NCBI GenBank assembly: GCA_028278105.1
Contig: JANQEX010000077.1
Span: forward strand, 2,030 to 66,029
Length of the DNA stretch: 64,000 bases
Direction of reading: 5' to 3'
Origin: Alphaproteobacteria bacterium
GTDB lineage: Bacteria > Pseudomonadota > Alphaproteobacteria > UBA9219 > RGZA01
The stretch's first letter is position 1. The number at the start of each line of letters is the position of its first letter. A program made the position numbers and the translations under genes. The notes under the pieces were generated by a model. The model did no database searches. It had not been told where the DNA came from and saw only the letters and a list, made by a program, of their open reading frames with translations. Of the stretch, positions 1 to 64,000 are shown piece by piece.

Positions 1-31
1 TAGGGTGTTGGGTGTTGGGGTGTTCGGGTAT

Positions 32-155
32 TAGGTTTAATGGACAATGACCAACACGAACATTCCCGCGCCCAGCTTCGCCTGCGGCACCGCCGAGGTC
101 TTGGCGCACCCGTCGCGCCGAAGCTTTGCGGAGGCGGACAAGCAGGGGCCGGGGT
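32..155. repeat. Partial MITE-A left arm fused to a REP2 palindromic element
   Basis: TAGGTTTAATGGACAATGACCAACACGAACATTCCCGC matches the left arm of the MITE-A copies at 3130, 11290 and 50070. The following ~85 bp (GCCCAGCTTCGCCTGCGGCACCGCCGAGG...GCGGAGGCGGACAAGCAGGGGCCGGGG) is the palindromic REP2 unit also seen at 11328, 42044-42465, 47196 and 50108. Confidence 0.6.
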
Positions 156-203
156 GAGAAGTTGTTTTTTTGAATGAAAAGCTTGTTTAATTGAGCCCAG
201 GCC

Positions 204-438
204 CTAGGTTCAATGGACAATTAAACTCAAGTCATTGAAAAGGCTAAATGAACATTCCGGGCAAGGTTGCGCAGCAACCGCGACCCGGAATCCAGTTTGT
301 TCCTGAAAATAAATGGGATTCCCGCTTCCCTGCTTCGCCTTCGGCTTCGCAGGGCGCACTTGCAAAAAGGCCCGGCGCAGCTTTAGCGTAGCCGGGTCGC
401 GGGAATGTTCGTGTTGGTAATTGTCCATTGAACCTAAG
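204..438. mobile_element. MITE-A copy (20-bp TIR CTAGGTTCAATGGACAATTA / TAATTGTCCATTGAACCTAG) with a REP3 palindrome inserted at the central hairpin apex
   Basis: Both terminal inverted repeats are present. The core is colinear with the 165-bp copy at 3130-3294 in reverse orientation. About 76 bp (TTCCCTGCTTCGCCTTCGGCTTCGCAGGGCGCACTTGCAAAAAGGCCCGGCGCAGCTTTAGCGTAGCCGGGTCGCGG) is inserted between GGGATTCCCGC and GGGAATGTTCG; the same unit occurs at 18782, 26227 and 42168. Confidence 0.75.
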
Positions 439-1564
439 GCTTGCAAAGAAAATCCTCAATTATATTCAGATAAATCCCGTGCAGCGCCTCCAGGTCGTCG
501 AGCGCGATATTTTCATCCACCTTGTGCGCGGTGGCGCCGGACGGCCCCAGCTCCAGCACGGGGCACAGCGCGCGGATAAAGCGGGCATCGGACGTGCCGC
601 CCGCCGTGCTCAGGACCGGCGCGCGGCCCGTCACCGCCTGGGCGGCCCGGCTGACGCGCGCGGCGAAGGCCGGGTCCTCGGTGACGAAAGGCTCGGTCCC
701 CGAATAAATTTTCAACTCGTGGCGCGCGCCGGATTCCCGGCACATCTTCTCCAGCCATTCCGAAAGGCCTTTGCCCGAATGGCGGTCGTTAAAGCGGATG
801 TTGACCCTGGCGGTGACCTTGGCGGGGATGACGTTATAGGCCGCGTTGCCGGTGTCGATTCCGGTCAGGACCAGGCGCGAAGGCTCGAAATGTTCCGTGC
901 CCCCGTCCAGCGGCGTGTCGTTCAGCCTTTGCAGCAGGGCCAGCATTTTCGGTACGGGATTGTCGGCAAGCTGGGGGTAGGCGCTGTGGCCTTGCGTGCC
1001 GTGCAGGGTGATGACGGCCGAGAGATTGCCCCGCCGGCCGTTCTTGATCGTCTCGCCCGCGAAGGAAGGGGCGGTGGGCTCGCCGACGATGCAATAGTCC
1101 GGTTTTTCGCCGCGTTCCTTCAGGACGCCGACCACCTTCGCCGTGCCGTCGATGGATTCGGCTTCCTCGTCGCCGGTGACAAGGTAGGAAAGCGAGCCGG
1201 ACGGGGCGGGGTTGTCTCTCAAAAAATCCACGCCCGCGCCGAGAAAGGCGGCCACCGCCGCTTTCATGTCCGAGGCGCCGCGGCCGTAAAGTTTTCCGCC
1301 GCGCAACGCGGGCTCGAAAGGCGGGCTGGTCCAGGCGGCCTCGTCGCCGGGCGGCACCACGTCCACATGCCCGGCGAAGCACAGATGCGGAGACCCTGTT
1401 CCGATGCGGGCGTAAAGATTTTCCACCACGCCGAAGCGCAGCCGCTCGATGCGAAACCCGTAAGGCTTGAGGAAATCCTCCACCACGCCCATCGCCCCGT
1501 CGTCGATGGGCGTCACGCTGCGGCAGGCGATCAGCGCCTGGGCAAGACGAAGAATTTCCGTCAT
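434..1564 (-). CDS. dapE: Succinyl-diaminopimelate desuccinylase (M20 peptidase family)
   Basis: 376-aa ORF with a DapE-like sequence throughout ([12 protein letters not shown], metal-binding His/Asp/Glu pattern, C-terminal dimerisation region). Adjacent to dapD, as usual. Confidence 0.85.
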
Positions 1565-2421
1565 GCCACCCCGGCCTCGCGCAGCAATTCGTTGATCGAG
1601 GTCTTGGCGCGCGTTTTGGCGTCCACCCGCTTGACGATCACGGCGCAGGAAAGGGCGGGGCCGGGCGCGCCGTCCTTCATGGGCTTGCCGGGCAGGGCGC
1701 CGGGAACCACCACCGCGCCGGCGGGTACGCGGCCGGTGAACACCTCGCCCGTCTCGCGGTCGATGATTTTGCTTGATGCGCCCAGGAACACGCCCATGGA
1801 AAGCACCGCGCCCTGTTCCACGATCATGCCTTCGGCCACTTCGGCGCGCGCGCCGATGAAGCAGCCGTCCTCGATAATCACGGGCGTTGCCTGCAAGGGC
1901 TCCAGCACGCCGCCGATGCCCGCGCCGCCGGAGACATGGACGTTCCTGCCGATCTGCGCGCAGGAGCCCACGGTGGCCCAGGTGTCGATCATCGTGCCTT
2001 CGTCGACGCGCGCGCCCACATTGACGAAACAGGGCATCAGCACCGCGTTTCCGGCGATATAGGCCGAATGGCGCACCACGCAGCCCGGCACGGCGCGGAA
2101 GCCCGCGCCGCGAAACTGCTCCTCGTCCCAGTACTGGAACTTGCTGGGAATCTTGTCGAACCAGTGCCCGCCGTTCGGCGCGCCGGAGATGCGCGCGCTC
2201 TCATGCAGGCGGAAGGACAGCAGGATGCCTTTCTTGATCCATTGATGGGTGACCCAGCCGGTTGCCGTCTTTTCGGCGATGCGCAAGACGCCGGCGTCCA
2301 GGTCGTTCATCAGTTGCAGGACGGCGCGGCGGTAATCGCTTTCGTCGCGCAGCGGCAGGGTTTCGCGGTTGTCCCAGGCGTGATCAATCAGGCTTTCCAG
2401 TCGGGATGTCTCGAAGCTCAT
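1561..2421 (-). CDS. dapD: 2,3,4,5-tetrahydropyridine-2,6-dicarboxylate N-succinyltransferase
   Basis: 286-aa ORF with hexapeptide-repeat left-handed beta-helix motifs ([23 protein letters not shown]...) and a DapD-type N-terminal domain. Overlaps the dapE start by 4 nt. Confidence 0.85.
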
Positions 2422-3098
2422 GCGGCTCTCTTGGTCAGGTTTTCCAGGAAAGGGATTAAATCATTGGTGGCGTAATGGCAATGCGGGTAATGATGCGCCG
2501 GAAGGGGCGTGGTTTTCTGCCAGGCCGCTTCGTGCCGCAGCCAGAGGGTTTTCATGCCCAGACGCGCCGCCGTTTCGAGATTACGCTCCATGTCGTCCAC
2601 CATGCAACAGGAGGCCGGGTCAAGCGCGTATTTGGCGATCAGGGCGCGGTAGGGGCCTTCATCGGGCTTGCAGACATAGTTTGCATCCTCAATGCCGAAA
2701 ATATCCGAAAAGCGGAAGGAGACGCCAAGGCGTTCCAGAATCCGCCTGGCATGTTTCCGGTCGGCATTGGTGAAGACGACTTTTTCGCCGGGCAGGGCGG
2801 CAAGGGCCGCTTCCAGACGCGGCGCGGGGCCGATGGCGGCCAGATCGACATCATGCACGAAATCCATGAATTCATGCGGGTCCACGCCGTGCTCCAGCAT
2901 CAGCCCGCGCATGGTGGTGCCGTGGGCGTGGAAATAGTGCTCGCGCAGCCGCTCGGCCTCTTCCCGCGCGACGCTGAAGGCCTGCGCAATATACGCCGCC
3001 ATGCGCCGGTGCATTTGCGGGAAAATCGCCGCATGCGGCGAGTAAAGCGTATTGTCCAGATCGAAAAGCCAGGTGGTGATGCGATGAAGCGGGGTCAT
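2418..3098 (-). CDS. HAD-superfamily hydrolase (pyrimidine 5'-nucleotidase-like)
   Basis: DLDNTLY HAD motif I lies near the N-terminus, with the later HAD motifs ([19 protein letters not shown]). The track ORF runs to 3146, but that would read into the MITE at 3130. The start was chosen at ATG 3098 ([19 protein letters not shown]). Confidence 0.7.
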
Positions 3099-3129
3099 GG
3101 CCAATGCCGGCGTAGCCGTCCAGTGTGCG

Positions 3130-3294
3130 CTAGGTTCAATGGACAATTACCAACACGAACATTCCCGCGAAAGCGGGAATCCCATTTATTTTCAAGAACA
3201 AACTGGATTCCGGGTCGCGGTTGCTGCGCAACCTTGCCCGGAATGTTCATTTAGTCTTTTCAATGACTTGAGTTTAATTGTCCATTGAACCTAG
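3130..3294. mobile_element. MITE-A, 165-bp reference copy without insert
   Basis: Perfect 20-bp TIRs CTAGGTTCAATGGACAATTA...TAATTGTCCATTGAACCTAG. Internal arms pair as a long hairpin (GAACATTCCCGCGAAAGCGGGAATCCC at the apex). The same unit recurs at 204, 11290, 20990, 50070 and 54396. Confidence 0.85.
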
Positions 3295-4268
3295 CGGGAA
3301 AAATGCTCGAACCATTTAATGATGCCAGCTTTATCCATGCTGTTCGAGAGCATCAGCATCAAGGCAAGCCGCGCCTGGCGGGCATTCAGCCATCCTGAGG
3401 GAATGAGGCCGCGTTCGATCAGGTCCGGCTCGCTGCCGGGGTAGGTGTAGCTGGCCTGGAAGGTCTCGCCCTGCCCCGCGCGGCTGCTGAAAAGCACCGG
3501 CATGCGGGCGGCCAAGGGTTCAAGTTGGGACAGAACCGCCATGGAAATATGACCGACACCGGTGCTGTTAAGGACAATGCCATCCATATCGTCGCGCGCG
3601 AAGGCCGCGATCAGGCCGGGCTCGAAATTCAGCCCGGTCTCGATGAGTGGAACCACCGGACGGCGCTTGCCGAGAGTCAGCCGTGGCGGAGTCAGGGCCG
3701 GTTGAAGAAACAGGCGCGCGCGATTTTCCGCAACCCATCCCAGCGGGCCGAGCGAAGCGAACGCGCTGGGCAGGAAGCTGTGCGCCTTCCGCACGAAAAG
3801 CGCGGAATGTATTTCATCATTCATCACCACAAGCACGCCCTTGCCGCGCGCGGCTGGCGCGGCGGCGGTCTTGCAGGCGGCAAGGATGTTGGCGGGGCCG
3901 TCCGCGCCCGGCAGGTCAGCCCGGCGCATCGCGCCGGTCAGCACGACGGGCTTTTCCGTTTCAAGAAGCAGCGCCAGGGCAAAAGCGGTTTCCTCCAGCG
4001 TGTCGGTGCCGTGGGTGATGACGATGCCGCCGGACTCCGCAAGGGCCTTGTTTATGGCCGCCACGAGCCGCGACAGATCATCCAGGGTCAGGCTGGCGCT
4101 TGGCTTGGCGAGGACCTCTCCCCCCGTTACATCCGCAACGCCGGCAAGGGAGGGAATGGATTCAAGCAGTCTCTCCACGCCAAGCGCCGGCATGCCGTCT
4201 TTTGCTCCGGCCTGTATGGCGATGGTGCCGCCGGTGGTCAGGATCGTGATTTTCGGCCTTGGGATCAT
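3291..4268 (-). CDS. L-asparaginase
   Basis: 325-aa ORF with the asparaginase N-terminal threonine motif (ILTTGGTIA) and HGTDTLEETAFAL. The stop codon TAG is supplied by the terminal CTAG of the MITE at 3291-3294. Confidence 0.8.
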   Translation of the reverse strand: MIPRPKITILTTGGTIAIQAGAKDGMPALGVERLLESIPSLAGVADVTGGEVLAKPSASLTLDDLSRLVAAINKALAESGGIVITHGTDTLEETAFALALLLETEKPVVLTGAMRRADLPGADGPANILAACKTAAAPAARGKGVLVVMNDEIHSALFVRKAHSFLPSAFASLGPLGWVAENRARLFLQPALTPPRLTLGKRRPVVPLIETGLNFEPGLIAAFARDDMDGIVLNSTGVGHISMAVLSQLEPLAARMPVLFSSRAGQGETFQASYTYPGSEPDLIERGLIPSGWLNARQARLALMLMLSNSMDKAGIIKWFEHFSR

Positions 4269-4283
4269 TTCCTGGTTCTTGTC

Positions 4284-5165
4284 TCAGGGCGTGTCGCTAA
4301 TCAGCGTGCCGGTGCCTTCCGGCGTGAGCAGTTCCAAAAGTACGCTGTGCGGATCGCGTCCGTTGAGAATGACCGCGCCTTTCACGCCGCCTTTCACGGC
4401 GTCGATGCAGGTTTGCAGCTTGGGGATCATGCCGTCCGTGGCGACGCCGTTGTCGATGGCGGCCTGCGCGTCGGCCATGGACAGTTCGGGGATCAGCTTC
4501 CTGTCCGGGTCCATCAGCCCGTCCACGTCGGTCAGCAGCAAAAAACGCACGGCTTTCAGCGCGGCGGCGATGGCGCCGGCCGCGTGATCGGCGTTGATGT
4601 TCAGCGTCTGGCCGCTTTCGTCCACCGCCACCGGGGCGACGACCGGGATGGCGTCCTCCTCCACGATCTTGCGCAGGATATAGGGGTTCACCCAAACCGG
4701 CTCGCCCACCATGCCGAGATCCACCCCGCCCGGCAGGACCTTGCGCGCGGTGATCAGGTTGCCGTCCTTGCCCGAAAGGCCGAAGGCCACGCCGCCCGCG
4801 TTGCGGATGCCCTGCACCAGCTCCTTGTTCACCTTGCCGGACAGGACCATTTCCACCACTTCCATGGTGGCGGGGCCGGTCACGCGCAGACCGCCCTTGA
4901 ATTCGCTTTTGATGTCCAGCCGCTCCAGCATGGCGTCGATCTGCGGCCCGCCGCCATGGACGATGACGGGGTTGATGCCCACCTGCTTCAGCAGCACCAT
5001 GTCGCGGGCGAAGCGCAGGGCGGTCTCGCCGTCGTCCATGGCGTGGCCGCCATACTTGATGACGAAATACTGGCCGCGATAGCGCCGCAGGAAAGGCAGC
5101 GCCTCCGCCAGAATGCGGGCGATTTTTTCCCAGCCGTTTTTCTTGGTGCGGGCGTCGATTTTCAT
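4284..5165 (-). CDS. argB: Acetylglutamate kinase
   Basis: 293-aa ORF with amino-acid-kinase family motifs (VIKYGG, VHGGGPQI) and ArgB-like architecture throughout. Confidence 0.85.
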   Translation of the reverse strand: MKIDARTKKNGWEKIARILAEALPFLRRYRGQYFVIKYGGHAMDDGETALRFARDMVLLKQVGINPVIVHGGGPQIDAMLERLDIKSEFKGGLRVTGPATMEVVEMVLSGKVNKELVQGIRNAGGVAFGLSGKDGNLITARKVLPGGVDLGMVGEPVWVNPYILRKIVEEDAIPVVAPVAVDESGQTLNINADHAAGAIAAALKAVRFLLLTDVDGLMDPDRKLIPELSMADAQAAIDNGVATDGMIPKLQTCIDAVKGGVKGAVILNGRDPHSVLLELLTPEGTGTLISDTP

Positions 5166-5360
5166 TGGAGCGCGATCGTTTCAGGCTGAAGCGATCCGCT
5201 TCAGCCTGAAACGTGAATCGCCTCTAAAAACAAAAAAACCGGAGCGCGGTCCGTTCGTCGCATGAATCCAGTCCGGCCGGCCGGCGCTCCGGCGTATCCA
5301 AGCCGGTTTTCGGGGGTGATTCAAGGGAGAAGCCCGCGGAAATGCTTTCAGGTCCGATAA

Positions 5361-5449
5361 CAGGGTCTCAAGGGGCGCAAGGGTCATGAGGGTCTTTCTT
5401 ATTGACCCCATTGACCCTGTTGACCCTTCCGACCCTCTTGCAAGACCCC
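5361..5449. repeat. Family-4 palindromic heptamer array ((A/G)GGGTCA xN facing TGACCC(T) xN)
   Basis: CAGGGTCTCAAGGGGCGCAAGGGTCATGAGGGTC...ATTGACCCCATTGACCCTGTTGACCCTTCCGACCCTC. The same architecture is seen at 33189, 40325, 46172 and 49852. Confidence 0.7.
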
Positions 5450-5521
5450 ACTCCTTGATCCCCTCCCTTCCGCCTCCGCTCTGCAAGTTATGACGGGCGA
5501 GCTTCCTCACTCAGCGTCGGC

Positions 5522-6142
5522 CTATAAGCTCCGCGCCAGAAACAGCTTGAGTCCGGCAAGGCCGGTCCCCTTTTCGGCGCTGGTGGCGAACACGTCCGGC
5601 CAGGCGGGGGCGCATTTTTCAAGTTCGGGCAGAAGGGCCGTTTTGGCCGCGTCCACCTGCTTTGCGGCCAGCTTGTCGCATTTGGTCAACACGGCGGCGA
5701 AAGGCACGGCATGGGCGGCGAGCTTTTTCATGAATTCCCGGTCGGCCTCCATCAGCCCCCGCCGCGCGTCGATCAGAAGGCACAGGCGGCGCAGATGGGG
5801 CCGCTCGCGCAAATAATGATCAATGAGGGCGTGCCAGGCGGCGATCTTGCGCGGGGCGGCCTTGGCGAAGCCATAGCCCGGCATGTCCACCAGCATCAGC
5901 CGGTCGCCCAGGCGGAAAAACAAAAGCTCCTGCGTGCGTCCCGGCGTGGTGGAGGTGCGGGCGATTTTCCTGCGCGTCAGGGCGTTGATCAGGCTCGACT
6001 TGCCCACATTCGAGCGGCCGATAAAGGCGATTTCCGGGAAAGGCGCCGGGGGGATGGAAGAAGCGCCGCCGGCGCCCGCGACGAAAACCGCTTCCCCCGC
6101 AAAGAGGCTTTCCGCCTTTTTTGGGGAGACGTCCCCGGTCAT
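5522..6142 (-). CDS. engB: Ribosome biogenesis GTP-binding protein YsxC/EngB
   Basis: 206-aa ORF with a GTPase G1 motif (GRSNVGKSS) and DMPGYG. Its position between yidC and argB is typical. Confidence 0.85.
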   Translation of the reverse strand: MTGDVSPKKAESLFAGEAVFVAGAGGASSIPPAPFPEIAFIGRSNVGKSSLINALTRRKIARTSTTPGRTQELLFFRLGDRLMLVDMPGYGFAKAAPRKIAAWHALIDHYLRERPHLRRLCLLIDARRGLMEADREFMKKLAAHAVPFAAVLTKCDKLAAKQVDAAKTALLPELEKCAPAWPDVFATSAEKGTGLAGLKLFLARSL

Positions 6143-7842
6143 TTTCCCGCCGCCGCGGGCCGGATGCGGTGCTTGATGAGCGTTTGCTGGGCGATGGCCA
6201 GGATATTGCTGAAAGTCCAGTACAGCACCAGCCCGGCGGACATGTTCGCCAGCAGGAAGGTGAACATGACCGGCATGAGATTGAAAATCTGCTGGGTGGT
6301 TTTGTCGCCGGGCGGAGGGCTCAGCTTTTGCTGGATGTACATGGTGACGCCCATCAGGAGCGGCAGCGCGCCCAGATGCAGCCAGGCCGGCGTCGTGAAG
6401 GGCAGCAGGCCGAACAGGTTGAAGAGGTTGCTGGGATCGGGCGCGGAAAGGTCGCGGATCCAGCCGTAAAACGGCGCGTGGCGCATTTCAATCGACACGA
6501 GCAGCACCTTGTACAGCGCGAAGAACACCGGAATCTGGATCAGCATGGGCAGGCAGCCCGCGAGCGGGTTCAGCTTTTCCTTTTTATAGAGAGCCGTCAC
6601 GGCCTCGTTCATTTTCGCGGGATCGTTGCCGTGGCTCTCTTTCAGCTTCTGCATTTCGGGCTGAAGGGCCTTCATGCGCTCCATGGTGCGGTACGAGGTT
6701 TCCGACATGGGATAGAACACCGCGCGCAGCGCGATGGTGAAGACGATGATCGCAAGCCCGTAATTGCCAAGGAAGCGGTACAGGAAATCCAGAATCTGGA
6801 AAAAGGGCTTGGTGATGAAATAGAACCAGCCGAAATCGATGGCGCGGTCGAACATCGGGGCGCGCAGCGTTTCCATGTAGGCGTCCAGCACCGCCACCTC
6901 CTTGGCGCCGGCGAAGAAATGAAACGTGCTTTCGGCCGCGCCGCCCGCGGGCACGGTCACGGACGCCTTGCGCATGTCGGTCTGGTAGCGCCCGGTCCCG
7001 CCCTCGGCATAGAGGAACCGCCCGGTGATTTTGTCCTCCGGCCCGGCCATCAGGGCGGCCAGCCAGTAGATGTCGGTTATGCCGAGCCAGCCGCCGGTGG
7101 ACTCTTCCTTGAAAAGGGGGACCTCATGCAGTTTCTTGTAGGTTTCCTCGTGCAAGGTGCCGCCCAGAACGCCCAGCAGCCCTTCATGCAGGGTGTAAAA
7201 GCCGAGCGTGCGCGGCGTGCCGTGCCGCGAGATCAGCGCGAAAGGGGAAAGCGTCACCGGCTCGCCCATGGCGTTGCGCACCTTTTCGGTGACGGTGAAG
7301 ACGTAATTGTCGTCCAGAGAAATGCTGCGTGCGAAGCTGAGCCCCGCGCCATTGTCCCAGCGCAGGGTGACGGGCTTTCCCGGCCCCAGCCGGCCGGACG
7401 ATGTTTGCCACACGCTGTCGGCGTCGGGAAGGCGCGGACCGCCTTGCGCGCCCAGCCAGCCGAATTCGGCATAATAGGCGCTGTGCGGCGGCTCCGATCC
7501 CGTGGGCGACAAAAGGGTGATGGGCGGGCTGCCGGGCTCGATGGTTTCGCGGAAGTTGCTGAGGATCAGGTCGTCCACCCGCGCGCCGCGCAGGTTGATC
7601 GAGCCGCGGATCTTGTCATTGGCGAAGGGCAGCCTTTGGCCGGCCTTCAGGGCTTCGGCGCGCGGACGCAGGCGCGCGGGCGCGGAGGCGGCCACCGGCG
7701 CCGTGTCCGTTCCCAGGGCCTGAACGGCCTCGGTGCGGGCCTGCTGGGCTTTCTGGCGCGGCACTTCGTAAAACCAGTGCCAGCCCATGAGAATCCCGAT
7801 GGAAAGCGCGATGGCGATGAAGAAATTGGCGTTGTCGTTCAT
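6139..7842 (-). CDS. yidC: Membrane protein insertase YidC
   Basis: 567-aa ORF with an N-terminal TM segment, a large periplasmic domain and C-terminal five-TM core (conserved PMLIQIPVFFALY). Follows yidD and rnpA. Confidence 0.9.
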   Translation of the reverse strand: MNDNANFFIAIALSIGILMGWHWFYEVPRQKAQQARTEAVQALGTDTAPVAASAPARLRPRAEALKAGQRLPFANDKIRGSINLRGARVDDLILSNFRETIEPGSPPITLLSPTGSEPPHSAYYAEFGWLGAQGGPRLPDADSVWQTSSGRLGPGKPVTLRWDNGAGLSFARSISLDDNYVFTVTEKVRNAMGEPVTLSPFALISRHGTPRTLGFYTLHEGLLGVLGGTLHEETYKKLHEVPLFKEESTGGWLGITDIYWLAALMAGPEDKITGRFLYAEGGTGRYQTDMRKASVTVPAGGAAESTFHFFAGAKEVAVLDAYMETLRAPMFDRAIDFGWFYFITKPFFQILDFLYRFLGNYGLAIIVFTIALRAVFYPMSETSYRTMERMKALQPEMQKLKESHGNDPAKMNEAVTALYKKEKLNPLAGCLPMLIQIPVFFALYKVLLVSIEMRHAPFYGWIRDLSAPDPSNLFNLFGLLPFTTPAWLHLGALPLLMGVTMYIQQKLSPPPGDKTTQQIFNLMPVMFTFLLANMSAGLVLYWTFSNILAIAQQTLIKHRIRPAAAGK

Positions 7843-8111
7843 GGGGAAATTTTTTGGCGGTGTGAGCTTCTATCACAGGGCGGCACGGGGTCAAAACCCC
7901 ATCCGCCCCAGGGGTGGCAGCGGCCGAGGCGCTTGACGGCCAGAACGGTTCCGCGCAGGAAACCATGCCGGCGCAGGGCTTCCTGGGCATAGGCCGCGCA
8001 GCTCGGCTCGAACCGGCAGGCGTGGCCCAGCAAGGGCGAAAGCGTCCAGCGGTAAAGCTGGATCAGGCCGATGGTTACGTTTTTTGGCAGTGAATGGAGG
8101 AATTCGGGCAT
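7839..8111 (-). CDS. yidD: Membrane protein insertion efficiency factor YidD
   Basis: Conserved YidD motif LIQLYRWTLSPLLGHACRFEPSCAAYAQEALRRHG...RCHPWGG. The track ORF starts at 8135, but the internal ATG at 8111 gives the usual ~90-aa length. Confidence 0.75.
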   Translation of the reverse strand: MPEFLHSLPKNVTIGLIQLYRWTLSPLLGHACRFEPSCAAYAQEALRRHGFLRGTVLAVKRLGRCHPWGGWGFDPVPPCDRSSHRQKISP

Positions 8112-8173
8112 TTGTCTCGTTTCTCGTGCCGTCATTGCAAGGAGGCCCGAAGGCCCGGCGAGGCAATCCGGGG

Positions 8174-8593
8174 CTATGATTTTCTGGGTGGCTTCTCTTT
8201 GGATTGTTTCGCTCCGCCTTTGACCGGGCTCGCAAGGATGCGATCCTCAAGACATGAAAGTTTCTTCAGCGCTTTCTCAAGATCACGATGCATCGCCCGG
8301 AAATTCCTTGTTACCGCGCCGGGGCGCGCGACCAGAACATAATCGCCCGCCTTTGCTTTTGGCAGGACTTTTTCGGCCACGGCCCGCAAGCGCCGCCGGG
8401 CGCGATTGCGAATCACGGCGCCGCCCAGTTTTTTTGTTGCGGTCAGGCCATAGCGCGGCATTTTGGAAGCGGCCCGGCCGGTGAATTGAAGAATAAAGGC
8501 CGGGCCGGGCGCGCGGGCACCTTTCGCGGCCTTGAGGAATTCAGCCCGCTTTCGCAGGCGGGGAAGATGGAATGATTTCTTGCGCTTTGGCAC
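8174..8593 (-). CDS. rnpA: Ribonuclease P protein component
   Basis: 139-aa basic ORF whose N-terminus (LPRLRKRAEFLKA...) resembles RnpA. It starts 5 nt after the rpmH stop in the classic rpmH-rnpA-yidD-yidC arrangement. Confidence 0.75.
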   Translation of the reverse strand: MPKRKKSFHLPRLRKRAEFLKAAKGARAPGPAFILQFTGRAASKMPRYGLTATKKLGGAVIRNRARRRLRAVAEKVLPKAKAGDYVLVARPGAVTRNFRAMHRDLEKALKKLSCLEDRILASPVKGGAKQSKEKPPRKS

Positions 8594-8597
8594 GGAT

Positions 8598-8732
8598 TCA
8601 GGCGGACAGACGCTTGCGGCCCCTGGCGCGGCGGCGGGCGATCACCTTCCGGCCGGTTTTTGTCTTCATGCGGGCGCGCCATCCGTGGCGGCGTTTGCGA
8701 ACCAGGCGGCTCGGCTGATAGGTGCGTTTCAT
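8598..8732 (-). CDS. rpmH: 50S ribosomal protein L34
   Basis: Translated by hand: [44 protein letters not shown] (44 aa), the canonical L34 sequence. It is too short for the ORF track. Confidence 0.9.
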
Positions 8733-8869
8733 GACAAACCTGTATTTTCTTCTTTATGAAGCCCCAGCTTTTAATGGAACAAAGGCGGAAAAGTCAAGAA
8801 ACGATTGGTTCTTGCCGCATTCCCGACTTTGGGCGATAAAGCGGCTGTCCGTTCGTTAAGGGAGGCTCC

Positions 8870-9070
8870 ATGCTTGCCGGTCCGTGGCGTTGGATTTCCG
8901 TCGTTCTGCTGGCGGGCGCGGGGATCGGGGGACTGTTCTACGCCGCGAAGGGCGGCACGGAAGACGCCGCCACCATGGGCCTGGGCCTGTTCGTCATCGC
9001 CCTTGCCTGGATCGCGGTCATCATTCGCCGTGGCTGCGACGCGGCCGATGCGGCGGTGTCCACGAAATAA
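8870..9070 (+). CDS. Small hypothetical membrane protein (two predicted TM helices)
   Basis: 66-aa ORF preceded by a good RBS (AAGGGAGGCTCC ATG), with two hydrophobic stretches. No recognisable family. Confidence 0.45.
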   Translation: MLAGPWRWISVVLLAGAGIGGLFYAAKGGTEDAATMGLGLFVIALAWIAVIIRRGCDAADAAVSTK

Positions 9071-9103
9071 GCCGTCACCTGCAAACCAGAGGGGAAAATC
9101 GTC

Positions 9104-10315
9104 ATGGCCTGTCCGTTTCTTACGCTTGATGATATTGATGTTTCGGAAAAGCGTGTGCTGCTCAGGGGCGACCTGAACACGCCGGTTGAAAACGGCGCGG
9201 TGACCGACACCACCCGCCTGCAAAGGCTTGCCAAAACCATACATGATCTGACCGCCCGCAACGCGAAGGTGATTGTCCTGTCCCATTTCGGCCGCCCGAA
9301 AAACGGGCCCGACCCTTCGGCCTCCCTCAAGGTCGTGGCCGAAGCCTTGCAGCGCGTCGTGGGCCGGAGCGTGGCTTTTTGTCCTGAGACCATCGGCCCG
9401 GCCGCCGCGGCCGCCGTGGAGGCCCTTCCGCCGGGGGGCGTTCTGGTCCTTGAGAACACCCGCTTCCACAAGGAGGAGGAGAAAAACGATCCCGAATTCG
9501 CCCGGCAACTCGCCGGCCTCGGCGATGTGTATGTGAACGACGCCTTTTCCGCTTCGCATCGCGCCCACGCCTCGACCGAGGGCCTGGCGCGCCTTCTGCC
9601 GGCCTGCGCCGGGCGCGACATGGAAGAAGAGCTTTCCACGCTTTCCAGGGCGCTTGACAATCCCGAAAAGCCGGTGATGGCCATCGTGGGCGGGTCAAAA
9701 ATCTCCACCAAGCTGGATGTGCTGAAAAACCTCACCAAAAAAGTGGATATCCTGGTGCTGGGCGGCGGCATGGCCAATACCTTTCTGGCGGCCAAAGGAT
9801 CGGGCGTGGGCAAATCGCTGTGCGAATTCGACATGCTGGATACCGCCCGCGTCATCATGGAGGCCGCGGAGCAAAATAACTGCCGCATCCTCCTGCCCGA
9901 AGACGTGGTGGTGGCGGAGAAGCTGGACGCGCATGCGTCCGCGCAAACGGTTTCGGCGCAGGCCATTCCCGAAACCATGATGGCTCTGGATGTGGGTCCG
10001 GCCACGCGGCGCGCGATCGCGGCGGCCATGGAAAACGCCAAAACGCTTGTCTGGAACGGGCCGCTGGGCGCGTTCGAGTTTCCGCCTTTCGACGAAAGCA
10101 CGGCGAGCCTTGCCAGGGTGATCGCCGCGCGCACGCGCATGGGCAAGCTTTTGTCGGTGGCGGGCGGCGGCGACACGGTCGCGGCGCTGAACGCCGCGGG
10201 CGTGACGGCCAAATTCAGCTATGTGTCGGCCGCCGGGGGCGCCTTCCTTGAATGGATGGAAGGGCGCGCCCTTCCCGGCGTCGAAATCCTGCGCCGCAAG
10301 AAGGCGGCGGCTTGA
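9104..10315 (+). CDS. pgk: Phosphoglycerate kinase
   Basis: 403-aa ORF with Pgk signatures (RGDLNTP, VLSHFGRP, GGGMANTFL, GGGD). Confidence 0.9.
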   Translation: MACPFLTLDDIDVSEKRVLLRGDLNTPVENGAVTDTTRLQRLAKTIHDLTARNAKVIVLSHFGRPKNGPDPSASLKVVAEALQRVVGRSVAFCPETIGPAAAAAVEALPPGGVLVLENTRFHKEEEKNDPEFARQLAGLGDVYVNDAFSASHRAHASTEGLARLLPACAGRDMEEELSTLSRALDNPEKPVMAIVGGSKISTKLDVLKNLTKKVDILVLGGGMANTFLAAKGSGVGKSLCEFDMLDTARVIMEAAEQNNCRILLPEDVVVAEKLDAHASAQTVSAQAIPETMMALDVGPATRRAIAAAMENAKTLVWNGPLGAFEFPPFDESTASLARVIAARTRMGKLLSVAGGGDTVAALNAAGVTAKFSYVSAAGGAFLEWMEGRALPGVEILRRKKAAA

Positions 10316-11292
10316 CGGCGGAGCGGCGGATCAACCTTGCCCTGCAAGGCGGCGGCGCGCACGGCGCCTTTACCTGGGGCGTGTTGCACGCCTTGCTGGA
10401 AGACCGGCGGGTATCCTTTCGCGCCATAAGCGGCGCCTCCGCCGGCGCGCTGAACGCGGCGGTGATGGCCACGGGCCTCCTCGAAAGCCGGGAGAAGGCC
10501 ATGCGCCTGCTGGAGGATTTCTGGCGCGGGATCAGCGCCGCCAGTCCTTTCGGCGCTTTGTCCGCCTCCCGCCCGCCGCAGGCGTTTGGTTTTCAGGAAG
10601 GCCGGACGGCGAAAGGCGTGATGCAGGGGCTGGAGGCGCTTTCGCAGTTGTTTTCGCCCGGTCCGCATCCTGCGTCCATCCGCAATCCCCTGCGGCCCAT
10701 CCTGGCCGGATTTGTCGATTTCGGGGGTTTGCGAAGCCGCCCGGTTCCGGCCCTTCACGTCGCGGCCACCGATGTGCGCAAGGGATGCGCGCGCATCTTC
10801 GGCAATGCCGGACTTTCGGTGGAGGCGCTTCTGGCGTCCGCCTGCCTGCCGCAGTTGTTTCCGGCGGTGGAGATCGACGGCGCGCATTACTGGGACGGCG
10901 GCTTCACCGCCAACCCGCCGCTGCTTCCGCTGGCGCAGGACCGGAATACGCCCGACATCCTGATCGTGCGGATTAACGCCCTGGCCACGGACACGCTGCC
11001 GCGAACGGGACCTGCCATCGCCGGACGCCTGGGCGCCATTTGCTTCAACGCGCCGCTTCTGGCCGAATGGCGCGGCCTGTCGGGCCGGCCGGACCTTTTC
11101 TTTCACGCCATCGCCGATGACGAGCTGATGGCCATGCTCCCGCCGGAAAGCAAGCTTACGCCCGGCTGGGATTTTCTTTTGCGCCTTCATGACGCGGGCT
11201 ACCGGCGCGGGCGCGTGTGGCTGGAAGAAAATTATGACTTCCTTGGACAGAGAAGCACCGTGCAGCCGGAGACGCTGCTGGACATGGATTAG
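10312..11292 (+). CDS. Patatin-like phospholipase
   Basis: GGGAHGAF oxyanion motif, GASAGA serine hydrolase motif and the catalytic Asp region (DGG). The chosen start is TTG at 10312, overlapping the pgk stop (in-frame upstream codons lie inside pgk). The stop TAG is provided by the MITE terminus at 11290. Confidence 0.75.
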   Translation: MTAERRINLALQGGGAHGAFTWGVLHALLEDRRVSFRAISGASAGALNAAVMATGLLESREKAMRLLEDFWRGISAASPFGALSASRPPQAFGFQEGRTAKGVMQGLEALSQLFSPGPHPASIRNPLRPILAGFVDFGGLRSRPVPALHVAATDVRKGCARIFGNAGLSVEALLASACLPQLFPAVEIDGAHYWDGGFTANPPLLPLAQDRNTPDILIVRINALATDTLPRTGPAIAGRLGAICFNAPLLAEWRGLSGRPDLFFHAIADDELMAMLPPESKLTPGWDFLLRLHDAGYRRGRVWLEENYDFLGQRSTVQPETLLDMD

Positions 11293-11542
11293 GTTCAATG
11301 GACAATTACCAACACGAACATTCCCGCCCCCGCCTGTCCGCCTCCGCAAGCTCCGGCGCGACGGGTGCGCCAAGACCTCGGCGGTGCCGCAGGCGAAGCC
11401 GGGCGCGGGGGCAGGCTCCGGCGGGAATCCCATTTATTTTCAGGAACAAATTGGATTCCGGGTCGTGGTTGCTGCGCAACCTTGCCCGGAATGTTCATTT
11501 AGTCTTTTCAATGACTCGAGTTTAATTGTCCATTGAACCTAG
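11290..11542. mobile_element. MITE-A copy with a REP2 element nested at the hairpin apex
   Basis: TIR TAGGTTCAATGGACAATTACC...GTTTAATTGTCCATTGAACCTAG. A ~96-bp REP2 palindrome (CCCCGCCTGTCCGCCTCCGCAAGCTCCGGCGCGACGGG...GCAGGCGAAGCCGGGCGCGGGGGCAGGCTCCGGCG) is inserted between CATTCCCGC and GGGAATCCC, the same site as in the copy at 50070. Confidence 0.8.
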
Positions 11543-11554
11543 AGCATACAGGCG

Positions 11555-12802
11555 TCATTCGCCCATATGGGCCGGTTTGTCCGGTATATCCATCATCGGT
11601 GGCGCGTCGGGGCAGGCCTGGGGCGGCAGGACAAGCTCTTCCGGCGGCATCGAATGGACGACGCGGAACAGGTCGAATGGCCCGCCGCGGTCTTCGGGCT
11701 TTTTGCTGGACAAAAGATTCAGGCGGTGAATCACCACCCCGTCGCGCCGCACATGACCCCCGTCGAAAAGGCTGTCGCGCAAGGGGCGCGCGCGCATCTG
11801 CGCCAGGACCGCGCCGGCCGCCGTCCGGCCCTGGGCCGCGTCCACCGCCTGGAGATAATGCCGGACGGCCGAATAGACCGATGCGTGAATGGCGGTCGGC
11901 ATCATGCCGCGGTTGCGCCCGGCAAACCGTTTGGCGAAGGCGCGGGTATGGTCGTTCTGGTCCCAGTAGAAAGAGGCCAGGGTGTAAAAAGGCGGCATGG
12001 GAACACGCTTCAAGTCATACAGGTCGCTGAATGGAAGACTGCCGAAAGCCAGCGGGGGCGTCCGCCCGTCGGGCGGCGGCGGCCAGCGCCGGAGCAGGTG
12101 CAGGATTTCGGGCCGCTCGAAAGAAAGCAGAACAATGTCGGCTTCCGTTTTCCGTATCTGCGCGGCAATGGCGCGAAGCCCCCCCATGCGGCGCCTTAAA
12201 TAAGCTTCGCCAACAATCTCGGCGCCGAATGTCCGCAGCATCCCCTTGGCCGACGCGGCAAGCCAAGCCGCATGGGGATTCTCGCCCCCCAGAATGAACC
12301 AGCGCCGCTTGCCTTCGGCCACAAGCGCGCGGATCAGGTTTTCCGTCATGGTGTCGCGGCCATAGAGCCAGTGAAGGGCGGTGCCTTCACAGGACACCGA
12401 CGCGGCTTCCGGTCGCCGCGGTGTGCTGGTCAGGAGAATCTTTCCTTCCCGGTGGAACAAACCCCGTAGCCGGGCGGCGATGGCGGCGTTGGGAACATCC
12501 GCCACCATGTCGATATTCTGCCGCCGGATCCAGTCCCGGCTGATATGCCGCGCGAGGCCGCCGCGGCTCTGGTAGTCGGCGGTGACGATGGTCACGCGCA
12601 GGCCGGTGGCGGCGCGGACATCCTCGGCGGCCATGGTCGCGGCCTCAATGGAGCCGCGCCCGGCCGCGCCCGCCATGCTGCCCGAAAGGTCGGTCAGCAC
12701 GCCGATGCGGATCACGCCGTCTTCCGCTAGGGCCGGGGAGGCAAGGGCGCCAGACGCAAACAAAGCGCCGCAGAAGAACAAAAGGACCAAAAGCCGTCGC
12801 AT
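11555..12802 (-). CDS. ABC transporter periplasmic substrate-binding protein (type I PBP, branched-chain amino acid/LivK-like family)
   Basis: 415-aa ORF with an N-terminal signal peptide (MRRLLVLLFFCGALFASGALASPALA) and a type I periplasmic-binding-protein fold signature (IRIGVLTDLSGSMAG...). Confidence 0.65.
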   Translation of the reverse strand: MRRLLVLLFFCGALFASGALASPALAEDGVIRIGVLTDLSGSMAGAAGRGSIEAATMAAEDVRAATGLRVTIVTADYQSRGGLARHISRDWIRRQNIDMVADVPNAAIAARLRGLFHREGKILLTSTPRRPEAASVSCEGTALHWLYGRDTMTENLIRALVAEGKRRWFILGGENPHAAWLAASAKGMLRTFGAEIVGEAYLRRRMGGLRAIAAQIRKTEADIVLLSFERPEILHLLRRWPPPPDGRTPPLAFGSLPFSDLYDLKRVPMPPFYTLASFYWDQNDHTRAFAKRFAGRNRGMMPTAIHASVYSAVRHYLQAVDAAQGRTAAGAVLAQMRARPLRDSLFDGGHVRRDGVVIHRLNLLSSKKPEDRGGPFDLFRVVHSMPPEELVLPPQACPDAPPMMDIPDKPAHMGE

Positions 12803-12928
12803 CCCGGCAAGCTAGGAACAGTTTTTGGCGAATTGGAGGCCAAAAGCAGACAGAAGAACAAGGATGTTCTTGAAATGTTGGCGGTCAGACCCTAAACCAG
12901 CAGGGTTCCTGTAACCTGGTTCCCGGAC

Positions 12929-14611
12929 ATGGCTTCCTACCAGTATATTTACGTGATGAAGGGCCTGAACAAGGCCTGGCCCGGCGGCAAGACGGTGCTG
13001 AGCGACATCTGGCTGTCCTTCCTGCCGGGGGCGAAGATCGGCGTTCTGGGCGTAAACGGCGCGGGCAAGTCCACGCTGATGCGCATCATGGCGGGGATCG
13101 ACACCGACTTTACCGGAGAGGCCTGGGCGGCCGAAGGAGCCACGGTCGGCTATCTGCCACAGGAACCGCGGCTTGATCCCGCCCGGAATGTTGAGCAGAA
13201 CATCATGCAGGCGCTTGGCGCGAGCCTGGATCTGGTCAGGCGGTTCGAGGAAGTCTCGGCGAAGCTCGGCGAAGTCACCGATGAAAATGAAATGACCGCG
13301 CTCATCGAAGAGCAGGCGGACTTGCAGGAAAAGATCGACGCCGCCGGCGCGTGGGATCTCTCGCGCACGGTCGGAATCGCCATGGACGCGCTGCGCTGCC
13401 CGCCGGGCGACGCCGATGTTGCGAAGCTTTCGGGCGGGGAGCGCCGCCGCGTGGCGCTGGCCCGCCTGTTGCTGCAAAAGCCGGACCTGCTGCTGCTGGA
13501 CGAGCCCACCAACCATCTGGACGCCGACAGCGTGGCGTGGCTCCAGCGCTTTTTGCGCGAATACGCGGGCACGGTGGTGATGGTCACCCATGACCGCTAT
13601 TTTCTTGACGAGGTCACCGGCTGGATTCTTGAGCTGGACCGCGGATCGGGCATCCCCTATCAGGGCAATTATTCGGCCTGGCTGGAGCAAAAACAGAAAA
13701 GGCTGGAGCAGGAGCAACGCGAGGAAGGCGCGCGGCAAAGGGTTCTCGCGCGCGAGCTGGAGTGGATCCGCCAAAGCCCCCGCGCCCGGCAGGCCAAAAG
13801 CAAGGCGCGCATCACGGCCTATGAAAATCTGGTCCGGCAAAGCCAGGAAAAAGCACCCGACACGGCGGCCATCGCCATTCCCGTTCCGCCCAAGCTTGGC
13901 GAGAACGTGATCGAGGCGCGGAAAATTTCCAAGGCTTATGGCGACCGTCTGCTGATCGATGATCTGTCTTTTCGCCTGCCGCCGGGCGGCATCGTGGGCG
14001 TGATCGGTCCGAACGGCGCGGGAAAAACAACCCTGTTCCGCATGATTACGGGACAGGAAAAGCCGGATGCCGGCGTCTTCAAGGTCGGGGAATCGGTGGC
14101 GCTGGGCTATGTGGACCAGAGCCGCGACAGCCTGGACGGCAAAAAAACGGTGTGGGAAGAAATCTCCGGCGGGCACGATGTGCTGGACCTCGGCCCGCGC
14201 AGGCAGGTGCCAAGCCGCGCCTATGTGTCCAGCTTCAATTTCAAGGGGCCGGACCAGCAGAAGAAAGTCGGCGTGCTGTCGGGCGGCGAGCGCAACCGCG
14301 TGCATCTGGCCCGGATGCTGAAATCCGGCGCGAATGTCATCCTGCTGGACGAACCGACGAACGACCTTGACGTCGACACGCTTCGCGTGCTGGAAGAGGC
14401 CTTGAGCGATTTCGCCGGCTGCGCCGTCATCATCAGCCACGACCGCTGGTTTCTTGACCGCATCGCCACGCATATCCTCAGCTTCGAGGGCGACAGCCAT
14501 GTGGAATGGTTCGAAGGCAATTATCAGGATTACGAAGCCGACCGCCGCCGGCGTTTGGGCGCCGAGGCCGACCAGCCCCACCGCATCAAGTACAAGCCGC
14601 TGACGCGGTGA
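12929..14611 (+). CDS. ettA: Energy-dependent translational throttle protein EttA (ABC-F ATPase)
   Basis: 560-aa ORF with two ABC ATPase domains (Walker [10 protein letters not shown] and GPNGAGKTT; LSGGE signatures) and the EttA-specific N-terminus [21 protein letters not shown]. Confidence 0.9.
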
Positions 14612-14631
14612 AGCCGGGGGTTGTGCCGGAC

Positions 14632-14922
14632 ATGAAACGCGCTAGTTTTGAATGGGATGATGCCAAGAACCGCGTCAATCTTGAAAAGCATGGTGTAGCC
14701 TTCAAGGATGCCCAGGAAGCATTTTTCGACCCGGATAGGATTATCTTTCGTGATCTGGAGCACGAAAAAAGCGAAAAACGTTTCTTTTGTTTGGGACTGG
14801 TCAAGGACCGGGTCATGACCGTAAGATTTACAATGCGTCGCAAGCAAATACGCATATTCGGCGCGGGTTACTGGAGACAGGGCAGGAAACGCTATGAGGA
14901 AGAAAACGGGATACGCCGATGA
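14632..14922 (+). CDS. brnT: BrnT-family toxin (DUF497 ribonuclease)
   Basis: 96-aa ORF MKRASFEWDDAKNRVNLEKHGVAFKDAQEAFFDP...RIFGAGYW matching the DUF497/BrnT signature. Immediately followed by an overlapping antitoxin gene. Confidence 0.8.
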   Translation: MKRASFEWDDAKNRVNLEKHGVAFKDAQEAFFDPDRIIFRDLEHEKSEKRFFCLGLVKDRVMTVRFTMRRKQIRIFGAGYWRQGRKRYEEENGIRR

Positions 14923-15130
14923 GCCTTTAAAATTCGGAAAAAGGGTGAAGGACTTTCTTCCCCCGCCCTCCGAATTGGTAAGGCGCGGGCAGACGGAACA
15001 GGTTACTCTTGAACTCAGCCGCAGCAGCCTTGATTTTTTCAGGAAGCGCGCGCGGCGCGGCGGTGTGCCTTTCCGCCGGATGCTCAGCGGGCTGATAGAT
15101 GCCTACGCGCGCAAGCATGATTCAGCCTGA
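14894..15130 (+). CDS. brnA: BrnA-family antitoxin
   Basis: 78-aa ORF overlapping the brnT 3' end by 29 nt, with a C-terminal ribbon-helix-helix-like region (RRGGVPFRRMLSGLIDAYARKH). Typical brnT-brnA operon order. Confidence 0.75.
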   Translation: MRKKTGYADEPLKFGKRVKDFLPPPSELVRRGQTEQVTLELSRSSLDFFRKRARRGGVPFRRMLSGLIDAYARKHDSA

Positions 15131-15200
15131 AGCCGGCCCCACCGCATCAAATACAAGCCGCTGACGCGGTAAAAATGGAGAATGTTCTATAGGAAAGCCC

Positions 15201-17048
15201 ATGACGGAAAATTCATCCCAACCCCAGCCCTTTCAGGCCGAAGTCGGGCGGCTGCTCGACATCGTGGTGCATGCGCTCTACAGCCAGAAGGAAATCTTCC
15301 TGCGCGAGCTGATCTCGAACGCCGCCGATGCCTGCGATCATCTGCGTTATCTGGCGTTGTCCGAGCCCGGACTCGGGCCGCAAAAATACGCCATTCATCT
15401 TGTCGTGAATGAGGAGGAGGGCACGCTCACCGTCTCCGACAACGGCGTCGGCATGAACCGCGAGGAGTTGCAGCAGAATCTTGGCACCATCGCGCGTTCG
15501 GGGACCAAGGCGTTTCTGGAGCGGCTTTCGGGCGACGCCAAAAAAGACATCAACCTGATCGGCCAGTTCGGCGTGGGCTTTTATTCGGCCTTCATGGTGG
15601 CGGACCATGTGAAGGTCATCAGCAAAAAGGCGGGGGACGCGGCGACCCATTGCTGGGAGTCCGACGGCAAGGGCGCGTTCACCCTTGCCGAAACCGCGAA
15701 AAACCTGCCCGGCACCGATGTGGTGCTGCGTCTCAAAAGCGAGGCGCGCGAATTTCTGGACGAGCCGCGCCTGAAACAGGTGGTGCAGGCCTATTCCGAC
15801 CACATCCCCGTGCCCATCTTTTTTGGCGAGGATGAATCCACCCGCCTCAACCGCGCCGCGGCGCTCTGGATGCGGCCGAAAGCCGGGATCACGGCCGAGG
15901 AATACAAGGAATTTTATCACCACGTCGCGCATGCGTTCGACGAGCCCTCGCTCACCATACACTGGAAGGCGGAAGGGGCGCTGGAATACACCGGACTGCT
16001 GTTCGTGCCGTTCCAGCGGCCCTATGACCTTTTCGATCCGCGCCGCACGGGCCGGGTGAAGCTCTACGTCAAGCGCGTGTTCATCACCGACAATGCCGAA
16101 GGGCTGTTGCCGCCCTGGCTGCGCTTTCTGCGCGGCGTGATCGACAGCGAGGATCTGCCGCTGAACATCAGCCGCGAGATGCTGCAACTGAACCCGGTTC
16201 TGGCCAGGATCCGCTCCGGCGTGACGCGGCGCGTACTTTCCGAATTGCAGAAAATGGCGGAGGAGAAAGAGAAATACGCCGCCTTCTGGGACAAATACGG
16301 GGCCATCATCAAGGAAGGCCTCTACGATGATTACGACTTCCGCGACGACATTTTCAAACTCTTCCGCGCCAGTTCCACGAAAGGCGAGGGCGTGTCGCTT
16401 GAGGAGTACCTGTCGCGCATGCCGGAATCGCAGGACTGCATCTATTTCATCACCGGCGATAACGCGGCCATGCTCAAATCCAGCCCGCAGCTTGAGGGCT
16501 TCCGCGCCCGCGGCATCGAGGTGCTTTTGCTCAGCGACGCCATCGACGACTTCTGGGTATCGGCGGTGGGGTCCTATAAGGAAAAGCCGTTCAAATCCGC
16601 CACGCGGGGCGAGGCAAAGCTGGATGATATCAAAAAACCCGAAGAGCCGCCCGCCGAAAGGCCGCCCGCGCCGTCCACCGAGGCTCTCATTAAATCGCTG
16701 AAGGAAATTTTTGGCGAGGCGGTGACCGATATACGTCCCTCGCCGCGCCTGACCGAAAGCGCGGTCTGCCTCGTGGCGGGCGATGGCGACGTGGATATTC
16801 ACCTGGAGCGTCTGTTGCGCCAGAACAAGGCGCTGGGCTACGCGCCCCGGCGCGTGCTGGAAATCAATCCCGCGCACAGCCTCATCCGCCGCATGGCGGA
16901 GATGGCCGAAAAGGGCGAAAAAGAGCCGCTGGCCGATCTTGGCTGGCTGCTGCTGGATCAGGCCCGTCTTCTGGAGGGCGAGCCGCTTTCCGACCCGCGG
17001 GCCTTCTCGCAACGTTTGACTCGACTCGCCGAAAAAGCGGTGGCATGA
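15201..17048 (+). CDS. htpG: Molecular chaperone HtpG (Hsp90)
   Basis: 615-aa ORF with GHKL ATPase motifs ([32 protein letters not shown]) and Hsp90 middle and C-terminal domains. Confidence 0.9.
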
Positions 17049-17130
17049 GTCGGAAATCAGTCATCAGAAATCGGAAGTCAGAAATCGACAACATGTCCGC
17101 GCAAGCGCGCATCCAGCAACAAGGAAAACC

Positions 17131-18354
<1,224 letters not shown>

Positions 18355-18363
18355 AAAAACAGC

Positions 18364-19006
18364 GTCATCCTGAAAGCCGCGAAGCGGCTATTCAGGATCT
18401 CCTTGCCAATGAAGAAATTTGTCGTTTACATCATGACGAACAAAAAATATGGAACGCTTTATATTGGCGTTACGTCAAACTTGTCGCGGCGCTCTTTTGA
18501 ACACAAGAACGGCACGCTTGGCGGCTTTTGCAAAAAATACAATCTGGACAAACTTGTATATTACGAGATCTATGATGAAGCGGTTCCTGCAATAACGAGG
18601 GAAAAGAAACTCAAGTTATGGAAACGTGCATGGAAAATTGAGCTAATTGAAAGCATGAACCCGCAATGGAATGATCTGGTAAATCATTTGATTAATTGAT
18701 CGCACACGCTATGTATCACAAGATCCTGGATAAACCTCGCCGCCATGCGGCTCGGTTTTCCAGGATGACGTTTTTTATTTCTTGCCCACCGGAACCTTCC
18801 CCCGCGACCCGGCTTCGCTAAAGTGACGCCGGGCCGTTTTTCAAGCTCGTCCTGTGGAGCCGAAGGCGGTGCGGAATTCTGACAAACAGCGTCATCCTGG
18901 AAAACCGAGCCGCATGGCGGCGAGGTTTATCCAGGATCTCGTTGCATGTATTGCTTCACCGGTAAAGATATCCTGAACAGCCGCTTCGCGGCTTTCAGGA
19001 TGACGT
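18364..19006. repeat. AT-rich cassette bounded by inverted family-6 hairpin repeats (GTCATCCTG...CAGGATCTC), carrying a GIY-YIG gene plus inner palindromes
   Basis: Outer pair: 18364-18401 and its reverse complement 18968-19006. Inner pair: 18722-18770 and its exact reverse complement 18891-18940, flanking a REP3 copy (18782-18860). GC drops sharply across 18403-18720. Confidence 0.6.
18409..18699 (+). CDS. GIY-YIG nuclease family protein (COG2827-like, ~96 aa)
   Basis: KKFVVYIMTNKKYGTLYIGVTSNLSRRSFEHKNG carries the GIY...YIG...R...E core. Codon usage is AT-rich, unlike the neighbouring genes. The start was chosen at ATG 18409 (the track ORF begins at TTG 18403). Confidence 0.7.
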   Translation: MKKFVVYIMTNKKYGTLYIGVTSNLSRRSFEHKNGTLGGFCKKYNLDKLVYYEIYDEAVPAITREKKLKLWKRAWKIELIESMNPQWNDLVNHLIN

Positions 19007-19011
19007 TCTCG

Positions 19012-19872
19012 TTATCGTTCCTTTGCCGCCTTCAGCGTGTTGGCCATCAGGCAGGCGATGGTCATGGGTCCCACGCCGCCGGGCACGGGGGTGATGGCGC
19101 GGGCCCTTTCTTTCGCGGCGTCGAATTCCACGTCGCCGGTCAGCCCGGACTGGCCGCCGGGCCGGGCGATGCGGTTGATGCCCACGTCGATCACAATCGC
19201 GCCGTCCTTGATCCACGATCCTTTAATCATCTGCGGCCGGCCCACGGCGGCTACCAGAATATCGGCGCGGGCGCAGACATCGGGCAGATCGCGCGTGCGT
19301 GAATGGGCGATGGTCACGGTGCAGTTGGCCGCCAGCAGCAGTTGCGCCACCGGCTTGCCCACGATGTTCGAACGGCCGACGACCACGGCGTTCAGCCCCT
19401 CAGGCTGGCTTTCCACCTCCTGAATCAGGCGCATGCAGCCCAAGGGCGTGCAGGGCGCGAGGCCGGGGCGGCCGGAGGCCAGCAATCCCGCGTTCACGGG
19501 ATGGAACCCGTCCACATCCTTGCGCGGGTCCACCGCCATCAGGACCGTGCCGGCGTCCATGGTTTCGGGCAGAGGCAGTTGCACCAGAATGCCGTGCACG
19601 GCCGCATCGGCATTCAGCCTGCCGATCAGTGCCAGCAGTTCGTCTTGAGATGTATTGGCGGGCAGGTGGTGGGGAAAAGAGGCCATGCCGGCCTCGGCCA
19701 CCGCCTTTTCCTTGTTGCGCACGTAGATTTCGGAGGCCGGATCGTCCCCCACCAACACCACCGCAAGGCCGGGGGTGATGCCCCTGCTTTCCTTGAGTTG
19801 CCTGACGTCTTCCGCCACTCGCGCGCGAAGGGCGGCGCCAAGGGCCTTGCCGTCGATCAACGCCGCCGTCAT
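19012..19872 (-). CDS. folD: Bifunctional methylenetetrahydrofolate dehydrogenase/cyclohydrolase
   Basis: FolD motifs (GKALGAAL..., [31 protein letters not shown]). The track ORF is N-terminally over-extended. The start was chosen at ATG 19872 ([10 protein letters not shown]), giving 286 aa. Confidence 0.85.
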
Positions 19873-20288
19873 CCCGCCACTCCCGGCAGGACAACCGCCT
19901 GGCCAAGGGGCCCGTATTCGCGCAGCAGGCTGCGCACCAAAACGATCAGCAGGTAAAACACAAGGAACGACCAGTCGAACCCGCCCATGGGCGGCAGGTA
20001 GCGGCGGATGGGGCGCAGCAAAGGCTCGAACATGGTTTGCAACGTGCCCCACACCAGGCTGGTGATGCGGCCATAGGGTTTCAGGACGCCGAAAAACACC
20101 AGCAGGCTGAAGATGGCGTAGATCACCATCATCGTTTCCAGAAAACCCAGAAGGATGTCGGTGACATAGAAAAGCGAGTACAAGAGTGCCCCTCCGTTCG
20201 TGCCGGCCCAGTCTCGCAAAGACGGGTTTTCAAGGCAAGGCGGCGCTTGCTTGACAGAAGAGGCGGGGAAGCCATAGAAACAGGGCAC
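19869..20288 (-). CDS. yggT: YggT-family membrane protein (start uncertain)
   Basis: A YggT domain ([15 protein letters not shown]...[26 protein letters not shown]) lies downstream of folD with a 4-nt overlap, as commonly found. The true start is probably internal to the maximal ORF. Confidence 0.55.
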
Positions 20289-20292
20289 GAAA

Positions 20293-20368
20293 GGGCCTGT
20301 AGCTCAGCTGGGAGAGCGCATCGTTCGCAATGATGAGGTCGTCGGTTCGATCCCGATCAGGTCCACCA
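20293..20368 (+). tRNA. tRNA-Ala (anticodon CGC)
   Basis: GGGCCTGTAGCTCAGCTGGGAGAGCGCATCGTTCGCAATGATGAGGTCGTCGGTTCGATCCCGATCAGGTCCACCA folds as a cloverleaf with a G3:U70 alanine identity pair. The anticodon loop is TTCGCAA and CCA is encoded. Confidence 0.85.
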
Positions 20369-20493
20369 GCCTTCGCAAGCGAAGCGCTGCGAAGGCTGCC
20401 GCGCCGTAGCCTGAAAGGCGAAGGCGGGCATTTGCCCCTTTCGCTTGCTACGGCTCGGCAGGCCAGTTCAGTTGTTAGGCTTAGGCCATTCCC

Positions 20494-20730
20494 ATGAAGT
20501 ATGTCTACATATTGCAGAGTAAAGAAGGGGGACACTTCTATGTGGGAATGACTGATGATTTGCGCAAGAGGATTGCGCAGCATAATGCCGGGAAAGTTCC
20601 ACACACTACGAAATTCAAACCATGGACAATAAAAACATATATCGCTTTTTCCAGCGAGAAACAGGCGATCACGTTTGAAAAATATCTCAAGTCACCTTCT
20701 GGAAGAGCATTTGCAAAAAAGAGGCTTTAA
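20494..20730 (+). CDS. GIY-YIG nuclease family protein (~78 aa)
   Basis: MKYVYILQSKEGGHFYVGMTDDLRKRIAQHNAG carries the GIY-YIG core. The gene is AT-rich and sits immediately downstream of tRNA-Ala and a structured palindromic spacer. Confidence 0.7.
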   Translation: MKYVYILQSKEGGHFYVGMTDDLRKRIAQHNAGKVPHTTKFKPWTIKTYIAFSSEKQAITFEKYLKSPSGRAFAKKRL

Positions 20731-20803
20731 TCAGTGGAGGATGCCGTGAACTGGGTGAATCGAACCGGAAGCAACAAGCAACAATTAAAGCGAGGAGGGC
20801 GTT

Positions 20804-20986
20804 ATGTCTGAGGAAGGCGGCGCGGCCACGGGCAGGGTGCGGATCATTCTTGGCGTCATCCTGGCGCTGGCGGCCGGATTCCTGCTCTATCGCAGCAACA
20901 CGCTGGGCGTTGAAAAGGCCGAGATCACGGTCGAGCTTCCCAAGGAGGCGGCGCCAAAGGCCGGGGTCCCCGATCCGGCCGAATAA
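20804..20986 (+). CDS. Small hypothetical membrane protein
   Basis: 60-aa ORF with a strong RBS (AGCGAGGAGGGCGTT ATG) and one TM helix (IILGVILALAAGFLLY). It ends at the MITE boundary. Confidence 0.45.
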   Translation: MSEEGGAATGRVRIILGVILALAAGFLLYRSNTLGVEKAEITVELPKEAAPKAGVPDPAE

Positions 20987-20989
20987 GCC

Positions 20990-21150
20990 CTAGGTTCAAT
21001 GGACAATGACCAACACGAACATTCCCGCCCCCGCTTGCGCGGGGGCAGGCTCCAGCGGGAATCCCATTTATTTTCAGGAGCAAATGGGATTCCGGGTCGC
21101 GGTTGCCGCGCAACCTTGCCCGGAATGTTCATCGGGTCTTTTCGATTTTT
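20990..21150. mobile_element. MITE-A, right-truncated copy with a short REP2 remnant at the apex
   Basis: The left TIR CTAGGTTCAATGGACAATGACC is intact, and the apex carries CCCCGCTTGCGCGGGGGCAGGCTCCAGCG. The right arm ends at GGAATGTTCATCGGGTC without the terminal TIR. Confidence 0.7.
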
Positions 21151-21151
21151 C

Positions 21152-22516
21152 CTATGAGCCGGAATTCTCACGAAGCGCGGCATGCAGGGCCTTGCCAAGC
21201 CCTTCCAGCGGCAATTCTTTCTGCGCGCCGGTTTTCAGGTTTTTCAGCGCGGCAATGCCCGCCTCTTTCTCGCGGCGGCCCAGCACCAGAATATGGGGGA
21301 TGCCGCTGCGGTCGGCGTATTTGATCTGCCTGCCCAGCTTGTCGTCTTCCAGATAGAGCGCGGTATTGAGGCCCGCCGCGCGCAAGGACGTGGCGAGCTT
21401 GCGCGTTTCCGCCTCCAGGTCCGGCTCCATGCGGCAGACCAGGATTTTTGTCGGGCTGGCCGCCTCCTGCACGAGCCCGGCCTGGCGCATCTGGTCGAAC
21501 AGCCGCGTCGCGCCGATGGAGATGCCGACGCCCGGCAGTCTTGATTTCGTGTAGTGGCTGGCCAGATTGTCATACCGCCCGCCGGAGCAGACGCTGCCGA
21601 AGCCTTCATGGCCCGCGAGGAAGGTCTCGTACACCGTGCCGGTATAGTAATCCAGCCCGCGGGTGATGGCGGGGTTGAAGCGGATGACGCCGTCCGCACC
21701 CATGTCCGCCGTCATGCGCAGCAGCAGGCTGATTTCCCTCAGGCCTTCTTCCGCCAGGGCGTTGCCCGCGCAAAGCTTTTGCAGTTCCCGCGCCAGTACG
21801 TCGTTATCCGCATCGCGGATTTTTAGAACGCCAAGCAGCGCCCGTGCGGGACCGGCCGGAAGGCCGAGGGCAAGAATGTTCTTTTCCGCCGAATCCCAGC
21901 CGGTTTTGGCGGCCTTGTCGATTTCGCGCAGGGCCAGGGTTTTGGTGTTTTCGTCCGCGCCCAGCTTTTCAAGATAGCCTTTCAGGATTTTCCGGTTCGA
22001 GACATGGATGGTGAAAGCGCCCAGGGACAGCTCGCGGAAAATATCGGCGATCACCACGGGCGCTTCGGCGTCATAGGCGGGAGAAAGCGCGTCCTTGCCG
22101 ATAATGTCGATATCGCACTGGTAGAATTCGCGGAAACGGCCTTTCTGCGCCCGCTCGCCGCGATAGACGCGCTGGATCTGGTAGCGGCGGAAGGGAAAGG
22201 CCAGTTCGTGCTCGTGTTGCGCCACGTAGCGGGCCAGCGGCACGGTCAGGTCGAAGCGCAGCGCGAGGCCGGGCTCATGCCCCTGGGCGCGGCCGCCGGT
22301 GGACTGCGCGAAATAAACCTGCTTCTCCGTCTCGCCGCCGCTTTTGGTGAGGAGGATGTCCGCCTCCTCGAACACGGGCGTTTCGATGGCGGTGAAGCCG
22401 TGCCGCTCGTAGCTGGCGCGGATCGCGTCCAGCATTGCCTGGAATGCGGCCTGCGCGCGCGGCAGAAGCTCCAGCGTGCCCGCGGGCGTCTTGGGCGTGA
22501 TGATTTTCGTGGTCAT
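21152..22516 (-). CDS. hisS: Histidine--tRNA ligase
   Basis: 454-aa ORF with class II aaRS motifs, the HisRS-specific GGRYD, and a C-terminal anticodon-binding domain. The anticodon-binding domain argues against the paralogue HisZ. Confidence 0.8.
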   Translation of the reverse strand: MTTKIITPKTPAGTLELLPRAQAAFQAMLDAIRASYERHGFTAIETPVFEEADILLTKSGGETEKQVYFAQSTGGRAQGHEPGLALRFDLTVPLARYVAQHEHELAFPFRRYQIQRVYRGERAQKGRFREFYQCDIDIIGKDALSPAYDAEAPVVIADIFRELSLGAFTIHVSNRKILKGYLEKLGADENTKTLALREIDKAAKTGWDSAEKNILALGLPAGPARALLGVLKIRDADNDVLARELQKLCAGNALAEEGLREISLLLRMTADMGADGVIRFNPAITRGLDYYTGTVYETFLAGHEGFGSVCSGGRYDNLASHYTKSRLPGVGISIGATRLFDQMRQAGLVQEAASPTKILVCRMEPDLEAETRKLATSLRAAGLNTALYLEDDKLGRQIKYADRSGIPHILVLGRREKEAGIAALKNLKTGAQKELPLEGLGKALHAALRENSGS

Positions 22517-22673
22517 GAAGTGAAGGCTTTTACCGGCGTTTTGCCCGCAAGTCCATATGTGAAAAAAGTGTTACGCCGCGCGGGCGGAATGTTGACCTGT
22601 CCCGCGCCAAAACGTCCGAACGTAAAGCTTGGTTTACCATTCCCTAACCCTATCTTAAACCGCCGGTGGCAAA

Positions 22674-23663
22674 GTGAAGGTCTCTTCGGGTGAAGCGGCT
22701 GTCAGGGAATTCATGCCTTCTCTTTTCCGGGATCTGAACGTGACGGATTTATACATCCGTCTCGACGCCAGCGATCCGGCGATTTACCAGCGCCAGAAAC
22801 GCGGGCGTTTCCGCTCGAACGCGCTCGTGCCCGACCGCTATGAGAAAGAGGTCCGCCAGATCGGCGAATTCATCCGCAACCAGGGCCTGAAGGAAGACAG
22901 CGTTTTGCATGTGAACGGCGTGCGCATGCGTCTGGCGCGCCAGAAAATGGCCGATGGCGAGGACTGGATCTGCCTGCGCGTCATCAAGACCATCATTCCC
23001 GAACTGGAGGATCTGGGCATTCCGCCCGCCTATGTGGAGGCGCTGCGCGAGCTTGGCCAGCGCGACGGACTCATCATGCTCACCGGCGCCACCGGCCACG
23101 GCAAGACCACCACGGCCGTGTCGCTCCTTTCCGATTGCCTCCGGCGTCACGGCGGCATCGCCGTCACCATTGAAGATCCGGTTGAATACGTGCTGAAGGG
23201 TCACCATGGCGAGCGGGGCTTCTGCTTCCAGTCGGAAGTGAACGACGACGAGGAATGGGCCGGGGCGATCAAGCGCAGCCTGCGCTGGGCGCCGCATTAC
23301 ATTTTCGTCGGGGAAATCCGCACGCCGAAGGCGGCGGAGCAGGTATTGCGCGCGGCCACCACCGGCCATCTGGTGCTGACCACCGTTCATGCCGGCTCGC
23401 CGGAAGAGGCGCTGATGGGCCTGATGCATCTGGCCGAGCAGACCATGGGCGGCGCATCGCAAATGATCCTTGCCGCCGGCTTGACGGCGGTTCTGCATCA
23501 AACCATGACCGAGTCCGGCCCGCATGTGCGCCTGGTGACGACCGAATCCGGCAATATGGGCGATCCGGTCCGGGCGCTGGTGCGCGAGAACAAGGTCGGG
23601 ATGCTCGGCACCTATATTGATAAAATGACGGCCCGGCTCTCCGCGGCGGGACGGGAAAGGTAG
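22674..23663 (+). CDS. PilT/PilU-family hexameric secretion ATPase, divergent (paralogue 1)
   Basis: Walker A GATGHGKTTT, IEDPVEY, Walker B/Asp box YIFVGEIRTP and His box TGHLVLTTVHAG, colinear with PilT over the whole length. The N-terminal 13 residues are uncertain; an alternative start is ATG 22713. Confidence 0.65.
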   Translation: MKVSSGEAAVREFMPSLFRDLNVTDLYIRLDASDPAIYQRQKRGRFRSNALVPDRYEKEVRQIGEFIRNQGLKEDSVLHVNGVRMRLARQKMADGEDWICLRVIKTIIPELEDLGIPPAYVEALRELGQRDGLIMLTGATGHGKTTTAVSLLSDCLRRHGGIAVTIEDPVEYVLKGHHGERGFCFQSEVNDDEEWAGAIKRSLRWAPHYIFVGEIRTPKAAEQVLRAATTGHLVLTTVHAGSPEEALMGLMHLAEQTMGGASQMILAAGLTAVLHQTMTESGPHVRLVTTESGNMGDPVRALVRENKVGMLGTYIDKMTARLSAAGRER

Positions 23664-23669
23664 GGTTCC

Positions 23670-24656
23670 ATGCACAAGCTCAGCAAATTCGACTTCATGG
23701 ACCTTTACGTGCGGCTCGACGGCGCGTCCACGCCGCGCTATCGCGCGCCGCGCCTGGACAAGCACAATGTCTGGACGCAGCTTCTGCCCGAACTTTATCA
23801 TGCCGACGCCGACCATCTTATCATGCATCTGCGTCAGGACGCGCACCGGCCCGACGCCGCGTTCGACTATGACGGCATGCATTTCCGCATCTCGCAGCAG
23901 AAAATGGCCAGCGGCGAGGAATGGGTGTGCCTGCGCAAGGTGAACCCGGTCGTGCCCCGCCTGGTCGATCTGGGCTATGTGCCGCATATCGCCAACTACC
24001 TGCTGAACCTTGGGCGGCGCGACGGGCTGGTGCTGCTCTCCGGCGCCACCGGCCACGGCAAGACGACGACATGCTTTTCGCTGCTGCAGGAATATCTGGA
24101 GCGCTATGGCGGCGTCGGCATGACCGTGGAAGATCCCGTGGAATACGAATTGGAGGGCGAACGCGGCGCGCATGGCTATTGTTACCAGATTCAGGTGTCG
24201 GACGAAGAGGACTGGGCCCCGCCCCTGAAGCGCTGCCTGCGCTGGACGCCGCGTTACCTGCTGGTGGGTGAAATCCGCTCGCCTGAGGCGGCCGAGCAGA
24301 TCCTGCGCGCGGCCACCACCGGCCATCTGGTGCTGACCACCATTCATGCCGGCTCGATTGAGGAAAGCCTGCTCGGCCTTTTGCATCTGGCCTATCGCGC
24401 CGTCGGCGAGAGCGCGCGGATCATGCTGGCGCAGGCGCTGACGGCGGGCATTCACCAGACCCTCAATCCCACCGGGCCGTTCATCCGCTACATCTTTACC
24501 GAAGAGAACAACAACGGCGACCCGGTGCGCGCCCTGATCCGCGAGGACCGGGTGGGCATGATCAATACCTATATCGACCGGCAGATCGCCCGCATGCAGC
24601 TTTTGCAGAATCCCACGCTTCCGCCGCCGCCCACCACCGCGCCGCGGAAGAAGTGA
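23670..24656 (+). CDS. PilT/PilU-family hexameric secretion ATPase, divergent (paralogue 2)
   Basis: Tandem paralogue of the upstream gene with the same motif set (GATGHGKTTT, VEDPVEY, LLVGEIRSP, TGHLVLTTIHAG). Its N-terminal domain is distinct and it has a proline-rich C-terminal tail. Confidence 0.65.
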   Translation: MHKLSKFDFMDLYVRLDGASTPRYRAPRLDKHNVWTQLLPELYHADADHLIMHLRQDAHRPDAAFDYDGMHFRISQQKMASGEEWVCLRKVNPVVPRLVDLGYVPHIANYLLNLGRRDGLVLLSGATGHGKTTTCFSLLQEYLERYGGVGMTVEDPVEYELEGERGAHGYCYQIQVSDEEDWAPPLKRCLRWTPRYLLVGEIRSPEAAEQILRAATTGHLVLTTIHAGSIEESLLGLLHLAYRAVGESARIMLAQALTAGIHQTLNPTGPFIRYIFTEENNNGDPVRALIREDRVGMINTYIDRQIARMQLLQNPTLPPPPTTAPRKK

Positions 24657-25055
24657 CTTTCTGGCGTCATCCTGGAAAGCGCGCGCCGCGCGTTTATCCG
24701 GGATCTCCTGAGCAGGAGAAAGATCCTGAATAAAGCTCGCGCCGCTCGCTTTTTCAGGATGACGCCTCATGGGGCACTGATTTCTGACTTCTGATTACTG
24801 AATGTCATCCTGGAAACCGCCGCAGGCGGTTATCCATGATCTCTTTCTTCCATGGGCACAAGATCCCGGATAAACGCGCGGCGCGCAGTTTCCGGGATGA
24901 CGCCTCATGGGGTACTGATTTCTGACCTCTGATTACTGAATGTCATCCTGGAAACCGCCACGGGCGGTTATCCAGGATCTCTTTCCCCCATGGGCACAAG
25001 ATCCCGGATAAACGCGCGGCGCGCAGTTTCCGGGATGACGCCCTTTTGGCAAGAT
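24657..25055. repeat. Cluster of family-6 hairpin repeats including a ~140-bp tandem duplication
   Basis: Units GTCATCCTGGAAA..TTATCC(A/G)GGATCTC occur at 24666, 24722(rc), 24806, 24862(rc), 24943 and 25003(rc). The composite 24757-24896 is repeated about 95% identically at 24896-25036. Confidence 0.8.
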
Positions 25056-25059
25056 GGCG

Positions 25060-26061
25060 TTACCCTCGCTCCGCCGCGATTGCGTCCATGATTTCGCGGA
25101 TCAGCCCCGGCCCCTTGTACACGAGCCCGGTATAAAGCTGGATGGCGTCCGCTCCGGCTTTCAGCAGACGCAGGGCGTCCGCGCCGCCTTGCACGCCGCC
25201 CACGCCGATGATGGGCATGCCGGCTCCGGCCCGCGCGCGCAGTTCCTTCACCATCCAGCAGGATATGGGCAGAAGCCCCGGCCCGCTATAGCCGCCCACC
25301 GGCGCGCCGTCACGCATCGGCCAGTCGATGGACCGGGTCTCGGCAAGCGCGCGGCCGGCATGGGGCAGGGTGTTGGTGGCCACGAAACCATCCACGCCCG
25401 CTTCCAGCGCCGCATCCGCCATGCGGCGCAGAACATCGCCGTCCATGGCGGGGCCAGGCTTGAGAAGAACGGGCCTGCTTCCGGCTCCTTCCTTGCAGGC
25501 CTTGATCTGGCGCGCCGCCGCTTGTTCCGGCGCATCATGGCCCGTGGCATCCGCCACGTTGACGCAGGAGACATTCAGCGTCAGGTAATCCGCATAAGGC
25601 GCGCAAGTTTTGGCGAGTTGCGTGAATTCCTCCAGCCTGCCGCCAGACGAGGCGAGGCTGACGCCAATCGTCAGGTGTTGGCGCTCCGGGCGGCTCTGGA
25701 AAGCCTGCAAGTTGGCGGCAAAGACATCAATACCCGGTCCCGGCAGGCCCATCCAGTTGATCAGGCTGCGTTGCGGCTTGAAGCGCCACAGGCGCGGGCG
25801 CGGATTGCCCGCGCGCGGCGCGGCGCTGCAAACCGTTCCCGCTTCCACAAGGCCGAAGCCCATGCGCGACCAGCCCGCGAGAGCTTCAGCCTTTTTGTCG
25901 GCGCCGGCCGGGAGGCCGATGGGGTTGCGGATTTTCCGGCCGAACAGTTCGAGGCCTATATCCCGCTTTTCGTTGATCACGGGGCCAAGGCCGAGCTTCA
26001 GCGCCGCCAGCGTCACGCCATGCGCGGTTTCGGGTTCCAGCAGATGCAAAAGCCCCATCAT
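25060..26061 (-). CDS. pyrD: Dihydroorotate dehydrogenase (quinone)
   Basis: Class 2 DHODH motifs (NPIGLPAG, FGLVEAGTV, catalytic Ser region, GVGGV). The track ORF is N-terminally extended. The start was chosen at ATG 26061 (MMGLLHLLEPETAHG), aligning with the PyrD N-terminal helix. Confidence 0.8.
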   Translation of the reverse strand: MMGLLHLLEPETAHGVTLAALKLGLGPVINEKRDIGLELFGRKIRNPIGLPAGADKKAEALAGWSRMGFGLVEAGTVCSAAPRAGNPRPRLWRFKPQRSLINWMGLPGPGIDVFAANLQAFQSRPERQHLTIGVSLASSGGRLEEFTQLAKTCAPYADYLTLNVSCVNVADATGHDAPEQAAARQIKACKEGAGSRPVLLKPGPAMDGDVLRRMADAALEAGVDGFVATNTLPHAGRALAETRSIDWPMRDGAPVGGYSGPGLLPISCWMVKELRARAGAGMPIIGVGGVQGGADALRLLKAGADAIQLYTGLVYKGPGLIREIMDAIAAERG

Positions 26062-26226
26062 CCGGCAAGGCTCCAGGGAATGGTTGTTGTGCTGGCGGGT
26101 TGCGCCAGCATGCCGATGGGCAGGGTAAAGCTTAAGGTCACGGCGTCGATATTTGCAGAAAAACCCCGGCGAAGCGAGAGTCAATCAATGGTTTGAAAAG
26201 GCGATGGCATATCCCGTTCAAACAAA

Positions 26227-26545
26227 AAACGTCCTGCCCGCGACCCGTCTTCGCTAAAGCTATGCCGGGCCGTTTTGCAAGCGCGCCCTGCGAAGCCGAA
26301 GGCGAAGCAGGGAGGCGGGCATCCACAGCTTGCGGAGGCGGAAAAGCGGGCGCCGGGGTAAACTCCAGCCGGGGTCCGGCATGAAGCCGGAGGCTTCATG
26401 CAACCGCCTCCGGCGGTTGCTGGATTCCGGCTTTCGCCGGAATGAGAAGTTGTCTGTCTGGTTTGATCCGTTCCCAATCAAGTTTGGACCTAAACAAACG
26501 GGATTCCGGGTCGCGCGAGCTTCGCTCGCTTGCCCGGAATGTTCA
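26227..26545. repeat. REP3 palindrome plus a degenerate MITE-A fragment
   Basis: 26227-26330 CGCGACCCGTCTTCGCTAAAGCTATGCCGGGCCGTTTTGCAAGCGCGCCCTGCGAAGCCGAAGGCGAAGCAGGGAGGCGGG is a REP3 unit. 26490-26545 AAACGGGATTCCGGGTCGCG...GCCCGGAATGTTCAT is a MITE-A core arm. Confidence 0.6.
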
Positions 26546-26552
26546 TTCAAGC

Positions 26553-27560
26553 TCAATCATAATCCAGGTCGCCCGCCTTGCCGTGAAAGATTCTGTAGGC
26601 AAGGAAGGTATAGCCGATCAGCACCGGCAGGACGATCAGTGTGCCCACCAGGATAATCATCAGGGAGTCCGGAGCGCTGGCCGCCTCCACAATCGTCATG
26701 CGGCCGGGCACGATATAGGGATAGAAGCTGTAGGCGAGTCCAAGGAAGCACAGGACATAAATCCCGATGGTCAGCATGAAGGGAACCCAGCATCCCCGGT
26801 CATCCGCGCGCGGCTGGGTTTTGAGCGAGCGGTGTAGCAGGTAGACAAGGCCCATGGTCAGCAGCGGGATGGGCGCGAGAAACAAGAAGTTGGGCAAGGC
26901 GAACCATTTGTCGAAGATGCGCGCGCTGACAAGCGGCGTGGCCGCCGACACCAGCAGGATGCCGCCGGCCGTGCCGTAAAGCGCGAGCCGCGCCCAGCGC
27001 GCCGCCTTGCGTTGCAGCGCGCCTTCGGTTTTCATCAGCAGCCAGCAGGCGCCGATCAGCGTATAGCCCGCCGCGAGGCACAGGCCCACGAGCCCCGAAA
27101 AGCAGCAGGCGCTCCAGCTCTGCTCAAAGCCGAGAATGTAGGAACCAAGCATGTATCCCTGCGCCAGCGCCATCAGCAGGGAGCCCGCGAAGAAGGTGAA
27201 ATTCCACGTCTCCTTGTGCGCGATATGCGCCTTGGTGCGGAAGTCAAACGACACGCCGCGCATGATCAGTCCCGCCAGCATCACCGCCACCGGCAGGTAG
27301 AGATTGGTCAATATGATGCCGTGCGCGGCGGGAAAGGCCACCAGCAGCAACCCCACGCCCAGCACCAGCCAGGTTTCGTTGGCGTCCCAGAAAGGGCCGA
27401 TGGAGGCGATCATCCGGTCCTTTTCCTCGCCGGTGGCGCCGTTCAGCAAAAGGCCCACGCCCAGGTCATAGCCGTCCAGCGCGGCATAGACCAGCATCGC
27501 AAGGCCCATCAGGCCGGCGAAGACCAGGGGCAGCCATTGTCCGTCCGCGAAGATTTCCAT
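26553..27560 (-). CDS. cydB: Cytochrome bd ubiquinol oxidase subunit II
   Basis: 335-aa polytopic membrane ORF immediately downstream of cydA. Its N-terminus (DGYDLGVGLL) is typical of CydB. Confidence 0.85.
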   Translation of the reverse strand: MEIFADGQWLPLVFAGLMGLAMLVYAALDGYDLGVGLLLNGATGEEKDRMIASIGPFWDANETWLVLGVGLLLVAFPAAHGIILTNLYLPVAVMLAGLIMRGVSFDFRTKAHIAHKETWNFTFFAGSLLMALAQGYMLGSYILGFEQSWSACCFSGLVGLCLAAGYTLIGACWLLMKTEGALQRKAARWARLALYGTAGGILLVSAATPLVSARIFDKWFALPNFLFLAPIPLLTMGLVYLLHRSLKTQPRADDRGCWVPFMLTIGIYVLCFLGLAYSFYPYIVPGRMTIVEAASAPDSLMIILVGTLIVLPVLIGYTFLAYRIFHGKAGDLDYD

Positions 27561-27570
27561 AAAATCTCCT

Positions 27571-28959
27571 TCAGCCTTTCAACGCGCCCGGCGCCGGCAG
27601 CGGACCCTTGATCTCTCCCGCCTTGCGCGCCATGTGGAAAAGCGTGCCGATAAAGGCCACCAGCAGCACCGCGTAAATGACAAGGTAAAGGGTCAGGCTC
27701 ACGCCGATCAGGGAAGCGGGAACCTGCGACGCGGCCTCATAAGTGCGCAGCACGCCCTGCACCAGCCAGGGCTGGCGGCCGATTTCGGTCACATACCAGC
27801 CCGCGACGCTGGCGATCCAGCCCGAAAAGCTCATGCCGACCAGGGCAACGGCCAGCCACCGGCCGATCGGCTTGCGCCGGAGCAGTTGCAGGGCCGCCGT
27901 CCAGGACACGAGCAGCATCAGCAGGCCCGTGCCCACCATCACCCGGAACGACCAGAAGACGGGCGCGACCGGCGGGTGATTGCCCCGGAAATCGTTCAGC
28001 CCGCGCACCACGCCGTCGATGTCATGCGTGAGGATCAGGCTGCTGATTCCCGGAAGCGCAAGGCTGTTCTTGTTGGCGCGCGCCTCCTCGTCGATATGGG
28101 CGAAAAGGACAAGCGGCGCGCGGGCTTGCGTCTCCCACAGCCCCTCCATCGCCGCGACTTTCGCGGGCTGATGCTCAAGCGTGTTGAGCCCGTGCTGGTC
28201 GCCCACGATGATTTGAAGGGGAATCAGGAGCGCCGCCGCCATCACGCCGGTGGAAAGCGCCGCCTTCACGGAAGAAGCGATATCGCCGCGCAGCATGCGG
28301 TAGGCCGAAAGCCCCGCCATCAAAAAGGCCGCCGTCAGGCCCGAACCCAGAAGCACATGAGTGAGACGGTAGGGGAAAGAGGGGTTGAAGACGATCCGCG
28401 TCCAGTCGGTGGCCATGGCCTTGCCGTCCACCATTTCGAATCCCGCGGGCGTTTGCATCCAGCTGTTCAGGGCCAGAATCCAGAAGGCCGAGAGCGTCGT
28501 GCCGGCGGCCACCAGAAAAGTGGCGAGATCGTGCAGCCATCCCGGCACGCGCCGGAAGCCGAACAGCATGATGCCGAGAAAAGTGGCCTCCAGGAAAAAG
28601 GCGGTCAGCACCTCATAGGCCAGAAGCGGCCCGGCGACGTTGCCGACCTTGATCATGAAGCCCGGCCAGTTGGTGCCGAACTGGAAAGACATCGTCACGC
28701 CGCTGACGACGCCGAGGGCGAAGCACAGCGCGAAAACCTTGGTCCAGAAAAAATAGGCTTCCATCCATTTCAGGTCGCGCGTGACGTTGTGGCGCCATTT
28801 GAAGAAAAGCAAAAACCAGCCGAGCGCGATGGTGATCGTCGGAAAAAGGATGTGAAAGGTGATGTTCGCGGCGAACTGAATCCGCGCCAGAAATACGGGG
28901 TCGGTGTCCACGGGTCCGTCTCCTCGCGGCTCGAATCGGTTTTTCAAGCCAAGCAGCAA
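27571..28959 (-). CDS. cydA: Cytochrome bd ubiquinol oxidase subunit I
   Basis: 462-aa ORF with CydA motifs (FQFGTNW, Q-loop region, GWYVTEIGRQPW). The start may lie a few codons internal to the maximal ORF. Confidence 0.85.
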   Translation of the reverse strand: MLLGLKNRFEPRGDGPVDTDPVFLARIQFAANITFHILFPTITIALGWFLLFFKWRHNVTRDLKWMEAYFFWTKVFALCFALGVVSGVTMSFQFGTNWPGFMIKVGNVAGPLLAYEVLTAFFLEATFLGIMLFGFRRVPGWLHDLATFLVAAGTTLSAFWILALNSWMQTPAGFEMVDGKAMATDWTRIVFNPSFPYRLTHVLLGSGLTAAFLMAGLSAYRMLRGDIASSVKAALSTGVMAAALLIPLQIIVGDQHGLNTLEHQPAKVAAMEGLWETQARAPLVLFAHIDEEARANKNSLALPGISSLILTHDIDGVVRGLNDFRGNHPPVAPVFWSFRVMVGTGLLMLLVSWTAALQLLRRKPIGRWLAVALVGMSFSGWIASVAGWYVTEIGRQPWLVQGVLRTYEAASQVPASLIGVSLTLYLVIYAVLLVAFIGTLFHMARKAGEIKGPLPAPGALKG

Positions 28960-29209
28960 TCGAAAGCCGTTTCAACCGGTTTGAGAAATGGGTAGTGGGT
29001 CAGTTTAAAAAAATCACCCCCGCGACGGCGGGGGTCCCATTTGATTTCCAAAATAAAATGGGATGCCCGCCAGAGCCTGTCCCCGCGAAGGCGGGGGCGG
29101 GCATGATTTTCGGAGCAAGTTGACCCGCTACCGAGAAACCGCCATGGGTTTTTCCGCTTCCGCTTTGGGTTTTCCTGTGCTTGGCTATGGGCGAATGTTG
29201 CGGAGAAGC

Positions 29210-29884
29210 ATGATGCCATCATCCCCCGTTGCGCGGCAAACGGCCAAAATCCTTTTCGATATCGGCGCGGTTCATTTCAACGCCGAAAAGCCGTTTATCT
29301 TCACCTCCGGCTGGGCGAGCCCGGTCTATGTGGATTGCCGCTGGATCATTTCCTGGCTGGAGGCGCGGCGCACCCTGATGCGTCTCGGCGCGGAAAAGCT
29401 GAAAGACGTCGTGGGCGGCGTGGATATCGTGGCGGGGGGCGAGACGGCGGGCATTCCCTTCGCCGCCTTTCTGTCGGAAGAGCTTGGCCGGCCCATGGTT
29501 TACGTGCGCAAGCAGCCCAAGGGCTTCGGGCGCATGGCGCAGATCGAGGGCGATCTGAAAGACGGCGCGCGCGTTCTGCTGGTGGAAGACCTGTCCACCG
29601 ACGGCAAAAGCAAGATCCGGTTCTGCGAAGCGTTGCGCAAGGCGGGCGCGACGGTCGAGCATGCTTTCGTCATTTTCGATTACGGCATCTTCCCGAACGC
29701 CGGAGAGAACATGAAAAAGCTTGGCGTCGCCATGCATCACCTTTGCACCTGGTGGGACGCGCTGGAAGAAGCGCGCGCCGGCAAGCGTTTCGATCAAAAA
29801 ACCCTTGACGAGGTCGAGGCGTTTTTGAAAGACCCGGTCTCGTGGTCGGTGGCCCATGGCGGCGCGACGGGGACGGGGGGGTAG
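29210..29884 (+). CDS. pyrE: Orotate phosphoribosyltransferase
   Basis: PRPP-binding motif VLLVEDLSTDGKS and OPRT N-terminal region. The track ORF starts at 29063, but RBS GGAGA plus ATG at 29210 (MMPSSPVARQTAKILFDIGAV) gives the canonical length. Confidence 0.8.
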   Translation: MMPSSPVARQTAKILFDIGAVHFNAEKPFIFTSGWASPVYVDCRWIISWLEARRTLMRLGAEKLKDVVGGVDIVAGGETAGIPFAAFLSEELGRPMVYVRKQPKGFGRMAQIEGDLKDGARVLLVEDLSTDGKSKIRFCEALRKAGATVEHAFVIFDYGIFPNAGENMKKLGVAMHHLCTWWDALEEARAGKRFDQKTLDEVEAFLKDPVSWSVAHGGATGTGG

Positions 29885-30909
29885 CCATATTCTGGATTGC
29901 GGACTATCGACCTTTGACCTCCGCGCAATGACGCTTTGATAACCGTCATTGCGAGGGAGCTTTGCTCCCGAAGCAATCCAGTGTGATACATTATTCCGCG
30001 AAACACGTCCTTGTGAACGCATCTAAGGTCCTCCCAGGTCCGCGCCCGGACCTCGTCCGTCTCCTGCAAAAGCTCATGCGCGGCGTCCTTGATGAAATGC
30101 GCGGCGCAGTTGGGAAGAAGGGCCGCGATGTCCTTCATCGCCCGCGAGTCCACCAGCGGATCGTCTTCGGGGCCCAGCAGCAGGTAAGGGCCATTCGGCG
30201 CGCCGCGCTTCAAGGCGCGTTCCAGCCTGCGGGCCGAGGCGAAGGCGGCTGAAAGCCAGCCCAGCGTCACGCCGCCCGCTTTCAGCATGGGATTGTCGCG
30301 CAAGGTCATTTGCAGGACGCGATAGCGCCCGGCGTCGCGGGTAAGGGAGTTGCCCGCGAAGGGCCGGGTCGCGGGGTCGGCGTTTTTCTGTCCCGGCGCG
30401 AAAAGCTTTCCAAGACCAAGCAGGGCGGCCGATCCGGCAATCCACTCCGCCACGGGACAGGCGATGCGTCCGGTCTTCACCCGCTGCATGGGGCTCAGCA
30501 AAATCGCGCCCTTGATGTTTTCGGCGGGCCGCGCCTCGGCATACCAGCGCAGCAGCAGATGCGCGCCCATCGAATGGCCCATGAGCAACAGCGGCGTGGC
30601 GTCGCCCATGAAATACTCTTTGTAGAAAGCGCTGAAATCCCGCAGAAGAACGTCGAATCCCGGAAGCCAGGCGCGGCTCCGGTCGTTCTCCAGAAAGCGG
30701 GAGGAAAGCCCCTGCCCCCGCCGTTCCGCCACCACGGTCTCGAACCCGCGCTCGTGCCAAAGCTGCGCGATGCTCTCGTATTTCTCCAGCCATTCGCCCC
30801 AGCCCATGAAGACCAGCACGCAGCCGCGCGCGGGCTTCGGCCCGGCAAGCCGCGCCCAGCGCATGAAGCCCCCGCCCGGACAGGGAAAGGTGGAGATTTC
30901 GTAGCTCAT
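29794..30909 (-). CDS. Alpha/beta hydrolase (lysophospholipase-like)
   Basis: 371-aa ORF with the nucleophile elbow GHSMGA, an HGxxE-type region near the N-terminus (LVFMGWGEWLEKY), and a catalytic His region (AAHELL). The 3' end overlaps pyrE convergently. Confidence 0.6.
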   Translation of the reverse strand: MSYEISTFPCPGGGFMRWARLAGPKPARGCVLVFMGWGEWLEKYESIAQLWHERGFETVVAERRGQGLSSRFLENDRSRAWLPGFDVLLRDFSAFYKEYFMGDATPLLLMGHSMGAHLLLRWYAEARPAENIKGAILLSPMQRVKTGRIACPVAEWIAGSAALLGLGKLFAPGQKNADPATRPFAGNSLTRDAGRYRVLQMTLRDNPMLKAGGVTLGWLSAAFASARRLERALKRGAPNGPYLLLGPEDDPLVDSRAMKDIAALLPNCAAHFIKDAAHELLQETDEVRARTWEDLRCVHKDVFRGIMYHTGLLREQSSLAMTVIKASLRGGQRSIVRNPEYGYPPVPVAPPWATDHETGSFKNASTSSRVF

Positions 30910-31074
30910 CGGGGGAAAAGGTTAGGGGCCCGCCGGATTTTTGTCATCTGGAGACAAATGAAAAAGCCTATGAGAAAGCCTATTCTGTTATGAGCGGAAA
31001 TCATTGGGCGTAAGCCAAAAACATGCATGTTCGCGGATGGCAAAGAGGCAGGAGTTGTTCGGGGCCTGGTAGTA

Positions 31075-31977
31075 TTATACAAGAAGCCGCAGAAACCTTG
31101 ATTTTGTTGAATCACTCGCGTAACGCTGCGGAGGGGCTTTTATTTTTCGCAAGCGCTCATAGCGTTGTTCATGGTCCGGATGCCTTTGGAACAGTGTGTA
31201 CCTTAAGAACCTTACAGGCAAGCGCAGGTACGCCCATGTTTTTTTGGAAATGGAATAACGTTTCCATGTTTTTCCGTAACGCTTTGTCCTTGACTTCGCC
31301 CCGGAAAAGTCTGCGGCAGCCGTTTCAGGATCTCTGGTAAGAACGGCGCCAACCCGGTCGGCTTGAAACTCGTTCTGGCGGGAATGGTACATAAGAGTCC
31401 CAAACGCGGGCAGGAACCCTAAAAGGAAACTCGTATAGAAAGTGGGGCTGAACAGAAAAAGAAGGGCTATATTCTGGGGAGAATGCCTGAGCTTTACGTG
31501 AGCCAACTCATGACCAAGAATAGCCCGAAGCTCTTTCTTGGTTTTATATTGTAGGTAATCTGAAGAAAATGCGATTATGTCTTTATGAAACATGCGTAGC
31601 GTAGCGGTCCGTTTAGGATGGATGCGTATATCAGGAGGGCGTCGTAATCCCATCCTTGCGCACAATTTTTCATTTTCTTTTCGCAGATATGTTAGTTTTT
31701 CTTGAATGTCGGGATCACTGGTTTCCCTGGTTCTGTAAATGAATTGATTTAATAGCATGCGCCCCCCAAAAATAGCCATAGTCATCGTTAACCCCGTCAC
31801 CGAACGAAGTGGAGAAAGGTAAAAAGAAGCGCAACACTCCAGCCCCGCGAGTGCAAAGCAGGCCAAAGTTCGTCTTTTTTCTCGCGGCAACGGTTCGAGC
31901 GTATCAAGCTCTGGCGCAATGCCCGGAGTTTTTTTCATTGCCGCCGGTTGCCGCATTTTTTGCAGTTGGGATGTCAT
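31075..31977 (-). CDS. M48-family zinc metallopeptidase (HtpX-like), in an AT-rich island
   Basis: HELAHVKLRH zinc-binding HExxH motif within a hydrophobic protein. The island at roughly 30910-32240 has much lower GC than its surroundings. Confidence 0.6.
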   Translation of the reverse strand: MTSQLQKMRQPAAMKKTPGIAPELDTLEPLPREKRRTLACFALAGLECCASFYLSPLRSVTGLTMTMAIFGGRMLLNQFIYRTRETSDPDIQEKLTYLRKENEKLCARMGLRRPPDIRIHPKRTATLRMFHKDIIAFSSDYLQYKTKKELRAILGHELAHVKLRHSPQNIALLFLFSPTFYTSFLLGFLPAFGTLMYHSRQNEFQADRVGAVLTRDPETAAADFSGAKSRTKRYGKTWKRYSISKKTWAYLRLPVRFLRYTLFQRHPDHEQRYERLRKIKAPPQRYASDSTKSRFLRLLV

Positions 31978-32240
31978 GCATCAGGGGCTCACGTCTTAAT
32001 CTCATCATTATATCATAATGGCATTGAAACTAATCTCAGGAATTGATCCGGTTTCCGGCTTGCGTTTTCGGCCGTCGCCATTTTTGTCGTCCAAATCAAG
32101 CTCTGTGTTTGCGCTTCGCCTTTTTGAAACTTGAATCACGTCCCTCTTTAACGCATGTTCAAAGAGGTTAATGCCCTGCAAAATGCCCCGTCGCCGGCAT
32201 TCGCCGGAAGCATGCGAAATTTCAAAAGAATTTCTGAATC

Positions 32241-33167
32241 ATGCAAATTTATTCCAACACCGCCGCGCTGCCGCGGGAAGCCAGGGGAGCCGTGGCGGCG
32301 CTTGGCAATTTTGACGGGCTGCATCGCGGCCACCGGGCGGTGCTGCATGCCGCCCGCGCCTTGGCCGCCGCCGGGAACCGGCCGTTCGCCGCCGTGACCT
32401 TCGAGCCGCATCCGCATCGCGTTTTCTTTCCCGGTGATGCGCCTTTCCGCCTCACGCCGCCGGTGTTGAAGCGCGAATTGCTGGCCGAAATGGGCGTGGA
32501 AATTCTCTACGAAATTCCCTTCACGCCCGAATTCGCAAAGGTCCCGGCGCGGGAATTCATGCAGCGCATTTTGCTGGAGGAGCTGGACCTGGCCCATGCC
32601 GTGGCGGGGCATGATTTCGTGTTCGGCCACAAGCGCGCGGGCGGCATGCCGATGCTGCGCGATTTCTTCGGCGGGCGCGAGCGCAGCGTGACCGAAATCG
32701 CCCCCCAGCGCGACGCCGGGCGGAATATCTGGTCCTCCACCCGCATCCGCGCGCAGTTGCAGGCGGGCGATGTGAAAGGCGCGGCCGAGGCGCTGGGCCG
32801 TCCCTGGGAGATTGAAAGCGTCGTGCAAAAGGGCGACGGCGCGGGGCGGCGGCTCGGCTTTCCCACGGCCAATCTTGATCTGGGCGAAACCCTGCGCCCG
32901 CGCCTGGGCGTTTACGCGGTCCGCGCGAAGCTGGATGGCGTGAAAATTCCGGGCGTGGCCAATCTTGGCGTGCGCCCCACCCTGGGCGGCAGGGACGAGC
33001 GCTTCGAGGTGCATCTGTTCGATTTTTCGGGTGAGATTTACGGCAAAACCCTGCGCGTGGCGTTGCTGCACTTCATCCGGCCGGAGCAGGCCTTTCCCTC
33101 CCTCGCGGCGCTTTCCGCCCGCATCGCCGAGGATTGCGACGCCGCCCGCGCGCTTCTTGGCCCATGA
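32241..33167 (+). CDS. ribF: Bifunctional riboflavin kinase / FMN adenylyltransferase
   Basis: 308-aa ORF with an N-terminal FAD synthetase domain (GNFDGLHRGH) and a C-terminal riboflavin kinase domain (GFPTANL, PTLGG, EVHLFDF). Confidence 0.9.
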   Translation: MQIYSNTAALPREARGAVAALGNFDGLHRGHRAVLHAARALAAAGNRPFAAVTFEPHPHRVFFPGDAPFRLTPPVLKRELLAEMGVEILYEIPFTPEFAKVPAREFMQRILLEELDLAHAVAGHDFVFGHKRAGGMPMLRDFFGGRERSVTEIAPQRDAGRNIWSSTRIRAQLQAGDVKGAAEALGRPWEIESVVQKGDGAGRRLGFPTANLDLGETLRPRLGVYAVRAKLDGVKIPGVANLGVRPTLGGRDERFEVHLFDFSGEIYGKTLRVALLHFIRPEQAFPSLAALSARIAEDCDAARALLGP

Positions 33168-33188
33168 TCGCCATGAGGATCGGGGCGC

Positions 33189-33258
33189 GAGGGTCATAAG
33201 GGTCAACAGGGCCGGCACGGACCCTCACGACCCTTGTGACCCTTTCGACCCTTTTCAC
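33189..33258. repeat. Family-4 GGGTCA/TGACCC palindromic array
   Basis: GAGGGTCATAAGGGTCAACAGGGCCGGCACGGACCCTCACGACCCTTGTGACCCTTTCGACCC. Confidence 0.7.
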
Positions 33259-33302
33259 ATGGGTGATTCCATTTGGAAAGGAAATACTCTAAAAGCAGGC
33301 GC

Positions 33303-36092
33303 ATGACTGATTACAAGGACACCGTCTTCCTCCCCCAAACGGCTTTTCCGATGCGGGGCGGCCTGCCGAAGAAAGAGCCGGAGATTCTGGCGCTATGGGC
33401 GCGGCTCGGCCTTTACCAGCGCCTGCGCGCGCAGGCGGCGGCGTCCGGCAAATTTGTTCTGCACGATGGCCCGCCTTATGCCAACGGCAACATCCATATC
33501 GGCCACGCGGTCAACAAGATCCTGAAGGACGCCGTCAACCGGTGCGCGCAGATGCTGGGCTATGACGCGCCCTATGTGCCCGGCTGGGATTGCCATGGCC
33601 TGCCCATCGAATGGAAGATCGAGGAAAAATACCGCGCGGCCGGCAAGGACAAGGATGCCGTGCCCATCCTTGATTTCCGCGCCGAGTGCCGCGCGTTCGC
33701 CAGGCACTGGCAGGAGGTGCAAGGCGCCGAGTTCCAGCGTCTGGGCGTGGTGGGCGACTGGGACAATCCCTACAGCACCATGGATTTCCTGTCGGAAGCC
33801 GGTATCGTCCGCGAGATCCACGCATTCGCATCGAACGGCGGGCTTTATCGCGGCGTGAAGTCGGTCATGTGGTCGCCGGTTGAAAAGACGGCGCTGGCCG
33901 AGGCCGAGGTGGAGTATCACGACATCACCTCCACCACGGTTTACGTGAAGTTTCCCATCGTCAAGACCGGCATGCCGGAATTGCAGGGCGCTTCCGTTGT
34001 TGCCTGGACCACCACGCCATGGACCCTGCCGAGCAACCGGGCGCTGGCCTGTGGCACGTTCAGCTATAGCGTGGTGGAAAGCGCCGCCGGAAAACTGGTC
34101 CTGGCTTCCGGTCTTGTGGCTGCCTTTGCAAAAGCCACGGGAATTGAGTTGAAGGAAACCGCCCGCATTCCCGGCGCCGCGCTGCCGGGGACGGTCTGCG
34201 CCCATCCCTTGCGCGGCAGGGGTTATGACTATGACGTGCCGCTTCTGGCGGGCGATTTCGTGACGACCGAGGCCGGCACGGGCTTCGTGCATATCGCCCC
34301 CTCGCATGGCGAGGACGATTACCAGCTTGGCCTGAAACACAAGATCGAGATGCCCGACAACGTGGATGATGAAGGCCGTTTCCGTCCCCACGTGCCCTTG
34401 TTCGCGGGCAGGCTGATCTACAGGCCCAATGGCAAGGAAGGCGACGCCAACCGCGCCGTGACCGGCGCCCTGAAGGAAGCCGGCGCGCTTTTGGGCGAGC
34501 AGAAGATCACCCATTCCTATCCGCATTCCTGGCGCTCGAAAGCGCCGGTTATTTTCCGCGCCACGCCGCAATGGTTCGTGTCGATGGAGGCGAACGGCCT
34601 GCGCGCCGCGGCCCTCGAAGCCATCGGCAAGACGCGCTGGGTGCCGCCGCAGGGCGAACACCGCATCCGCGCGATGATCGAACAGCGGCCCGACTGGTGC
34701 GTCAGCCGCCAGCGCGCCTGGGGCGTGCCGATTGCCATTTTCGTGGAGAAAAAAACCGGCGAAATCCTGCGCGATTCCGAGGTGTTCACGCGCATCGCCC
34801 TTGCCTTTGAAAAGGAAGGAGCCGACGCCTGGTTCGCCCGGCCCGCGCAGGAATTCCTGGGGAACGGTTACAAGGCGGCGGATTACGAACAGGTGTTCGA
34901 TATCGTGGATGTGTGGTTTGAATCCGGCTCCACCCACGGATTCGTGCTGGAGCGGCGCGGCGAGTTGCGCCGCCCGGCGGATTTGTACCTGGAAGGCTCC
35001 GACCAGCATCGCGGCTGGTTTCATTCCTCCTTGCTGGAATCCTGCGGCACGCGCGGCGAAGCGCCCTTCGAGGCGGTGCTGACGCATGGTTTCGTGCTGG
35101 ATGAAAAAGGCAATAAAATGTCGAAATCGGCCGGCAACACCGTCGCGCCGCAGAAGGTGATCGAGCAAATGGGCGCGGACATCCTGCGTCTTTGGGTCCT
35201 CGGCGCCGATTACACCGAAGACCTTCGCGTCGGCCCCGAAATACTCAAGCAGACATCCGAGACCTACCGCCGCCTGCGCAACACCTTGCGCTATCTGCTG
35301 GGCGCGCTGGCCGGGTTTGGCGAGGAAGAGAAAATCCCCCCCCGCGACATGCCGGAGCTTGAGCGCTGGGTGCTGCACCGTTTGTTCGAGCTGGACGGCG
35401 TGGCGCGCGCCTGCATCCGCGATTTCAACTTCACGCGGTTGACGGGCGAGCTTCACCATTTCTGCGCGGTGGATCTTTCGGCCTTCTATTTCGACATCCG
35501 CAAGGACAGCCTCTATTGCGACGCGCGCCGCAGCCCCCGCCGCCGCGCGGCCCGCACGGCGATGAACGCGGTTTTTGAAAAGCTCGTTCTCTGGCTTGCG
35601 CCGCTTCTGTGCTTTACGGCGGAAGAGGCGTGGCAGGTCCGCCGCGCGGAAGGCGGCAACGGCGCGGAATCCGTGCATCTGGAGTTGTTCCACGGCATTC
35701 CCGAAGACTGGCGGGATGCGGCGCTGGCCGGAAAATGGGCCGGCTTGCGCCGGCTGCGCGCGGTCGTGACCGGCGCGCTGGAAATCGCGCGCCATGACGG
35801 GAAAATCGGCTCCGGCCTTCAGGCCGCGCCCGTCCTTTACGTCGACGCCGGCCAGGCCAAACTTCTTGAGGGCGCGGATTTTGCCGAAATCTGCATCACC
35901 TCGTCACTGCGGGTTGAAGAAACGCCGCCGCCCGCCGGCGCCTTCACGCTTGCCGATGTTCCGGGCGCCGGGGTTGTGGTGGACGAAGCGCCGGGGCATA
36001 AATGCGCGCGCTGCTGGCGCGTCCTGCCCGAAGTTGGCCAAAGCGCCGCCCATCCCGCCCTGTGCCGCCGCTGCGAGGACGTGGTGGGATGA
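33303..36092 (+). CDS. ileS: Isoleucine--tRNA ligase
   Basis: Class I aaRS HIGH (PYANGNIHIGH) and KMSKS motifs, a CP1 editing domain and a C-terminal zinc-binding cysteine cluster. The start was chosen at ATG 33303 (MTDYKDTVFLPQT). Confidence 0.9.
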   Translation: MTDYKDTVFLPQTAFPMRGGLPKKEPEILALWARLGLYQRLRAQAAASGKFVLHDGPPYANGNIHIGHAVNKILKDAVNRCAQMLGYDAPYVPGWDCHGLPIEWKIEEKYRAAGKDKDAVPILDFRAECRAFARHWQEVQGAEFQRLGVVGDWDNPYSTMDFLSEAGIVREIHAFASNGGLYRGVKSVMWSPVEKTALAEAEVEYHDITSTTVYVKFPIVKTGMPELQGASVVAWTTTPWTLPSNRALACGTFSYSVVESAAGKLVLASGLVAAFAKATGIELKETARIPGAALPGTVCAHPLRGRGYDYDVPLLAGDFVTTEAGTGFVHIAPSHGEDDYQLGLKHKIEMPDNVDDEGRFRPHVPLFAGRLIYRPNGKEGDANRAVTGALKEAGALLGEQKITHSYPHSWRSKAPVIFRATPQWFVSMEANGLRAAALEAIGKTRWVPPQGEHRIRAMIEQRPDWCVSRQRAWGVPIAIFVEKKTGEILRDSEVFTRIALAFEKEGADAWFARPAQEFLGNGYKAADYEQVFDIVDVWFESGSTHGFVLERRGELRRPADLYLEGSDQHRGWFHSSLLESCGTRGEAPFEAVLTHGFVLDEKGNKMSKSAGNTVAPQKVIEQMGADILRLWVLGADYTEDLRVGPEILKQTSETYRRLRNTLRYLLGALAGFGEEEKIPPRDMPELERWVLHRLFELDGVARACIRDFNFTRLTGELHHFCAVDLSAFYFDIRKDSLYCDARRSPRRRAARTAMNAVFEKLVLWLAPLLCFTAEEAWQVRRAEGGNGAESVHLELFHGIPEDWRDAALAGKWAGLRRLRAVVTGALEIARHDGKIGSGLQAAPVLYVDAGQAKLLEGADFAEICITSSLRVEETPPPAGAFTLADVPGAGVVVDEAPGHKCARCWRVLPEVGQSAAHPALCRRCEDVVG

Positions 36093-36107
36093 GTCAGAGC
36101 CAAGGCA

Positions 36108-36425
36108 CACCATATTTCCTCTCCCCCAAGGGGAGAGGTTGCAACAACTTCCGTTTAGCGAAGCTAAACGGTTATACCAACGAACTTATGAACGGACACA
36201 CGCCAATAAGGTAATGCGTCATGCCCGCGGAGGCGGGCATCCACGCTGAAAAACCATCAAAACAAAAGTTTTAAAGCGTGGACCCCCGCCGTTGCGGGGG
36301 TGACGGTTGTGCTTTTGGTGTGAGTCATTTCATAAGACCGCTGGTATTAGTTGTTGCTGGTGAGGGGTTCTCTTTCCCAACCGCATAACCCCACCCCTTA
36401 ATCCCCTCCCTCAAGGGGAGGGGAA
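36108..36425. repeat. Intergenic region with two family-5 CCCCTCCC/GGGAGGGG hairpins and additional palindromes
   Basis: 36108-36139 CTCTCCCCCAAGGGGAGAGG. 36391-36425 CCCCACCCCTTAATCCCCTCCCTCAAGGGGAGGGG. Also GTCATGCCCGCGGAGGCGGGCATCC and GTGGACCCCCGCCGTTGCGGGGGTGACGG. Confidence 0.65.
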
Positions 36426-36434
36426 ATGTTATGA

Positions 36435-36947
36435 TTGTTCTATAGCCCCATGAAACAGAACACCGCCACCTTTCGCCTTCTCGTCCTTCCGCTGCTGCTG
36501 GCCCTGGCGGTGGCCGTGCTGGATCAGGCCACGAAGCTGGCCGTCCTGAACCATTTTTCGCAAGCGCATGGGGCGGTGGAGGTCACGTCCTTTTTCAACA
36601 TCGTTCTGGTCATGAACAGGGGCATCAGCTTTGGCCTGTTCGGCCAGGCCCCGGCGCCGGATCTTTTCGCGCTGCTGGCGCTGGCCATTTTTGTGGCGCT
36701 GATGCTCTGGCTTGCCCGCGCCAAAAGCGCGTTCACGGCCTGTGCGCTGGGCCTGCTCATGGGCGGGGCCGTCGGCAACACCATCGACCGGCTGCGTCTG
36801 GGCGCGGTGGTGGATTTCCTTGATTTTCACGCTTTTGGCCAGCATTGGCCGTCTTTCAATGTTGCTGACAGCGCGGTTGTCACGGGGGTGACGCTGCTTT
36901 TGCTGCAAACCCTTGTTTTTGACAAAAAAACGCGGCATTCCTCATAG
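36435..36947 (+). CDS. lspA: Lipoprotein signal peptidase II
   Basis: 170-aa four-TM ORF with LspA motifs (NRGISFGLF, GGAVGNTIDR, VVDFLDFH). Follows ileS as usual. Confidence 0.85.
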   Translation: MFYSPMKQNTATFRLLVLPLLLALAVAVLDQATKLAVLNHFSQAHGAVEVTSFFNIVLVMNRGISFGLFGQAPAPDLFALLALAIFVALMLWLARAKSAFTACALGLLMGGAVGNTIDRLRLGAVVDFLDFHAFGQHWPSFNVADSAVVTGVTLLLLQTLVFDKKTRHSS

Positions 36948-36968
36948 TCCTCCCTTTGGCTTGAAAGC

Positions 36969-37547
36969 GTGACTCTCATGCGGATTTTACCTTTCTGTTC
37001 CGTCTTTCTCGCGGCGCTGGCCCTTGGCGGCTGTTCGGATACGCGCGCGTTTCTGGGCCTGACCAACACGCCGCCCGACGAATTCATGGTCGTCGATCAT
37101 CCGCCGCTTTCCATGCCGCCCGATTACGAGCTTCGCCCGCCCAAGCCCGGCGCCGCCTCGCCGCAAAAGGTGTGGCCGTCCGGCATGGCGGCCGAGGCGC
37201 TCTACGGCAAGGGCAGGATGGAAATGGTGCAGGCCAGGGGCGCGCCCAGCGTGGCGCGGGACAATCTCAGCACGGCGGAGCGGGCGCTGGTGGCCGGCGC
37301 GGGCGTGCAGGCGGCCGATCCGCATATCCGCAGCACGCTGGACCGCGAAGCCTCGCAGCAGGTGGTGGTCCGCCGCCGCCTGATCGACGCCATCCTGTTC
37401 TGGCGCGAGCCGGCAAGGGCCGCCGCTCCGGTGGTCGACGCCGTGGCCGAGCATCAGCGCCTGAAAGCGGCGCAAAAGGCCAAACAGCCCGTCACGGCGG
37501 GCGGCACGCCCATCCTGACCCCCGCGGGCGGAAGCACGATTCCGTAG
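36969..37547 (+). CDS. DUF3035-family lipoprotein
   Basis: 192-aa ORF with a lipoprotein signal peptide and lipobox (LAALALGGCS). Its conserved position between lspA and the M16 peptidase pair is seen in other alphaproteobacteria. Confidence 0.6.
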   Translation: MTLMRILPFCSVFLAALALGGCSDTRAFLGLTNTPPDEFMVVDHPPLSMPPDYELRPPKPGAASPQKVWPSGMAAEALYGKGRMEMVQARGAPSVARDNLSTAERALVAGAGVQAADPHIRSTLDREASQQVVVRRRLIDAILFWREPARAAAPVVDAVAEHQRLKAAQKAKQPVTAGGTPILTPAGGSTIP

Positions 37548-37552
37548 GCGTG

Positions 37553-38983
37553 ATGCATAAGACGGCTTGGCTCTTCGGGCATGTTCGGGACAAACAGACG
37601 GGTCACCCCCGCGCCCGTCATAAACTTGTCATTGCCCTGTTCTTGTTTTTTTCGCTGGCCGCGCCGGTGGCGGATGCCGCGGTTTTCAACGCCAGGACAC
37701 AGACCCTTGCCAACGGACTTCAGGTCGTGGTGGTGGAAAACCACCGCGCGCCGGTGGTGGCGCATATGCTGTGGATCAAGGCGGGCGCGGCCGACGATCC
37801 GCCGGGCAAATCGGGCCTGGCCCATTATCTTGAGCATCTCATGTTCAAGGGCACGAAGAAATATCCCGAAGGCGAATACAGCCGCCGCATCGCCCGCATC
37901 GGCGGCACGGAAAACGCCTTCACCTCCTACGACATGACCGCCTATCACGCGATGGTGGCAAGGCAGCATCTGCCGCGCGTGATGGAGCTGGAGTCCGACC
38001 GCCTGGCCCATCTGGCCATCATGCCCGAAGCGGCGGAGCGGGAACGGAAGGTTGTTCTGGACGAGCGCCGCCAGCGCATGGACACCAATCCCTATGCGCC
38101 CTTTGCCCTGCGCATGGCGGCGACGCTGTTCCCGCGTCATCCCTATGGCACGCCGGTGATCGGCTGGCAAAAGGAGGTGGAAAGCTTTACCGCCGAAGAC
38201 GCGCGCGCCTTTTACCGGCGCTGGTACCGGCCCGCCAACGCGGTTCTGGTGGTCAGCGGCGACGTGAAGGCGGAAGAGGTTTTCGCGCTGGCCGGAAAAT
38301 ACTATGGCCCGCTGGAGGGCGGCGGAAAAATCACCCGCGCCCGCCTGGCCGACCCTGATCTGCCGGGCGACATCCATATAACCATGAAAGTTGAAGGCGC
38401 GCGCGAGCGCCTGCTGCGGTTTAAGGTGCGCGCGCCGTCATCCCGGCTGGACGGGAAACGCGCGCTGGCCCTTCAGGTGCTGCAGGAGGTGCTGGACGGC
38501 TCCGACGCCGCGCGCCTGCCCCGCGCCATGGTGGAGGAAAAGCGGTTGGCCAGCAGGGTGAATTGCGGCTACGACCCTGATGATTACGACGCGACCGCTT
38601 TTTCCATCACCCTTGTTCCAGGGGAAGGAAAAACGGATGACGCGGTGAAAGAAGGCCTTCGCGGGACGCTTCAGGCCGCCGAAACCGGCATCACCGTCGC
38701 CGAGGTGGAGAAAGCCAAAAGCAGCCTGCAACGCGCGGCGATCTTCGCCCGCGACAGCGTCATGGGCCCGGCCTATACCATCGGCCGGGCGCTGGCCGGC
38801 GGGCAAAAGCTGGATGCGGTGGAGAACTGGCCCGAACACATCGCCGCCGTCACGCGCGATGACGTCATCGCCGCCCTGAAGAGCATCAACGCCGCGCCCG
38901 CCGTTTGGGGCAGCGTCGTGCCGGGGACGGCGGCCGGTGGCGTGACCGCGCCGCTCCCTGCGCCGGTGAAGGAGATACGATGA
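37553..38983 (+). CDS. M16-family zinc peptidase (pitrilysin/insulinase-like, active subunit)
   Basis: Inverted zinc motif HYLEHLMFKGT (HxxEH) and a signal peptide. The start was chosen at ATG 37553; the track ORF begins at 37172. Confidence 0.75.
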   Translation: MHKTAWLFGHVRDKQTGHPRARHKLVIALFLFFSLAAPVADAAVFNARTQTLANGLQVVVVENHRAPVVAHMLWIKAGAADDPPGKSGLAHYLEHLMFKGTKKYPEGEYSRRIARIGGTENAFTSYDMTAYHAMVARQHLPRVMELESDRLAHLAIMPEAAERERKVVLDERRQRMDTNPYAPFALRMAATLFPRHPYGTPVIGWQKEVESFTAEDARAFYRRWYRPANAVLVVSGDVKAEEVFALAGKYYGPLEGGGKITRARLADPDLPGDIHITMKVEGARERLLRFKVRAPSSRLDGKRALALQVLQEVLDGSDAARLPRAMVEEKRLASRVNCGYDPDDYDATAFSITLVPGEGKTDDAVKEGLRGTLQAAETGITVAEVEKAKSSLQRAAIFARDSVMGPAYTIGRALAGGQKLDAVENWPEHIAAVTRDDVIAALKSINAAPAVWGSVVPGTAAGGVTAPLPAPVKEIR

Positions 38984-40311
38984 CGCGCGCCTTTTTGCTC
39001 TGCCTGATCCTGCTGGCCTTGCCGCTTGCCGCGCAGGCCGGGACGGAGGTGCGGAAAGTCACCTCGTCCCGCGGCATCACCGCCTGGCTGCGCGAGGATC
39101 AAAGCCTGCCCATCGTCTCCATCGCCTTTGCCTGGCGCGGCGGGTTCGAGCGGGATCCCGAAAACCGCCAGGGCCTCGGCGCGCTGGCCACGGCCATGCT
39201 CACGCGCGGGGCCGGGCCGTGGGACGACAATGCCTATCAAAAGGAATTGCAGGAAAACGTCATCGGCATTTCCTTCGGTTCCGCGCGCGACCAGGTGAGC
39301 GGCCGGCTGAAAAGCCTGAAGGAAACCCTGCCCCTGGCCACAAGGCTTCTGGCCGCCGCGGTGAACGAGCCGCGCTTTGGCCCGGAAGCCCTGGCCCGCC
39401 AGAAGGCGCGGCAGCAAAGCGCGTTGAAATTCCGCCTGTCCGACCCGGAATGGCTTCTGGCGCGCCTGGCCATGCGCGAGGTGTTCGCGGGCCATCCCTA
39501 TGGCTTGCGCGCGCAGGGAACGGCGCGGAGCATCGCGGCGGTCACGGCGGAAGACTTGCGCCATTGGCATGCCCGCCATCTGGCGCGCGGCAATCTTCTG
39601 GTGACGGCGTCGGGCGCCATCAGCGCCGCCGGCCTCTCAAGGCTTCTGGATCAGGTGTTCGGCGCGCTTCCCGAAAATCCGCCTCCTGCGTCCGTTCCCG
39701 ATGCCGCGTTTGAAATCGGCGGAAAAAATTTTCTTTTGAAAAAACCGGGCCCGCAGGCCGAAATGCTGCTCATCTGGCCAGGTCTGCCGCGCGCGTCGCC
39801 CGACTGGCATGCCGGCGAGGTGATGAACTACATTCTGGGCGGCGGCGGCTTTTCCTCGCGGCTGATGAAGGAAATCCGCGTGAAACGGGGCCTGACCTAT
39901 GGCGTCAGCACGGGCTTTTCGCCGCTGGACCACGCGGCGCTGTTCCTGTTGCAGGTTTCCGCGCGCGGCAAGGACGCGGGCCGGGTTCTGCGTCTTGCGC
40001 GCGATGAAATCAGGAAGCTGGCCGCGACGCCGCCGGACGGCGATGAATTGCAGGCCGCCAAGGATGACCTGATCGGCTCTTACCCGCTTGCGTTGACCTC
40101 CACCTCCGCCATCGCGGGGCACGATTTGCGGCTGCGGCTGGATGATCTTTCCCCGGACGAGGAAGAGCGCCGCGCCCAGGCCATCCGCGCGGTCACGGCG
40201 GAGCAGGTGCGCGACCTTGCCAAGCGGCTGCTCTCCCGCCCGCCCGCGCTGTTCATGGTGGGCGAGCCGGAAGGCGTCACGCCCGGCGAAATATTTACAG
40301 AAATTGATTAA
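38980..40311 (+). CDS. M16-family peptidase (second, likely non-catalytic subunit)
   Basis: Translationally coupled to the upstream gene (ATGA overlap). Signal peptide MTRAFLLCLILLALPLAAQA and an M16 fold, but no intact HxxEH motif. Confidence 0.7.
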   Translation: MTRAFLLCLILLALPLAAQAGTEVRKVTSSRGITAWLREDQSLPIVSIAFAWRGGFERDPENRQGLGALATAMLTRGAGPWDDNAYQKELQENVIGISFGSARDQVSGRLKSLKETLPLATRLLAAAVNEPRFGPEALARQKARQQSALKFRLSDPEWLLARLAMREVFAGHPYGLRAQGTARSIAAVTAEDLRHWHARHLARGNLLVTASGAISAAGLSRLLDQVFGALPENPPPASVPDAAFEIGGKNFLLKKPGPQAEMLLIWPGLPRASPDWHAGEVMNYILGGGGFSSRLMKEIRVKRGLTYGVSTGFSPLDHAALFLLQVSARGKDAGRVLRLARDEIRKLAATPPDGDELQAAKDDLIGSYPLALTSTSAIAGHDLRLRLDDLSPDEEERRAQAIRAVTAEQVRDLAKRLLSRPPALFMVGEPEGVTPGEIFTEID

Positions 40312-40324
40312 GGCGCTTTCCAGT

Positions 40325-40397
40325 CAGGGTCACGAGGGGCGGAAGGGTCAACAGGGTCGAAAAAAGACCCCCATGACCCTTCTGACCCCTATGCCCC
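40325..40397. repeat. Family-4 GGGTCA/TGACCC palindromic array
   Basis: CAGGGTCACGAGGGGCGGAAGGGTCAACAGGGTCGAAAAAAGACCCCCATGACCCTTCTGACCCC. Confidence 0.7.
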
Positions 40398-40404
40398 TGC
40401 GTTA

Positions 40405-40547
40405 GGTGATGTTTACAAAGACGCTATGCCTAAGGATTTTCGGCGTTTTCGAGAACCGGCGCGCAGTGTACGTCCATGTACATGAGCACCGGAAGCGCAG
40501 AAAACGCCGAAAAGCCAACGGCAGAGTTCGTCTTTGTAAACATCACC
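40405..40547. mobile_element. MITE-B: 143-bp element with perfect 19-bp TIRs GGTGATGTTTACAAAGACG / CGTCTTTGTAAACATCACC
   Basis: Perfect terminal inverted repeats. The interior is itself palindromic (TTTTCGGCGTTTTCGAGAACCGG ... CGCAGAAAACGCCGAAAAG; GTACGTCCATGTACATG). The right TIR abuts the xthA stop codon. Confidence 0.7.
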
Positions 40548-41332
40548 TAGCCCAATTCCGCCATCACCGGCACGTGGTCGCTGGGCTGGTCCCAGCCGCG
40601 GGCGTCTTTCAGGATGGCGATGCGCTTGACGTTCCCGGCCAGCGCGGGATCGGCCCAGATATGGTCCAGCCGCCGCCCGCGGTCGGAGGCGCGCCAGTCC
40701 CGCGCGCGGTAGCTCCACCAGGAATAAAGCTTCTGGCTGTGGGGCACGAAGGCCCGCGCCACGTCGACGCCGCCAAAGGCTTTTTGCAGCTTGCCCAGCT
40801 TGTCCACCTCCACCGGCGTATGCGACACCACGTCCAGCATCTGCCGGTGCGACCACACATCATGCTCCAGCGGCGCGATGTTCAGGTCGCCCACCAGAAG
40901 GCGCGGCTTTTGCGTGGCCTGCCCGCGCCACCAGGCCGTCAACTCGTCCAGAAACCGGAGCTTGTGCGCGAATTTGGGATTGGCCTTCGCGTCCGGCGCG
41001 TCGCCGCCCGCCGGCACGTAAACGCAGTGAAGCTCCGGCCCCTTTTCCAGCTTCACATGGATATGGCGGCAATCCTCCATGCCGCACCAGTGCCGCACGG
41101 CCGGCGCGGCGAAGGGACGGCGCGAAAGGATCGCCACGCCGTTGTAGCCCTTCATGCCGCTGACGTGCCGGTGGCGGTAGCCCTGTTCGGCGAAAGGCCC
41201 GTGCGGAAAAAGCTCGTCCGGGACCTTGGTTTCCTGGAGGCAGATCACGTCGGGCCGGGCCGCGTCGATCAGCCGCAGGACAAGAGGCAGGCGCAGCCGC
41301 ACCGAATTGATGTTCCAGGTGGCCAGACGCAT
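40547..41332 (-). CDS. xthA: Exodeoxyribonuclease III
   Basis: 261-aa ORF with the EEP-family AP-endonuclease N-terminus MRLATWNINSVR and catalytic motifs (LQETK, GDLN, DH). Confidence 0.85.
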   Translation of the reverse strand: MRLATWNINSVRLRLPLVLRLIDAARPDVICLQETKVPDELFPHGPFAEQGYRHRHVSGMKGYNGVAILSRRPFAAPAVRHWCGMEDCRHIHVKLEKGPELHCVYVPAGGDAPDAKANPKFAHKLRFLDELTAWWRGQATQKPRLLVGDLNIAPLEHDVWSHRQMLDVVSHTPVEVDKLGKLQKAFGGVDVARAFVPHSQKLYSWWSYRARDWRASDRGRRLDHIWADPALAGNVKRIAILKDARGWDQPSDHVPVMAELG

Positions 41333-41335
41333 GGA

Positions 41336-42043
41336 TCAGAAACGGCCCTTTCTGGGGGGATCGAACAGGAAGGTGGAGGACGGCACCTCCACGTTCGCCT
41401 GCGCGTTGGAAAGGGCGACGCGCGTGGTCAGCCCCTGCGCGTCGGTCACGCGCCAGTTGCGCAGGACCAGCGGGTTGTCCTCGAACTCCAGCGTCATCAT
41501 GCCGGCGTCGGGATTGCCGGCTTGCGTTACGTCGATCTCCAGCATGGAAGGATAATAATGCACGGCGGTCACGGTGATATCGCCCGAAAACGTGAAGGGG
41601 TCGCGCAGGATGATGTCGGCCAGCGACTGTCCCAAGGGCACGCTGGAAGACGTCTTCGCCCGGCTGTCCCAGGCGTGGATGAAAAGCCCGTCCGCCACCA
41701 GAAGATCACGATGGGGCGGCGCGTATTCCAGGCGCATCCTGCCCGGACGTTTCAACACCAGCTTGCCCCTGGTGATCCTGCCGTCCGGCAGGGTTTGCGT
41801 GAAGTCGGCTCTCAGGCTGCGCAGTTCGTTCAAATAGGTTTCCACCCGTGCGATGGTGGCGCGGTCCCTGGCGGCATGGGCCGCTTTCGATTCATCCTTG
41901 CCCCCGGTTTTGGGCGCGATCAGCGGCGTCACCGCCGGCCGCGGGCCGGAAGGCGCGGGCTCTTCGGCGCCCAGCGGCGGGGCAAGAACCAGAAAGGCAA
42001 GAAAAGCGAAGAGGGGGTAGTGTCTCGGTTTGAAAAGCATCAT
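41336..42043 (-). CDS. LolA-like outer-membrane lipoprotein carrier protein
   Basis: Signal peptide MMLFKPRHYPLFAFLAFLVLAPPLGA and a LolA-like fold signature (ADFTQT..., RMRLEY). The maximal track ORF extends a further 155 codons into the REP2/REP3 cluster and was trimmed to ATG 42043. Confidence 0.65.
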   Translation of the reverse strand: MMLFKPRHYPLFAFLAFLVLAPPLGAEEPAPSGPRPAVTPLIAPKTGGKDESKAAHAARDRATIARVETYLNELRSLRADFTQTLPDGRITRGKLVLKRPGRMRLEYAPPHRDLLVADGLFIHAWDSRAKTSSSVPLGQSLADIILRDPFTFSGDITVTAVHYYPSMLEIDVTQAGNPDAGMMTLEFEDNPLVLRNWRVTDAQGLTTRVALSNAQANVEVPSSTFLFDPPRKGRF

Positions 42044-42465
42044 GCCCGCCCCCGCCTGCCCGCCTCCGCAAAAGCTTCGGCGCGACACATGCGCCAGGAC
42101 ATCGGCGGTGCCGCAGGTGAAGCCGGGCGCGGGGGCAGGTTCCGGCGGGGGTCTCAAAATCCAGGCGTCCCCGCGACCCGTCTTCGCTAAAGCTACGCCG
42201 GGCCATTTTGCAAGCTCGCCCTGCGAAGCCGAAGGCGTAGCAGGGAAGCGGGGACCCAGTTTGTTTATAATAAAACCAGGCCCCCGCTTGTCCGCCTCCG
42301 CAGGCTTCGGCGCGACGGACACGCCAAGACCTCGGCGTAGCCGCAGGCGAAGCCGGGCGCGGGGGCGCCTGAGTGTGTGGTGACTGCCGGGTCCGGCCTG
42401 TCCGCCTCCGCAAGCTTCGGTGCGACGGGCACGCCAAGACCTCGGCGAAGCCGGGCGCGGGGGTG
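42044..42465. repeat. Cluster of three REP2 copies and one REP3 copy
   Basis: REP2 at 42044-42145, 42280-42366 and 42390-42463. REP3 at 42168-42255. All are GC-rich imperfect palindromes sharing GCGAAGCCGGGCGCGGGGG arms. Confidence 0.75.
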
Positions 42466-42567
42466 ATTTCCAAGGTGAGGCATTGCCAAGAAGAGGGGCG
42501 GAAAGTTTCATGCCCCCATGTTAGACTATGATTTATGGCAAGAATGAAGCGTCTTTTTTTGGCCCGA

Positions 42568-43185
42568 TCAGGCCAGAACGCTCAGGTTCCGTCCGGCCAG
42601 CGCCGCGCCGCTGGCCGTCGCCACGCCCTGGTAAACCCCGCTGCCGCGGCCCAGAACGCTGGGCAGGGAAAGGGCTTTCGCGGGTGATAATGCATTATCT
42701 TTTCCGGTCAATTCCGGGGTGGCTTTGAGGCCCACGGCAAAATCCGTTTTATCCTTGCTTTCTTCATCTTCCTTCTCTCTTTTATCGTCCGCGTCGATGG
42801 CCTCCAGGCCGCGCGGAAAAGCGTAGACATTGCCCTGCACCTTGTTCAGGGCGCGGTCTTCGTCGAGATCGCTTTGGCTGGTTGACGTAACCTCCCCGCC
42901 CTCGCGGCTGGTCTTGACCTTGGCGCTTTTTTCGGTTTCCAGAAACAGGACATTGCGCGGCAGCTTGGTAAGCGAAAACTGGCTGAGCGGCAGCCCGCCT
43001 CCGTGCTGCAACGCGGCAATCGTCGCGGCCTGCTCGGCGTTGCCGACAATTCCCGCGGAGCGAATGGCGGTGCCCGTGCCGGTGTAATTGGCGACGTCAT
43101 TGTAAACAGGAAAGTAACTGTGAATCAGCGCGGCCATGCCCGCTCCCGTGCCTTTGAAAAAGACGCTCTTGAAACAGGGGGGCAT
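42568..43185 (-). CDS. Hypothetical protein (low complexity, Asp/Glu/Lys-rich centre), start uncertain
   Basis: 205-aa ORF; a plausible start is MAALIHSYF at 43137. No recognised motifs. GC is lower than in the neighbouring genes. Confidence 0.35.
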   Translation of the reverse strand: MPPCFKSVFFKGTGAGMAALIHSYFPVYNDVANYTGTGTAIRSAGIVGNAEQAATIAALQHGGGLPLSQFSLTKLPRNVLFLETEKSAKVKTSREGGEVTSTSQSDLDEDRALNKVQGNVYAFPRGLEAIDADDKREKEDEESKDKTDFAVGLKATPELTGKDNALSPAKALSLPSVLGRGSGVYQGVATASGAALAGRNLSVLA

Positions 43186-43360
43186 TATGGAACGGAAATG
43201 CTTGAAAAGGCTTTAAATGGAGGGGAAATTCCCGCGATGTTTTCCCGGAAACGGCAAAAAAGCCGGTTTTTGGTTAACGCATGTTAGTATTTTATCGTGG
43301 GCTTGTGTTTGTATAAGAATGAACAGGATTTGTCCGGAAACAAGGAAAAGGAAACATGAC

Positions 43361-43660
43361 ATGATGGAGGCCGTCACGCCTATGATCGGACATTACTATG
43401 AGGTGAGAATGGAAATTGTAGCGCCGCTCCGGCGTGGTCCAAGCATGCTCGCTCCTGTAACAGTTCAGGAAAAAGACGTGGTTTTTGTCCTGAACATGGT
43501 TCCGGCGGATGAGGGGCATGATTCTCTTGTCGAAGTTGCTCCTGTGGACGGAATGGGGAAACCGTTCGAAGATTTGACCCTGCGTATGCCAACAGAGGAA
43601 TTTAGAAGGATCGCCCGGCTTCATCCCCATGACCCGCTGTTAAACGCCGGAATGCAGTAG
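43361..43660 (+). CDS. Hypothetical small protein
   Basis: 99-aa ORF with RBS AAGGAAA upstream of a tandem ATG ATG. No family recognised. Lies in an AT-richer patch. Confidence 0.35.
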   Translation: MMEAVTPMIGHYYEVRMEIVAPLRRGPSMLAPVTVQEKDVVFVLNMVPADEGHDSLVEVAPVDGMGKPFEDLTLRMPTEEFRRIARLHPHDPLLNAGMQ

Positions 43661-43671
43661 CGCGCACAGGC

Positions 43672-46041
43672 TTAATCATCCAGGCTCCGGCCCAGAATTT
43701 CCCGCTTGCCCACATGGTTGGGCGCGCCGACGATGCCGTCCTTCTCCATCAAATCCATGATGCGCGCGGCGCGGTTGTAGCCGATCTGCAAATGGCGCTG
43801 GATGAAGCTGGTGGAGGCCTTGCGCTCGCGCAGAACGAGATCCACCGCCTTGTCGTAGAGTTCATCACCGTCCTGGCCTTCGCCGGGGCCGGCTCCCTCG
43901 CCGCCGCCTTCGGCCTCGTCCTCGGTGATGTCCTCGACATATTCCGGCTCGCCCTGTTCCTTGAGGAAGGCCACCACCTCTTCCACCTCGACCTCGCTCA
44001 CGAAGGGGCCGTGCACGCGGGTCAGGCGGCCGCCGCCCGCCATGTGAAGCATGTCGCCCTGTCCCAGAAGCTGCTCGGCGCCCTGCTCGCCCAGAATGGT
44101 CCGGCTGTCGATTTTGGAGGTCACCTGAAAGCTGACGCGCGAGGGAAAGTTGGCCTTGATCGTGCCGGTAATCACGTCCACCGAGGGCCGCTGCGTGGCC
44201 ATGATGAGGTGAATGCCGGCCGCGCGCGCCATCTGCGCCAGGCGCTGGATGGCGGCCTCGATGTCCTTGCCCGCCACCAGCATCAGGTCGGCCATTTCAT
44301 CGACGATCACCACGATATAGGGCAGGTCGGTCAAATCCAGCGGCTGGTCCTCGAACACCGGCTTGCCGGTGTCGGGGTCGAAGCCGGTCTGCACCTTGCG
44401 CAACAGGGTCTTGCCGGCCTCGCGCGCCTCGCGCACGCGCATGTTGTAGCCCTCGATGTTGCGCACGCCCAGCTTCGACATGGCGCGATAGCGCTCCTCC
44501 ATCTCGCGCACCGTCCATTTCAGGGCGAAGACGGCCTTGCGCGGCTCGGTCACCACCGGAGCCAGCAGATGCGGGATGCCCTCATAGGCCGACAGCTCCA
44601 GCATCTTGGGGTCGATCATGATGAAGCGGCATTCGCGCGGCCCGTGGCGGTAGAGCAGCGACAGGATCATGGTGTTGACGGCCACCGACTTGCCCGATCC
44701 GGTCGTGCCCGCCACCAGAAGATGCGGCATGCGCGACAGGTCCGTCAAAACCGGTGCGCCGCCGATATCCTTGCCAAGAGCGAGCGGCAGGCGCAGCGCC
44801 GGGTCCCGGTGCGCCTCGGTCATCAGGATTTCGCGCAGATAAACCATCTCGCGCCGGCGGTTGGGCAGTTCGATGCCGATGCGGGTGCTGCCCGGCACCA
44901 CGGCGATGCGCACCGAAATGGCGCTCATCGAGCGGGCCACGTCGTCGGCCAGGCTCACGACGCGCGAGGACCGTATGCCGGGCGCCGGCTCCAGCTCGTA
45001 GAGCGTGATGACCGGGCCGGGGCTGACCTCGACGATGCGGCCCTGCACGCCGAAATCGCCCAGGACGCCTTCCAGCATGCGGGCGTTTTTTTCCAGCATG
45101 GCTTCGTCGGGACCGTCCCCGCCGCGCGAGACGGCATCGGGCAGTTGCAGGAGATTGAGCGGCGGCAGGATGCCGCCGCCGGTGCTTTCGGCGAAGTCCA
45201 GCCGGGTTTGCACGGGCGTTCTGGTCTTGCGCAGCACGGCGCGGCGTTTTTTCTTGCGCACCAGGGTGGGGGCGACGCTTTCTTCCTGCTCCTCCTCGGC
45301 GGCGGGCTCGTCGAGCACGAGGCGCGGCGCGTCCTCCACATCCTCTTTCCTGATCCAGGCCGCGAAGGATTTCGCCGCCCACCACAGAAAGGAAAGCGCG
45401 TGCGCCGACACCTTGTGAACGAATTTCAGCACACGCTGCCATTCCTCCAGCGACAGGCCGCAGCAAAGATAGAGAAAGCCGGTTGCCAGAACGGCGCAGA
45501 AAACGCCCAGCCCCGCCACGACTCCCTGGCCAAAGGCCGAATGACGCAGCAGCGTGTGGGCGATCTGTCCCGGAAGCCCGCCGCTTGACGCGCCTGCGGC
45601 CGGCGGCTCGCCGAAGCCGTAGGCCAGGCCCTGCAAGGCGGCCGCGGAGAGGGCAAGGGTGACGAGCGCGGTCACGCAGCGCAGGAGAAAGGGGCTCAGG
45701 CCCCGTCCCGTCGCCACCCGCCAGGCCCAGGCCGCGAAGATGATGACCAGCAGGTAAGAGCCCCAGCCGAATCCCTGATGCAGGATATCGGCGGCATAGC
45801 TGCCCCCTGGACCCAGCCAGTTCCGCGGGGCGAGGTTTTCCACGTTCGAGGCGGTGTTCAGCGAGGGATCGGCGCTGTCATAGGTCAGCAACGCCACGAG
45901 GCAGCAAAGCGCCAGGCCCAGCAAGGCGAACCCGCCCAGTTGCATCAGCCGTTTCATCAGCCCTTCATACAGGCTTTCGGGCAGCCATTGCCGCTCGCGG
46001 ACGCGCGGGGACTTGAAACGGTGGGAGAGAAGACGGGGCAT
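43672..46041 (-). CDS. ftsK: DNA translocase FtsK
   Basis: 789-aa ORF with N-terminal TM helices, a proline/acidic linker, a motor domain with Walker A GTTGSGKS and a C-terminal gamma (winged-helix) domain. Confidence 0.9.
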   Translation of the reverse strand: MPRLLSHRFKSPRVRERQWLPESLYEGLMKRLMQLGGFALLGLALCCLVALLTYDSADPSLNTASNVENLAPRNWLGPGGSYAADILHQGFGWGSYLLVIIFAAWAWRVATGRGLSPFLLRCVTALVTLALSAAALQGLAYGFGEPPAAGASSGGLPGQIAHTLLRHSAFGQGVVAGLGVFCAVLATGFLYLCCGLSLEEWQRVLKFVHKVSAHALSFLWWAAKSFAAWIRKEDVEDAPRLVLDEPAAEEEQEESVAPTLVRKKKRRAVLRKTRTPVQTRLDFAESTGGGILPPLNLLQLPDAVSRGGDGPDEAMLEKNARMLEGVLGDFGVQGRIVEVSPGPVITLYELEPAPGIRSSRVVSLADDVARSMSAISVRIAVVPGSTRIGIELPNRRREMVYLREILMTEAHRDPALRLPLALGKDIGGAPVLTDLSRMPHLLVAGTTGSGKSVAVNTMILSLLYRHGPRECRFIMIDPKMLELSAYEGIPHLLAPVVTEPRKAVFALKWTVREMEERYRAMSKLGVRNIEGYNMRVREAREAGKTLLRKVQTGFDPDTGKPVFEDQPLDLTDLPYIVVIVDEMADLMLVAGKDIEAAIQRLAQMARAAGIHLIMATQRPSVDVITGTIKANFPSRVSFQVTSKIDSRTILGEQGAEQLLGQGDMLHMAGGGRLTRVHGPFVSEVEVEEVVAFLKEQGEPEYVEDITEDEAEGGGEGAGPGEGQDGDELYDKAVDLVLRERKASTSFIQRHLQIGYNRAARIMDLMEKDGIVGAPNHVGKREILGRSLDD

Positions 46042-46270
46042 GATTCAGAGATCAGAGATCAGAGGTCAGAGGTCAGAAGTTAGAGGTCAATAGTCGATTG
46101 CAGAAAAGCTTATACAACGCAGGAAGGCCGGACTCCCCTCCCCTTGAGGGAGGGGTTGGGGGTGGGGTTTAAGCAGGGTCTCAAGGGTCATAAGGGTCAT
46201 GAGGGTCTTTTATGTTGACCCCTTCTGACCCTATTGACCCTTACGACCCTTTCACGACCCTCTCGACCCT
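46041..46270. repeat. Composite repeat region: heptamer tandem (TCAGAGA/TCAGAGG x7), a family-5 hairpin and a family-4 array
   Basis: 46041-46095 TCAGAGATCAGAGATCAGAGGTCAGAGGTCAGAAGTTAGAGGTCAATAGTC. 46128-46169 CCCCTCCCCTTGAGGGAGGGGTTGGGGGTGGGGTT. 46172-46270 is a GGGTCA/TGACCC array whose last CTAG supplies the stop of the next gene. Confidence 0.75.
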
Positions 46271-47108
46271 AGAAGCTCACCATCTCCACCACGCCGCCCT
46301 GCGCGTCAAGGCAGGTGGCGTGAATCATACCATCAAGGGGTTTGCCGTCATCAAGGGTTAACAGAAAGCCTTTTTTTCCGGTATTTTCTCCGCCCGCGCC
46401 CCGGATGACCCGCGCATAGGGCGGCCAGGCTTTCGGCGGCGGCCCGCCGGGCAGGGGCCGGGTCAGCGCCTCGCGTTGCAGGTTGAGAGGCCGGCGCGGG
46501 TCGAATCCCTCCGGCACGAAGGCAAGAGGATGGGGCCCTTCGCTGCGCGCGGCGGCGAACTGGTTTTCAAAAAAAGGCAGATGGCCCGGTTGCGCGGCAA
46601 GCCGCCTGCGCCATTCGCTGGCGAAACGGTTGGCGGAGATCCGGTCGCCGGTCGCGGTTTGCAGGTCGCCGGGTCCGAACCCGTAGGGGCCGAGCGCGCA
46701 TTCCAGCCCGTCCGCCAGCGCTTTTTCCGCCCATTCCCGCGCGTCCGGCAAAAAGGCAAGGCGCGGCAGATCCTGCACCATCGCTTCCATTTTTCCGCGC
46801 AGGAAAACCACGTCGCGCGCGAAAAAACCCGGTATGGCGATGATGGCGTTGCGGAACGCCACCAGCTCGCCGATCAACGCCAGCCCCTCGCCGGTCCAGT
46901 GGCTGTGGGGACCCAGGTAGTTGCCAAGATACACCACGCGCTCGAACGGCCTCAGCCGGCGGATCAGCATTTCGTGCAACTGGCACAGCCCGCCATGGCG
47001 TCCGTGCAGCGATCCGATGGCCCAGATACGCTCCGGCCGTCCCAGCGCCGCGGCGGGGCTTGCGGCTGGCGGGCGAAAATCGGCGAAAGAGGCGGCAGGC
47101 AAGGACAT
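46269..47108 (-). CDS. Calcineurin-like metallophosphoesterase
   Basis: 279-aa ORF with phosphoesterase motifs (WAIGSLHG, GNYLGPH, a later GH region). Confidence 0.55.
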   Translation of the reverse strand: MSLPAASFADFRPPAASPAAALGRPERIWAIGSLHGRHGGLCQLHEMLIRRLRPFERVVYLGNYLGPHSHWTGEGLALIGELVAFRNAIIAIPGFFARDVVFLRGKMEAMVQDLPRLAFLPDAREWAEKALADGLECALGPYGFGPGDLQTATGDRISANRFASEWRRRLAAQPGHLPFFENQFAAARSEGPHPLAFVPEGFDPRRPLNLQREALTRPLPGGPPPKAWPPYARVIRGAGGENTGKKGFLLTLDDGKPLDGMIHATCLDAQGGVVEMVSF

Positions 47109-47195
47109 AAGAGGCTCAAATTATGCCGGGAATCGGCCAAAAGCCAAGCCGCAAGGCGTGTTGATTTATTGCTCATCACAAAAGCATGAAATCAC

Positions 47196-47382
47196 CGGGC
47201 GCGCCCGCGCCCGGCTTCGCCTGCGGCACCGCCGAGGTTTTGGCTATTCGTCACGCCGAAGCTTGCGGAGGCGGAAAAGCCGGGGCCAGCATGACATGAA
47301 TATATTTCCCCTCCCTCAAGGGGAGGGGAGTCAAGGCGGGCAGAGGGAGGAGGAGGTGATTTTCATTCCCCTCCCTCCGGCC
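47196..47382. repeat. REP2 copy followed by two family-5 hairpins
   Basis: 47196-47290 GCGCCCGCGCCCGGCTTCGCCTGCGGCACCGCCGAGG...GCGGAGGCGGAAAAGCCGGGGCC. 47304-47382 TTCCCCTCCCTCAAGGGGAGGGGAG...TTCATTCCCCTCCCTCC. Confidence 0.7.
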
Positions 47383-47681
47383 TAGCTTTGTCAAAGCTCC
47401 AGCAGGGGCGGGAGTGATTTGTTCAAACGGTTCCACAACCCCCGCGAAATACGGGTTGACCCCTGTTCATGAATCCCCCAGTATTTTCGCGGAAACGGCC
47501 TCTGCCGTTTCCGGGGTGTAGTAACCTCACACAAAGCGGTGTTTAGCGTTGCCGATACGAACGTTGCCTCCGGTCCGTCGGGCTGGGAGGCAGTGGCGTA
47601 TGTCCAAGCCTCACGGCCAAAGGCCTCTGCAATCGTCTTTGTGCGATTTACTAACTCCCAGTCACCAGGGGGAGTTTGAGC

Positions 47682-47978
47682 GTGGGCGCTTGCCGGGCCA
47701 TCGCCGTTATGGGCGTCATCGCAGGAATCGCGACTCTAACTGTTGCCGCTGCCGCAAGCGCACCGCCGGTAACGGGCGGGCTGAAGGACGAGACTCTTGT
47801 CCCTGAAAAAGCAATTACGCAGAACGAACGCGCGAAGCCGCCGCCGCCCTGTCCCAAGGTGATCGGCACGGAGCCGGTGGACATGTCGCGCTGCCGGCAT
47901 CGCGTCGTGACCGGTGCGGCAAGGCCCAAGCCCTATCCCGTCATCCCCGCCCTTTTCCCTACGCCGGGTAAGCCATGA
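47682..47978 (+). CDS. Small hypothetical secreted protein, translationally coupled to the downstream repeat protein
   Basis: RBS GGGGGAG seven nt upstream of GTG 47682. Signal-peptide-like N-terminus (AIAVMGVIAGIATLTVAAAASA). The stop overlaps the downstream ATG (ATGA). Confidence 0.45.
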   Translation: MGACRAIAVMGVIAGIATLTVAAAASAPPVTGGLKDETLVPEKAITQNERAKPPPPCPKVIGTEPVDMSRCRHRVVTGAARPKPYPVIPALFPTPGKP

Positions 47979-49711
47979 CGGGCCGGTTTGCCTTCCTTGC
48001 CGTCTTTTACGCCGCGCTGCTGGCAGGCTCCCCGCTTTATGCCGGCTGCGTGAACCCGCCGGGCGTGAACGGGGAGGCGATTTATAACGCGGATCACAAC
48101 GTCATGCAGTTCTGTGACGGCGCAAGCTGGATCAGCATGGCGGCTTCCGGTTCGGCCACCGAGGTGGACCCCAAGGTGGGCACGCTGGAAAACGGCAAAT
48201 GGTGTTCATCCAATGGTGTCATCATCACCTGCACCGAGGATGCGCCCGTCAGCGGCGCGGGCGGCTCCAGCGGGCAGGTGCAGTATAACACCGGCACCGG
48301 GCTTGGTGGTGCCGTGGCCGTCACCTATGCCACCTCCGGTGATCTGCTGATGCTTATATCGCAGGCGGCCACCGACATTCCCCTGGTGATAAAGGGCGCG
48401 GCGGACCAGACGGGGAATCTTCTGGAAATACGGGACTCCGATGACACGCCGCTGGTCACGGTCTCTTTTGCGGGCGTAATCGGCGGCTCCGGCGCATCGC
48501 TCACCAGCCTGAACGCCGATAGCCTCGCCAACGGCACAATCCCCGACGCGCGGTTTCCGGCCACGCTTCCCGCATCTTCGGGCGCGAACCTCACCGCCTT
48601 GAACGCCGGCAACATCTCCAGCGGCACGGTGGCCACGGCGCGGCTGGGTTCGGGAACGGCCAACAGTTCCACTTATCTGCGCGGGGACGGCGCCTGGACA
48701 AGCGTGAGCGCGGGCACGACCCTGCCCGATTGCGCGGACGGGCAAATCGTCGTGCGCCTGGACGGCGGATGGGTGTGCAAGAATCAGTTCACATGGGTCT
48801 GCTCCGTCACATGGACGCAGCGCACCGGCGCGGGCAGCCGGATCTGGTTCGACATCGCCAGCAGCAGCGACGGCGCCAAACTGGCGGCGGTGGTCCGCGG
48901 CGGCTATATCTACACCAGCAGCGACGGCGGCGCGACCTGGACGGCGCGCACCAGTGCGGGCAGCTGGGAGTGGATCGCCATCGCCAGCAGCAGCGACGGC
49001 GTCAAGCTGGCGGCGGTGAACGACTCCGACGACTATATTTACACCAGCAGCGACTCCGGCGCGACCTGGACGGCGCGCACCAGTGCGGGCAGCCGGAGGT
49101 GGAGCGGCATCGCCAGCAGCAGCGACGGCGTCAAGCTGGCGGCGGGAGTCTACGGCGGCTATATCTACACCAGCGATGACTTCGGAATGACCTGGACGGA
49201 ACAGACTGCCGCGGGCAGCCGGGAGTGGCTCTACATCGCCAGCAGCAGCGACGGCAGCAAGCTGGCGGCGGCGACAGCCAGAAGCTTCGGCTATATCTAC
49301 ACCAGTAGCGACAGCGGTGCGACCTGGACGGCGCGCACCGGCGCAGGCAGCCGGAGGTGGAAGGCCATCGCCAGCAGCAGCGACGGCGTCAAGCTGGCGG
49401 CGGGGGTCTACAACGGCTATATCTACACCAGCAGCGACAGCGGCGCGACCTGGACGGAGCAGGCCGGCGCGGGCAGCCGGGTCTGGTACCGCATCGCCAG
49501 CAGCAGCGACGGCAGCAAGCTGGCGGCGACCGGCGTCGGCGGTTATATCTACACCAGCAGCGACAGCGGCGCGACCTGGACGGAGCAGTCCGGCGCGGGC
49601 AGCCGGACCTGGTACCGCATCGCCAGCAGCAGCGACGGCAGCAAGCTGGCGGCGGCTGTCTACAACGGCTATATTTACACCGGCGCCACAACTTGCGATT
49701 TTTTTGAGTGA
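47975..49711 (+). CDS. Secreted mosaic protein: phage-tail-fibre-like repeats plus eight BNR/Asp-box-like beta-propeller blades
   Basis: Signal peptide MTGRFAFLAVFYAALLAGSPLYAG. The central region (SLNADSLANGTIPDARFPATLPASSGANLTALNAGNISSGTVATARLGSGTANSSTYLRGDGAWTSV) resembles phage tail fibre repeats. It is followed by eight ~40-aa repeats IASSSDG.KLAA....GYIYTSSDSGATWT..T.AGSR.W containing S-x-D-x-G-x-T-W boxes. Confidence 0.65.
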   Translation: MTGRFAFLAVFYAALLAGSPLYAGCVNPPGVNGEAIYNADHNVMQFCDGASWISMAASGSATEVDPKVGTLENGKWCSSNGVIITCTEDAPVSGAGGSSGQVQYNTGTGLGGAVAVTYATSGDLLMLISQAATDIPLVIKGAADQTGNLLEIRDSDDTPLVTVSFAGVIGGSGASLTSLNADSLANGTIPDARFPATLPASSGANLTALNAGNISSGTVATARLGSGTANSSTYLRGDGAWTSVSAGTTLPDCADGQIVVRLDGGWVCKNQFTWVCSVTWTQRTGAGSRIWFDIASSSDGAKLAAVVRGGYIYTSSDGGATWTARTSAGSWEWIAIASSSDGVKLAAVNDSDDYIYTSSDSGATWTARTSAGSRRWSGIASSSDGVKLAAGVYGGYIYTSDDFGMTWTEQTAAGSREWLYIASSSDGSKLAAATARSFGYIYTSSDSGATWTARTGAGSRRWKAIASSSDGVKLAAGVYNGYIYTSSDSGATWTEQAGAGSRVWYRIASSSDGSKLAATGVGGYIYTSSDSGATWTEQSGAGSRTWYRIASSSDGSKLAAAVYNGYIYTGATTCDFFE

Positions 49712-49739
49712 CAATCCTTCAAGGGACGCGGCTTTTTTT

Positions 49740-50050
49740 ATCCCCCTCCCTTTGGCCCGCCTTCGCTAAAGCTCCGGCGAGGTCCTTGAAGAAAGCCCGT
49801 CCGCCGAAGCCCGCAGGGCGGAGGCGGAGAGGGGTTAGGGGAGGGTGTGTAAACAGGGTCACAAGGGTCAGGAGGGTCAAAGACCCTTTTGACCCTTTCG
49901 CCCCCTTATGCCCCTCAGTTATCCCTCCCCCTTGCCCCCTCCCGGAGGGAGGGGGGATGGGATTTTCATTCCCCTCTCTCTGGCCGCCTGCGCTAAAGCT
50001 GCGGCGGGCGCATTTGCAAGTGTGCCCTGCGAAGCCGAAGACGAAGCAGG
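49740..50050. repeat. Composite repeat region (family-5 hairpins, a family-4 array and REP3-like palindromes)
   Basis: 49852-49912 is a GGGTCA/TGACCC array. 49925-49975 CCCTCCCCCTTGCCCCCTCCCGGAGGGAGGGGGGATGGGATTTTCATTCCCCTCTC. 49985-50050 is REP3-like (GCGCTAAAGCTGCGGCGGGCGCATTTGCAAGTGTGCCCTGCGAAGCCGAAG). Confidence 0.65.
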
Positions 50051-50069
50051 CTGGCGGGAGCGGGAATGC

Positions 50070-50323
50070 CTAGGTTCGATGGACAATTACCAAGACGAAC
50101 ATTCCCGCCCCCGCCTGTCCGCCTCCGCAAGCTTCGGCGCGACGGGTACGCCAAAACCTCGGCGTAGCCGCAGGCGAAGCCGGGCGCGGGGGCAGGCTCC
50201 AGCGGGAATCCCATTTGTTTTCAAGAACAAATTGGATTCCGGGTCGCGGTTGCTGCGCAACCTTGCCCGGAATGTTCATCTCGTCTTTTCAATGACTTGA
50301 GTTTAATTGTCCATTGAACCTAG
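50070..50323. mobile_element. MITE-A copy with a REP2 element nested at the apex
   Basis: TIRs CTAGGTTCGATGGACAATTACC...GTTTAATTGTCCATTGAACCTAG. The REP2 insert (about 50108-50205) sits between CATTCCCGC and GGGAATCCC, exactly as in the copy at 11290. Confidence 0.8.
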
Positions 50324-50403
50324 GGGCTGGACTCATTATACCAACAAGCTTACGAACCGACACAGGCTCCGGCGGGAACAGGAATGCGCATATTCCAAAA
50401 TGC

Positions 50404-51561
50404 TCAAAGCCCGGAAACGGCCAGAACTTCCGCCGCCGGGTTTTGGGCGCGGAAACCCGCCGTCATCTCGGCATGATGCGCGCCGCCATTCAAAAGGATC
50501 AGGGCCGGTTTGCCTTCCATCACAGCCGGCGCAAAAACCTGCATCCGTGTGCCGTAAAGCCGCCGGCCCTGCTTGACGAGGCTGTTGTCCAGCAGTCCCT
50601 TGATCTTTGATTGATCCAGGCCGAAGGTGAACAGATATTGCGAATAGATGCTGGCCGGAGCGACATAGACCGGCGCTTCGCTTTGCGTAACCCGCCGGTT
50701 CAGCGCTTCAACCTTGCGCTGGAAGGTGGCGAAATATTCCCGCACGAGATGAAGAGTGGCGTCCCCGCCGCCCGCAAAGGGCGTGGCGCTTTCGAATGCC
50801 CCGTCCCGCTCGAACGCCAGGAAAACCGAATGGCCGGCGCCATGGGCTTCACGCGCGGCAAGCCGGAAACCGTGCTGCCGGAACAAAACAACCAGATTAT
50901 CGACCGGGCAATAAAAACTGTGTTCCCAGTTGACCGCGCCCGGTTCGCCGCGCGCCAGCCATTTCGCCAGATCGGGCCAGGCCACAAGCACCCGTCCGCC
51001 CCGCGGCAGACGCTGGCCCAGCAGGTTTACGATTTCGCGCGGCTTATACATGTGTTCCAGCGAATGGCAGAAAACCAGGGTGCGCACGCCTTCGGGCAGG
51101 CTGAAACTTTCATCAAAAAAGCCGCGCGCCAGCTTTAAGTTGGGGATCGGATCGCCGCTGATCAGCGGATTCGGCTCCAGAATATGCCAAACGGGCTCGG
51201 CATTGCTGGCGCGGAACGCGCGCGCAAGACGTCCGCCGCCGCCACCGACTTCCAGAACATCCGCCACCCGGTTCGCCGCGACGAATCCGGCAAAGGCGGC
51301 ATTGTGCGCATCCCACGCCTTGCCGAGGCCGGTGGCGTGCCCGCCCTGATACACGATTTCCAGCGGCACAAGCTCCGCCAACTGGGCGGCGCCGCATGTT
51401 TCGCACGCCTCCCAACGCATGGGAAAGGCCAGGTCTTCCGATGCGGGCGTATCCACGCATCCCTGGAACAGGGGCATGGGCGGCGTGGCGAAGGCCGGGA
51501 CAAGCTTTGTCCCGTGGCACAACATACAGCGCGCGCGGGGAATGAGTTCTGGCGGCATCAT
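50404..51561 (-). CDS. Class I SAM-dependent methyltransferase with an N-terminal zinc-ribbon (sugar C-methyltransferase-like)
   Basis: N-terminal CxxC...CxxC (CMLCHG...CETCG), SAM-binding motif VLEVGGGGG, and a C-terminal methyltransferase domain typical of NDP-sugar C-methyltransferases. Confidence 0.6.
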   Translation of the reverse strand: MMPPELIPRARCMLCHGTKLVPAFATPPMPLFQGCVDTPASEDLAFPMRWEACETCGAAQLAELVPLEIVYQGGHATGLGKAWDAHNAAFAGFVAANRVADVLEVGGGGGRLARAFRASNAEPVWHILEPNPLISGDPIPNLKLARGFFDESFSLPEGVRTLVFCHSLEHMYKPREIVNLLGQRLPRGGRVLVAWPDLAKWLARGEPGAVNWEHSFYCPVDNLVVLFRQHGFRLAAREAHGAGHSVFLAFERDGAFESATPFAGGGDATLHLVREYFATFQRKVEALNRRVTQSEAPVYVAPASIYSQYLFTFGLDQSKIKGLLDNSLVKQGRRLYGTRMQVFAPAVMEGKPALILLNGGAHHAEMTAGFRAQNPAAEVLAVSGL

Positions 51562-52367
51562 GACCGGAATCCCTTTTCGGCAACCGTCTGGCAGGTATAG
51601 CGAAAACCGGGCGCGCCGTGATTTTCCTCCAGAAACTTTTTTCGCGCAAAACTGTAGGAAACCAGTACGCCAAGAATTTTCGCGGCCTGCCTGAACAATC
51701 TGGCGTTGGAAACCTGATCCTCCTCATGCCAGTTGACCGGCACATATTTCAGCTTCCGCCCCTTGGCGCACATGGTGAGAAGAAAATAGCAGTGAAAGGT
51801 CAGGTCGTCCGCGGCTTTGGCGTAGTCACCCTCTTTCAGCACCGTGGGGCCGTAAAGATTGAGGCCGGAGCCCATGTCGCGGATCAGCCGCCCGCTGCAC
51901 AGCGTGAACAGGGTGTTGAACACAAAATTGCCGAACTGCCGGAAAGTGCCGTACCCATAAAGCCGCGAGCCCTTCATGAAGCGCGAGCCGAGCATCACAT
52001 CGGCCTGCACATGCTCCCCCGCCTGAAGATGCGGAACGAAATCGCGGATATCGGCCTGATCGTCGCCATGCAGGGCGATGACATGCGTGAAGCCGTGATC
52101 CAGCGCATGGCGGAACGCCACCTTGTGCGAGCCGCCAAGACTGTAATTCGCATCGTTGATGACAAGCCGCGTGGGGATGGGCGGGGCCGCGCCCATGGCG
52201 GCTTCGGCCGCCTCCAGGCTGCCGTCGGGCGAGCGGTTGTCAACAACCAGAACCTCCGCCACCACGCCCGCGGCGTATTTGTAAACCTTTTCCAGCACGC
52301 GCCCGATCTGCGGCGCGCAGCGGTACATGGGAATAAAAAGAAGGATTTTCCCTGGGGGAACGCTCAC
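51558..52367 (-). CDS. Family 2 glycosyltransferase (polyprenyl-phosphate sugar synthase-like)
   Basis: 269-aa ORF with GT2 motifs (VLVVDNRSPDGS, DxD-like HGDD). Overlaps neighbours by 4 nt on both sides, indicating an operon. Confidence 0.65.
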   Translation of the reverse strand: MSVPPGKILLFIPMYRCAPQIGRVLEKVYKYAAGVVAEVLVVDNRSPDGSLEAAEAAMGAAPPIPTRLVINDANYSLGGSHKVAFRHALDHGFTHVIALHGDDQADIRDFVPHLQAGEHVQADVMLGSRFMKGSRLYGYGTFRQFGNFVFNTLFTLCSGRLIRDMGSGLNLYGPTVLKEGDYAKAADDLTFHCYFLLTMCAKGRKLKYVPVNWHEEDQVSNARLFRQAAKILGVLVSYSFARKKFLEENHGAPGFRYTCQTVAEKGFRS

Positions 52368-52433
52368 GCCATACTCCGAAAAACGTCAGCCTGTTTTTAC
52401 CATTCCACACATACGGACACAAATATATGGATT

Positions 52434-54353
52434 TCATCCCTTCCGGGCCGGTTTCCCCGTCCCACCGCAATCGACTTTCAGCGCCTTCACGGTTGCGTCG
52501 AAATAGTCCTGCGGCAAGTTGATGTGCCAAACATAACGATCATCGGCCATCTGCGCGATGGGCTGGGTCGGCACCGGCACAAAGCCGGGGCGCGTGCGTT
52601 TCTCCAGCAGCACGGCCCGGTCCGGGCAGGCCTCGCGCGCCACCGCCTGCGGGAAATTCACCTCTTCATGATAGCGGGCCGAGGGCCAGATGAAGGTGAA
52701 AATCACCGCACCATGCGTGAGGACCAGAAAAGCCAGCAGCGCCGGGCCAAAGAGCACCAGCTTTTTCATGCGCCCGCCCAGGCGCCGCGCGGCAAGGTCC
52801 AGCAGCAGCAGCACCGCGACCATGCCCATGATGTTCAGCCCGTAGTAATAACGGTCGGGGAAACTGGTGCCGTAATGACCAAGAAAAGCCGACAGGCCGC
52901 GCCGCTGGACGGCCACGCCCAGAATGTAAACCGCAAAGCCGCTCCAGGCGCACCAGACCGGAAGCAGGTCGTCAAGCTTGCATGCGCGCAAACGCCAGTA
53001 AAGCCATGCGGCGGCGGCGGCAAATAATAGCGCCAGCTCCACCACCAGCGTGTCGTTCAGCAGACGGTAAACCGGCGCGATGATCGGAAACAACAGCATG
53101 CGCGCCAGCACGAACTCGATCATCGCCTCGCGCTTGACCTCAAGGCCGCCCGCTCCTCCGGCAAAAGTGAACATGTCGGACGGCATCAGCAAGAAGGTTC
53201 CGCCCATCAGCAGCAACGCCGCCACGGGAACGCCCCATAAAAAAGCCTTGCGCGTTCCGCGCTGCCGCCGCCAAAGCCACAGGGCGTAAAACGCCGCGTA
53301 AACCGGCACAAGGCCGAAGGTGACCGGAAAGGTCAGCATGCAAATGAAGAACACGGCAAGGCAAGCGGCCTGAAGGCGCAGATCCTCCGGCTTCATCAGG
53401 GCGCGGATCATGACGACCAGCGCGATGACCGGAAACAGATAGGCCAGGTTCAGGATCCGCCCCAGCACCTCGTTATTCTCGCCGCCCATGGGCATCAGCA
53501 GCAGGAAGCCCCACAGGGAAAGCCGGGTCAGAAGATGAAAGCGCTTGCGGAAAAGCGCAAAAGGCAGCAGCGCCACGCCCGCCATGAAGGCCCAGGAGAC
53601 GCAGGCGTAAATCTGCGGCAGATAAACCAGCGACTTGCCGAAAAACAGCCCGTTCAGGCCAAGGCCGATGAAATGAAGGATGGAGGAGCCCAAAACGGGA
53701 AAGCCCTGCCGCGCGTGAAGGCCCGTTTCCCATACGCCTTTTTCCAGAAGCTTGCCGGTCCAGGGGCCGTCCTCGCCGTAAAGGATGGGAAAAACGAAAG
53801 GATCGGCATTGCGCAGCACCAGCAACGCCACGCCAAGAATGAACAGCGCCGCCATGAACAGCCGGGGCCGGCTATCGTCCAGCCGCTTGAGGGCGCGATA
53901 CCAATTGCGCAGGAACGCGCCGCGCAGCACCAGCCTTTCGCTTGTCAGCCGCGCCACCAGAAAGTTCAGGGCCAACGTGAAGGGCGTAACGATGATCTTG
54001 GCGGCAACGGCGGCGGCGGCGGGATTCAGAAAGGGCAGCATCAGGGGTTGCAACGCGCCGATGGCGGCCGAAGCGGCGATAATCGCCGCCAGGGAATAAA
54101 CAATGTAAAAGGCTATTTTCCTGGTCAGCGCCGTTTCGTTTTTGCGGAAGATGCGCTCATGCGCCACGATGAAGGCAAAGGTCATGCCCACGCAGCCGCT
54201 GACCAGATTGGCGACGAAGGGAGAAAATCCCGTCCACGACACCAGAGCCGTGAACACGGCCATGTCCAGCAGCCATCCCAGCCCCGACGCCGCCGCGAAA
54301 GGCAGAAAGGTTCTGGGCGGAAGAATTTTGAAAACCCGTGCGAGAGGATTCAT
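52434..54353 (-). CDS. GtrA-domain fused to a large polytopic membrane protein (putative GT-C-type glycan transferase)
   Basis: The N-terminal ~140 aa form four TM helices with the GtrA-family pattern (FAAASGLGWLLDMAVF...GMTFAFIVAHERIF...AKIIVTPFTLALNFLVAR). About 500 further aa contain more than 10 TM helices. Confidence 0.55.
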   Translation of the reverse strand: MNPLARVFKILPPRTFLPFAAASGLGWLLDMAVFTALVSWTGFSPFVANLVSGCVGMTFAFIVAHERIFRKNETALTRKIAFYIVYSLAAIIAASAAIGALQPLMLPFLNPAAAAVAAKIIVTPFTLALNFLVARLTSERLVLRGAFLRNWYRALKRLDDSRPRLFMAALFILGVALLVLRNADPFVFPILYGEDGPWTGKLLEKGVWETGLHARQGFPVLGSSILHFIGLGLNGLFFGKSLVYLPQIYACVSWAFMAGVALLPFALFRKRFHLLTRLSLWGFLLLMPMGGENNEVLGRILNLAYLFPVIALVVMIRALMKPEDLRLQAACLAVFFICMLTFPVTFGLVPVYAAFYALWLWRRQRGTRKAFLWGVPVAALLLMGGTFLLMPSDMFTFAGGAGGLEVKREAMIEFVLARMLLFPIIAPVYRLLNDTLVVELALLFAAAAAWLYWRLRACKLDDLLPVWCAWSGFAVYILGVAVQRRGLSAFLGHYGTSFPDRYYYGLNIMGMVAVLLLLDLAARRLGGRMKKLVLFGPALLAFLVLTHGAVIFTFIWPSARYHEEVNFPQAVAREACPDRAVLLEKRTRPGFVPVPTQPIAQMADDRYVWHINLPQDYFDATVKALKVDCGGTGKPARKG

Positions 54354-54395
54354 GCGGACGCCTCATCATCTGACAAACGACAGGAACACTTTACT

Positions 54396-54518
54396 CTAGG
54401 GCCAATAGACAATTACCAACATGAACATTCCCGCGAAAGCGGGAATCCCATTTATCTTCAAAAACAAACGGGATTCCGCAGGCGCGGCTGCTTCACAACC
54501 TTACCCGGAATGTTCATT
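54396..54518. mobile_element. MITE-A, degenerate right-truncated copy
   Basis: CTAGGGCCAATAGACAATTACCAACATGAACATTCCCGCGAAAGCGGGAATCCCATTTATCTTC...GGAATGTTCATTAATGG lacks the right TIR. Confidence 0.65.
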
Positions 54519-55920
54519 AATGGAAGTCATTGCCTCCGCCGCGATAGGGACCCAGGCGCCGCTCATGCAGTCTTTGCTTGATGGCCAGCGCCTCGGATGC
54601 CGAAGGGTAAAGCGATGAATCCTCCGGCACGCTTTTGTCATGCACGGCATAGGCTTTGCTTAAACTCCGGTTCAGGCCTTGCGCCTCGTCCACAATCGCC
54701 CAGGCCCGCGCATAAGTTGTGCAGCTAAGCGCCAGAAGAAGCACGGCCGCGGCCCATCCCGCTCGCGCGGCGAATCCGCCTTTCAGCCGGGTCAAAAACG
54801 GCAAGGCCCTTTGAAGATCACAACAAGCCGCAAGCAGTCCGAAATACATGATATTCGCAACAATGGTGGTGGGCGACACGCCGGCATGGGCAACGCCATA
54901 TCCGGGGAGCGCGCCGCGTCCATAGCCGACGGCGCCGGCGACCAGAACCGCATAGGACACGGCCAGCACAAAAAAACCATTGCGTGTTTCCGCCAGTCTT
55001 TCGCGTTTTCGCAGAACATGAATGAAATACGCTGCGGCAAGGGCGCAGACGACGCCGCCGCAAACGGCGTTGATCGCGTATTCGCTGGCATGGCCGAACA
55101 TGCCGATGTGATACATCCAGACAAGGTTGCCAAGCGGCTTGCCCAGAAATACGAGCACGTAAAGCGCAAGATCAATGACTCCCGGATGTTCCTGCGCCGT
55201 AAACGGCAGTCCCGGAAAATACAGCGCCGCCGCCGCCGTGGCATTGGCGATCCAGAAGGCTCTTTCCATCCATGTCGTTTTTCGCAGAAACAGCACCAGC
55301 AGCAACACCGGCAAGAAGGCCAGGATGCCGCTGGCAAAGCTGTAAGTGGCGAACCATAGAAGAATGGCCGCCAAAATCCGCGACGGCCAGCGCCGGGCGG
55401 CTTGCGCCAGCAATACATAGGCGCAGAGCACATAGGCGCAGCACATCACGAGTTCGATCATGAAGCTCCACCACATGTTCACATGCTGCGCGGGCGAAAA
55501 GCCAAGAATGGCCGCCGCGCCCAGTATCGCCGTCCGTTCCCAGCCTCCAACATTGGCCGGGAGGACGCGATGGAGGAAAAAAAGAACGGCCGCCACCTGC
55601 CCGGTCTGGAACAGGTTGAGCAGAACGAATTCCCAGCGCAGGTTCCATCCCGACAGCAGGGCGGGACCCAGCAGCAAAAGCCGTGGCGCGGCGATGCGAT
55701 GCTCGTTATGCGGCTGGAAGATGCGGGAAAGCGTCAGCGCGCCGTCATGGGCGGAAGCGACCAGCGAGGAAGTGTCCCCCGCATGATCCCAGAAGGGATG
55801 GACCAGCGCGCCCGACTGGGAAAAGGCCACATAGTAAAGCGCGGGCAGAAGGACGAGCAGCCACGCTGTCCAAGCAGGCAGTGATATTTTGTCAGCGAAG
55901 AAAGGCTTTGTCATCGGCAT
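54517..55920 (-). CDS. Polytopic membrane protein (possible GT-C glycosyltransferase / polymerase)
   Basis: 467-aa ORF with at least 10 hydrophobic helices, located in the glycan cluster. No soluble-domain motifs. Confidence 0.45.
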   Translation of the reverse strand: MPMTKPFFADKISLPAWTAWLLVLLPALYYVAFSQSGALVHPFWDHAGDTSSLVASAHDGALTLSRIFQPHNEHRIAAPRLLLLGPALLSGWNLRWEFVLLNLFQTGQVAAVLFFLHRVLPANVGGWERTAILGAAAILGFSPAQHVNMWWSFMIELVMCCAYVLCAYVLLAQAARRWPSRILAAILLWFATYSFASGILAFLPVLLLVLFLRKTTWMERAFWIANATAAAALYFPGLPFTAQEHPGVIDLALYVLVFLGKPLGNLVWMYHIGMFGHASEYAINAVCGGVVCALAAAYFIHVLRKRERLAETRNGFFVLAVSYAVLVAGAVGYGRGALPGYGVAHAGVSPTTIVANIMYFGLLAACCDLQRALPFLTRLKGGFAARAGWAAAVLLLALSCTTYARAWAIVDEAQGLNRSLSKAYAVHDKSVPEDSSLYPSASEALAIKQRLHERRLGPYRGGGNDFH

Positions 55921-56007
55921 GAAGAGTATTCAGAAGGCTCTAGACTGGCCGAACGTAGTGTTTTTTGATTATAACGAGTTGTCGGACAAGGTCATCGGTT
56001 TTTTGGC

Positions 56008-56214
56008 CTAGCGCCATTCGCATTCCTTGAGGCACCGGCCGAAGTTCTTCTTCACGCCGCTGAACTTGGAGAGACGGCGTTTGACGAAGGACCAGAAACT
56101 TTCAATGCCGTTGATGCGCGCGCCGTGCAGGGCGAAGGCCTTTCTTTTGTTGATGCGCGAATGCTTGTCAAAGTCCACATCCATCAACCCGTCATAGCCG
56201 CTCCACACAAACAA
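56008..56214 (-). pseudogene. IS1595-family (ISXO2-like) transposase C-terminal fragment
   Basis: The 68-aa ORF ...INGIESFWSFVKRRLSKFSGVKKNFGRCLKECEWR matches the conserved C-terminal DDE-domain end of IS1595-family transposases. No N-terminal region or IS ends were found. It lies in an AT-rich patch. Confidence 0.7.
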
Positions 56215-56215
56215 A

Positions 56216-56295
56216 AACGGCAGGCCGGAGCCTGCCGTCTCATTTTGTGAACAACGTCTTGTTAACGGTAAGACGCCGTTTTCTAATCAGCTGTT
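56216..56295 (-). ncRNA. Predicted tracrRNA of the type II-C system
   Basis: The minus strand at 56272-56292 is a perfect 21-nt complement of the crRNA repeat segment GACGCCGUUUUCUAAUCAGCU, extendable with a bulge. Downstream on the minus strand lie the hairpin AACAAGACGTTGTT and the terminator GACGGCAGGCTCCGGCCTGCCGT-TTTTTGTTT. The upstream promoter is TTGACG-N18-TAAAAT (56300-56329). Confidence 0.7.
56217..56238 (-). terminator. Rho-independent terminator hairpin (tracrRNA 3' end)
   Basis: ACGGCAGGC-CGGA-GCCTGCCGT stem-loop followed on the minus strand by UUUUUGUUU. Also U-rich on the plus side. Confidence 0.7.
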
Positions 56296-56299
56296 GCGA

Positions 56300-56329
56300 A
56301 TTTTAGCCGGCCGGGCTTATCGTCGTCAA
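56300..56329 (-). promoter_or_regulatory. Predicted sigma70 promoter of tracrRNA (minus strand -35 TTGACG, 18-bp spacer, -10 TAAAAT)
   Basis: Reverse complement of 56324-56329 is TTGACG and of 56300-56305 is TAAAAT. The hexamers are the same as in the repeat-embedded promoters of the array. Confidence 0.5.
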
Positions 56330-56353
56330 GGCAATTTAATAGGGGGACAAGCA

Positions 56354-59300
56354 ATGAAAACCCGTCTTGCGCTTGATCTAGGCTCAACATCACTCGGATG
56401 GTGCCTTCTGGAAATGAACAATGAGGCGCCCACAGGCATAAAAGCCATGGGAGTACGCATATTTCCCGACGGACGCGACAATCAGTCCAAGAAGCCCCTG
56501 GCTGTTGCCAGGCGCTTGGCGCGCGGCATGCGCCGCAATCATGACCGGCGAAAATGGCGGCGGCAATTGCTGATGTCTTATCTCGTGGAGAAAGGACTTA
56601 TGCCTTCCACGAAAAGCGAACAAAAGGAACTGGAAAAGCTTGACCCATACGAACTTAGGGCCAGGGCAATCAAGGAAAAACTGTCGCCCTTTCAAATTGG
56701 CCGGGCCTTGTTTCATATAAATCAGCGCCGCGGATTCAAAAGCAATCGAAAAACAGATAAAAAGGAAAATGACGCAGGCGCAATGAAGAACGCCATAAGG
56801 GATTTGGATGGCAAGCTAATGTCTTCCGGCTACCGGACACTTGGCGCCTATTTGAACAATCTCCATCAAGAGAACAAGCCCGTTCGCGTTCGCCGCGCTG
56901 TGGTCGGGAAAGAGACTTCGTATAACTTCTATCCTGAAAGAAAAATGTACGAAGAAGAAGTTGACCGGATTCTGAAAGAGCAGGAAAAGCACCACCCAAT
57001 CCTTACCGAAGAGATTTGCAGGCGAATCAAGGAAATCATTTTTTTCCAGCGCCCCCTGAAACCAGCGAAAGTTGGGAATTGCGTCTTTGAAAATAGAGAG
57101 CCCAGAGCCCGGCTCGCCCTGCCAATTGTGCAAAAATTCCGCATTCTGCAAGAAGTAAACAACCTGGAGATTGAAGATTTTGGTTGTGGCGAAAGGCAAT
57201 TAACGCAGGAGGACCGGAAAAAGATCATCGAGCGCCTCCGCGTCAACAGGCGGATAACCTTTAAGGGTTTACGGAAATTTCTCAAGCTTGGCAGCGATCT
57301 CCGGTTCAATCTTGAAAGTGACAAAAGAGATGAACTGGCTGGTGATGTAACCTCGTGCCTGTTATCCGACGACAGGGCTTTTGGTTCACGGTGGCAAAAA
57401 CTGACGGACGATGAACGGGAAAAAATTGTTGAATTGCTTTTTGAGGAATCTCATGAGGAGAAACTAATCCATGCGCTTGCAGGGCAATTTGGGGCCACGC
57501 CCGAACAGGCCCTTTATGTTTCCGGCCTTGATCTTCCCGACGGCTATGGCCGTGTGAGCAAAAAAGCCATTCAGAAAATGCTTCCTCATCTGGAGGCGGG
57601 TTGCCGTTATGCGGAAGCCGCAAAAAGGGCCGGTTATCATCATTCTGACTTTCGAACAGGAGAGGTTTTCGACGAGCTACCCTATTACGGGCAGGTCTTG
57701 CAAAGCCAGGTGATCGGCGGAAGTTACAGCGAAGATGATAAGGCGAGTCCCGAACTCTATTACGGCAGAATTAACAACCCTTCGGTGCATATTGCGCTCA
57801 ACCAGTTGCGCAAGCTTGTTAACTCCATCATCGCCGCATACGGCAAGCCGGATGAGTTCGTCATCGAACTGGCGCGGGATTTAAAAGAACCTGCCGGCAA
57901 GATTCTTGAGGAACAGTCAAAAAACACAAAAGACAACAAACGCATCAGCGCCGAACTGGAAAAACTTGGCGTGAGAAACAATTATCGCAACCGCATGCTT
58001 TATAAATTGTGGGAAGATTTGGCCAAACAGCCGGAACGGCGTTGTTGCCCCTTCAGTGGCACGCAAATTTCCGCCGCGGACATTTTTTCAGGAAAATTCG
58101 AGGAAGAGCATCTTCTGCCCTTCTCCCGCAGCTTTAACGATGGAAGGGCCAACAAGGTTCTCTCCCGTGTCGACTGGAACCGGAAGAAAGGCAACCGCTC
58201 TCCTTTCGACGCTTTTGGTCACGAGCCTTTCTGGCCGGATATTATGGCCCGTGTACAAAATCTGCCTGCAAACAAGCAATGGCGGTTTAAAAAAGACGCA
58301 TGGACGCGGATGGAAGGCGAAGACGGCGTCATTGCCCGCATGCTGAACGACACACGCTACATGTCGCGTCTTGCCAAAGCCTATCTATCCGCTGTCTACG
58401 ATAACGAGAAAGGCAAAAGCAGTGTTTGGGCGTCAAACGGACAGCTTACGGCGCTGCTTCGCAAAAAGCTGGGCCTGAACGCTCTCCTTGGCGAGGACGA
58501 TTCCAAGGACAGGGCCGATCATCGTCATCATGCGGTTGACGCTTTTGTTGTCGGCCTTGGTGACCGGGGCTTATTGAGAAAGGTTTCGGATGCCGCCCGA
58601 CGCATGGAAACCACGGAGGGGCTTTGGGAAAAACGCCAGAAACTCGTGGAAGGTCTGGAAGAACCTTTTCCCGAATTCAGGGAAAAACTGGTCAATCATC
58701 TGGAGACCCTGGTTGTTTCCTTCAAACCGGATCACGGCAATGCACAAAAAGCCGTCCATGCAGCCCCGCCCTACACCATTGCCCCGCTGCACGATCAAAC
58801 GGCTTGCGGATTTATCGGCAAGGGAGAAGGAAATAACACTGTACTTGTCGCAACCCGCAGGCCCGTTGAAAGTCTTGAAAAGATCAAGCATATAGAGGAA
58901 ATAGCCGACGCCGTTATCCGCAATGAACTGCTTCAGGCCGTAAAAGGCCTTAAAGAAAAAAGCACGGAGTGGAAACAGGCCCTCGCGGCCTTCACGGCAC
59001 GGACAGGCACGAGAAGAGTTCGTGTCCACATTAAGCGGAGCAAGGACACCCTTATTGGCATTTCCTCCGGCCATCAGCAAAACAATCCCTACAAATACTA
59101 TGCAACCGGCGGAAATTACTGCGCGGAAATTTATTGTCCTGACAAGGGCAGGCTTGCCGGCAAATGGCAATGCGAGGTGATTTCGAACTATGACGCGCAC
59201 CGGAAGGACTTTGTGCCCGAATGGAAAAAACAGAATCCTGCCGCAAAACGGGTCATGCGCCTGCAAATAGACGACATGGTTGCCTACGAGAAGGATGGGG

Positions 59301-59500
59301 AAACCGTCATCGCGCGCGTGAAAAAAATTGCAAAAGGCCATGGCGGCCGAATCTACTTCCGCAAGCACACCGTTGCGAAGGAAGAGGCCGACAAACTTAG
59401 TTGGTGTGCTTTTGTTTCACGCATGCAAGCGGCAAATTTGCGAAAAATTTCCGTTGATATTATTGGCCGCGTGCGTGACCCAAGGGCCAGAGTCGCATAG
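56354..59500 (+). CDS. cas9: CRISPR-associated endonuclease Cas9, type II-C (1048 aa)
   Basis: RuvC-I MKTRLALDLGSTSLGWCLLE at the N-terminus (RBS AGGGGGA upstream). HNH motif EEEHLLPFSRSFNDGRANKVL...NRKKGNRSPFDAF. Arginine-rich bridge helix (RRLARGMRRNHDRRKWRR). Compact size and no csn2/cas4 nearby. The track ORF start at 56294 is an upstream in-frame extension. Confidence 0.9.
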   Translation: MKTRLALDLGSTSLGWCLLEMNNEAPTGIKAMGVRIFPDGRDNQSKKPLAVARRLARGMRRNHDRRKWRRQLLMSYLVEKGLMPSTKSEQKELEKLDPYELRARAIKEKLSPFQIGRALFHINQRRGFKSNRKTDKKENDAGAMKNAIRDLDGKLMSSGYRTLGAYLNNLHQENKPVRVRRAVVGKETSYNFYPERKMYEEEVDRILKEQEKHHPILTEEICRRIKEIIFFQRPLKPAKVGNCVFENREPRARLALPIVQKFRILQEVNNLEIEDFGCGERQLTQEDRKKIIERLRVNRRITFKGLRKFLKLGSDLRFNLESDKRDELAGDVTSCLLSDDRAFGSRWQKLTDDEREKIVELLFEESHEEKLIHALAGQFGATPEQALYVSGLDLPDGYGRVSKKAIQKMLPHLEAGCRYAEAAKRAGYHHSDFRTGEVFDELPYYGQVLQSQVIGGSYSEDDKASPELYYGRINNPSVHIALNQLRKLVNSIIAAYGKPDEFVIELARDLKEPAGKILEEQSKNTKDNKRISAELEKLGVRNNYRNRMLYKLWEDLAKQPERRCCPFSGTQISAADIFSGKFEEEHLLPFSRSFNDGRANKVLSRVDWNRKKGNRSPFDAFGHEPFWPDIMARVQNLPANKQWRFKKDAWTRMEGEDGVIARMLNDTRYMSRLAKAYLSAVYDNEKGKSSVWASNGQLTALLRKKLGLNALLGEDDSKDRADHRHHAVDAFVVGLGDRGLLRKVSDAARRMETTEGLWEKRQKLVEGLEEPFPEFREKLVNHLETLVVSFKPDHGNAQKAVHAAPPYTIAPLHDQTACGFIGKGEGNNTVLVATRRPVESLEKIKHIEEIADAVIRNELLQAVKGLKEKSTEWKQALAAFTARTGTRRVRVHIKRSKDTLIGISSGHQQNNPYKYYATGGNYCAEIYCPDKGRLAGKWQCEVISNYDAHRKDFVPEWKKQNPAAKRVMRLQIDDMVAYEKDGETVIARVKKIAKGHGGRIYFRKHTVAKEEADKLSWCAFVSRMQAANLRKISVDIIGRVRDPRARVA

Positions 59501-59511
59501 GAACAGGGATA

Positions 59512-60420
59512 ATGCTTGCCCGCATCATAGAAATAACAACGGATAACAGGCACCTTTATGTTGAACGCGGCTTTATGTGCATCAGCGCGCATGGAGAAGA
59601 GCAGGCCAGAATAGCGCTTGATGACATAGGCGCTGTTATCTCCTGCGCGCATGGCCTGACCTTCAGCAACAATCTTCTTGTCCAACTGGCGGCGCGGAAT
59701 ACCCCGTTTATCGCATGTGGGTCGAATTTTGTTCCTGTTGCGTGCCTTTGGTCCCTGGAGGGAAACTACAACCAGTCCTCCCGCATGGATGCCCAGATCG
59801 AGGCGACAAAACCAAAAAGCAAGCAATTGTGGAAACAAATCGTTCAGGTGAAGATTACCCAGCAGGCCGCCGTTCTGGAAGCTGTTGGCGCAAACCCGGC
59901 GCCGGTCAAGGCCCTTGTCAGGTTTGTGCGTTCGGGTGATCCTGAAAACATTGAAGCGCAGGCGGCGCGGCGTTATTGGCAGGCCTTGTTCGGAACGGAC
60001 TTTCGCAGGGACCAGACCGCGGGCGGGATAAACGCACTCCTTAACTACGGATATATGATTATCCGTTCATGCGTCGCCAGAGCCATTATGGGCGCGGGCC
60101 TGCACCCTTCGCTTGGCATACATCATTCCAATGCCGGCAACCCCATGCGCCTGGTCGATGACCTGATGGAACCCTACCGCCCTTTTGTTGATTTCGCCGC
60201 GTGGCATTTGAAACAGCGAAAACAGGAAGAAGTGACGGCGGAAACCAAACGGGAGCTTGTCGCCGTTCTGGATAAGGAAATTGCAACGGAAAAAGGCATG
60301 ACAACCCTTCGAAACAATATTCAGGATGCGGCAACAGGCCTCGCTTTCATTTTCATGGATAAACAAAAAAGCCTTGAACTTCCCAGCCCCCAACCCCCGC
60401 TCTGGCTCGAAACATCATGA
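59512..60420 (+). CDS. cas1: CRISPR-associated endonuclease Cas1 (type II)
   Basis: 302-aa ORF directly after cas9. Type II Cas1 features include the N-terminus MLARIIEITTDNRHLYVERG, the NYGYMIIRSCVARAIMGAGLHPSLGIHH region and a conserved E/H/E catalytic arrangement. Confidence 0.85.
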   Translation: MLARIIEITTDNRHLYVERGFMCISAHGEEQARIALDDIGAVISCAHGLTFSNNLLVQLAARNTPFIACGSNFVPVACLWSLEGNYNQSSRMDAQIEATKPKSKQLWKQIVQVKITQQAAVLEAVGANPAPVKALVRFVRSGDPENIEAQAARRYWQALFGTDFRRDQTAGGINALLNYGYMIIRSCVARAIMGAGLHPSLGIHHSNAGNPMRLVDDLMEPYRPFVDFAAWHLKQRKQEEVTAETKRELVAVLDKEIATEKGMTTLRNNIQDAATGLAFIFMDKQKSLELPSPQPPLWLETS

Positions 60421-60755
60421 GCCAGGTCCCTTACAGCAGGTTCCGACTCATGTGGATGATGGTGATGTTCGACCTCCCGGTCATGACGTCCGCCGAAAGA
60501 AAGATGGCAACGAAATTTCGTAATTTCCTTCTCGATAAAGGATTTGAAATGTCGCAGTTTTCAGTGTATTTTCGTTTTTGTGGGGACAGAAGCAACACAA
60601 CGCCCTATGTGAACAGCATCAAAAAGAATGCGCCAAAAGGCGGGCGCGTCAGTATTCTTTTTTTCACGGATAAACAGTTTTCCGAAATCATCAATATCCA
60701 GAACAGGGCCGTGCAACCACCAACAAAAAATCCGGATCAACTGGTGTTGATATGA
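60417..60755 (+). CDS. cas2: CRISPR-associated endoribonuclease Cas2
   Basis: 112-aa ORF overlapping the cas1 stop by 4 nt, with the Cas2 N-terminal beta strand MWMMVMFDLPV and conserved FSVYFRF. Confidence 0.8.
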   Translation: MSQVPYSRFRLMWMMVMFDLPVMTSAERKMATKFRNFLLDKGFEMSQFSVYFRFCGDRSNTTPYVNSIKKNAPKGGRVSILFFTDKQFSEIINIQNRAVQPPTKNPDQLVLI

Positions 60756-60825
60756 CTTTTTTCCCCGAATTTTCAGCAAAAAAAGAAAAGATAAGCCCTC
60801 TGTTTCAAGGGCTTATCTCAAAGGC

Positions 60826-61785
60826 ATTATAGCTGATTAGAAAACGGCGTCAAACCGCAACGACGGCAGTATCCATCATTTTTATGACACGATTATAGCT
60901 GATTAGAAAACGGCGTCAAACCGCAACAGACCCCTGCTCGCCATCGCCAAACAACGCATTATAGCTGATTAGAAAACGGCGTCAAACCGCAACTTACGGT
61001 GGTCGGCGGCGTAGCTACGGCTCATTATAGCTGATTAGAAAACGGCGTCAAACCGCAACGCGCTGTAGGTGCGGACGATTACGTAATCTATTATAGCTGA
61101 TTAGAAAACGGCGTCAAACCGCAACAGCGCACTGCCCAATGTGACTGACCATTAAATTATAGCTGATTAGAAAACGGCGTCAAACCGCAACTGCTCACCG
61201 CGTCCGAAATAGACTGGAACGATTATAGCTGATTAGAAAACGGCGTCAAACCGCAACTCGCGGCGTGGGCGGCTGCAATATGCGATTATTATAGCTGATT
61301 AGAAAACGGCGTCAAACCGCAACTTGAGCTCGGCCTGGCTGTTCAGGAGGCTCATTATAGCTGATTAGAAAACGGCGTCAAACCGCAACGACAAAACCGT
61401 TCGGTATTTATCCGTTTTGATTATAGCTGATTAGAAAACGGCGTCAAACCGCAACCCAAACAACGCACTCGACTGCCAATACTCAATTATAGCTGATTAG
61501 AAAACGGCGTCAAACCGCAACAGCTGCGCTGCCGCCTGCGCTGTTGTCTGCATTATAGCTGATTAGAAAACGGCGTCAAACCGCAACTGGCGATGCGCGC
61601 GCAAGCGGCATAGAGAAATTATAGCTGATTAGAAAACGGCGTCAAACCGCAACAGTCAAGGTTCGGAGGGACGGAGGTTCGTAATTATAGCTGATTAGAA
61701 AACGGCGTCAAACCGCAACATACCGATAGCAGCGGCGCGTAGCGCGTCCATTATAGCTGATTAGAAAACGGCGTCAAACCGCAAC
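60826..61785 (-). CRISPR. CRISPR array of 15 identical 36-bp repeats and 14 spacers of 30 bp
   Basis: Plus-strand repeat ATTATAGCTGATTAGAAAACGGCGTCAAACCGCAAC. Canonical orientation is the reverse complement GTTGCGGTTTGACGCCGTTTTCTAATCAGCTATAAT, which resembles the Neisseria type II-C repeat ends GTTG...ACAAT and contains TTGACG-N16-TATAAT. The period is exactly 66 bp. The minus strand was assigned from the repeat-internal promoter orientation. Confidence 0.95.
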
Positions 61786-61817
61786 AATTTCGGCGATGAT
61801 AAGAAGCTTCTTAAAAA

Positions 61818-61894
61818 TGGCGCGCCCGAAGAGATTCGAACTCCTAGCCTTCTGATCCGTAGTCAGATGCTCTATCCAGTTGAGCTACGGGCGC
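61818..61894 (-). tRNA. tRNA-Arg (anticodon ACG)
   Basis: Minus strand GCGCCCGTAGCTCAACTGGATAGAGCATCTGACTACGGATCAGAAGGCTAGGAGTTCGAATCTCTTCGGGCGCGCCA has a 7-bp acceptor stem, D and T arms, anticodon loop CTACGGA and an encoded CCA. Confidence 0.85.
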
Positions 61895-62036
61895 GATTCC
61901 ACGGCATGTCCCCCTGGGACGCCTGCCTTTCGGGAAGGCAGGAAACTAATCACATATGCCGGTAATTGCAAGCTTTTGCGCAAGAACACGCCATGACGCG
62001 GAAGGCTCGCGTTTTAACCGGCAGGCGGCTATACAC

Positions 62037-62909
62037 ATGGACATGTCAACGGCGGCACCTTCCCTGCAAACCCTGACCCATGCCCTGCCGCGCGCGGGGC
62101 ACGCGCTGCCCGCCCCGGCTTCCCTGGCCGTGTCCGTGGTCCTGTCCGTGGCCAACGAGGAAGGCAACATCCTGCCCCTGTGCGATGAAATCGCGGCATC
62201 CATGGAAGGCCTCGCCGGCCCCGGCGGTTATGAGATTGTCTTTGTCGACGACAAAAGCACCGACGGCACGCGCGATGAAATCCTGCGCGCCATGCAAAAA
62301 AATCCCGCCATCCGCCTGATCTGCCACGAAACGCGCCATGGCAAAAGCCAGGGCGTGTGGACCGCCCTGCGCCACGCGCGCGGGGCCTGGATCGTGACCA
62401 TGGACGGCGACGGCCAGAACGACCCCGCCGATATCGGCAAGCTGCTGGATATCGCCTGGAGCAAGGGGCGCGCGGCCAATCTTCTGGTCAGCGGCGTGCG
62501 CGTCAACCGCAAGGGCACGCGGACAAAGCGATGGGCCAGCCGCTTCGCCAACGCCCTGCGCCGCTTTTTGCTGAAAGACGATTGCCCCGACACCGGCTGC
62601 GCGCTGAAAGCCTTTCGCCGCGACGCCTACCTGGCCCTGCCCTATTTCGACGGCATCCACCGCTACGAGCCCGCCCTGTTCCGCCTATACGGACATGAGA
62701 TCATTTACGTTCCCGTTCATGACCGCGACCGCCGCCATGGCGTTTCCAAATACGGCAATGCCAAAAGGGCGCTGGTGGGAATCTTCGACCTGATCGGCCT
62801 GATGTGGCTGCAACGGCGTTACAAGGCGCGGCGGGAGCAAAGCGTGGAGGTGGAGCTGATCGCCGCCTCCGCGCCGCAGGCCGCGCGGCAAAACGCCAGG
62901 GACGGCTGA
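62037..62909 (+). CDS. Family 2 glycosyltransferase, GtrB/ArnC/DPM1-like polyprenyl-phosphate sugar transferase
   Basis: GT2 motifs (LSVVLSVANEEGNI, YEIVFVDDKSTDGT, DGDGQND) and a C-terminal TM helix (LVGIFDLIGLMWL). The start was chosen at ATG 62037. Confidence 0.7.
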   Translation: MDMSTAAPSLQTLTHALPRAGHALPAPASLAVSVVLSVANEEGNILPLCDEIAASMEGLAGPGGYEIVFVDDKSTDGTRDEILRAMQKNPAIRLICHETRHGKSQGVWTALRHARGAWIVTMDGDGQNDPADIGKLLDIAWSKGRAANLLVSGVRVNRKGTRTKRWASRFANALRRFLLKDDCPDTGCALKAFRRDAYLALPYFDGIHRYEPALFRLYGHEIIYVPVHDRDRRHGVSKYGNAKRALVGIFDLIGLMWLQRRYKARREQSVEVELIAASAPQAARQNARDG

Positions 62910-62914
62910 CCGGC

Positions 62915-64000
62915 ATGGCCGCCGCGCTTGAACAGGCCATGGCGCTGCACCGGCTGGGTCTTTTCGACAAGGCCGAGGCCGCCTATCGCCGGATTCTGGA
63001 ATCCGATCCCCAAAACGCCGATGCGCTGGCCTTGCTGGGCTGCGCCCTGTCGGAGCGGAAAAAGCACCCCGAAGCCGTCGCCGCGATTGAAGCCGCGCTG
63101 AAGCTGGACCCGCAAGCGGCGCTGTTTCATTTTCATCTTGGCAACGCGCAGGACAAGGCGGGCAATCCCGAAAAGGCGGAAGCGGCCTTCGCCCGCGCCA
63201 TCGCGCTCAAACCGGATTGGGACGAGGCCTGGTACAATCTTGGCAATGCCCAACGCGCCTTGCGCAAGACCGGCGACGCCGCGACAAGCTATGAGCGCGC
63301 GCTGAAAATCAACCCGTCGCATTTTCTGGCGCTGAATAATCTGGGCGCGATGCTTTTGAAAAAGGGTAAACCGCAGGAAGCCCGCAAGCTGTTTAACGCG
63401 GCGCGGGCGCTGAATCCCAATCATGTGCAGACACTGCTCAACCTGACCGACGCCGCTTTTGAACTGAACGATTTGCCCGCCGCCTTCGAAGCCGCGCAAC
63501 GCGCCGCCGAAATCAAGCTGGGGCTGGACGCCAGGGCCGAAGGCTGGCTTTCGCGCGCGGGGCTGTTCAAAAATCTGGACGAGGAAGGCATCAACAGTTT
63601 CCTGACCCTTGCCACCAGCCTGTCGCTTCAGGGAAGGCTGGCCGAGAGTGGCGCGATCTTGCGCGGGCTTCTGGCCGAGGAACCGGACATGGCCGAGGCT
63701 TTCTCCTGCCTTGGCGTCCTCGCGCTTGCCCGCAATCGTCTGGACGCCGCCGAGGAATGCTATGCGCTTTGCTTCGCGCTTGATCCTTCCGGCGCTCCGG
63801 CGCCCTGGAACCGCGCCATGGTTCAGCTTGTGCGCGGCGACCTGCATGACGGCTTCCGCCGCTACCGCTGGCGCTGGCACGCGCTACAGAAGTTCCGCGG
63901 CCTTCGCCTTGACGGACCCATGTGGGATGGGCGCGATCTGGAGGGCAAAACCATCCTGCTGCATGAAGAGCAGGGCTACGGCGACAGCTTGCAGATGCTG
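62915..64000 (+). CDS. TPR-repeat protein with a C-terminal glycosyltransferase-like domain (partial, continues beyond the window)
   Basis: Translated by hand from ATG 62915: MAAALEQAMALHRLGLFDKAEAAYRRILESDPQNADALALLGCAL... shows tandem TPR motifs, then RYRWRWH...DGRDLEGKTILLHEEQGYGDSLQM, typical of TPR-linked glycosyltransferase domains. There is no stop before 64000, which is why it is absent from the ORF track. Confidence 0.6.
   Translation, partial: MAAALEQAMALHRLGLFDKAEAAYRRILESDPQNADALALLGCALSERKKHPEAVAAIEAALKLDPQAALFHFHLGNAQDKAGNPEKAEAAFARAIALKPDWDEAWYNLGNAQRALRKTGDAATSYERALKINPSHFLALNNLGAMLLKKGKPQEARKLFNAARALNPNHVQTLLNLTDAAFELNDLPAAFEAAQRAAEIKLGLDARAEGWLSRAGLFKNLDEEGINSFLTLATSLSLQGRLAESGAILRGLLAEEPDMAEAFSCLGVLALARNRLDAAEECYALCFALDPSGAPAPWNRAMVQLVRGDLHDGFRRYRWRWHALQKFRGLRLDGPMWDGRDLEGKTILLHEEQGYGDSLQML

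What the first reader, a model, noticed from the sequence alone, without database searches (positions are those of the whole stretch)
47975..49711. Secreted mosaic protein combining phage-tail-fibre-like repeats with an eight-bladed BNR-like propeller
After a signal peptide and a Cys-containing N-terminal module, residues around 170-240 carry the GTV..ARLGSGTA...L.GDG.WT pattern typical of phage tail fibre repeats. The C-terminal 330 aa consist of eight tandem ~40-aa units (IASSSDG.KLAA..YGGYIYTSSDSGATWT.RT.AGSR.W), each with an S-x-D-x-G-x-T-W Asp-box as in sialidase/BNR beta-propellers. A short signal-peptide ORF (47682-47978) is translationally coupled upstream. This looks like a domesticated phage receptor-binding module fused to a glycan-binding propeller, a candidate adhesin, lectin or contact-dependent effector.
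Basis: partly seen in the sequence, partly recalled or inferred. Interest (0 to 1): 0.6.

Follow-up and report, generated by a model that had tools for sequence, protein, structure and literature searches.

The report
Secreted tail-fibre-like protein with propeller tip
This gene encodes an exported protein built like a phage tail fibre, with a conserved head, a short stalk and a seven-bladed propeller tip, and it belongs to an uncharacterised bacterial family that swaps tips much as the prey-recognition fibres of predatory Bdellovibrio do.

Summary
The ORF 47975-49711 (578 aa) is real. Its mosaic nature is confirmed, but the propeller has seven blades, not eight.

Layout: signal peptide (SPase I type, not a lipobox), a conserved 140-aa Cys-containing head, an 85-aa stalk, a disulfide neck, and a 7-bladed Asp-box propeller.
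- The stalk matches annotated cyanophage and pelagiphage tail fibres.
- The propeller has AF2 pLDDT about 98, and its best PDB fold match is Ycf48.

The head defines a polymorphic family, mostly in Alphaproteobacteria. Members share the head and carry different C-terminal tips, including Peptidase_S74 self-cleaving fibre ends. This is the same design logic as the Bdellovibrio MAT fibres.

Only one other protein among 5.8 billion clusters shares the full architecture. The neighbourhood is housekeeping genes, not prophage.

The upstream small ORF is real. It has a signal peptide, an ATGA stop/start overlap with the target, and is conserved in position in four other loci.

Further upstream lies a structured 100-nt leader related to sRNA-Xcc1, below the Rfam threshold. 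It recurs before family genes in 9 loci with strong covariation.

Most likely function: a surface or extracellular fibre adhesin whose propeller loops bind a ligand. Glycan binding, trimerisation and localisation are all untested.

The parts
47576..47676 (+). Structured 5' leader RNA related to sRNA-Xcc1 (RF02221). It has a P1 stem enclosing two hairpins and ends at the Shine-Dalgarno of the small ORF.
   Evidence: Rfam gives a full-length but sub-threshold match (33.5 bits, GA 53). Equivalent matches occur in L001, L063 and L014. My own model R1 finds 10 copies in 9 loci, all upstream of family genes. In the alignment 94.9% of cells are paired, 16 of 28 pairs carry compensatory changes, and 0 of 500 shuffles reach this.
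47682..47978 (+). Small ORF of 98 aa: signal peptide, Pro-rich, two Cys, ending ..PGKP*. Its stop overlaps the target start (ATGA).
   Evidence: Sequence read. GC3 is 0.70 against 0.55 in the leader. tblastn to L001 directly upstream of fibre gene P0185 gives E=2e-12. Same position, signal peptide and ATGA overlap in L076 and L063; the ..PGKP* end is shared with L001 and L076 (L063 ends ..SGTP*). Analogous small secreted ORFs occur in L050 and L105.
47975..49711 (+). Target gene: 578-aa secreted tail-fibre-like protein with a propeller tip.
47975..48043 (+). Signal peptide (aa 1-23), predicted SPase I cleavage after the invariant Ala23. Not a lipobox.
   Evidence: Alignment A1 has Ala23 and Cys25 invariant. 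Position -1 to Cys is G/D/A/N across the family, which is incompatible with a lipobox.
48044..48142 (+). N-terminal Cys-motif domain (aa 24-56): C-x2-P-x-G-x2-G-x3-Y-N-x6-M-Q-F-C-[DN]-G-x2-W.
   Evidence: Invariant columns in A1. AF2 shows a small beta domain with pLDDT about 84. The motif directly follows signal peptides in Alphaproteobacteria, Micavibrio and Pseudobdellovibrionaceae, and occurs as three tandem copies in L041.
48143..48469 (+). Rest of the conserved head (aa 57-165): a second Cys knot (DPKVGTLxxGKWCxxxGxxIxC) plus a QYN..TYAT..QAATD..L.IKGA..Q.GNL.E module.
   Evidence: It is 60-90% identical in P0002 and P0122-P0138 while their C-termini differ. These modules, but not the signal peptide plus first Cys motif, also occur in 6 viral contigs.
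48470..48724 (+). Stalk (aa 166-250): two units of ..LT.LNA..L..GT.P.AR.. followed by GSGTA..STYLRGDG.W.
   Evidence: tblastn hits annotated tail fibres of Synechococcus phage S-SRM01, Prochlorococcus phage P-SSP7 and pelagiphages. It is the most frequent match region among 6363 representatives. AF2 monomer pLDDT is below 50 here.
48725..48802 (+). Cys-containing neck (aa 251-276): DCADGQIVVRLDGGWVCKNQFTWVC.
   Evidence: Cys253, 268 and 276 are conserved in P0002. Cys574 at the C-terminal end is also conserved. AF2 shows a beta-hairpin with pLDDT 57-83.
48803..49708 (+). Seven-bladed Asp-box (BNR) beta-propeller (aa 277-578). Its 42-44-aa units have an invariant framework and variable loop positions.
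   Evidence: TRF, Pfam, AF2 pLDDT about 98 with 7x4 strands, Foldseek Ycf48 TM 0.75, blade alignment.
47201..47293 (.). Left copy of a dispersed intergenic repeat. It forms a 93-nt inverted pair with 50100-50193 around the cassette.
   Evidence: the repeat finder I1/I2: 44 nt at 93% plus 56 nt at 79%. The core has 8 copies across the window, so it is not cassette-specific.
50100..50193 (.). Right copy of the same dispersed repeat, in inverted orientation.

Best explanation
The gene encodes a Sec-exported, tail-fibre-like fibre protein of a polymorphic family.

How it probably works:
- A conserved N-terminal head (aa 24-165) is the constant part. It most likely attaches the protein to the cell envelope or to a common partner.
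- A short tail-fibre-type stalk and a disulfide neck project the variable part.
- The variable part here is a seven-bladed Asp-box propeller. Its invariant scaffold carries variable loops that bind a ligand on another surface, either a glycan or a peptide.
- The protein is made from a three-part cassette: a structured sRNA-Xcc1-like leader, a small secreted Pro-rich protein, and the fibre gene. The two ORFs are translationally coupled by an ATGA overlap.

It works like a phage receptor-binding protein or a Bdellovibrio MAT fibre, that is, a conserved anchor with a swappable tip.

Shown:
- The domain layout and the seven-bladed propeller fold.
- Family polymorphism, including Peptidase_S74 tips.
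- Similarity of the stalk to phage tail fibres.
- Conservation of the small ORF and of the leader RNA.
- A non-phage chromosomal context.

Inferred:
- Trimerisation.
- Surface localisation.
- Anchoring through the head.
- Ligand binding by the propeller.
- Regulation by the leader.
For: Architecture:
- Signal peptide and Cys motifs.
- AF2 propeller with pLDDT about 98 and seven blades.
- Foldseek top hits are Ycf48, E about 2e-15, TM 0.75.

Family:
- The 287-aa N-terminal query gives 6363 representatives.
- A subgroup shares aa 1-165/245 at 60-85% identity but has unrelated C-termini.
- Pfam finds Peptidase_S74 in P0130, P0136 and P0155, with weak, below-cutoff DUF1554 and C1q matches in P0122 and P0123.

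Phage relationship:
- The stalk matches annotated tail fibres.
- BFVD phage proteins carry the same propeller. A DUF6242 protein gives TM 0.84 at 29% identity, and a Synechococcus phage S-CBWM1 BNR protein also matches.
- Long alignments extend to S74-containing Caudovirales proteins.

The propeller as a display or binding module:
- Among the top 120 propeller homologues it is fused to prepilin N-termini (P0012, P0053, P0055, P0089, P0113), Ig-like, FN3 and collagen-like scaffolds.
- Blades keep an invariant framework, with variation confined to positions 8, 13-17, 31-34 and 39-44 of the unit.
- There is no sialidase RIP motif.

Not housekeeping:
- Only P0002 (78% identity) shares the full architecture.

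Not prophage:
- The neighbours are ribF, ileS, lspA, an M16 peptidase, xth, lolA and ftsK on one side. A glycosyltransferase operon and CRISPR-Cas lie on the other.

Cassette:
- Small ORF conserved.
- Leader conserved.

Analogy:
Against: - No experimental or predicted evidence for trimerisation of this protein. The AF2 monomer gives pLDDT below 50 for aa 57-240. The head alone gave pLDDT 63.
- No route across the outer membrane is identified.
- The ligand is unknown. The closest solved fold, Ycf48, is a periplasm/lumen-type assembly factor that binds a peptide, not a glycan.
- PHROGs gives no tail-fibre family for the protein.
- Homology of the head to the MAT N-domain could not be tested.
- The organism is an unsampled Rhodospirillales-like alphaproteobacterium of unknown lifestyle.
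Confidence: 0.55

Rival explanations
1. The protein is a secreted tailspike-like enzyme. In this reading the propeller is a glycoside hydrolase (sialidase, GH74 or 'F510_1955'-like) that degrades a polysaccharide, and the fibre part targets it to the substrate.
For: NCBIfam gives a partial hit to the F510_1955 family glycosylhydrolase, E=6.6e-19. Some homologues are named exo-alpha-sialidase by NCBI. GH74 xyloglucanases are among the Foldseek hits. Phage endosialidases combine a propeller with an S74 fibre (established knowledge).
Against: The NCBIfam score is 68 bits against a cutoff of 175. There is no RIP motif. It has seven blades, not the six of GH33. The blades are near-identical, with no differentiated catalytic residues. 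The best fold match is the non-enzymatic Ycf48. GH74 needs two propellers forming a cleft.
Confidence: 0.15
2. The gene is a true phage or tailocin structural gene, left behind as a prophage remnant or a tail fibre of a cryptic element.
For: Sequence and fold similarity to phage tail fibres. Modules of aa 59-155 are found in 6 viral contigs. The cassette is flanked by inverted repeat copies.
Against: A cleavable signal peptide is conserved family-wide. There are no phage genes within about 15 kb on either side. The flanking repeat is a dispersed genomic element with 8 copies in the window. The signal peptide plus first Cys motif is never seen in viral contigs. GC3 is 0.85, like the host genes.
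Confidence: 0.05
3. The protein is a periplasmic scaffold or assembly factor analogous to Ycf48 or BamI, that is, a housekeeping envelope protein.
For: The best PDB sequence and fold matches are Ycf48. There is a weak NCBIfam BamI hit. The neighbouring genes lolA and lspA are envelope-related.
Against: Only one full-length homologue exists in 5.8 billion clusters. The family is polymorphic with S74 fibre tips. The NCBIfam scores are far below cutoff (20.8 against 370). The tail-fibre stalk has no role in such factors.
Confidence: 0.05
4. The protein is a polymorphic toxin or contact-dependent effector, in which the conserved N-terminus is a trafficking domain and the variable C-terminus a payload.
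For: A conserved N-terminus with a variable C-terminus is also the hallmark of polymorphic toxins. Relatives of the Cys motif are abundant in the predators Micavibrio and Pseudobdellovibrionaceae.
Against: No toxin domain appears in this protein or in the examined paralogues. Their tips are propellers, S74 fibres, and weak DUF1554 or C1q-like matches. There is no small immunity-like gene downstream, because 49712-50400 is repeat-rich and non-coding. The small ORF lies upstream and is itself secreted.
Confidence: 0.05

Closest known systems
Bdellovibrio bacteriovorus MAT (mosaic adhesive trimer) fibres (Caulton et al. 2024, PMC10769870)
   Same: Both have a signal peptide followed by a conserved N-terminal domain of about 130-140 aa, a tail-fibre-like stalk and highly variable C-terminal tips. 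Both families split into Peptidase_S74-terminated and non-S74 members. Both have phage-related building blocks in non-phage chromosomal loci.
   Different: The host is a Rhodospirillales-like alphaproteobacterium, not a Bdellovibrionota predator. The stalk is very short (about 85 aa, against fibres hundreds of Å long). The tip is a monomeric-looking 7-bladed Asp-box propeller, which is not reported among MAT tips. The cassette has an sRNA-Xcc1-like leader and a coupled small secreted ORF. Homology of the N-domains is untested, and trimerisation and surface display are unproven here.
Phage tail fibres and tailspikes (T7-like gp17 of P-SSP7; long tail fibre distal subunit of S-SRM01; K1F endosialidase type with a propeller plus S74 chaperone)
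   Same: The stalk motif is 57-73% identical over 34-68 aa. The logic of a conserved N-terminal attachment part with a variable distal receptor-binding part is shared. BNR-type propellers occur in phage structural proteins.
   Different: The target has a cleavable signal peptide and N-terminal Cys-motif domain that are absent from the phage hits. It has no phage neighbours. It has seven blades and no sialidase catalytic motifs.
Ycf48/HCF136 and other Asp-box seven-bladed propellers (Pfam BNR_6, Sortilin-Vps10, PSII_BNR)
   Same: A seven-bladed propeller with an Asp-box in each blade. Foldseek gives TM 0.70-0.75.
   Different: Sequence identity is only 16-20%. The blades here are near-identical repeats (65-83% to each other). 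The propeller is fused to a fibre, and there is no photosynthetic context.
sRNA-Xcc1 (Rfam RF02221), for the leader
   Same: The same three-helix architecture over the full 87-position model. It is likewise found directly upstream of unrelated cargo genes, such as symE in Xanthomonas integron cassettes and an ORF6N gene in APSE phage.
   Different: It scores 31-39 bits against a gathering threshold of 53. It has no U-rich 3' tail. It runs straight into a Shine-Dalgarno and start codon, so it looks like a cis-acting leader rather than a free sRNA. It is associated with an alphaproteobacterial fibre-gene family.

Membership tests
Asp-box (BNR) beta-propeller | Repeated S-x-D-x-G-x-T-W Asp-box, one per blade | tested here: met
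   Six exact Asp-boxes sit at aa 315, 358, 400, 444, 486 and 528. Pfam BNR_6 scores 51 bits against a cutoff of 27.
Asp-box (BNR) beta-propeller | Closed beta-propeller fold of four-stranded blades | tested here: met
   AF2 pLDDT is about 98 for aa 280-575, with 7 groups of 4 strands. Foldseek to Ycf48 gives E about 2e-15 and TM 0.75.
Sialidase / GH33 | Six-bladed propeller with an Arg triad (RIP motif) and a Tyr/Glu nucleophile pair | tested here: not met
   The propeller has seven blades. No R[IVL]P motif is present in the protein. Trans-sialidase PDB hits have E above 0.1.
F510_1955 family glycosylhydrolase (NCBIfam NF045728) | Score at or above the curated cutoff of 175 bits | tested here: not met
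   The score is 68.1 bits.
Bdellovibrio MAT fibres | Signal peptide followed by a conserved N-terminal domain of about 130 aa shared by all members | tested here: inconclusive
   An analogous conserved head (aa 24-165) exists in this family. Homology to the MAT N-domain could not be tested. No MAT N-domain sequence or structure was available, afdb50 was not available, and the head model had pLDDT 63.
Bdellovibrio MAT fibres | Variable C-terminal tips, with S74-terminated and non-S74 subgroups | tested here: met
   Peptidase_S74 is found in P0130, P0136 and P0155. Other members carry unrelated tips, and the target has a propeller tip.
Bdellovibrio MAT fibres | Trimeric fibre along the whole length | not testable with these tools
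   Only monomer AF2 is offered. The monomer stalk has pLDDT below 50.
Bdellovibrio MAT fibres | Display on the cell surface and a role in recognising other cells | not testable with these tools
   This needs localisation and phenotype experiments.
Phage tail fibre / receptor-binding protein | Sequence similarity to annotated tail fibre proteins | tested here: met
   tblastn against 50,697 phage records gives 14 records. They include the S-SRM01 long tail fiber (E=7e-12) and P-SSP7 gp17 (E=6e-6). PHROGs finds nothing.
Phage tail fibre / receptor-binding protein | Encoded within a phage, prophage or tailocin structural module | tested here: not met
   Pfam on neighbours between about 22.7 and 64 kb finds housekeeping, glycosyltransferase and CRISPR-Cas genes only.
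Bacterial lipoprotein | Lipobox [LVI][ASTVI][GAS]C at the signal peptide end | tested here: not met
   The target reads L-Y-A-G-C, with Tyr at -3. Family members have D or N at -1. The invariant Ala at -2 fits SPase I cleavage before the x-C.
sRNA-Xcc1 (RF02221), the leader | Score at or above the Rfam gathering threshold of 53 bits | tested here: not met
   Scores are 33.5 bits (window), 33.6 (L001), 39.0 (L063) and 31.7 (L014), all as full-length model matches.
sRNA-Xcc1 (RF02221), the leader | Conserved secondary structure supported by covariation | tested here: met
   Across 10 copies, 94.9% of cells are paired and 16 of 28 pairs have compensatory changes. No shuffle out of 500 reaches this, and slid controls give 32-49% paired. 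Caveat: the alignment was fitted to the model.
Polymorphic toxin system | C-terminal toxin domain with an adjacent immunity gene | tested here: not met
   No toxin family is found in Pfam or NCBIfam. The downstream 700 nt is repeat-rich and non-coding.

The most novel reading that the evidence does not exclude
Alphaproteobacteria, and possibly other non-predatory bacteria, may possess their own counterpart of the predator MAT fibres. This would be a tip-swappable, tail-fibre-derived surface fibre system. Its genes would be expressed from a dedicated cassette controlled in cis by an sRNA-Xcc1-type leader. The 3' arm of the leader's P1 stem can alternatively sequester the Shine-Dalgarno. The small co-translated secreted protein would serve as anchor or assembly partner. 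This reading would also recast the sRNA-Xcc1 family as a mobile 5' translational control element rather than a trans-acting sRNA.
Probability: 0.3. Interest if true: 0.75.

Novelty: new variant of a known kind. Interest (0 to 1): 0.55.

Why it matters
Tail-fibre-derived adhesins with interchangeable tips have been characterised only in Bdellovibrionota predators, where they recognise prey. A related design in an uncultured Rhodospirillales-like bacterium and in Rhodopseudomonas, Devosia and Hyphomicrobium would have three consequences.

- Repurposing phage receptor-binding architecture for the cell's own surface would be widespread rather than a predator speciality.
- It would supply a set of natural 'head plus swappable tip' proteins for studying or engineering surface recognition.
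- It would link the enigmatic sRNA-Xcc1 RNA family to a concrete cis-regulatory context that can be tested directly.

The propeller is one of the most abundant uncharacterised extracellular modules in metagenomes, with thousands of homologues. It is often fused to pilins in CPR bacteria. A ligand for it would therefore annotate a very large protein space.

Tried and rejected
1. Lipoprotein reading of 'AGC'. Rejected, because family members have D or N before the Cys.
2. Eight blades. Rejected in favour of seven.
3. Prophage or tailocin context. No phage genes were found around the locus, and there is no paralogue in the window.
4. The 93-nt inverted repeats as transposon ends or an invertible segment. 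Downgraded, because the repeat core has 8 dispersed copies in the window.
5. Tail-collar tip in P0126 and P0145, recalled from memory. Pfam did not confirm it, so I dropped it.
6. Looking up the contigs of P0001 and P0002 for context. Neither is on record, and cluster look-ups give no names.
7. Profile search of the head with the search for homologous proteins. It returned only 17 short fragments and was uninformative.
8. Linked-trimer AF2 prediction.
9. AF2 model of the head alone. pLDDT was 63 and pTM 0.34, too poor for fold search.
11. PDB sequence search of the N-terminal half and of P0136. No hits.
12. Single-sequence folding of the leader. The z-score was only -0.75, so the structure rests on covariation rather than on thermodynamics.
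13. Organism identification. This got only as far as 'Rhodospirillales-like alphaproteobacterium, IleS at most 70% identical to anything'.
Full report
**Observation**

The ORF at 47975..49711 (+) exists and encodes 578 aa. It starts with a typical signal peptide, MTGRFAFLAVFYAALLAGSPLYA|GC. Cysteines lie at 25, 47, 77, 86, 253, 268, 276 and 574.

The C-terminal half is a strong tandem repeat at the DNA level. TRF finds a 126-nt period, 6.8 copies, 80% matches and a score of about 1000 over 48812-49681. Pfam BNR_6 and Sortilin-Vps10 pass their cutoffs.

- There are seven IASSSDG units and six complete S-x-D-x-G-x-T-W Asp-boxes.
- An N-terminal VTWTQRT fragment closes the ring.
- AlphaFold2 gives aa 280-575 a pLDDT of about 98, with seven groups of four strands.
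- Foldseek's best PDB matches are the seven-bladed Ycf48 structures, with E about 2e-15 and TM 0.70-0.75 on the target.
- The only full-length homologue, P0002 (78% identity), also has seven units. Repeat number is therefore fixed by the closed fold and is not variable.

**The N-terminal half**

No Pfam, NCBIfam, PHROGs or PDB sequence match covers aa 1-280. An exhaustive HMMER search with aa 1-287 nevertheless finds 6363 cluster representatives. They fall into two layers.

The first layer is the region aa 172-250. It holds two ..LT.LNA..L..GT.P.AR.. units and then GSGTA..STYLRGDG.W. This is an extremely common building block that is present several times per protein.
- It matches annotated phage tail fibres. 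The Synechococcus phage S-SRM01 long tail fibre distal subunit gives 57% over 68 aa, E=7e-12.
- Prochlorococcus phage P-SSP7 gp17 gives 73% over 34 aa.
- Pelagiphages also match.
Only 14 of 50,697 phage records carry it, however, so it is not phage-specific.

The second layer is a subgroup that shares the signal peptide and aa 24-165 (up to 245 in some) at 60-85% identity: P0122-P0131, P0136, P0138, P0147 and others. These proteins then diverge completely.
- Their C-termini include GNVGIGT fibre repeats.
- Peptidase_S74 intramolecular-chaperone ends occur in P0130, P0136 and P0155.
- P0122 and P0123 give only weak, below-cutoff Pfam matches to DUF1554 and C1q.
- Only the target and P0002 carry the propeller.

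This is a polymorphic 'constant head, swappable tip' family.

**The head**

Ala23 and Cys25 are invariant, and the residue before the Cys is G, D, A or N. This excludes a lipobox and fits SPase I cleavage one residue before the first Cys.

The first 33 mature residues carry the motif C-x2-P-x-G-x2-G-x3-YN-x6-MQFC[DN]G-x2-W and form a small beta domain with pLDDT about 84. This motif directly follows signal peptides in many proteins:
- Alphaproteobacteria (Hyphomicrobiaceae, Devosia, Pseudovibrio, Thalassospira);
- the predator Micavibrio;
- Pseudobdellovibrionaceae, often as several paralogues in a row.

In L041 the motif occurs three times in tandem in front of a BNR-type propeller with no stalk. 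In L008 a single copy precedes a propeller plus RCC1 repeats. This behaviour looks like a binding or anchor domain rather than a mere export signal.

In viral contigs only the modules of aa 59-155 are found. The signal peptide plus first motif never appears there.

**Context**

The window's neighbours are ribF, ileS, lspA, an M16 peptidase, xth, lolA and ftsK upstream. Downstream lie a convergent methyltransferase, GT2 and GtrA-fused membrane protein operon, then a type II CRISPR-Cas locus. There is no phage or tailocin gene and no paralogue in the window.

IleS is at most 70% identical to anything in the database, and about 65% to Azospirillum, Skermanella and Stellaceae. The host is therefore a poorly sampled Rhodospirillales-like alphaproteobacterium. 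The window's proteins are singletons at 90% identity.

A 93-nt inverted repeat brackets the cassette, at 47201-47293 and 50100-50193. Its core occurs 8 times across the window. It is a dispersed intergenic repeat, not a dedicated transposon end.

**The cassette**

The small upstream ORF runs from GTG 47682 to 47978 and encodes 98 aa. It has its own signal peptide and a strong Shine-Dalgarno, and its stop overlaps the target's start codon as ATGA.
- It is conserved immediately upstream of the family gene in Rhodopseudomonas pentothenatexigens (L001, E=2e-12).
- It recurs in L076 and L063 with the same position, signal peptide, Pro-rich tail and ATGA overlap. The ..PGKP* end is shared with L001 and L076, while L063 ends ..SGTP*.
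- Analogous small secreted ORFs occur in L050 and L105.
- It is absent in L014, L045 and L128, so it is a frequent but optional partner.

**The leader RNA**

Upstream of the small ORF, about 170 nt of non-coding DNA is 86% identical to L001 by blastn, which is better conserved than the coding sequence.

Rfam matches the whole sRNA-Xcc1 model (RF02221) at 47581-47671. The score is 33.5 bits against a gathering threshold of 53. Equivalent sub-threshold full-length matches occur in L001, L063 and L014.

A covariance model built from six copies finds ten copies in nine loci. All are on the coding strand just upstream of a small secreted ORF or of a head-family gene, and L050 has two copies.
- On that alignment 94.9% of cells pair.
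- 16 of 28 pairs show compensatory changes, and no shuffle out of 500 reaches the observed values.
- Slid controls pair at only 32-49%.
- Caveat: the alignment was fitted to the model.

The 3' arm of P1 (CUCCC) can alternatively pair with the Shine-Dalgarno (GGGGAG) in the MFE fold of the leader plus 25 nt. This suggests translational control but does not show it.

Published sRNA-Xcc1 copies also sit directly upstream of unrelated genes. Examples are symE in Xanthomonas integron cassettes and an ORF6N gene in APSE phage. This fits a cis-acting leader.

**What the propeller does**

Thousands of proteins share this propeller at 40-68% identity, fused to many display scaffolds. These include prepilin N-termini in Patescibacteria and Saccharibacteria, Ig-like and FN3 domains, collagen repeats, and the same tail-fibre stalk in other phyla (P0026, P0031, P0079, P0101, P0109). 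Phage proteins in BFVD carry it too.

The seven blades are 65-83% identical to each other. Variation is confined to a few loop positions, and orthologous blades of P0002 are no closer than paralogous ones. This is the pattern of a rigid scaffold presenting variable loops.

There is no RIP motif. The 'glycosylhydrolase' NCBIfam hit is far below cutoff, and GH33 sialidases have six blades. I therefore favour a binding role over catalysis. The ligand, whether glycan or peptide, is open.

**Comparison with known systems**

The closest functional analogue is the MAT family of Bdellovibrio bacteriovorus. MAT proteins have a signal peptide, a conserved beta-rich N-domain of about 130 aa of unknown partner, a trimeric phage-like fibre, and S74 or non-S74 tips that recognise prey surface molecules (PMC10769870). 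So far MAT fibres are reported only in Bdellovibrionota.

The family found here shares every architectural rule that could be tested. Three things could not be tested: homology of the heads, trimerisation, and surface display. I therefore say it works like a MAT fibre or a phage receptor-binding protein, without filing it as a member.

**Verdict**

- The finding is real, and its 'mosaic, phage-derived' reading is largely right.
- Corrections: seven blades; not a lipoprotein; glycan binding unproven; no effector evidence.
- Additions: it is one tip variant of a polymorphic head-plus-tip family, and it is expressed from a conserved leader–small ORF–fibre cassette.
- Novelty: a new variant of a known kind.
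- Interest: moderate (0.55). It would be higher if the cis-regulatory leader and a non-predator MAT-like system are borne out.

Noticed in passing
window 47576-47676 (+); also L001 9631-9731, L063 2158-2258, L076 1368-1470, L014 9804-9909, L045 9812-9916, L050 2862-2967 and 3436-3542, L105 5448-5581, L128 5785-5881: A structured RNA of about 100 nt related to sRNA-Xcc1 (RF02221, sub-threshold) sits upstream of head-family genes. It shows strong covariation, and an alternative pairing could sequester the Shine-Dalgarno. It looks like a cis-acting leader rather than a free sRNA.
   Followed up: yes
window 47682-47978 (+): A small secreted Pro-rich ORF is translationally coupled to the fibre gene by an ATGA overlap. 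It is conserved in position, and in L001 and L076 in its ..PGKP* end, but variable in the middle. Its function is unknown, possibly an anchor or assembly partner.
   Followed up: partly
window 56294-61803: A type II CRISPR-Cas locus with lower GC (about 50-53% against 62% elsewhere). It comprises Cas9 (1068 aa, 56294-59500), Cas1 (59512-60420), a probable Cas2 (60417-60755), and an array of 15 repeats of 36 nt with 30-nt spacers (60826-61785).
   Followed up: partly
window 47201-47293 and 50100-50193; further copies near 70, 327, 11386, 26295, 42110 and 42340: A dispersed intergenic repeat family with at least 8 copies of the core GCCCGGCTTCGCCTGCGGC. Two copies in inverted orientation bracket the leader–small ORF–fibre cassette. 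They could mediate recombination but are not cassette-specific.
   Followed up: partly
window 47288-47403, 49724-49778, 49935-50006: A second repeat type containing CCCCTCCCTC/GGGGAGGGG hairpins (55-nt unit, 3 copies) lies on both sides of the cassette. It resembles REP/BIME-like elements.
   Followed up: no
L050 2862-8632: A metagenomic locus with this order: leader, small ORF, second leader, an S74-terminated fibre gene, a second head-family gene (5965-7116), an orphan S74 fragment (7325-), and a tyrosine recombinase on the opposite strand (8033-8632). This hints at tip exchange or mobility of fibre cassettes.
   Followed up: no
L041 3326-5960; L008 3267-15094; L017; L011: The N-terminal Cys motif occurs in tandem arrays of paralogous secreted proteins in Micavibrio, Pseudobdellovibrionaceae and other Alphaproteobacteria. 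It is sometimes triplicated within one protein and is fused to propellers, RCC1 repeats, DUF1566-like ends or Gly-rich tails. In L008 the preceding gene combines a pilin-like N-terminus with an S74 end.
   Followed up: partly
window 50404-55920 (-): A convergent operon of a methyltransferase, a GT2 glycosyltransferase, a 639-aa GtrA-fused polytopic membrane protein and a 467-aa unknown protein. It is a surface-glycan modification locus next to the fibre gene. Any functional link is unexamined.
   Followed up: no
window 46269-47108 (-) and 22749-24770 (-): Two sizeable ORFs (279 aa and 673 aa) have no Pfam match. The 673-aa one has an unusual codon-position GC (GC1 0.81, GC3 0.66) and overlaps two + strand ORFs of about 328 aa, so the gene call there is uncertain.
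   Followed up: no

What the first reader, a model, noticed from the sequence alone, without database searches (positions are those of the whole stretch)
56008..61894. Complete, low-GC type II-C CRISPR-Cas island wedged between a glycan cluster and tRNA-Arg
From 56.0 to 61.9 kb the sequence reads: IS1595 transposase remnant, divergent tracrRNA, cas9 (1048 aa), cas1, cas2, a 15-repeat array and tRNA-Arg(ACG). GC content is visibly lower than the ~65% background. GtrA-, GT2- and GT-C-like glycan genes lie on both sides. A tRNA gene at one edge and an IS remnant at the other is the usual signature of a horizontally acquired island. Uniform 30-bp spacers, a 36-bp repeat, a compact Cas9 and the absence of csn2/cas4 assign it to subtype II-C.
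Basis: partly seen in the sequence, partly recalled or inferred. Interest (0 to 1): 0.6.

Follow-up and report, generated by a model that had tools for sequence, protein, structure and literature searches.

The report
Imported type II-C CRISPR-Cas9 locus

Summary
The region contains, in order:
- a truncated IS1595 transposase remnant, 56008-56214(-)
- a divergent tracrRNA, about 56209-56294(-)
- cas9 (1048 aa), cas1 and cas2
- 15 identical 36-nt repeats with 14 spacers of 30 nt, 60826-61785
- tRNA-Arg(ACG), 61818-61894(-)

GC is 50.5% against 62.3% for the rest of the window. GC3 of the cas genes is 0.56-0.59 against 0.66-0.87 for host genes.

Type II-C is supported. The operon is cas9-cas1-cas2 only. 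Cas1 is the NMENI type. The best solved-structure matches are Cas9 chains I recognise as II-C. All catalytic residues are intact.

Every repeat carries TTGACG-N16-TATAAT on the minus strand. A conserved terminator hairpin follows the cas2-proximal repeat. This matches the Neisseria model of crRNAs made from repeat-embedded promoters.

crRNA:tracrRNA pairing covaries across seven lineages (16 of 37 pairs compensatory).

Horizontal acquisition is supported. Three distant relatives keep tRNA-Arg-GT2-TPR-rplU but have other content beside the tRNA and no CRISPR there. Related Cas9 modules sit in unrelated contexts, some inside integrase-bearing tRNA-Lys islands.

- The IS remnant has host-like GC3 and is not imported cargo.
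- There is no integrase and no att repeat.
- "GT-C-like" is unverified.
- No spacer target was found.

Verdict: a new member of a known kind, low interest.

The parts
56008..56214 (-). Truncated IS1595-family transposase gene (C-terminal 68 codons only). It abuts the island but is not part of the low-GC import.
   Evidence: NF033547 positions 143-211 of 215, E=2.4e-11; PF12762. GC3 is 0.80, host-like. There is no second copy in the window.
56300..56329 (-). Predicted tracrRNA promoter, TTGACG-N18-TAAAAT.
   Evidence: Promoter scan. A TTGAC-type promoter sits at the same position in six related loci.
56209..56294 (-). tracrRNA (predicted, about 86 nt). It has an anti-repeat at about 56261-56292, a conserved linker AAGAyG..TTCACAAAATGA, and a terminator hairpin at 56214-56241 followed by a T-run.
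   Evidence: Duplex with the repeat is -49.2 kcal/mol. Terminator found by scan. Covariation across 7 lineages: 94.6% of cells paired, 16 of 37 pairs compensatory, 0 of 500 shuffles as high.
56354..59500 (+). cas9, 1048 aa. Catalytic residues present: RuvC D8, E505, H726, D729; HNH E585-H586, N609.
   Evidence: TIGR01865 E=1e-193; Pfam RuvC_III, HNH_4, Cas9_a. Residue conservation checked in 116 homologues. Best PDB matches are Cas9 chains I recognise as type II-C.
59512..60420 (+). cas1, type II (NMENI) class.
   Evidence: TIGR03639, 256 bits against a cutoff of 120. PADLOC Cas1_II E=1e-98.
60417..60755 (+). cas2.
   Evidence: TIGR01573 and PF09827. PADLOC Cas2_II E=1e-41.
60756..60825 (-). 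Leader region. It holds a conserved hairpin plus T-run at 60819->60788, which acts as an intrinsic terminator for minus-strand array transcripts. This is also the inferred spacer-insertion end.
   Evidence: Terminator scan. A hairpin with compensatory changes sits at the same place in five related loci, L002, L004, L086, L088 and L089. The variable end of related arrays is cas2-proximal.
60826..61785 (-). CRISPR array: 15 identical 36-nt repeats and 14 spacers of 30 nt. The crRNA sense is the minus strand: GTTGCGGTTTGACGCCGTTTTCTAATCAGCTATAAT. Each repeat contains TTGACG-N16-TATAAT.
   Evidence: array; 15 promoter matches of 11 out of 12 positions on the minus strand. The whole-region scan found 20 promoter-like sites against 4.7 +/- 1.9 in shuffles.
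61818..61894 (-). Host tRNA-Arg(ACG). Its 3' end faces the array, 32 nt away.
   Evidence: ARAGORN and Rfam, 67.3 bits. An orthologous tRNA sits in the same position next to GT2 in three relatives.
56215..61817 (.). Extent of the compositionally foreign segment (about 5.6 kb).
   Evidence: GC about 0.50 against 0.62 for the rest. GC3 of cas genes 0.56-0.59 against 0.66-0.87 for host genes. Homology with related cas modules ends at the tracrRNA terminator.

Best explanation
A complete, apparently functional type II-C CRISPR-Cas9 adaptive immunity locus. It was acquired horizontally from a lower-GC donor and now sits in the variable region on the 3' side of the host's tRNA-Arg(ACG).

How it works:
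- The tracrRNA is transcribed divergently from cas9 on the minus strand. (The sequence features are shown; expression is inferred.)
- The array is also read on the minus strand, towards cas2. Transcription starts from a near-consensus sigma-70 promoter inside every repeat, so each crRNA should begin about 6-8 nt into its spacer, leaving a 23-25-nt guide. (Inferred.)
- Transcripts stop at a conserved hairpin terminator in the leader. (Inferred.)
- The crRNA repeat pairs with the tracrRNA anti-repeat. The duplex has a 7-8-bp lower stem with a bulge, a small U-rich internal loop and a 21-bp upper stem. (Pairing is shown by covariation across lineages.)
- RNase III may trim the duplex but is probably dispensable, as in Neisseria meningitidis. 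(Inferred by analogy.)
- Cas9 then cuts PAM-flanked DNA with its intact HNH and RuvC sites. (The residues are shown; activity is inferred.)
- Cas1-Cas2 add new spacers at the cas2-proximal end. (Inferred from array comparison in a related lineage.)

The spacers average 58% GC. That is closer to the host (62%) than to the cas module (50%), which suggests the array was filled while in a high-GC host.
For: - Gene identities.
- Array.
- Anti-repeat duplex of -49.2 kcal/mol.
- tracrRNA promoter and terminator, 15 repeat-embedded promoters (TTGACG-N16-TATAAT) and the leader terminator.
- The same layout in six other lineages at 49-67% Cas9 identity.
- Covariation of crRNA:tracrRNA pairing and of the terminator stem (94.6% paired, 16 of 37 pairs with double changes, 0 of 500 shuffles as high, slid controls 30-58% paired).
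- Catalytic residues present and conserved in the clade.
- Best solved-structure matches are type II-C Cas9s by my recognition.
- Two arrays with the same Cas9 (L086, L087) share only their 8 cas-distal spacers.
- Composition: GC 50.5% against 62.3%; GC3 0.56-0.59 against 0.66-0.87.
- In low-GC hosts the cas module has the same GC as its flanks. In the two high-GC hosts it is lower.
- Relatives keep tRNA-Arg-GT2-TPR-rplU but lack CRISPR-Cas at this site.
- Published precedent for repeat-embedded promoters and RNase III-independent crRNAs in N. meningitidis and C. jejuni: PMC5965381 and PMC12477760.
Against: - There is no expression data. Promoters, transcription start sites and terminators are consensus matches only.
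- No protospacer was found for any spacer, so the PAM and actual targeting are unknown.
- The relatives used for the empty-site comparison are distant (GT2 66-68% identity, GC 52-56%). Loss of synteny on the tRNA's 3' side could reflect general divergence rather than insertion.
- No integrase, att repeat or second IS copy explains how the module arrived.
- After correcting for base composition, the tetranucleotide signature of the island is not distinguishable from the host's (r = 0.878 against 0.873 +/- 0.052).
Confidence: 0.85

Rival explanations
1. The module is the stranded remnant of a small integrase-driven island that integrates at tRNA genes. On this reading the integrase/excisionase genes and the distal att site were later lost, possibly in the same event that truncated the IS1595 copy.
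For: - Cas9 relatives at 53-60% identity (L086, L087, L089) lie inside islands of about 10.5 kb.
- These islands read: tyrosine integrase, tracrRNA, cas9-cas1-cas2, array, an HTH_17 protein, tRNA-Lys(TTT). They are bounded by perfect 52-53-bp repeats of the tRNA 3' half.
- In the window the tRNA has the same orientation relative to the array.
- The IS remnant is cut exactly at the tracrRNA terminator.
Against: - There is no integrase or Xis-like gene in or beside the island.
- No tRNA-Arg fragment of 15 nt or more occurs anywhere else in the window.
- The array ends only 32 nt from the tRNA, leaving no room for an excisionase gene like the one in the tRNA-Lys islands.
- The target tRNA is different.
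- The closest Cas9 relatives (L002, L003-5) are not in such islands.
Confidence: 0.3
2. The locus is vertically inherited in this lineage. Its low GC reflects the amino-acid composition and constraints of cas genes, not recent transfer.
For: - cas loci are often somewhat AT-richer than their genomes.
- The base-composition-corrected tetranucleotide signature is host-like.
- Spacer GC is near host GC, so the locus has been resident for some time.
Against: - GC3, which is largely free of protein constraint, is 0.56-0.59 against 0.66-0.87 in all host genes of the window.
- The non-coding leader, tracrRNA and repeats are also low-GC.
- Three relatives lack it at the orthologous tRNA-Arg site.
- In low-GC hosts the same module matches its flanks.
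Confidence: 0.08
3. The locus is intact in sequence but no longer used for immunity. It could be silent, or retained for another role such as limiting natural transformation or regulating genes.
For: - No spacer has a detectable target.
- Type II-C systems have reported non-canonical roles. PMC5965381 covers limiting natural transformation in Neisseria. PMC13431127 covers a II-C scaRNA that regulates efeUOB, known to me from the title and abstract listed.
Against: - All 15 repeats are identical.
- All ORFs are full-length with catalytic residues intact.
- Two spacers overlap on the same unknown target, and spacer GC tracks the host. Both fit active acquisition.
- Missing targets are expected for a lineage this poorly sampled.
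Confidence: 0.12

Closest known systems
Neisseria meningitidis type II-C CRISPR-Cas9 (Nme1Cas9 locus; Zhang et al. 2013, as summarised in PMC5965381 and PMC12477760)
   Same: - A three-gene operon of cas9-cas1-cas2 with a compact Cas9 (1048 aa here against 1082 aa).
- 36-nt repeats starting GTTG and ending in a -10 box (..GCTATAAT here, ..GCTACAAT in Nme from my memory), with 30-nt spacers.
- The array is read towards the cas genes from a promoter in every repeat.
- The leader (acquisition end) lies at the transcriptionally downstream end of the array.
- A tracrRNA with a long anti-repeat.
   Different: - Cas9 matches Nme chains only at E about 1e-58, and mostly over the N-terminal 750 residues.
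- Here each repeat carries a full -35 (TTGACG) plus -10, rather than the -10-type element described for Neisseria.
- The tracrRNA is divergent and upstream of cas9.
- The HNH motif is E-H instead of D-H, which is the consensus of this clade.
- The PAM is unknown.
Uncultured alphaproteobacterial Cas9 loci (P0002/L002, P0005/L003-5, P0007/L086-87, P0043/L088, P0055/L089, Sneathiella chinensis P0077/L090)
   Same: - The same layout throughout.
- The same tracrRNA core (CGTTAACAAGA..TTCACAAAATGAAACGG..hairpin).
- The same repeat family and repeat-embedded promoter.
- A hairpin at the same leader position in five of the six (L002, L004, L086, L088, L089).
   Different: - Cas9 identity is only 49-67%.
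- The genomic contexts are entirely different: a housekeeping neighbourhood, prophage-like genes, or tRNA-Lys integrative islands.
- The window copy is the one most out of compositional equilibrium with its host.
CampyICE1 CRISPR-Cas9 of Campylobacter (PMC8743540)
   Same: It is a published example of a type II-C Cas9 system carried on an integrative mobile element, showing that II-C modules do travel on such elements.
   Different: CampyICE1 lacks cas1 and cas2 and has scattered mini-arrays on a 70-kb conjugative element. The window locus is complete, compact and shows no conjugation or integration genes.

Membership tests
Type II-C CRISPR-Cas | A Cas9 effector with split RuvC-like and HNH nuclease domains. 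| tested here: met
   TIGR01865 at 646 bits against a cutoff of 100. Pfam RuvC_III, HNH_4 and Cas9_a. D8, E505, H726, D729, E585-H586 and N609 are present.
Type II-C CRISPR-Cas | An operon limited to cas9, cas1 and cas2, with no csn2 (II-A) and no cas4 (II-B). | tested here: met
   cas2 ends at 60755 and the array starts at 60826. Upstream of cas9 there are only the tracrRNA and an IS fragment. Neighbouring ORFs that were scanned carry no cas domains. ORFs under 200 aa elsewhere in the window were not scanned.
Type II-C CRISPR-Cas | A tracrRNA with an anti-repeat complementary to the CRISPR repeat. | tested here: met
   29-bp interrupted duplex, -49.2 kcal/mol. It has its own promoter and terminator. 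Pairing is supported by covariation in 7 lineages. Expression was not tested.
Type II-C CRISPR-Cas | The Cas9 sequence groups with II-C Cas9 proteins rather than II-A or II-B. | tested here: met
   The ranking of PDB matches puts the chains I recognise as II-C first (E 5e-62 to 1e-33), St1 and Sa (II-A) at 1e-29 to 1e-25, and no Spy- or Fn-length chain at E<=1e-5. Subtype labels of PDB entries come from my own knowledge. No formal tree was built.
Type II-C CRISPR-Cas | A type II (NMENI) Cas1. | tested here: met
   TIGR03639 at 256 bits against a cutoff of 120.
Type II-C CRISPR-Cas (Neisseria/Campylobacter mode of crRNA biogenesis) | A promoter embedded in each repeat, with crRNA 5' ends made by transcription initiation inside spacers. 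| tested here: inconclusive
   The sequence motif TTGACG-N16-TATAAT is present in all 15 repeats and conserved in relatives. Transcription start sites cannot be tested with these tools.
Integrase-mediated genomic island integrating at a tRNA gene | The island lies next to the 3' end of a tRNA gene and has deviant composition. | tested here: met
   The 3' end of tRNA-Arg is 32 nt from the array. GC and GC3 are outliers.
Integrase-mediated genomic island integrating at a tRNA gene | A tyrosine or serine integrase gene within the island. | tested here: not met
   The 5.6-kb segment holds only the tracrRNA, cas9, cas1, cas2 and the array.
Integrase-mediated genomic island integrating at a tRNA gene | A direct repeat of the tRNA 3' end (att) at the far border. 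| tested here: not met
   The longest exact tRNA fragment near the left border is 10 nt. Elsewhere in the window, outside the tRNA's own flank, the longest is 12 nt, which is chance level. Related tRNA-Lys islands have 52-53-bp repeats.
IS1595 composite transposon | Two IS copies bracketing the cargo. | tested here: not met
   There is a single truncated copy and no other match in the window.

The most novel reading that the evidence does not exclude
The window's locus is a stripped-down descendant of a family of very small (about 10.5 kb) integrative cassettes that integrate at tRNA genes. Their only substantial cargo is a complete type II-C CRISPR-Cas9 system. These cassettes would shuttle whole adaptive immune systems between Alphaproteobacteria of very different GC content. 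The same Cas9 clade has also given rise to RuvC-inactivated, cas1/cas2-less, single-guide derivatives on conjugative elements (L096, L097).
Probability: 0.3. Interest if true: 0.45.

Novelty: new member of a known kind. Interest (0 to 1): 0.22.

Why it matters
For the window itself the value is modest.
- It adds a well-annotated II-C Cas9 ortholog of 1048 aa, at most 67% identical to any other sequence in 5.8 billion proteins. A confident sgRNA design is available, but the PAM is unknown.
- It extends the Neisseria-type 'promoter in every repeat' architecture to a broad clade of uncultured Alphaproteobacteria.
- It gives a clean example of a defence module caught out of compositional equilibrium beside a tRNA hot spot.

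The side observations in related loci may deserve their own follow-up more than the window does. These are the minimal integrase-plus-Cas9 islands and the RuvC-substituted single-guide Cas9 genes on mobile elements.

Tried and rejected
- **Empty-site comparison with close relatives.** This is not possible. The best GT2 match among 185,579 species representatives is 50% identical, with no tRNA-Arg synteny. The 467-aa left-flank protein is essentially an orphan, with 32% as its best match. More distant relatives (GT2 66-68% identity) were found through the protein database and used instead.
- **Spacer targets.**
  - No self-match in the window at up to 7 mismatches.
  - Nothing significant in the phage or plasmid collections.
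  - No exact match in IMG/VR for three spacer cores.
  - One 25-nt match in two soil-metagenome contigs (L091, L092) falls in a chromosomal SAM-methyltransferase gene and diverges across the PAM-proximal end of spacer 13. I treat it as chance or uninformative.
- **Exact repeat search.** No match in the metagenome or viral collections.
- **att-site search.** Negative.
- **Second IS1595 copy.** None found.
- **Tetranucleotide signature.** Raw frequencies make the island an outlier (r = 0.62 against 0.97 +/- 0.014). After correcting for base composition it is not (0.878 against 0.873 +/- 0.052). The signal is therefore GC content only.
- **Rfam.** Only the tRNA reaches its family threshold. The 'BASRCII26' hit is just the tracrRNA terminator hairpin.
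- **PADLOC.** Its Cas9 models are not subtype-specific.
- **Source organism.** It could not be named. The exact proteins occur only on an unnamed 70-kb NCBI contig and in the Logan assembly of SRR20820740.
Full report
**Observation**

- ORF listing and family scans give cas9 at 56354-59500(+), 1048 aa (TIGR01865 E=1e-193; Pfam RuvC_III, HNH_4, Cas9_a).
- cas1 is at 59512-60420 (TIGR03639 'cas1_NMENI', 256 bits against a cutoff of 120) and cas2 at 60417-60755.
- The array runs 60826-61785. It has 15 identical 36-nt repeats at exactly 66-nt spacing, giving 14 spacers of 30 nt.
- tRNA-Arg(ACG) is at 61818-61894 on the minus strand.
- The 68-codon ORF at 56008-56214(-) matches only the last third of an IS1595 transposase (profile positions 143-211 of 215).
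Among 201 host windows of the same size the mean is 62.4%, the sd 1.6% and the minimum 59.2%.

**Orientation and RNA parts**

The anti-repeat upstream of cas9 is followed, on the minus strand, by a strong hairpin and T-run (56241->56214). It is preceded by TTGACG-N18-TAAAAT (56329->56300). The tracrRNA is therefore a minus-strand RNA of about 86 nt (about 56294->56209), divergent from cas9. It follows that the crRNA sense of the repeat is the minus strand: GTTGCGGTTTGACGCCGTTTTCTAATCAGCTATAAT.

In that sense every one of the 15 repeats contains TTGACG-N16-TATAAT, matching 11 of 12 consensus positions. The scan found 20 promoter-like sites in the region against 4.7 +/- 1.9 in shuffles.

Directly after the cas2-proximal repeat, still on the minus strand, lies a 13-bp hairpin followed by TTTTCTTTTTTT (60819->60788). 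Transcripts from the repeat promoters would therefore run towards cas2 and stop before entering it antisense. The promoter of the last repeat would fire almost directly into this terminator.

This is the architecture described for N. meningitidis and C. jejuni type II-C. There, crRNAs start at promoters inside the repeats, from the 6th nucleotide of each spacer in Neisseria, and RNase III is dispensable (PMC5965381, PMC12477760).

**Comparative support**

The window Cas9 is identical only to a protein on an unnamed 70-kb NCBI contig and a Logan assembly. The next relative is 67% identical, and named relatives are alphaproteobacterial MAGs and Sneathiella chinensis at 49%.

I fetched six further lineages: L002, L003-5, L086/87, L088, L089 and L090. 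All have the same order:
- a divergent tracrRNA with a TTGAC-type promoter
- a nearly invariant core, CGTTAACAAGA...TTCACAAAATGAAACGG, followed by a terminator hairpin
- cas9-cas1-cas2
- an array whose repeat keeps the TTGAC and TAnAAT-like boxes

Five of the six (L002, L004, L086, L088, L089) also show the leader hairpin between cas2 and the array.

Each lineage's repeat folds with its own tracrRNA into the same duplex: a 7-8-bp lower stem with a one-base bulge, a 2-3-nt U-rich internal loop and a ~21-bp upper stem.

On an alignment of repeat-GAAA-tracrRNA fusions, 94.6% of cells are paired and 16 of 37 pairs show changes on both sides. None of 500 shuffles reaches the observed values, and slid controls pair only 30-58%. 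The tracrRNA and its pairing are therefore well supported.

Two samples with the same Cas9 protein (L086, L087) share only the eight cas-distal spacers. They differ in all 31 and 22 cas2-proximal spacers respectively. In this clade new spacers therefore enter at the cas2-proximal (leader) end, opposite to the direction of transcription. The Neisseria leader-adjacent repeat is 'R26' (PMC12477760). If repeats there are numbered in transcription order, which is my inference, the leader is likewise at the transcriptionally downstream end.

**Subtype**

The operon has no room for csn2 or cas4, and Cas1 is the NMENI type. The top solved-structure matches (E 5e-62 to 1e-33) are chains I recognise as type II-C Cas9s: Geobacillus-type, Nme1/Nme2 and CjCas9. 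St1 and Sa Cas9 come only at 1e-29 to 1e-25, and no Spy- or Fn-length chain appears at E<=1e-5.

Catalytic residues are present: D8, E505, H726 and D729 for RuvC, and H586 and N609 for HNH. The residue before the HNH histidine is Glu rather than Asp, which is the clade consensus (110 of 116). I did not build a formal tree. Type II-C is nevertheless the only reading consistent with all the tests.

**Foreign origin**

GC3 separates the cas genes (0.556, 0.587, 0.575) from every host gene in the window (0.66-0.87), so the low GC is not a protein-composition effect.

In related loci the module has the same GC as its flanks when the host is low-GC (46/45, 40/40, 44/45, 55/56%). It is lower in the two high-GC hosts (window 51/62, L004 55/63).

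Raw tetranucleotide frequencies make the island an extreme outlier (r = 0.62 against 0.97 +/- 0.014). After correcting for base composition it is host-like (0.878 against 0.873 +/- 0.052), so the deviation is essentially GC.

Close relatives of the host do not exist in the databases. The protein database did yield three family-level relatives (GT2 66-68%, TPR protein 53-59% identical). Their order is tRNA-Arg(ACG)(-), GT2(+), TPR, rplU, rpmA (followed by obg in L094 and L095), which matches the window's right flank as far as the window reaches (GT2 and the start of the TPR gene).
- The tRNA genes are nearly identical, and sequence diverges right after the CCA.
- The 3' side of the tRNA carries different genes in each genome. 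None has CRISPR-Cas there, and none has homologues of the window's left-flank genes.
- In two of them that side is low-GC (41.7% against 57.8%; 48.3% against 54.1%).

The tRNA-Arg 3' flank is thus a variable hot spot, and the cas module is one occupant of it.

**What the edges do and do not show**

The IS1595 fragment has GC3 of 0.80, like the host. It is cut exactly where homology to related cas modules ends, at the tracrRNA terminator. It is a resident element truncated at the junction, not imported cargo.

There is no integrase. No tRNA-Arg fragment longer than 12 nt occurs elsewhere in the window outside the tRNA's own flank, and there is no second IS copy.

By contrast, relatives L086/87 and L089 carry the module inside islands of about 10.5 kb. 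These have a tyrosine integrase at one end and an HTH_17 protein plus tRNA-Lys(TTT) at the other. They are bounded by perfect 52-53-bp repeats of the tRNA 3' half.

This shows the clade does travel on tRNA-integrating elements. A 'decayed island' origin for the window copy is therefore plausible (about 0.3) but not demonstrated.

**Spacers**

Mean spacer GC is 0.58, nearer the host than the module, with no trend along the array. Spacers 5 and 13 overlap by 11 nt in the same orientation. Together they reconstruct a 49-nt stretch of one unknown target and give one candidate 3' flank, CGATGGCG.

No target was found in the window, in the phage or plasmid collections, or in IMG/VR. The one 25-nt metagenome match is in a chromosomal methyltransferase gene and does not fit the PAM-proximal end.

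**Verdict**

The refinements are these:
- crRNA and tracrRNA are both on the minus strand.
- Every repeat carries a promoter, and the leader carries a terminator hairpin.
- The imported segment is about 56215-61817.
- The IS remnant is host-like.
- The mechanism of insertion is unresolved.
- 'GT-C-like' is unverified.

The locus is a new member of a well-known kind, so interest is low. The more unusual material lies outside the window.

The first item is the minimal integrase-plus-Cas9 islands described above.

The second is a subclade of homologues (for example P0040 and P0047) with RuvC D8 changed to N/S/A/T and E505 changed to G/S.
- These have no cas1 or cas2.
- They keep a conserved tracrRNA and have a single spacer.
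- They sit next to relaxase, ArdC and toxin-antitoxin genes.
- A published partial precedent is the cas1/cas2-less Cas9 of CampyICE1 (PMC8743540).

Noticed in passing
L096:5600-9400 and L097:5400-9300 (relatives, not the window): A subclade of Cas9 homologues, 51-55% identical to the window's, has the RuvC-I Asp replaced by N/S/A/T and the RuvC-II Glu by G/S. Members are P0040, P0045-47, P0050, P0051, P0056 and P0060-63. Some also change the residue before the HNH His. The two loci fetched have no cas1 or cas2. They keep a fully conserved tracrRNA and carry only one repeat, or one full repeat plus one truncated promoter-bearing repeat around a single 30-nt spacer. They sit beside ArdC, a MOB relaxase and an N6/N4 methylase (L096), or Fic and ParDE (L097). 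They look like mobile-element-borne, adaptation-less Cas9s with a hard-wired single guide that may only nick or bind DNA.
   Followed up: partly
L086:3718-14401, L087:3718-13659, L089:4467-15011: Complete type II-C modules of this clade lie inside integrative islands of about 10.5 kb. The order is tyrosine integrase, (RelE/HTH), tracrRNA, cas9-cas1-cas2, array, an HTH_17 protein, tRNA-Lys(TTT). The islands are bounded by perfect 52-53-bp direct repeats of the tRNA 3' half.
   Followed up: partly
window 60928-60957 and 61456-61485: Spacers 13 and 5 (numbered in transcription order) overlap by 11 nt in the same orientation. Together they rebuild a 49-nt piece of one unknown target, TGAGTATTGGCAGTCGAGTGCGTTGTTTGGCGATGGCGAGCAGGGGTCT. 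This gives one candidate PAM-side flank, CGATGGCG. No genuine target was found.
   Followed up: partly
window 31075-31977 (-): A second compositionally foreign gene: 300 aa with a Peptidase_M48 domain, GC 0.474 and GC3 0.465 against host GC3 of 0.66-0.87. The 31-32 kb bin is the lowest-GC kilobase in the window.
   Followed up: partly
window 62819-63880 (-) and 62903-64000 (+): The 353-aa minus-strand ORF appears spurious. The plus-strand frame from about 62903 is open to the window end. It is 53-59% identical to the TPR protein that follows GT2 in relatives, ahead of rplU-rpmA.
   Followed up: yes
L093:2923-7820, L094:4250-7702, L095:1-1580: The 3' flank of the orthologous tRNA-Arg(ACG) carries different ORFan-rich content in each relative. 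It is markedly low-GC in L095 (41.7% against 57.8%) and in L094 (48.3% against 54.1%), which suggests a recurrent insertion hot spot.
   Followed up: partly
L003/L004/L005:300-4000: The 65%-identical Cas9 module sits directly next to a large terminase gene, a DUF6456 gene and an S24/LexA-type repressor. These are prophage-like neighbours.
   Followed up: no
window 60788-60831 (-): The -10 box of the cas2-proximal repeat ends at 60826 and the terminator hairpin starts at 60819. This last promoter would therefore produce only a ~40-nt hairpin RNA. That would prevent both a leader-derived pseudo-crRNA and antisense transcription into cas2.
   Followed up: partly
window 55968-55995 (-): A promoter-like site, ATGACC-N16-TATAAT, lies between the stop of the IS1595 remnant and the start of the 467-aa membrane-protein gene at 55920. 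The IS end may supply that gene's promoter.
   Followed up: no
L091:6162-6186 and L092:6577-6601: A 25-nt exact match to the spacer 5/13 target region lies inside a class I SAM-methyltransferase gene of a soil-metagenome organism. It diverges on both sides and is most likely coincidental.
   Followed up: yes

Follow-up and report, generated by a model that had tools for sequence, protein, structure and literature searches.

Putative repeat-embedded sigma70 promoters in a type II-C CRISPR array of an uncultured alphaproteobacterium

In a type II-C CRISPR-Cas9 locus from an uncultured alphaproteobacterium, each 36-nt repeat of the array very probably doubles as an RpoD/sigma70 promoter. Promoters inside the repeats are generally accepted for II-C arrays (PMC5965381; PMC12080349; PMC10309648) and belong to established II-C biology; the explicit -35 element present here is a modest variation on them. 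What sets this locus apart is the architecture of the promoter: a consensus -10 combined with a -35 that agrees with the consensus at five of its six bases, with no TG preceding the -10, in a form common to an uncultured clade.

Results

The window (i.e., the whole stretch of DNA that was analyzed, 64 kb in length) contains a type II-C CRISPR-Cas9 locus, whose components are listed in Table 1. The cas9, cas1 and cas2 genes are contiguous, the array lies 70 nt from cas2, and neither csn2 (the II-A gene) nor cas4 (the II-B gene) is present at the locus, which leaves the type II-C gene set. The closest relatives of the Cas9 of the window in the protein collection, which do not exceed 67% identity, come from metagenome-assembled genomes (MAGs) of uncultured Alphaproteobacteria, and the Pfam domains Cas9_a, HNH_4 and RuvC_III occur in proteins that are identical or related to this Cas9. 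Among the open reading frames flanking the locus are an IS1595-like fragment and glycosyltransferases, as well as one frame (54517-55920) for which no family match was obtained.

Table 1. Coordinates of the features of the CRISPR-Cas9 locus, as positions in the window
Feature	Coordinates	Strand	Basis and details
Predicted tracrRNA	56204..56295	minus	anti-repeat, CCGTTAACAAG motif, terminator hairpin 56241-56214, U-run
Predicted tracrRNA promoter	56300..56329	minus	TTGACG-N18-TAAAAT; -35 hexamer identical to that of the repeats
cas9	56354..59500	plus	1048 aa, ATG start, N-terminus MKTRLALDLGSTSLGW; TIGR01865, E = 1.3e-193, full length
cas1, type II (NMENI) class	59512..60420	plus	TIGR03639, E = 3.9e-76
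cas2	60417..60755	plus	TIGR01573, E = 1.2e-17
Predicted intrinsic terminator between array and cas2, in the presumed acquisition leader	60778..60819	minus	13-bp hairpin 60819-60788 and U-run
CRISPR array, 15 repeats and 14 spacers	60826..61785	minus (predicted crRNA sense)	repeat copies; tracrRNA and terminator for orientation
Last repeat, adjoining cas2 and leader	60826..60861	minus	array scan
Representative first ('extra') repeat in the direction of transcription	61750..61785	minus	-35 at 61777-61772, -10 at 61755-61750
tRNA-Arg(ACG)	61818..61894	minus, co-oriented with crRNAs	ends 32 nt upstream of the first repeat

The 15 repeats of the array, each 36 nt in length and all identical, recur with a period of 66 nt and are separated by 14 spacers of 30 nt each; no copies of the repeat were recovered from any of 100 shuffles of the sequence. 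On the minus strand the repeat reads GTTGCGGTTTGACGCCGTTTTCTAATCAGCTATAAT, i.e., GTTGCGGT-TTGACG-N16-TATAAT, such that TTGACG occupies repeat positions 9-14 and TATAAT occupies positions 31-36, the final six bases, with 16 nt between them. A preliminary description of this DNA had placed such a pair of hexamers in every repeat, and a scan with the sigma70 consensus located it in 15/15 repeats, each matching at 11/12 positions and each on the minus strand; the layout of the first repeat recurs at 66-nt steps as far as that of the last. On its plus strand, the array yielded no promoter-like site, and a scan of the 64-kb window as a whole detected no further site of at least 11/12 on either strand. 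Whereas the -10 is identical to the consensus, the -35 matches it at 5/6 bases, and the 16-nt gap is one below the optimum of 17; the TGn of an extended -10 is absent, TATAAT being preceded by AGC. The GC content of the repeat is 42% and that of the 64-kb window 61%. The motif is real, lies within the coordinates given for the array, and is well beyond chance expectation.

The 15 copies represent a single sequence multiplied by the CRISPR mechanism and, as such, are not 15 independent events. Nor does their identity indicate selection on the promoter, as had been suggested originally: Because identical repeats are usual in any active array, that argument carries no weight.

The repeat was also compared with the RpoD consensus of Caulobacter, TTGaCgS / GCtANAWC (PMC8144410), which derives from another alphaproteobacterial order and may not be that of the host: TTGACGC at repeat positions 9-15 matches it at 7/7 positions, GCTATAAT at positions 29-36 matches at 7/8, and the 13-nt gap between these two blocks is within the range used. 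When the 64-kb window was searched for TTGACGS-N10-14-GCTANAW, the 15 repeats were the only occurrences, with none expected from shuffles.

A small hairpin followed by a T-run within the repeat itself (GCGGT-TTGAC-GCCGT-TTTTCT) was considered as a terminator for each repeat-spacer unit; its fold (dG -5.1 kcal/mol, z = -0.22) is no better than that of shuffled sequences, and it was therefore discarded as evidence. As for the origin of the spacers, a BLAST search of the array against phages and plasmids returned chance-level matches only (E = 0.3-0.9), and an exact scan of IMG/VR with a 24-nt sequence spanning two overlapping spacers returned no match.

The direction in which the array would be read can be deduced from elements on either side of the cas genes. 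The sequence 60 nt upstream of cas9 holds AGCTGATTAGAAAACGGCGTC, after which the minus strand continues with TTACCGTTAAC, a hairpin and a T-run. Its 32-nt anti-repeat (56292-56261) pairs with repeat positions 1-31, forming 21 perfect pairs over positions 11-31, a UU/UU internal loop at positions 9-10 and a 1-nt bulge near the 5' end. This element, the predicted tracrRNA, has a folding energy of -41 kcal/mol (z = -5.5) and is situated at the matching place in every relative examined. In an alignment of 10 loci, the TTG of the -35 in its predicted promoter and the CCGTTAACAAG-like motif that follows the anti-repeat are both invariant, the terminator stem exhibits compensatory changes in 8/10 pairs, and the U-run is confined to the minus strand. 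(A search of Rfam matched no tracrRNA or CRISPR family, a tRNA being its sole return.) Because the anti-repeat is at the 5' end and the terminator at the 3' end of this element, the predicted tracrRNA would pair with array transcripts from the minus strand but not with those from the plus strand.

On the opposite side of the cas genes, a hairpin (dG -20.1 kcal/mol, z = -5.1) begins 7 nt past the cas2-proximal repeat; the sequence after it is TTTTCTTTTTTT when read on the minus strand and CTCAAAGG when read on the plus strand. Since the U-run is on the minus strand only, this predicted terminator would act only on RNA that exits the array in the direction of cas2. When 59 related loci were scanned in a simple way for array-adjacent terminators, 20 had a minus-oriented one and 5 a plus-oriented one, and in a 16-locus alignment the element is located 12-13 nt after the repeat and has compensatory changes in 4/9 pairs. 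The claim of the preliminary description that transcription proceeds on the minus strand toward cas2 is thus backed by both the layout and complementarity of the tracrRNA and the orientation of the terminator, and arrays transcribed opposite to the cas genes are known from II-C systems (PMC7038990; PMC12080349). We predict that crRNAs are read from the minus strand, in the direction of cas2.

The tRNA-Arg gene upstream of the first repeat encodes its CCA end and is followed by a run of five T residues. The interval between this gene and the first repeat contains no significant hairpin, whether of the type that suppresses an ecrRNA or a terminator (z = +0.38). Transcription of this gene could conceivably continue into the array.

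We compared the locus with 80 related loci from reference genomes and three more that were added for the closest Cas9s. Arrays were found in 63/80 of the fetched loci and in 3/3 of the additional ones, in all cases downstream of cas2 and in the same orientation, and repeat statistics were computed over 58 distinct repeats from loci having 37-67% Cas9 identity. In that these repeats are related by descent, the counts that follow are descriptive rather than probabilities, and the statistics overstate the evidence: On the crRNA strand, the best match to the sigma70 consensus had a mean of 8.5/12, compared with 5.3/12 for the antisense strand and 5.8/12 for shuffles, and a match of at least 9/12 was attained by 48% of the 58 repeats vs. 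0.9% of shuffles. Mononucleotide shuffles of the 58 repeats never produced a match of 11/12, and produced one of 10/12 in 0.1% of trials.

The best -10 begins at position 31 in 54/58 repeats. Information content across the 58 repeats is highest at T31 (1.87 bits), A32 (1.70 bits) and T36 (1.41 bits) and ranges from 0.15 to 0.71 bits at positions 33-35, and this conservation of TA...T around a free middle is the profile expected of a -10 element. The last six bases conform to TAnnnT in 44/58 repeats; the other 14/58 lack it, and a -10 is therefore not universal in this Cas9 family. GCTA is the best-conserved block among the 58 repeats.

Further upstream, a -35-like TnGAC at positions 9-13 is broadly retained across the 58 repeats. 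TTGAC[G/A/C] is characteristic of the nearest relatives (most loci with at least 45% Cas9 identity) and is present in a few more distant loci; at positions 9-14, loci from Cloacimonadota have TTGACA, and a clade of Rhodobacterales and Sphingomonadales has TGGACC. The gap between -35 and -10 is 16 nt in nearly all related repeats, and TGC precedes the -10, as in an extended -10, in about half of them. Taken over the family, these comparisons support a predicted promoter-like pair that recurs throughout the family, is specific to one strand and is anchored at the repeat's 3' end.

Discussion

From the position of these elements and from what is established for other II-C systems, we infer promoter firing, the points at which transcripts start and the manner in which their 3' ends are made. 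The -35 (TTGACG(C) at repeat positions 9-15) and the -10 ((GC)TATAAT in the last eight positions) would together recruit RNA polymerase; because the -10 is at the 3' end of the repeat, the predicted start of transcription falls some 6-8 nt inside the 30-nt spacer that follows, judging from the geometry of the -10 and from the start sites in N. meningitidis and C. jejuni. The resulting crRNAs would bear primary 5'-triphosphate ends and guides of approximately 23-25 nt; in C. cellulolyticum, crRNAs contain 23-26 nt of spacer (PMC7038990). Transcripts would head toward cas2, their repeat portions pairing with the anti-repeat of the tracrRNA and loading into Cas9, and the existence of a 21-bp perfect duplex makes it likely that RNase III trims the 3' ends of crRNAs within it. 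The term 'RNase III-independent', which had been applied to these crRNAs without qualification, would consequently hold for their 5' ends only. RNA polymerase that runs out of the array, even when it has started at the last repeat, would be stopped by the strong intrinsic terminator, and cas2 would be spared antisense transcription; the position of this hairpin would be explained by its lying directly in front of the last repeat's promoter.

The promoter of N. meningitidis has been described as an extended -10 (TGnTACAAT) without a -35. The kinship of the present repeats with the repeat-internal promoters of Neisseria, as proposed in the preliminary description, stands, since such promoters have been documented experimentally in type II-C systems: Those of N. 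meningitidis were reported by Zhang et al. 2013 (summarised in PMC5965381, PMC12477760), and the crRNAs of this species initiate at the 6th nucleotide of each spacer from repeat-embedded promoters (PMC12477760). The two loci share the order cas9-cas1-cas2 followed by the array, without csn2 or cas4, a 36-nt repeat with 30-nt spacers, and an array that is read (in the window, by prediction) toward the cas genes and the acquisition leader. In both, the repeat starts with GTTG and ends with GCTAnAAT (the N. meningitidis repeat being GTTGTAGCTCCCTTTCTCATTTCGCAGTGCTACAAT; PMC12477760), the -10 is at the extreme 3' end of the repeat, and the start is about 6 nt into the spacer, as predicted for the window. 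They differ in that positions 9-14 of the N. meningitidis repeat are TCCCTT, rather than TTGACG, and in that its -10 is preceded by TGC, whereas the window has AGC but a consensus TATAAT and a -35 of 5/6. The window also differs in having its tracrRNA upstream of cas9 and divergent from it.

A second precedent is the 'minimal' II-C system of C. jejuni, in which the repeat has GGTAAAAT at its end and primary transcripts, as mapped by dRNA-seq, begin at position 5 of the spacer (Dugar et al. 2013, PMC3656092). [quoted passage not shown] In contrast to the window repeat, the GGTAAAAT end resembles an extended -10 and has been described without a -35 (PMC3656092), and the C. jejuni genome is AT-rich (30% GC, vs. 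61% for the window). An extended -10 has likewise been described for C. cellulolyticum; in the window repeat the -35 appears to substitute for it, and the TGn belongs to those particular promoters, not to the mechanism as such.

Alternatively, the -10 could be a working promoter and the -35-like TTGACG an incidental feature that is maintained by the Cas9-bound repeat:anti-repeat duplex and adds little to transcription. We judge this unlikely. The -35 positions are inside the crRNA:tracrRNA duplex, and their conservation could reflect recognition at the level of RNA or protein. U9 and U10 are situated in the internal loop, G11-C13 are paired with the tracrRNA, and TnGAC (positions 9-13) is conserved even where the hexamer, as TGGACC, matches at only 4/6, suggesting a constraint other than promoter function. 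But alphaproteobacterial promoters depend heavily on the -35, the same-locus promoter predicted for the tracrRNA has an identical TTGACG whose TTG is invariant in 10 loci, and the 16-nt spacing has been retained in nearly all related repeats; moreover, positions 9-15 fit the RpoD -35 of an alphaproteobacterium completely, if one from another order. The experimentally studied II-C repeats have been described with only a -10 or extended -10 (PMC3656092; PMC7038990), which favors an incidental -35. Our literature search, whose coverage was incomplete, yielded no paper that reports an explicit -35 for a repeat of this type.

It is also conceivable that neither motif initiates transcription and that both are by-products of recognition by Cas1-Cas2 and by Cas9/tracrRNA, with the array being transcribed from an external promoter (e.g., by read-through from tRNA-Arg) as one long pre-crRNA that is subsequently cut by RNase III. 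The ends of repeats are integration determinants in other type II systems, and the conserved GCTAnnnT that closes the repeat borders on the acquisition leader, where it could be read by the Cas1-Cas2 integrase. The tRNA-Arg gene, which immediately precedes the first repeat in the same orientation, along with the repeats in which TAnnnT is missing, would also fit such a model. However, TA...T with a free middle favors a sigma70 reading and does not obviously point to an integrase; the motif keeps to one strand and one position; a conserved terminator is present immediately after the last repeat; the tRNA-Arg gene ends in CCA and a T5 run; and there is direct experimental precedent for embedded promoters in three or more II-C systems. 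We consider this model improbable.

That the array is instead transcribed on the plus strand along with cas9-cas1-cas2, which would make the minus-strand motif irrelevant, has in its favor that many arrays are co-directional with the cas operon, the default of early prediction pipelines (PMC3737331), but is made highly improbable by a predicted tracrRNA whose layout covaries across 10 loci and which is complementary to minus-strand array transcripts only, by the minus-strand-only U-run of the hairpin between cas2 and the array, by the lack of promoter-like sites on the array's plus strand, and by II-C arrays documented to run opposite to the cas genes (PMC7038990).

A more ambitious view can be entertained, namely, that the repeat in this alphaproteobacterial clade may have become a complete host-adapted RpoD promoter, in which a -35 replaces the extended -10. 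Together with a terminator 7-13 nt beyond the last repeat, this would make each spacer an insulated, autonomous unit, the bases of the repeat would be selected in three ways at once (by RNA polymerase, by the Cas9/tracrRNA duplex and by the integrase), and the leader hairpin would serve as both terminator and acquisition leader. We regard this composite model as quite doubtful. Its stronger form, in which a hairpin and U-tract inside the repeat end each unit and release near-mature crRNAs without any processing, is argued against by the weak fold of that hairpin.

The locus leaves the accepted picture of II-C crRNA biogenesis unchanged, and extends the idea of repeat-embedded promoters from AT-rich or moderate-GC pathogens to GC-rich Alphaproteobacteria. 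The presence of a -35 and -10 instead of an extended -10 suggests that promoter architecture tracks the RNA polymerase of the host. For an uncharacterised clade of 1048-aa Cas9s, the analysis fixes the predicted strand of the array, the predicted length of the guide (about 24 nt) and the putative tracrRNA, which are the requirements for designing an sgRNA. In addition, the conserved terminator after the leader-proximal repeat suggests how such arrays avoid antisense transcription of cas2.

Two relatives within the same Cas9 clade, L081 (Alphaproteobacteria MAG GCA_028708035.1; Cas9 67% identical, the closest relative) and L008 (gut Alphaproteobacteria MAG HGM16787; Cas9 46% identical), resemble the window in the position of the tracrRNA, the leader-side terminator and the frame of the repeat, in which TTGAC occupies positions 9-13 and the -10 occupies positions 31-36. 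L008 has TTGACA-N16-TATAAT as well as the TG of an extended -10, and because it is nearer to the consensus than is the window, the window repeat is not the extreme of its family. The repeat of L081 is off by one base, at position 33 (TAAAAT), which is the least constrained position of the -10. The polarity of spacer acquisition that we apply to this locus is that described in the literature (PMC12080349), and a mutated distal repeat in the array of L081 is in keeping with it.

Elements flanking and within the array

Both the sequence and the structure of the leader-side hairpin (AAGCCCnUG...CAnGGGCUU, followed by a U-run) are conserved in the alignment, its distance is fixed at 12-13 nt beyond the cas2-proximal repeat, and it has been kept although the Cas9s of the aligned loci are only 38-67% identical. 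The hairpin is a predicted terminator, and only for transcripts running from the array toward cas2; because it lies inside the acquisition leader, it may have a second role as a leader element in spacer integration.

Coordinates and support of features in and around the CRISPR-Cas locus
Feature	Position	Strand	Basis
Conserved hairpin and U-run	60778-60819	minus	alignment A3, 16 loci
tRNA-Arg(ACG) and trailer, up to the array	61786-61894	minus	same orientation as crRNAs
Two overlapping spacers	61456-61485 and 60928-60957	both on same strand	11-nt overlap
Promoter variants in related repeats	L008 12443-13997; arrays of L010, L047, L055 (related II-C loci)		repeat sequences
CGCAAC hexamer directly 5' of the tracrRNA anti-repeat	56293-56298	minus	same as repeat end
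68-aa ORF, transposase-like	56008-56214	minus	Pfam PF12762, E = 3e-4, below gathering score
467-aa ORF adjoining the locus	54517-55920	minus	no match in NCBIfam or Pfam

At the opposite end of the array, the first (‘extra’) repeat begins 32 nt downstream of tRNA-Arg(ACG), whose CCA end is directly followed by TTTTT. Read-through from this gene would yield an extraneous crRNA with the tRNA trailer as its ‘guide’. Three devices suppressing extraneous crRNAs are known for type II-C systems (PMC12080349), and none of the three was evident at the window array: the trailer does not fold significantly (z = +0.38), and the ‘extra’ repeat is without mutation, whereas the distal repeat of L081, the closest related locus, is mutated (GCAGC instead of GCAAC).

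Among related arrays, the repeat of L008 (a gut Alphaproteobacteria MAG) contains a perfect TTGACA-N16-TATAAT together with an extended -10 (TG). In relatives from Cloacimonadota, the perfect TTGACA is retained at these positions of the repeat while TAnnnT is gone from the 3' end, a hint that promoters in this phylum are built differently.

The two overlapping spacers share their 11 nt in the same orientation (…GAGTGCGTTGTTTGG and GCGTTGTTTGGCGATGG…), and were therefore both acquired from one target, 19 nt apart, for which there was no match in phage, plasmid or IMG/VR collections. Reading from the cas2-proximal spacer, the 3' flank of the other's protospacer is CGATGGCG, which gives one observation bearing on the PAM.

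Possible origins of the locus and its tracrRNA

Because a transposase-like ORF lies at one end and a tRNA gene at the other, the evidence suggests that the CRISPR-Cas locus sits in a mobile or rearranged segment. This ORF, directly past the tracrRNA terminator, is similar to the C-terminus of an IS1595/ISXO2-like transposase.

The CGCAAC beside the anti-repeat is identical to the end of the array repeat on the plus strand, such that the region resembles a repeat end joined to a truncated repeat, and it may be a vestige of a tracrRNA that arose from an inverted repeat unit. Absent from most other relatives, GCAAC at this position recurs in the related locus L002.
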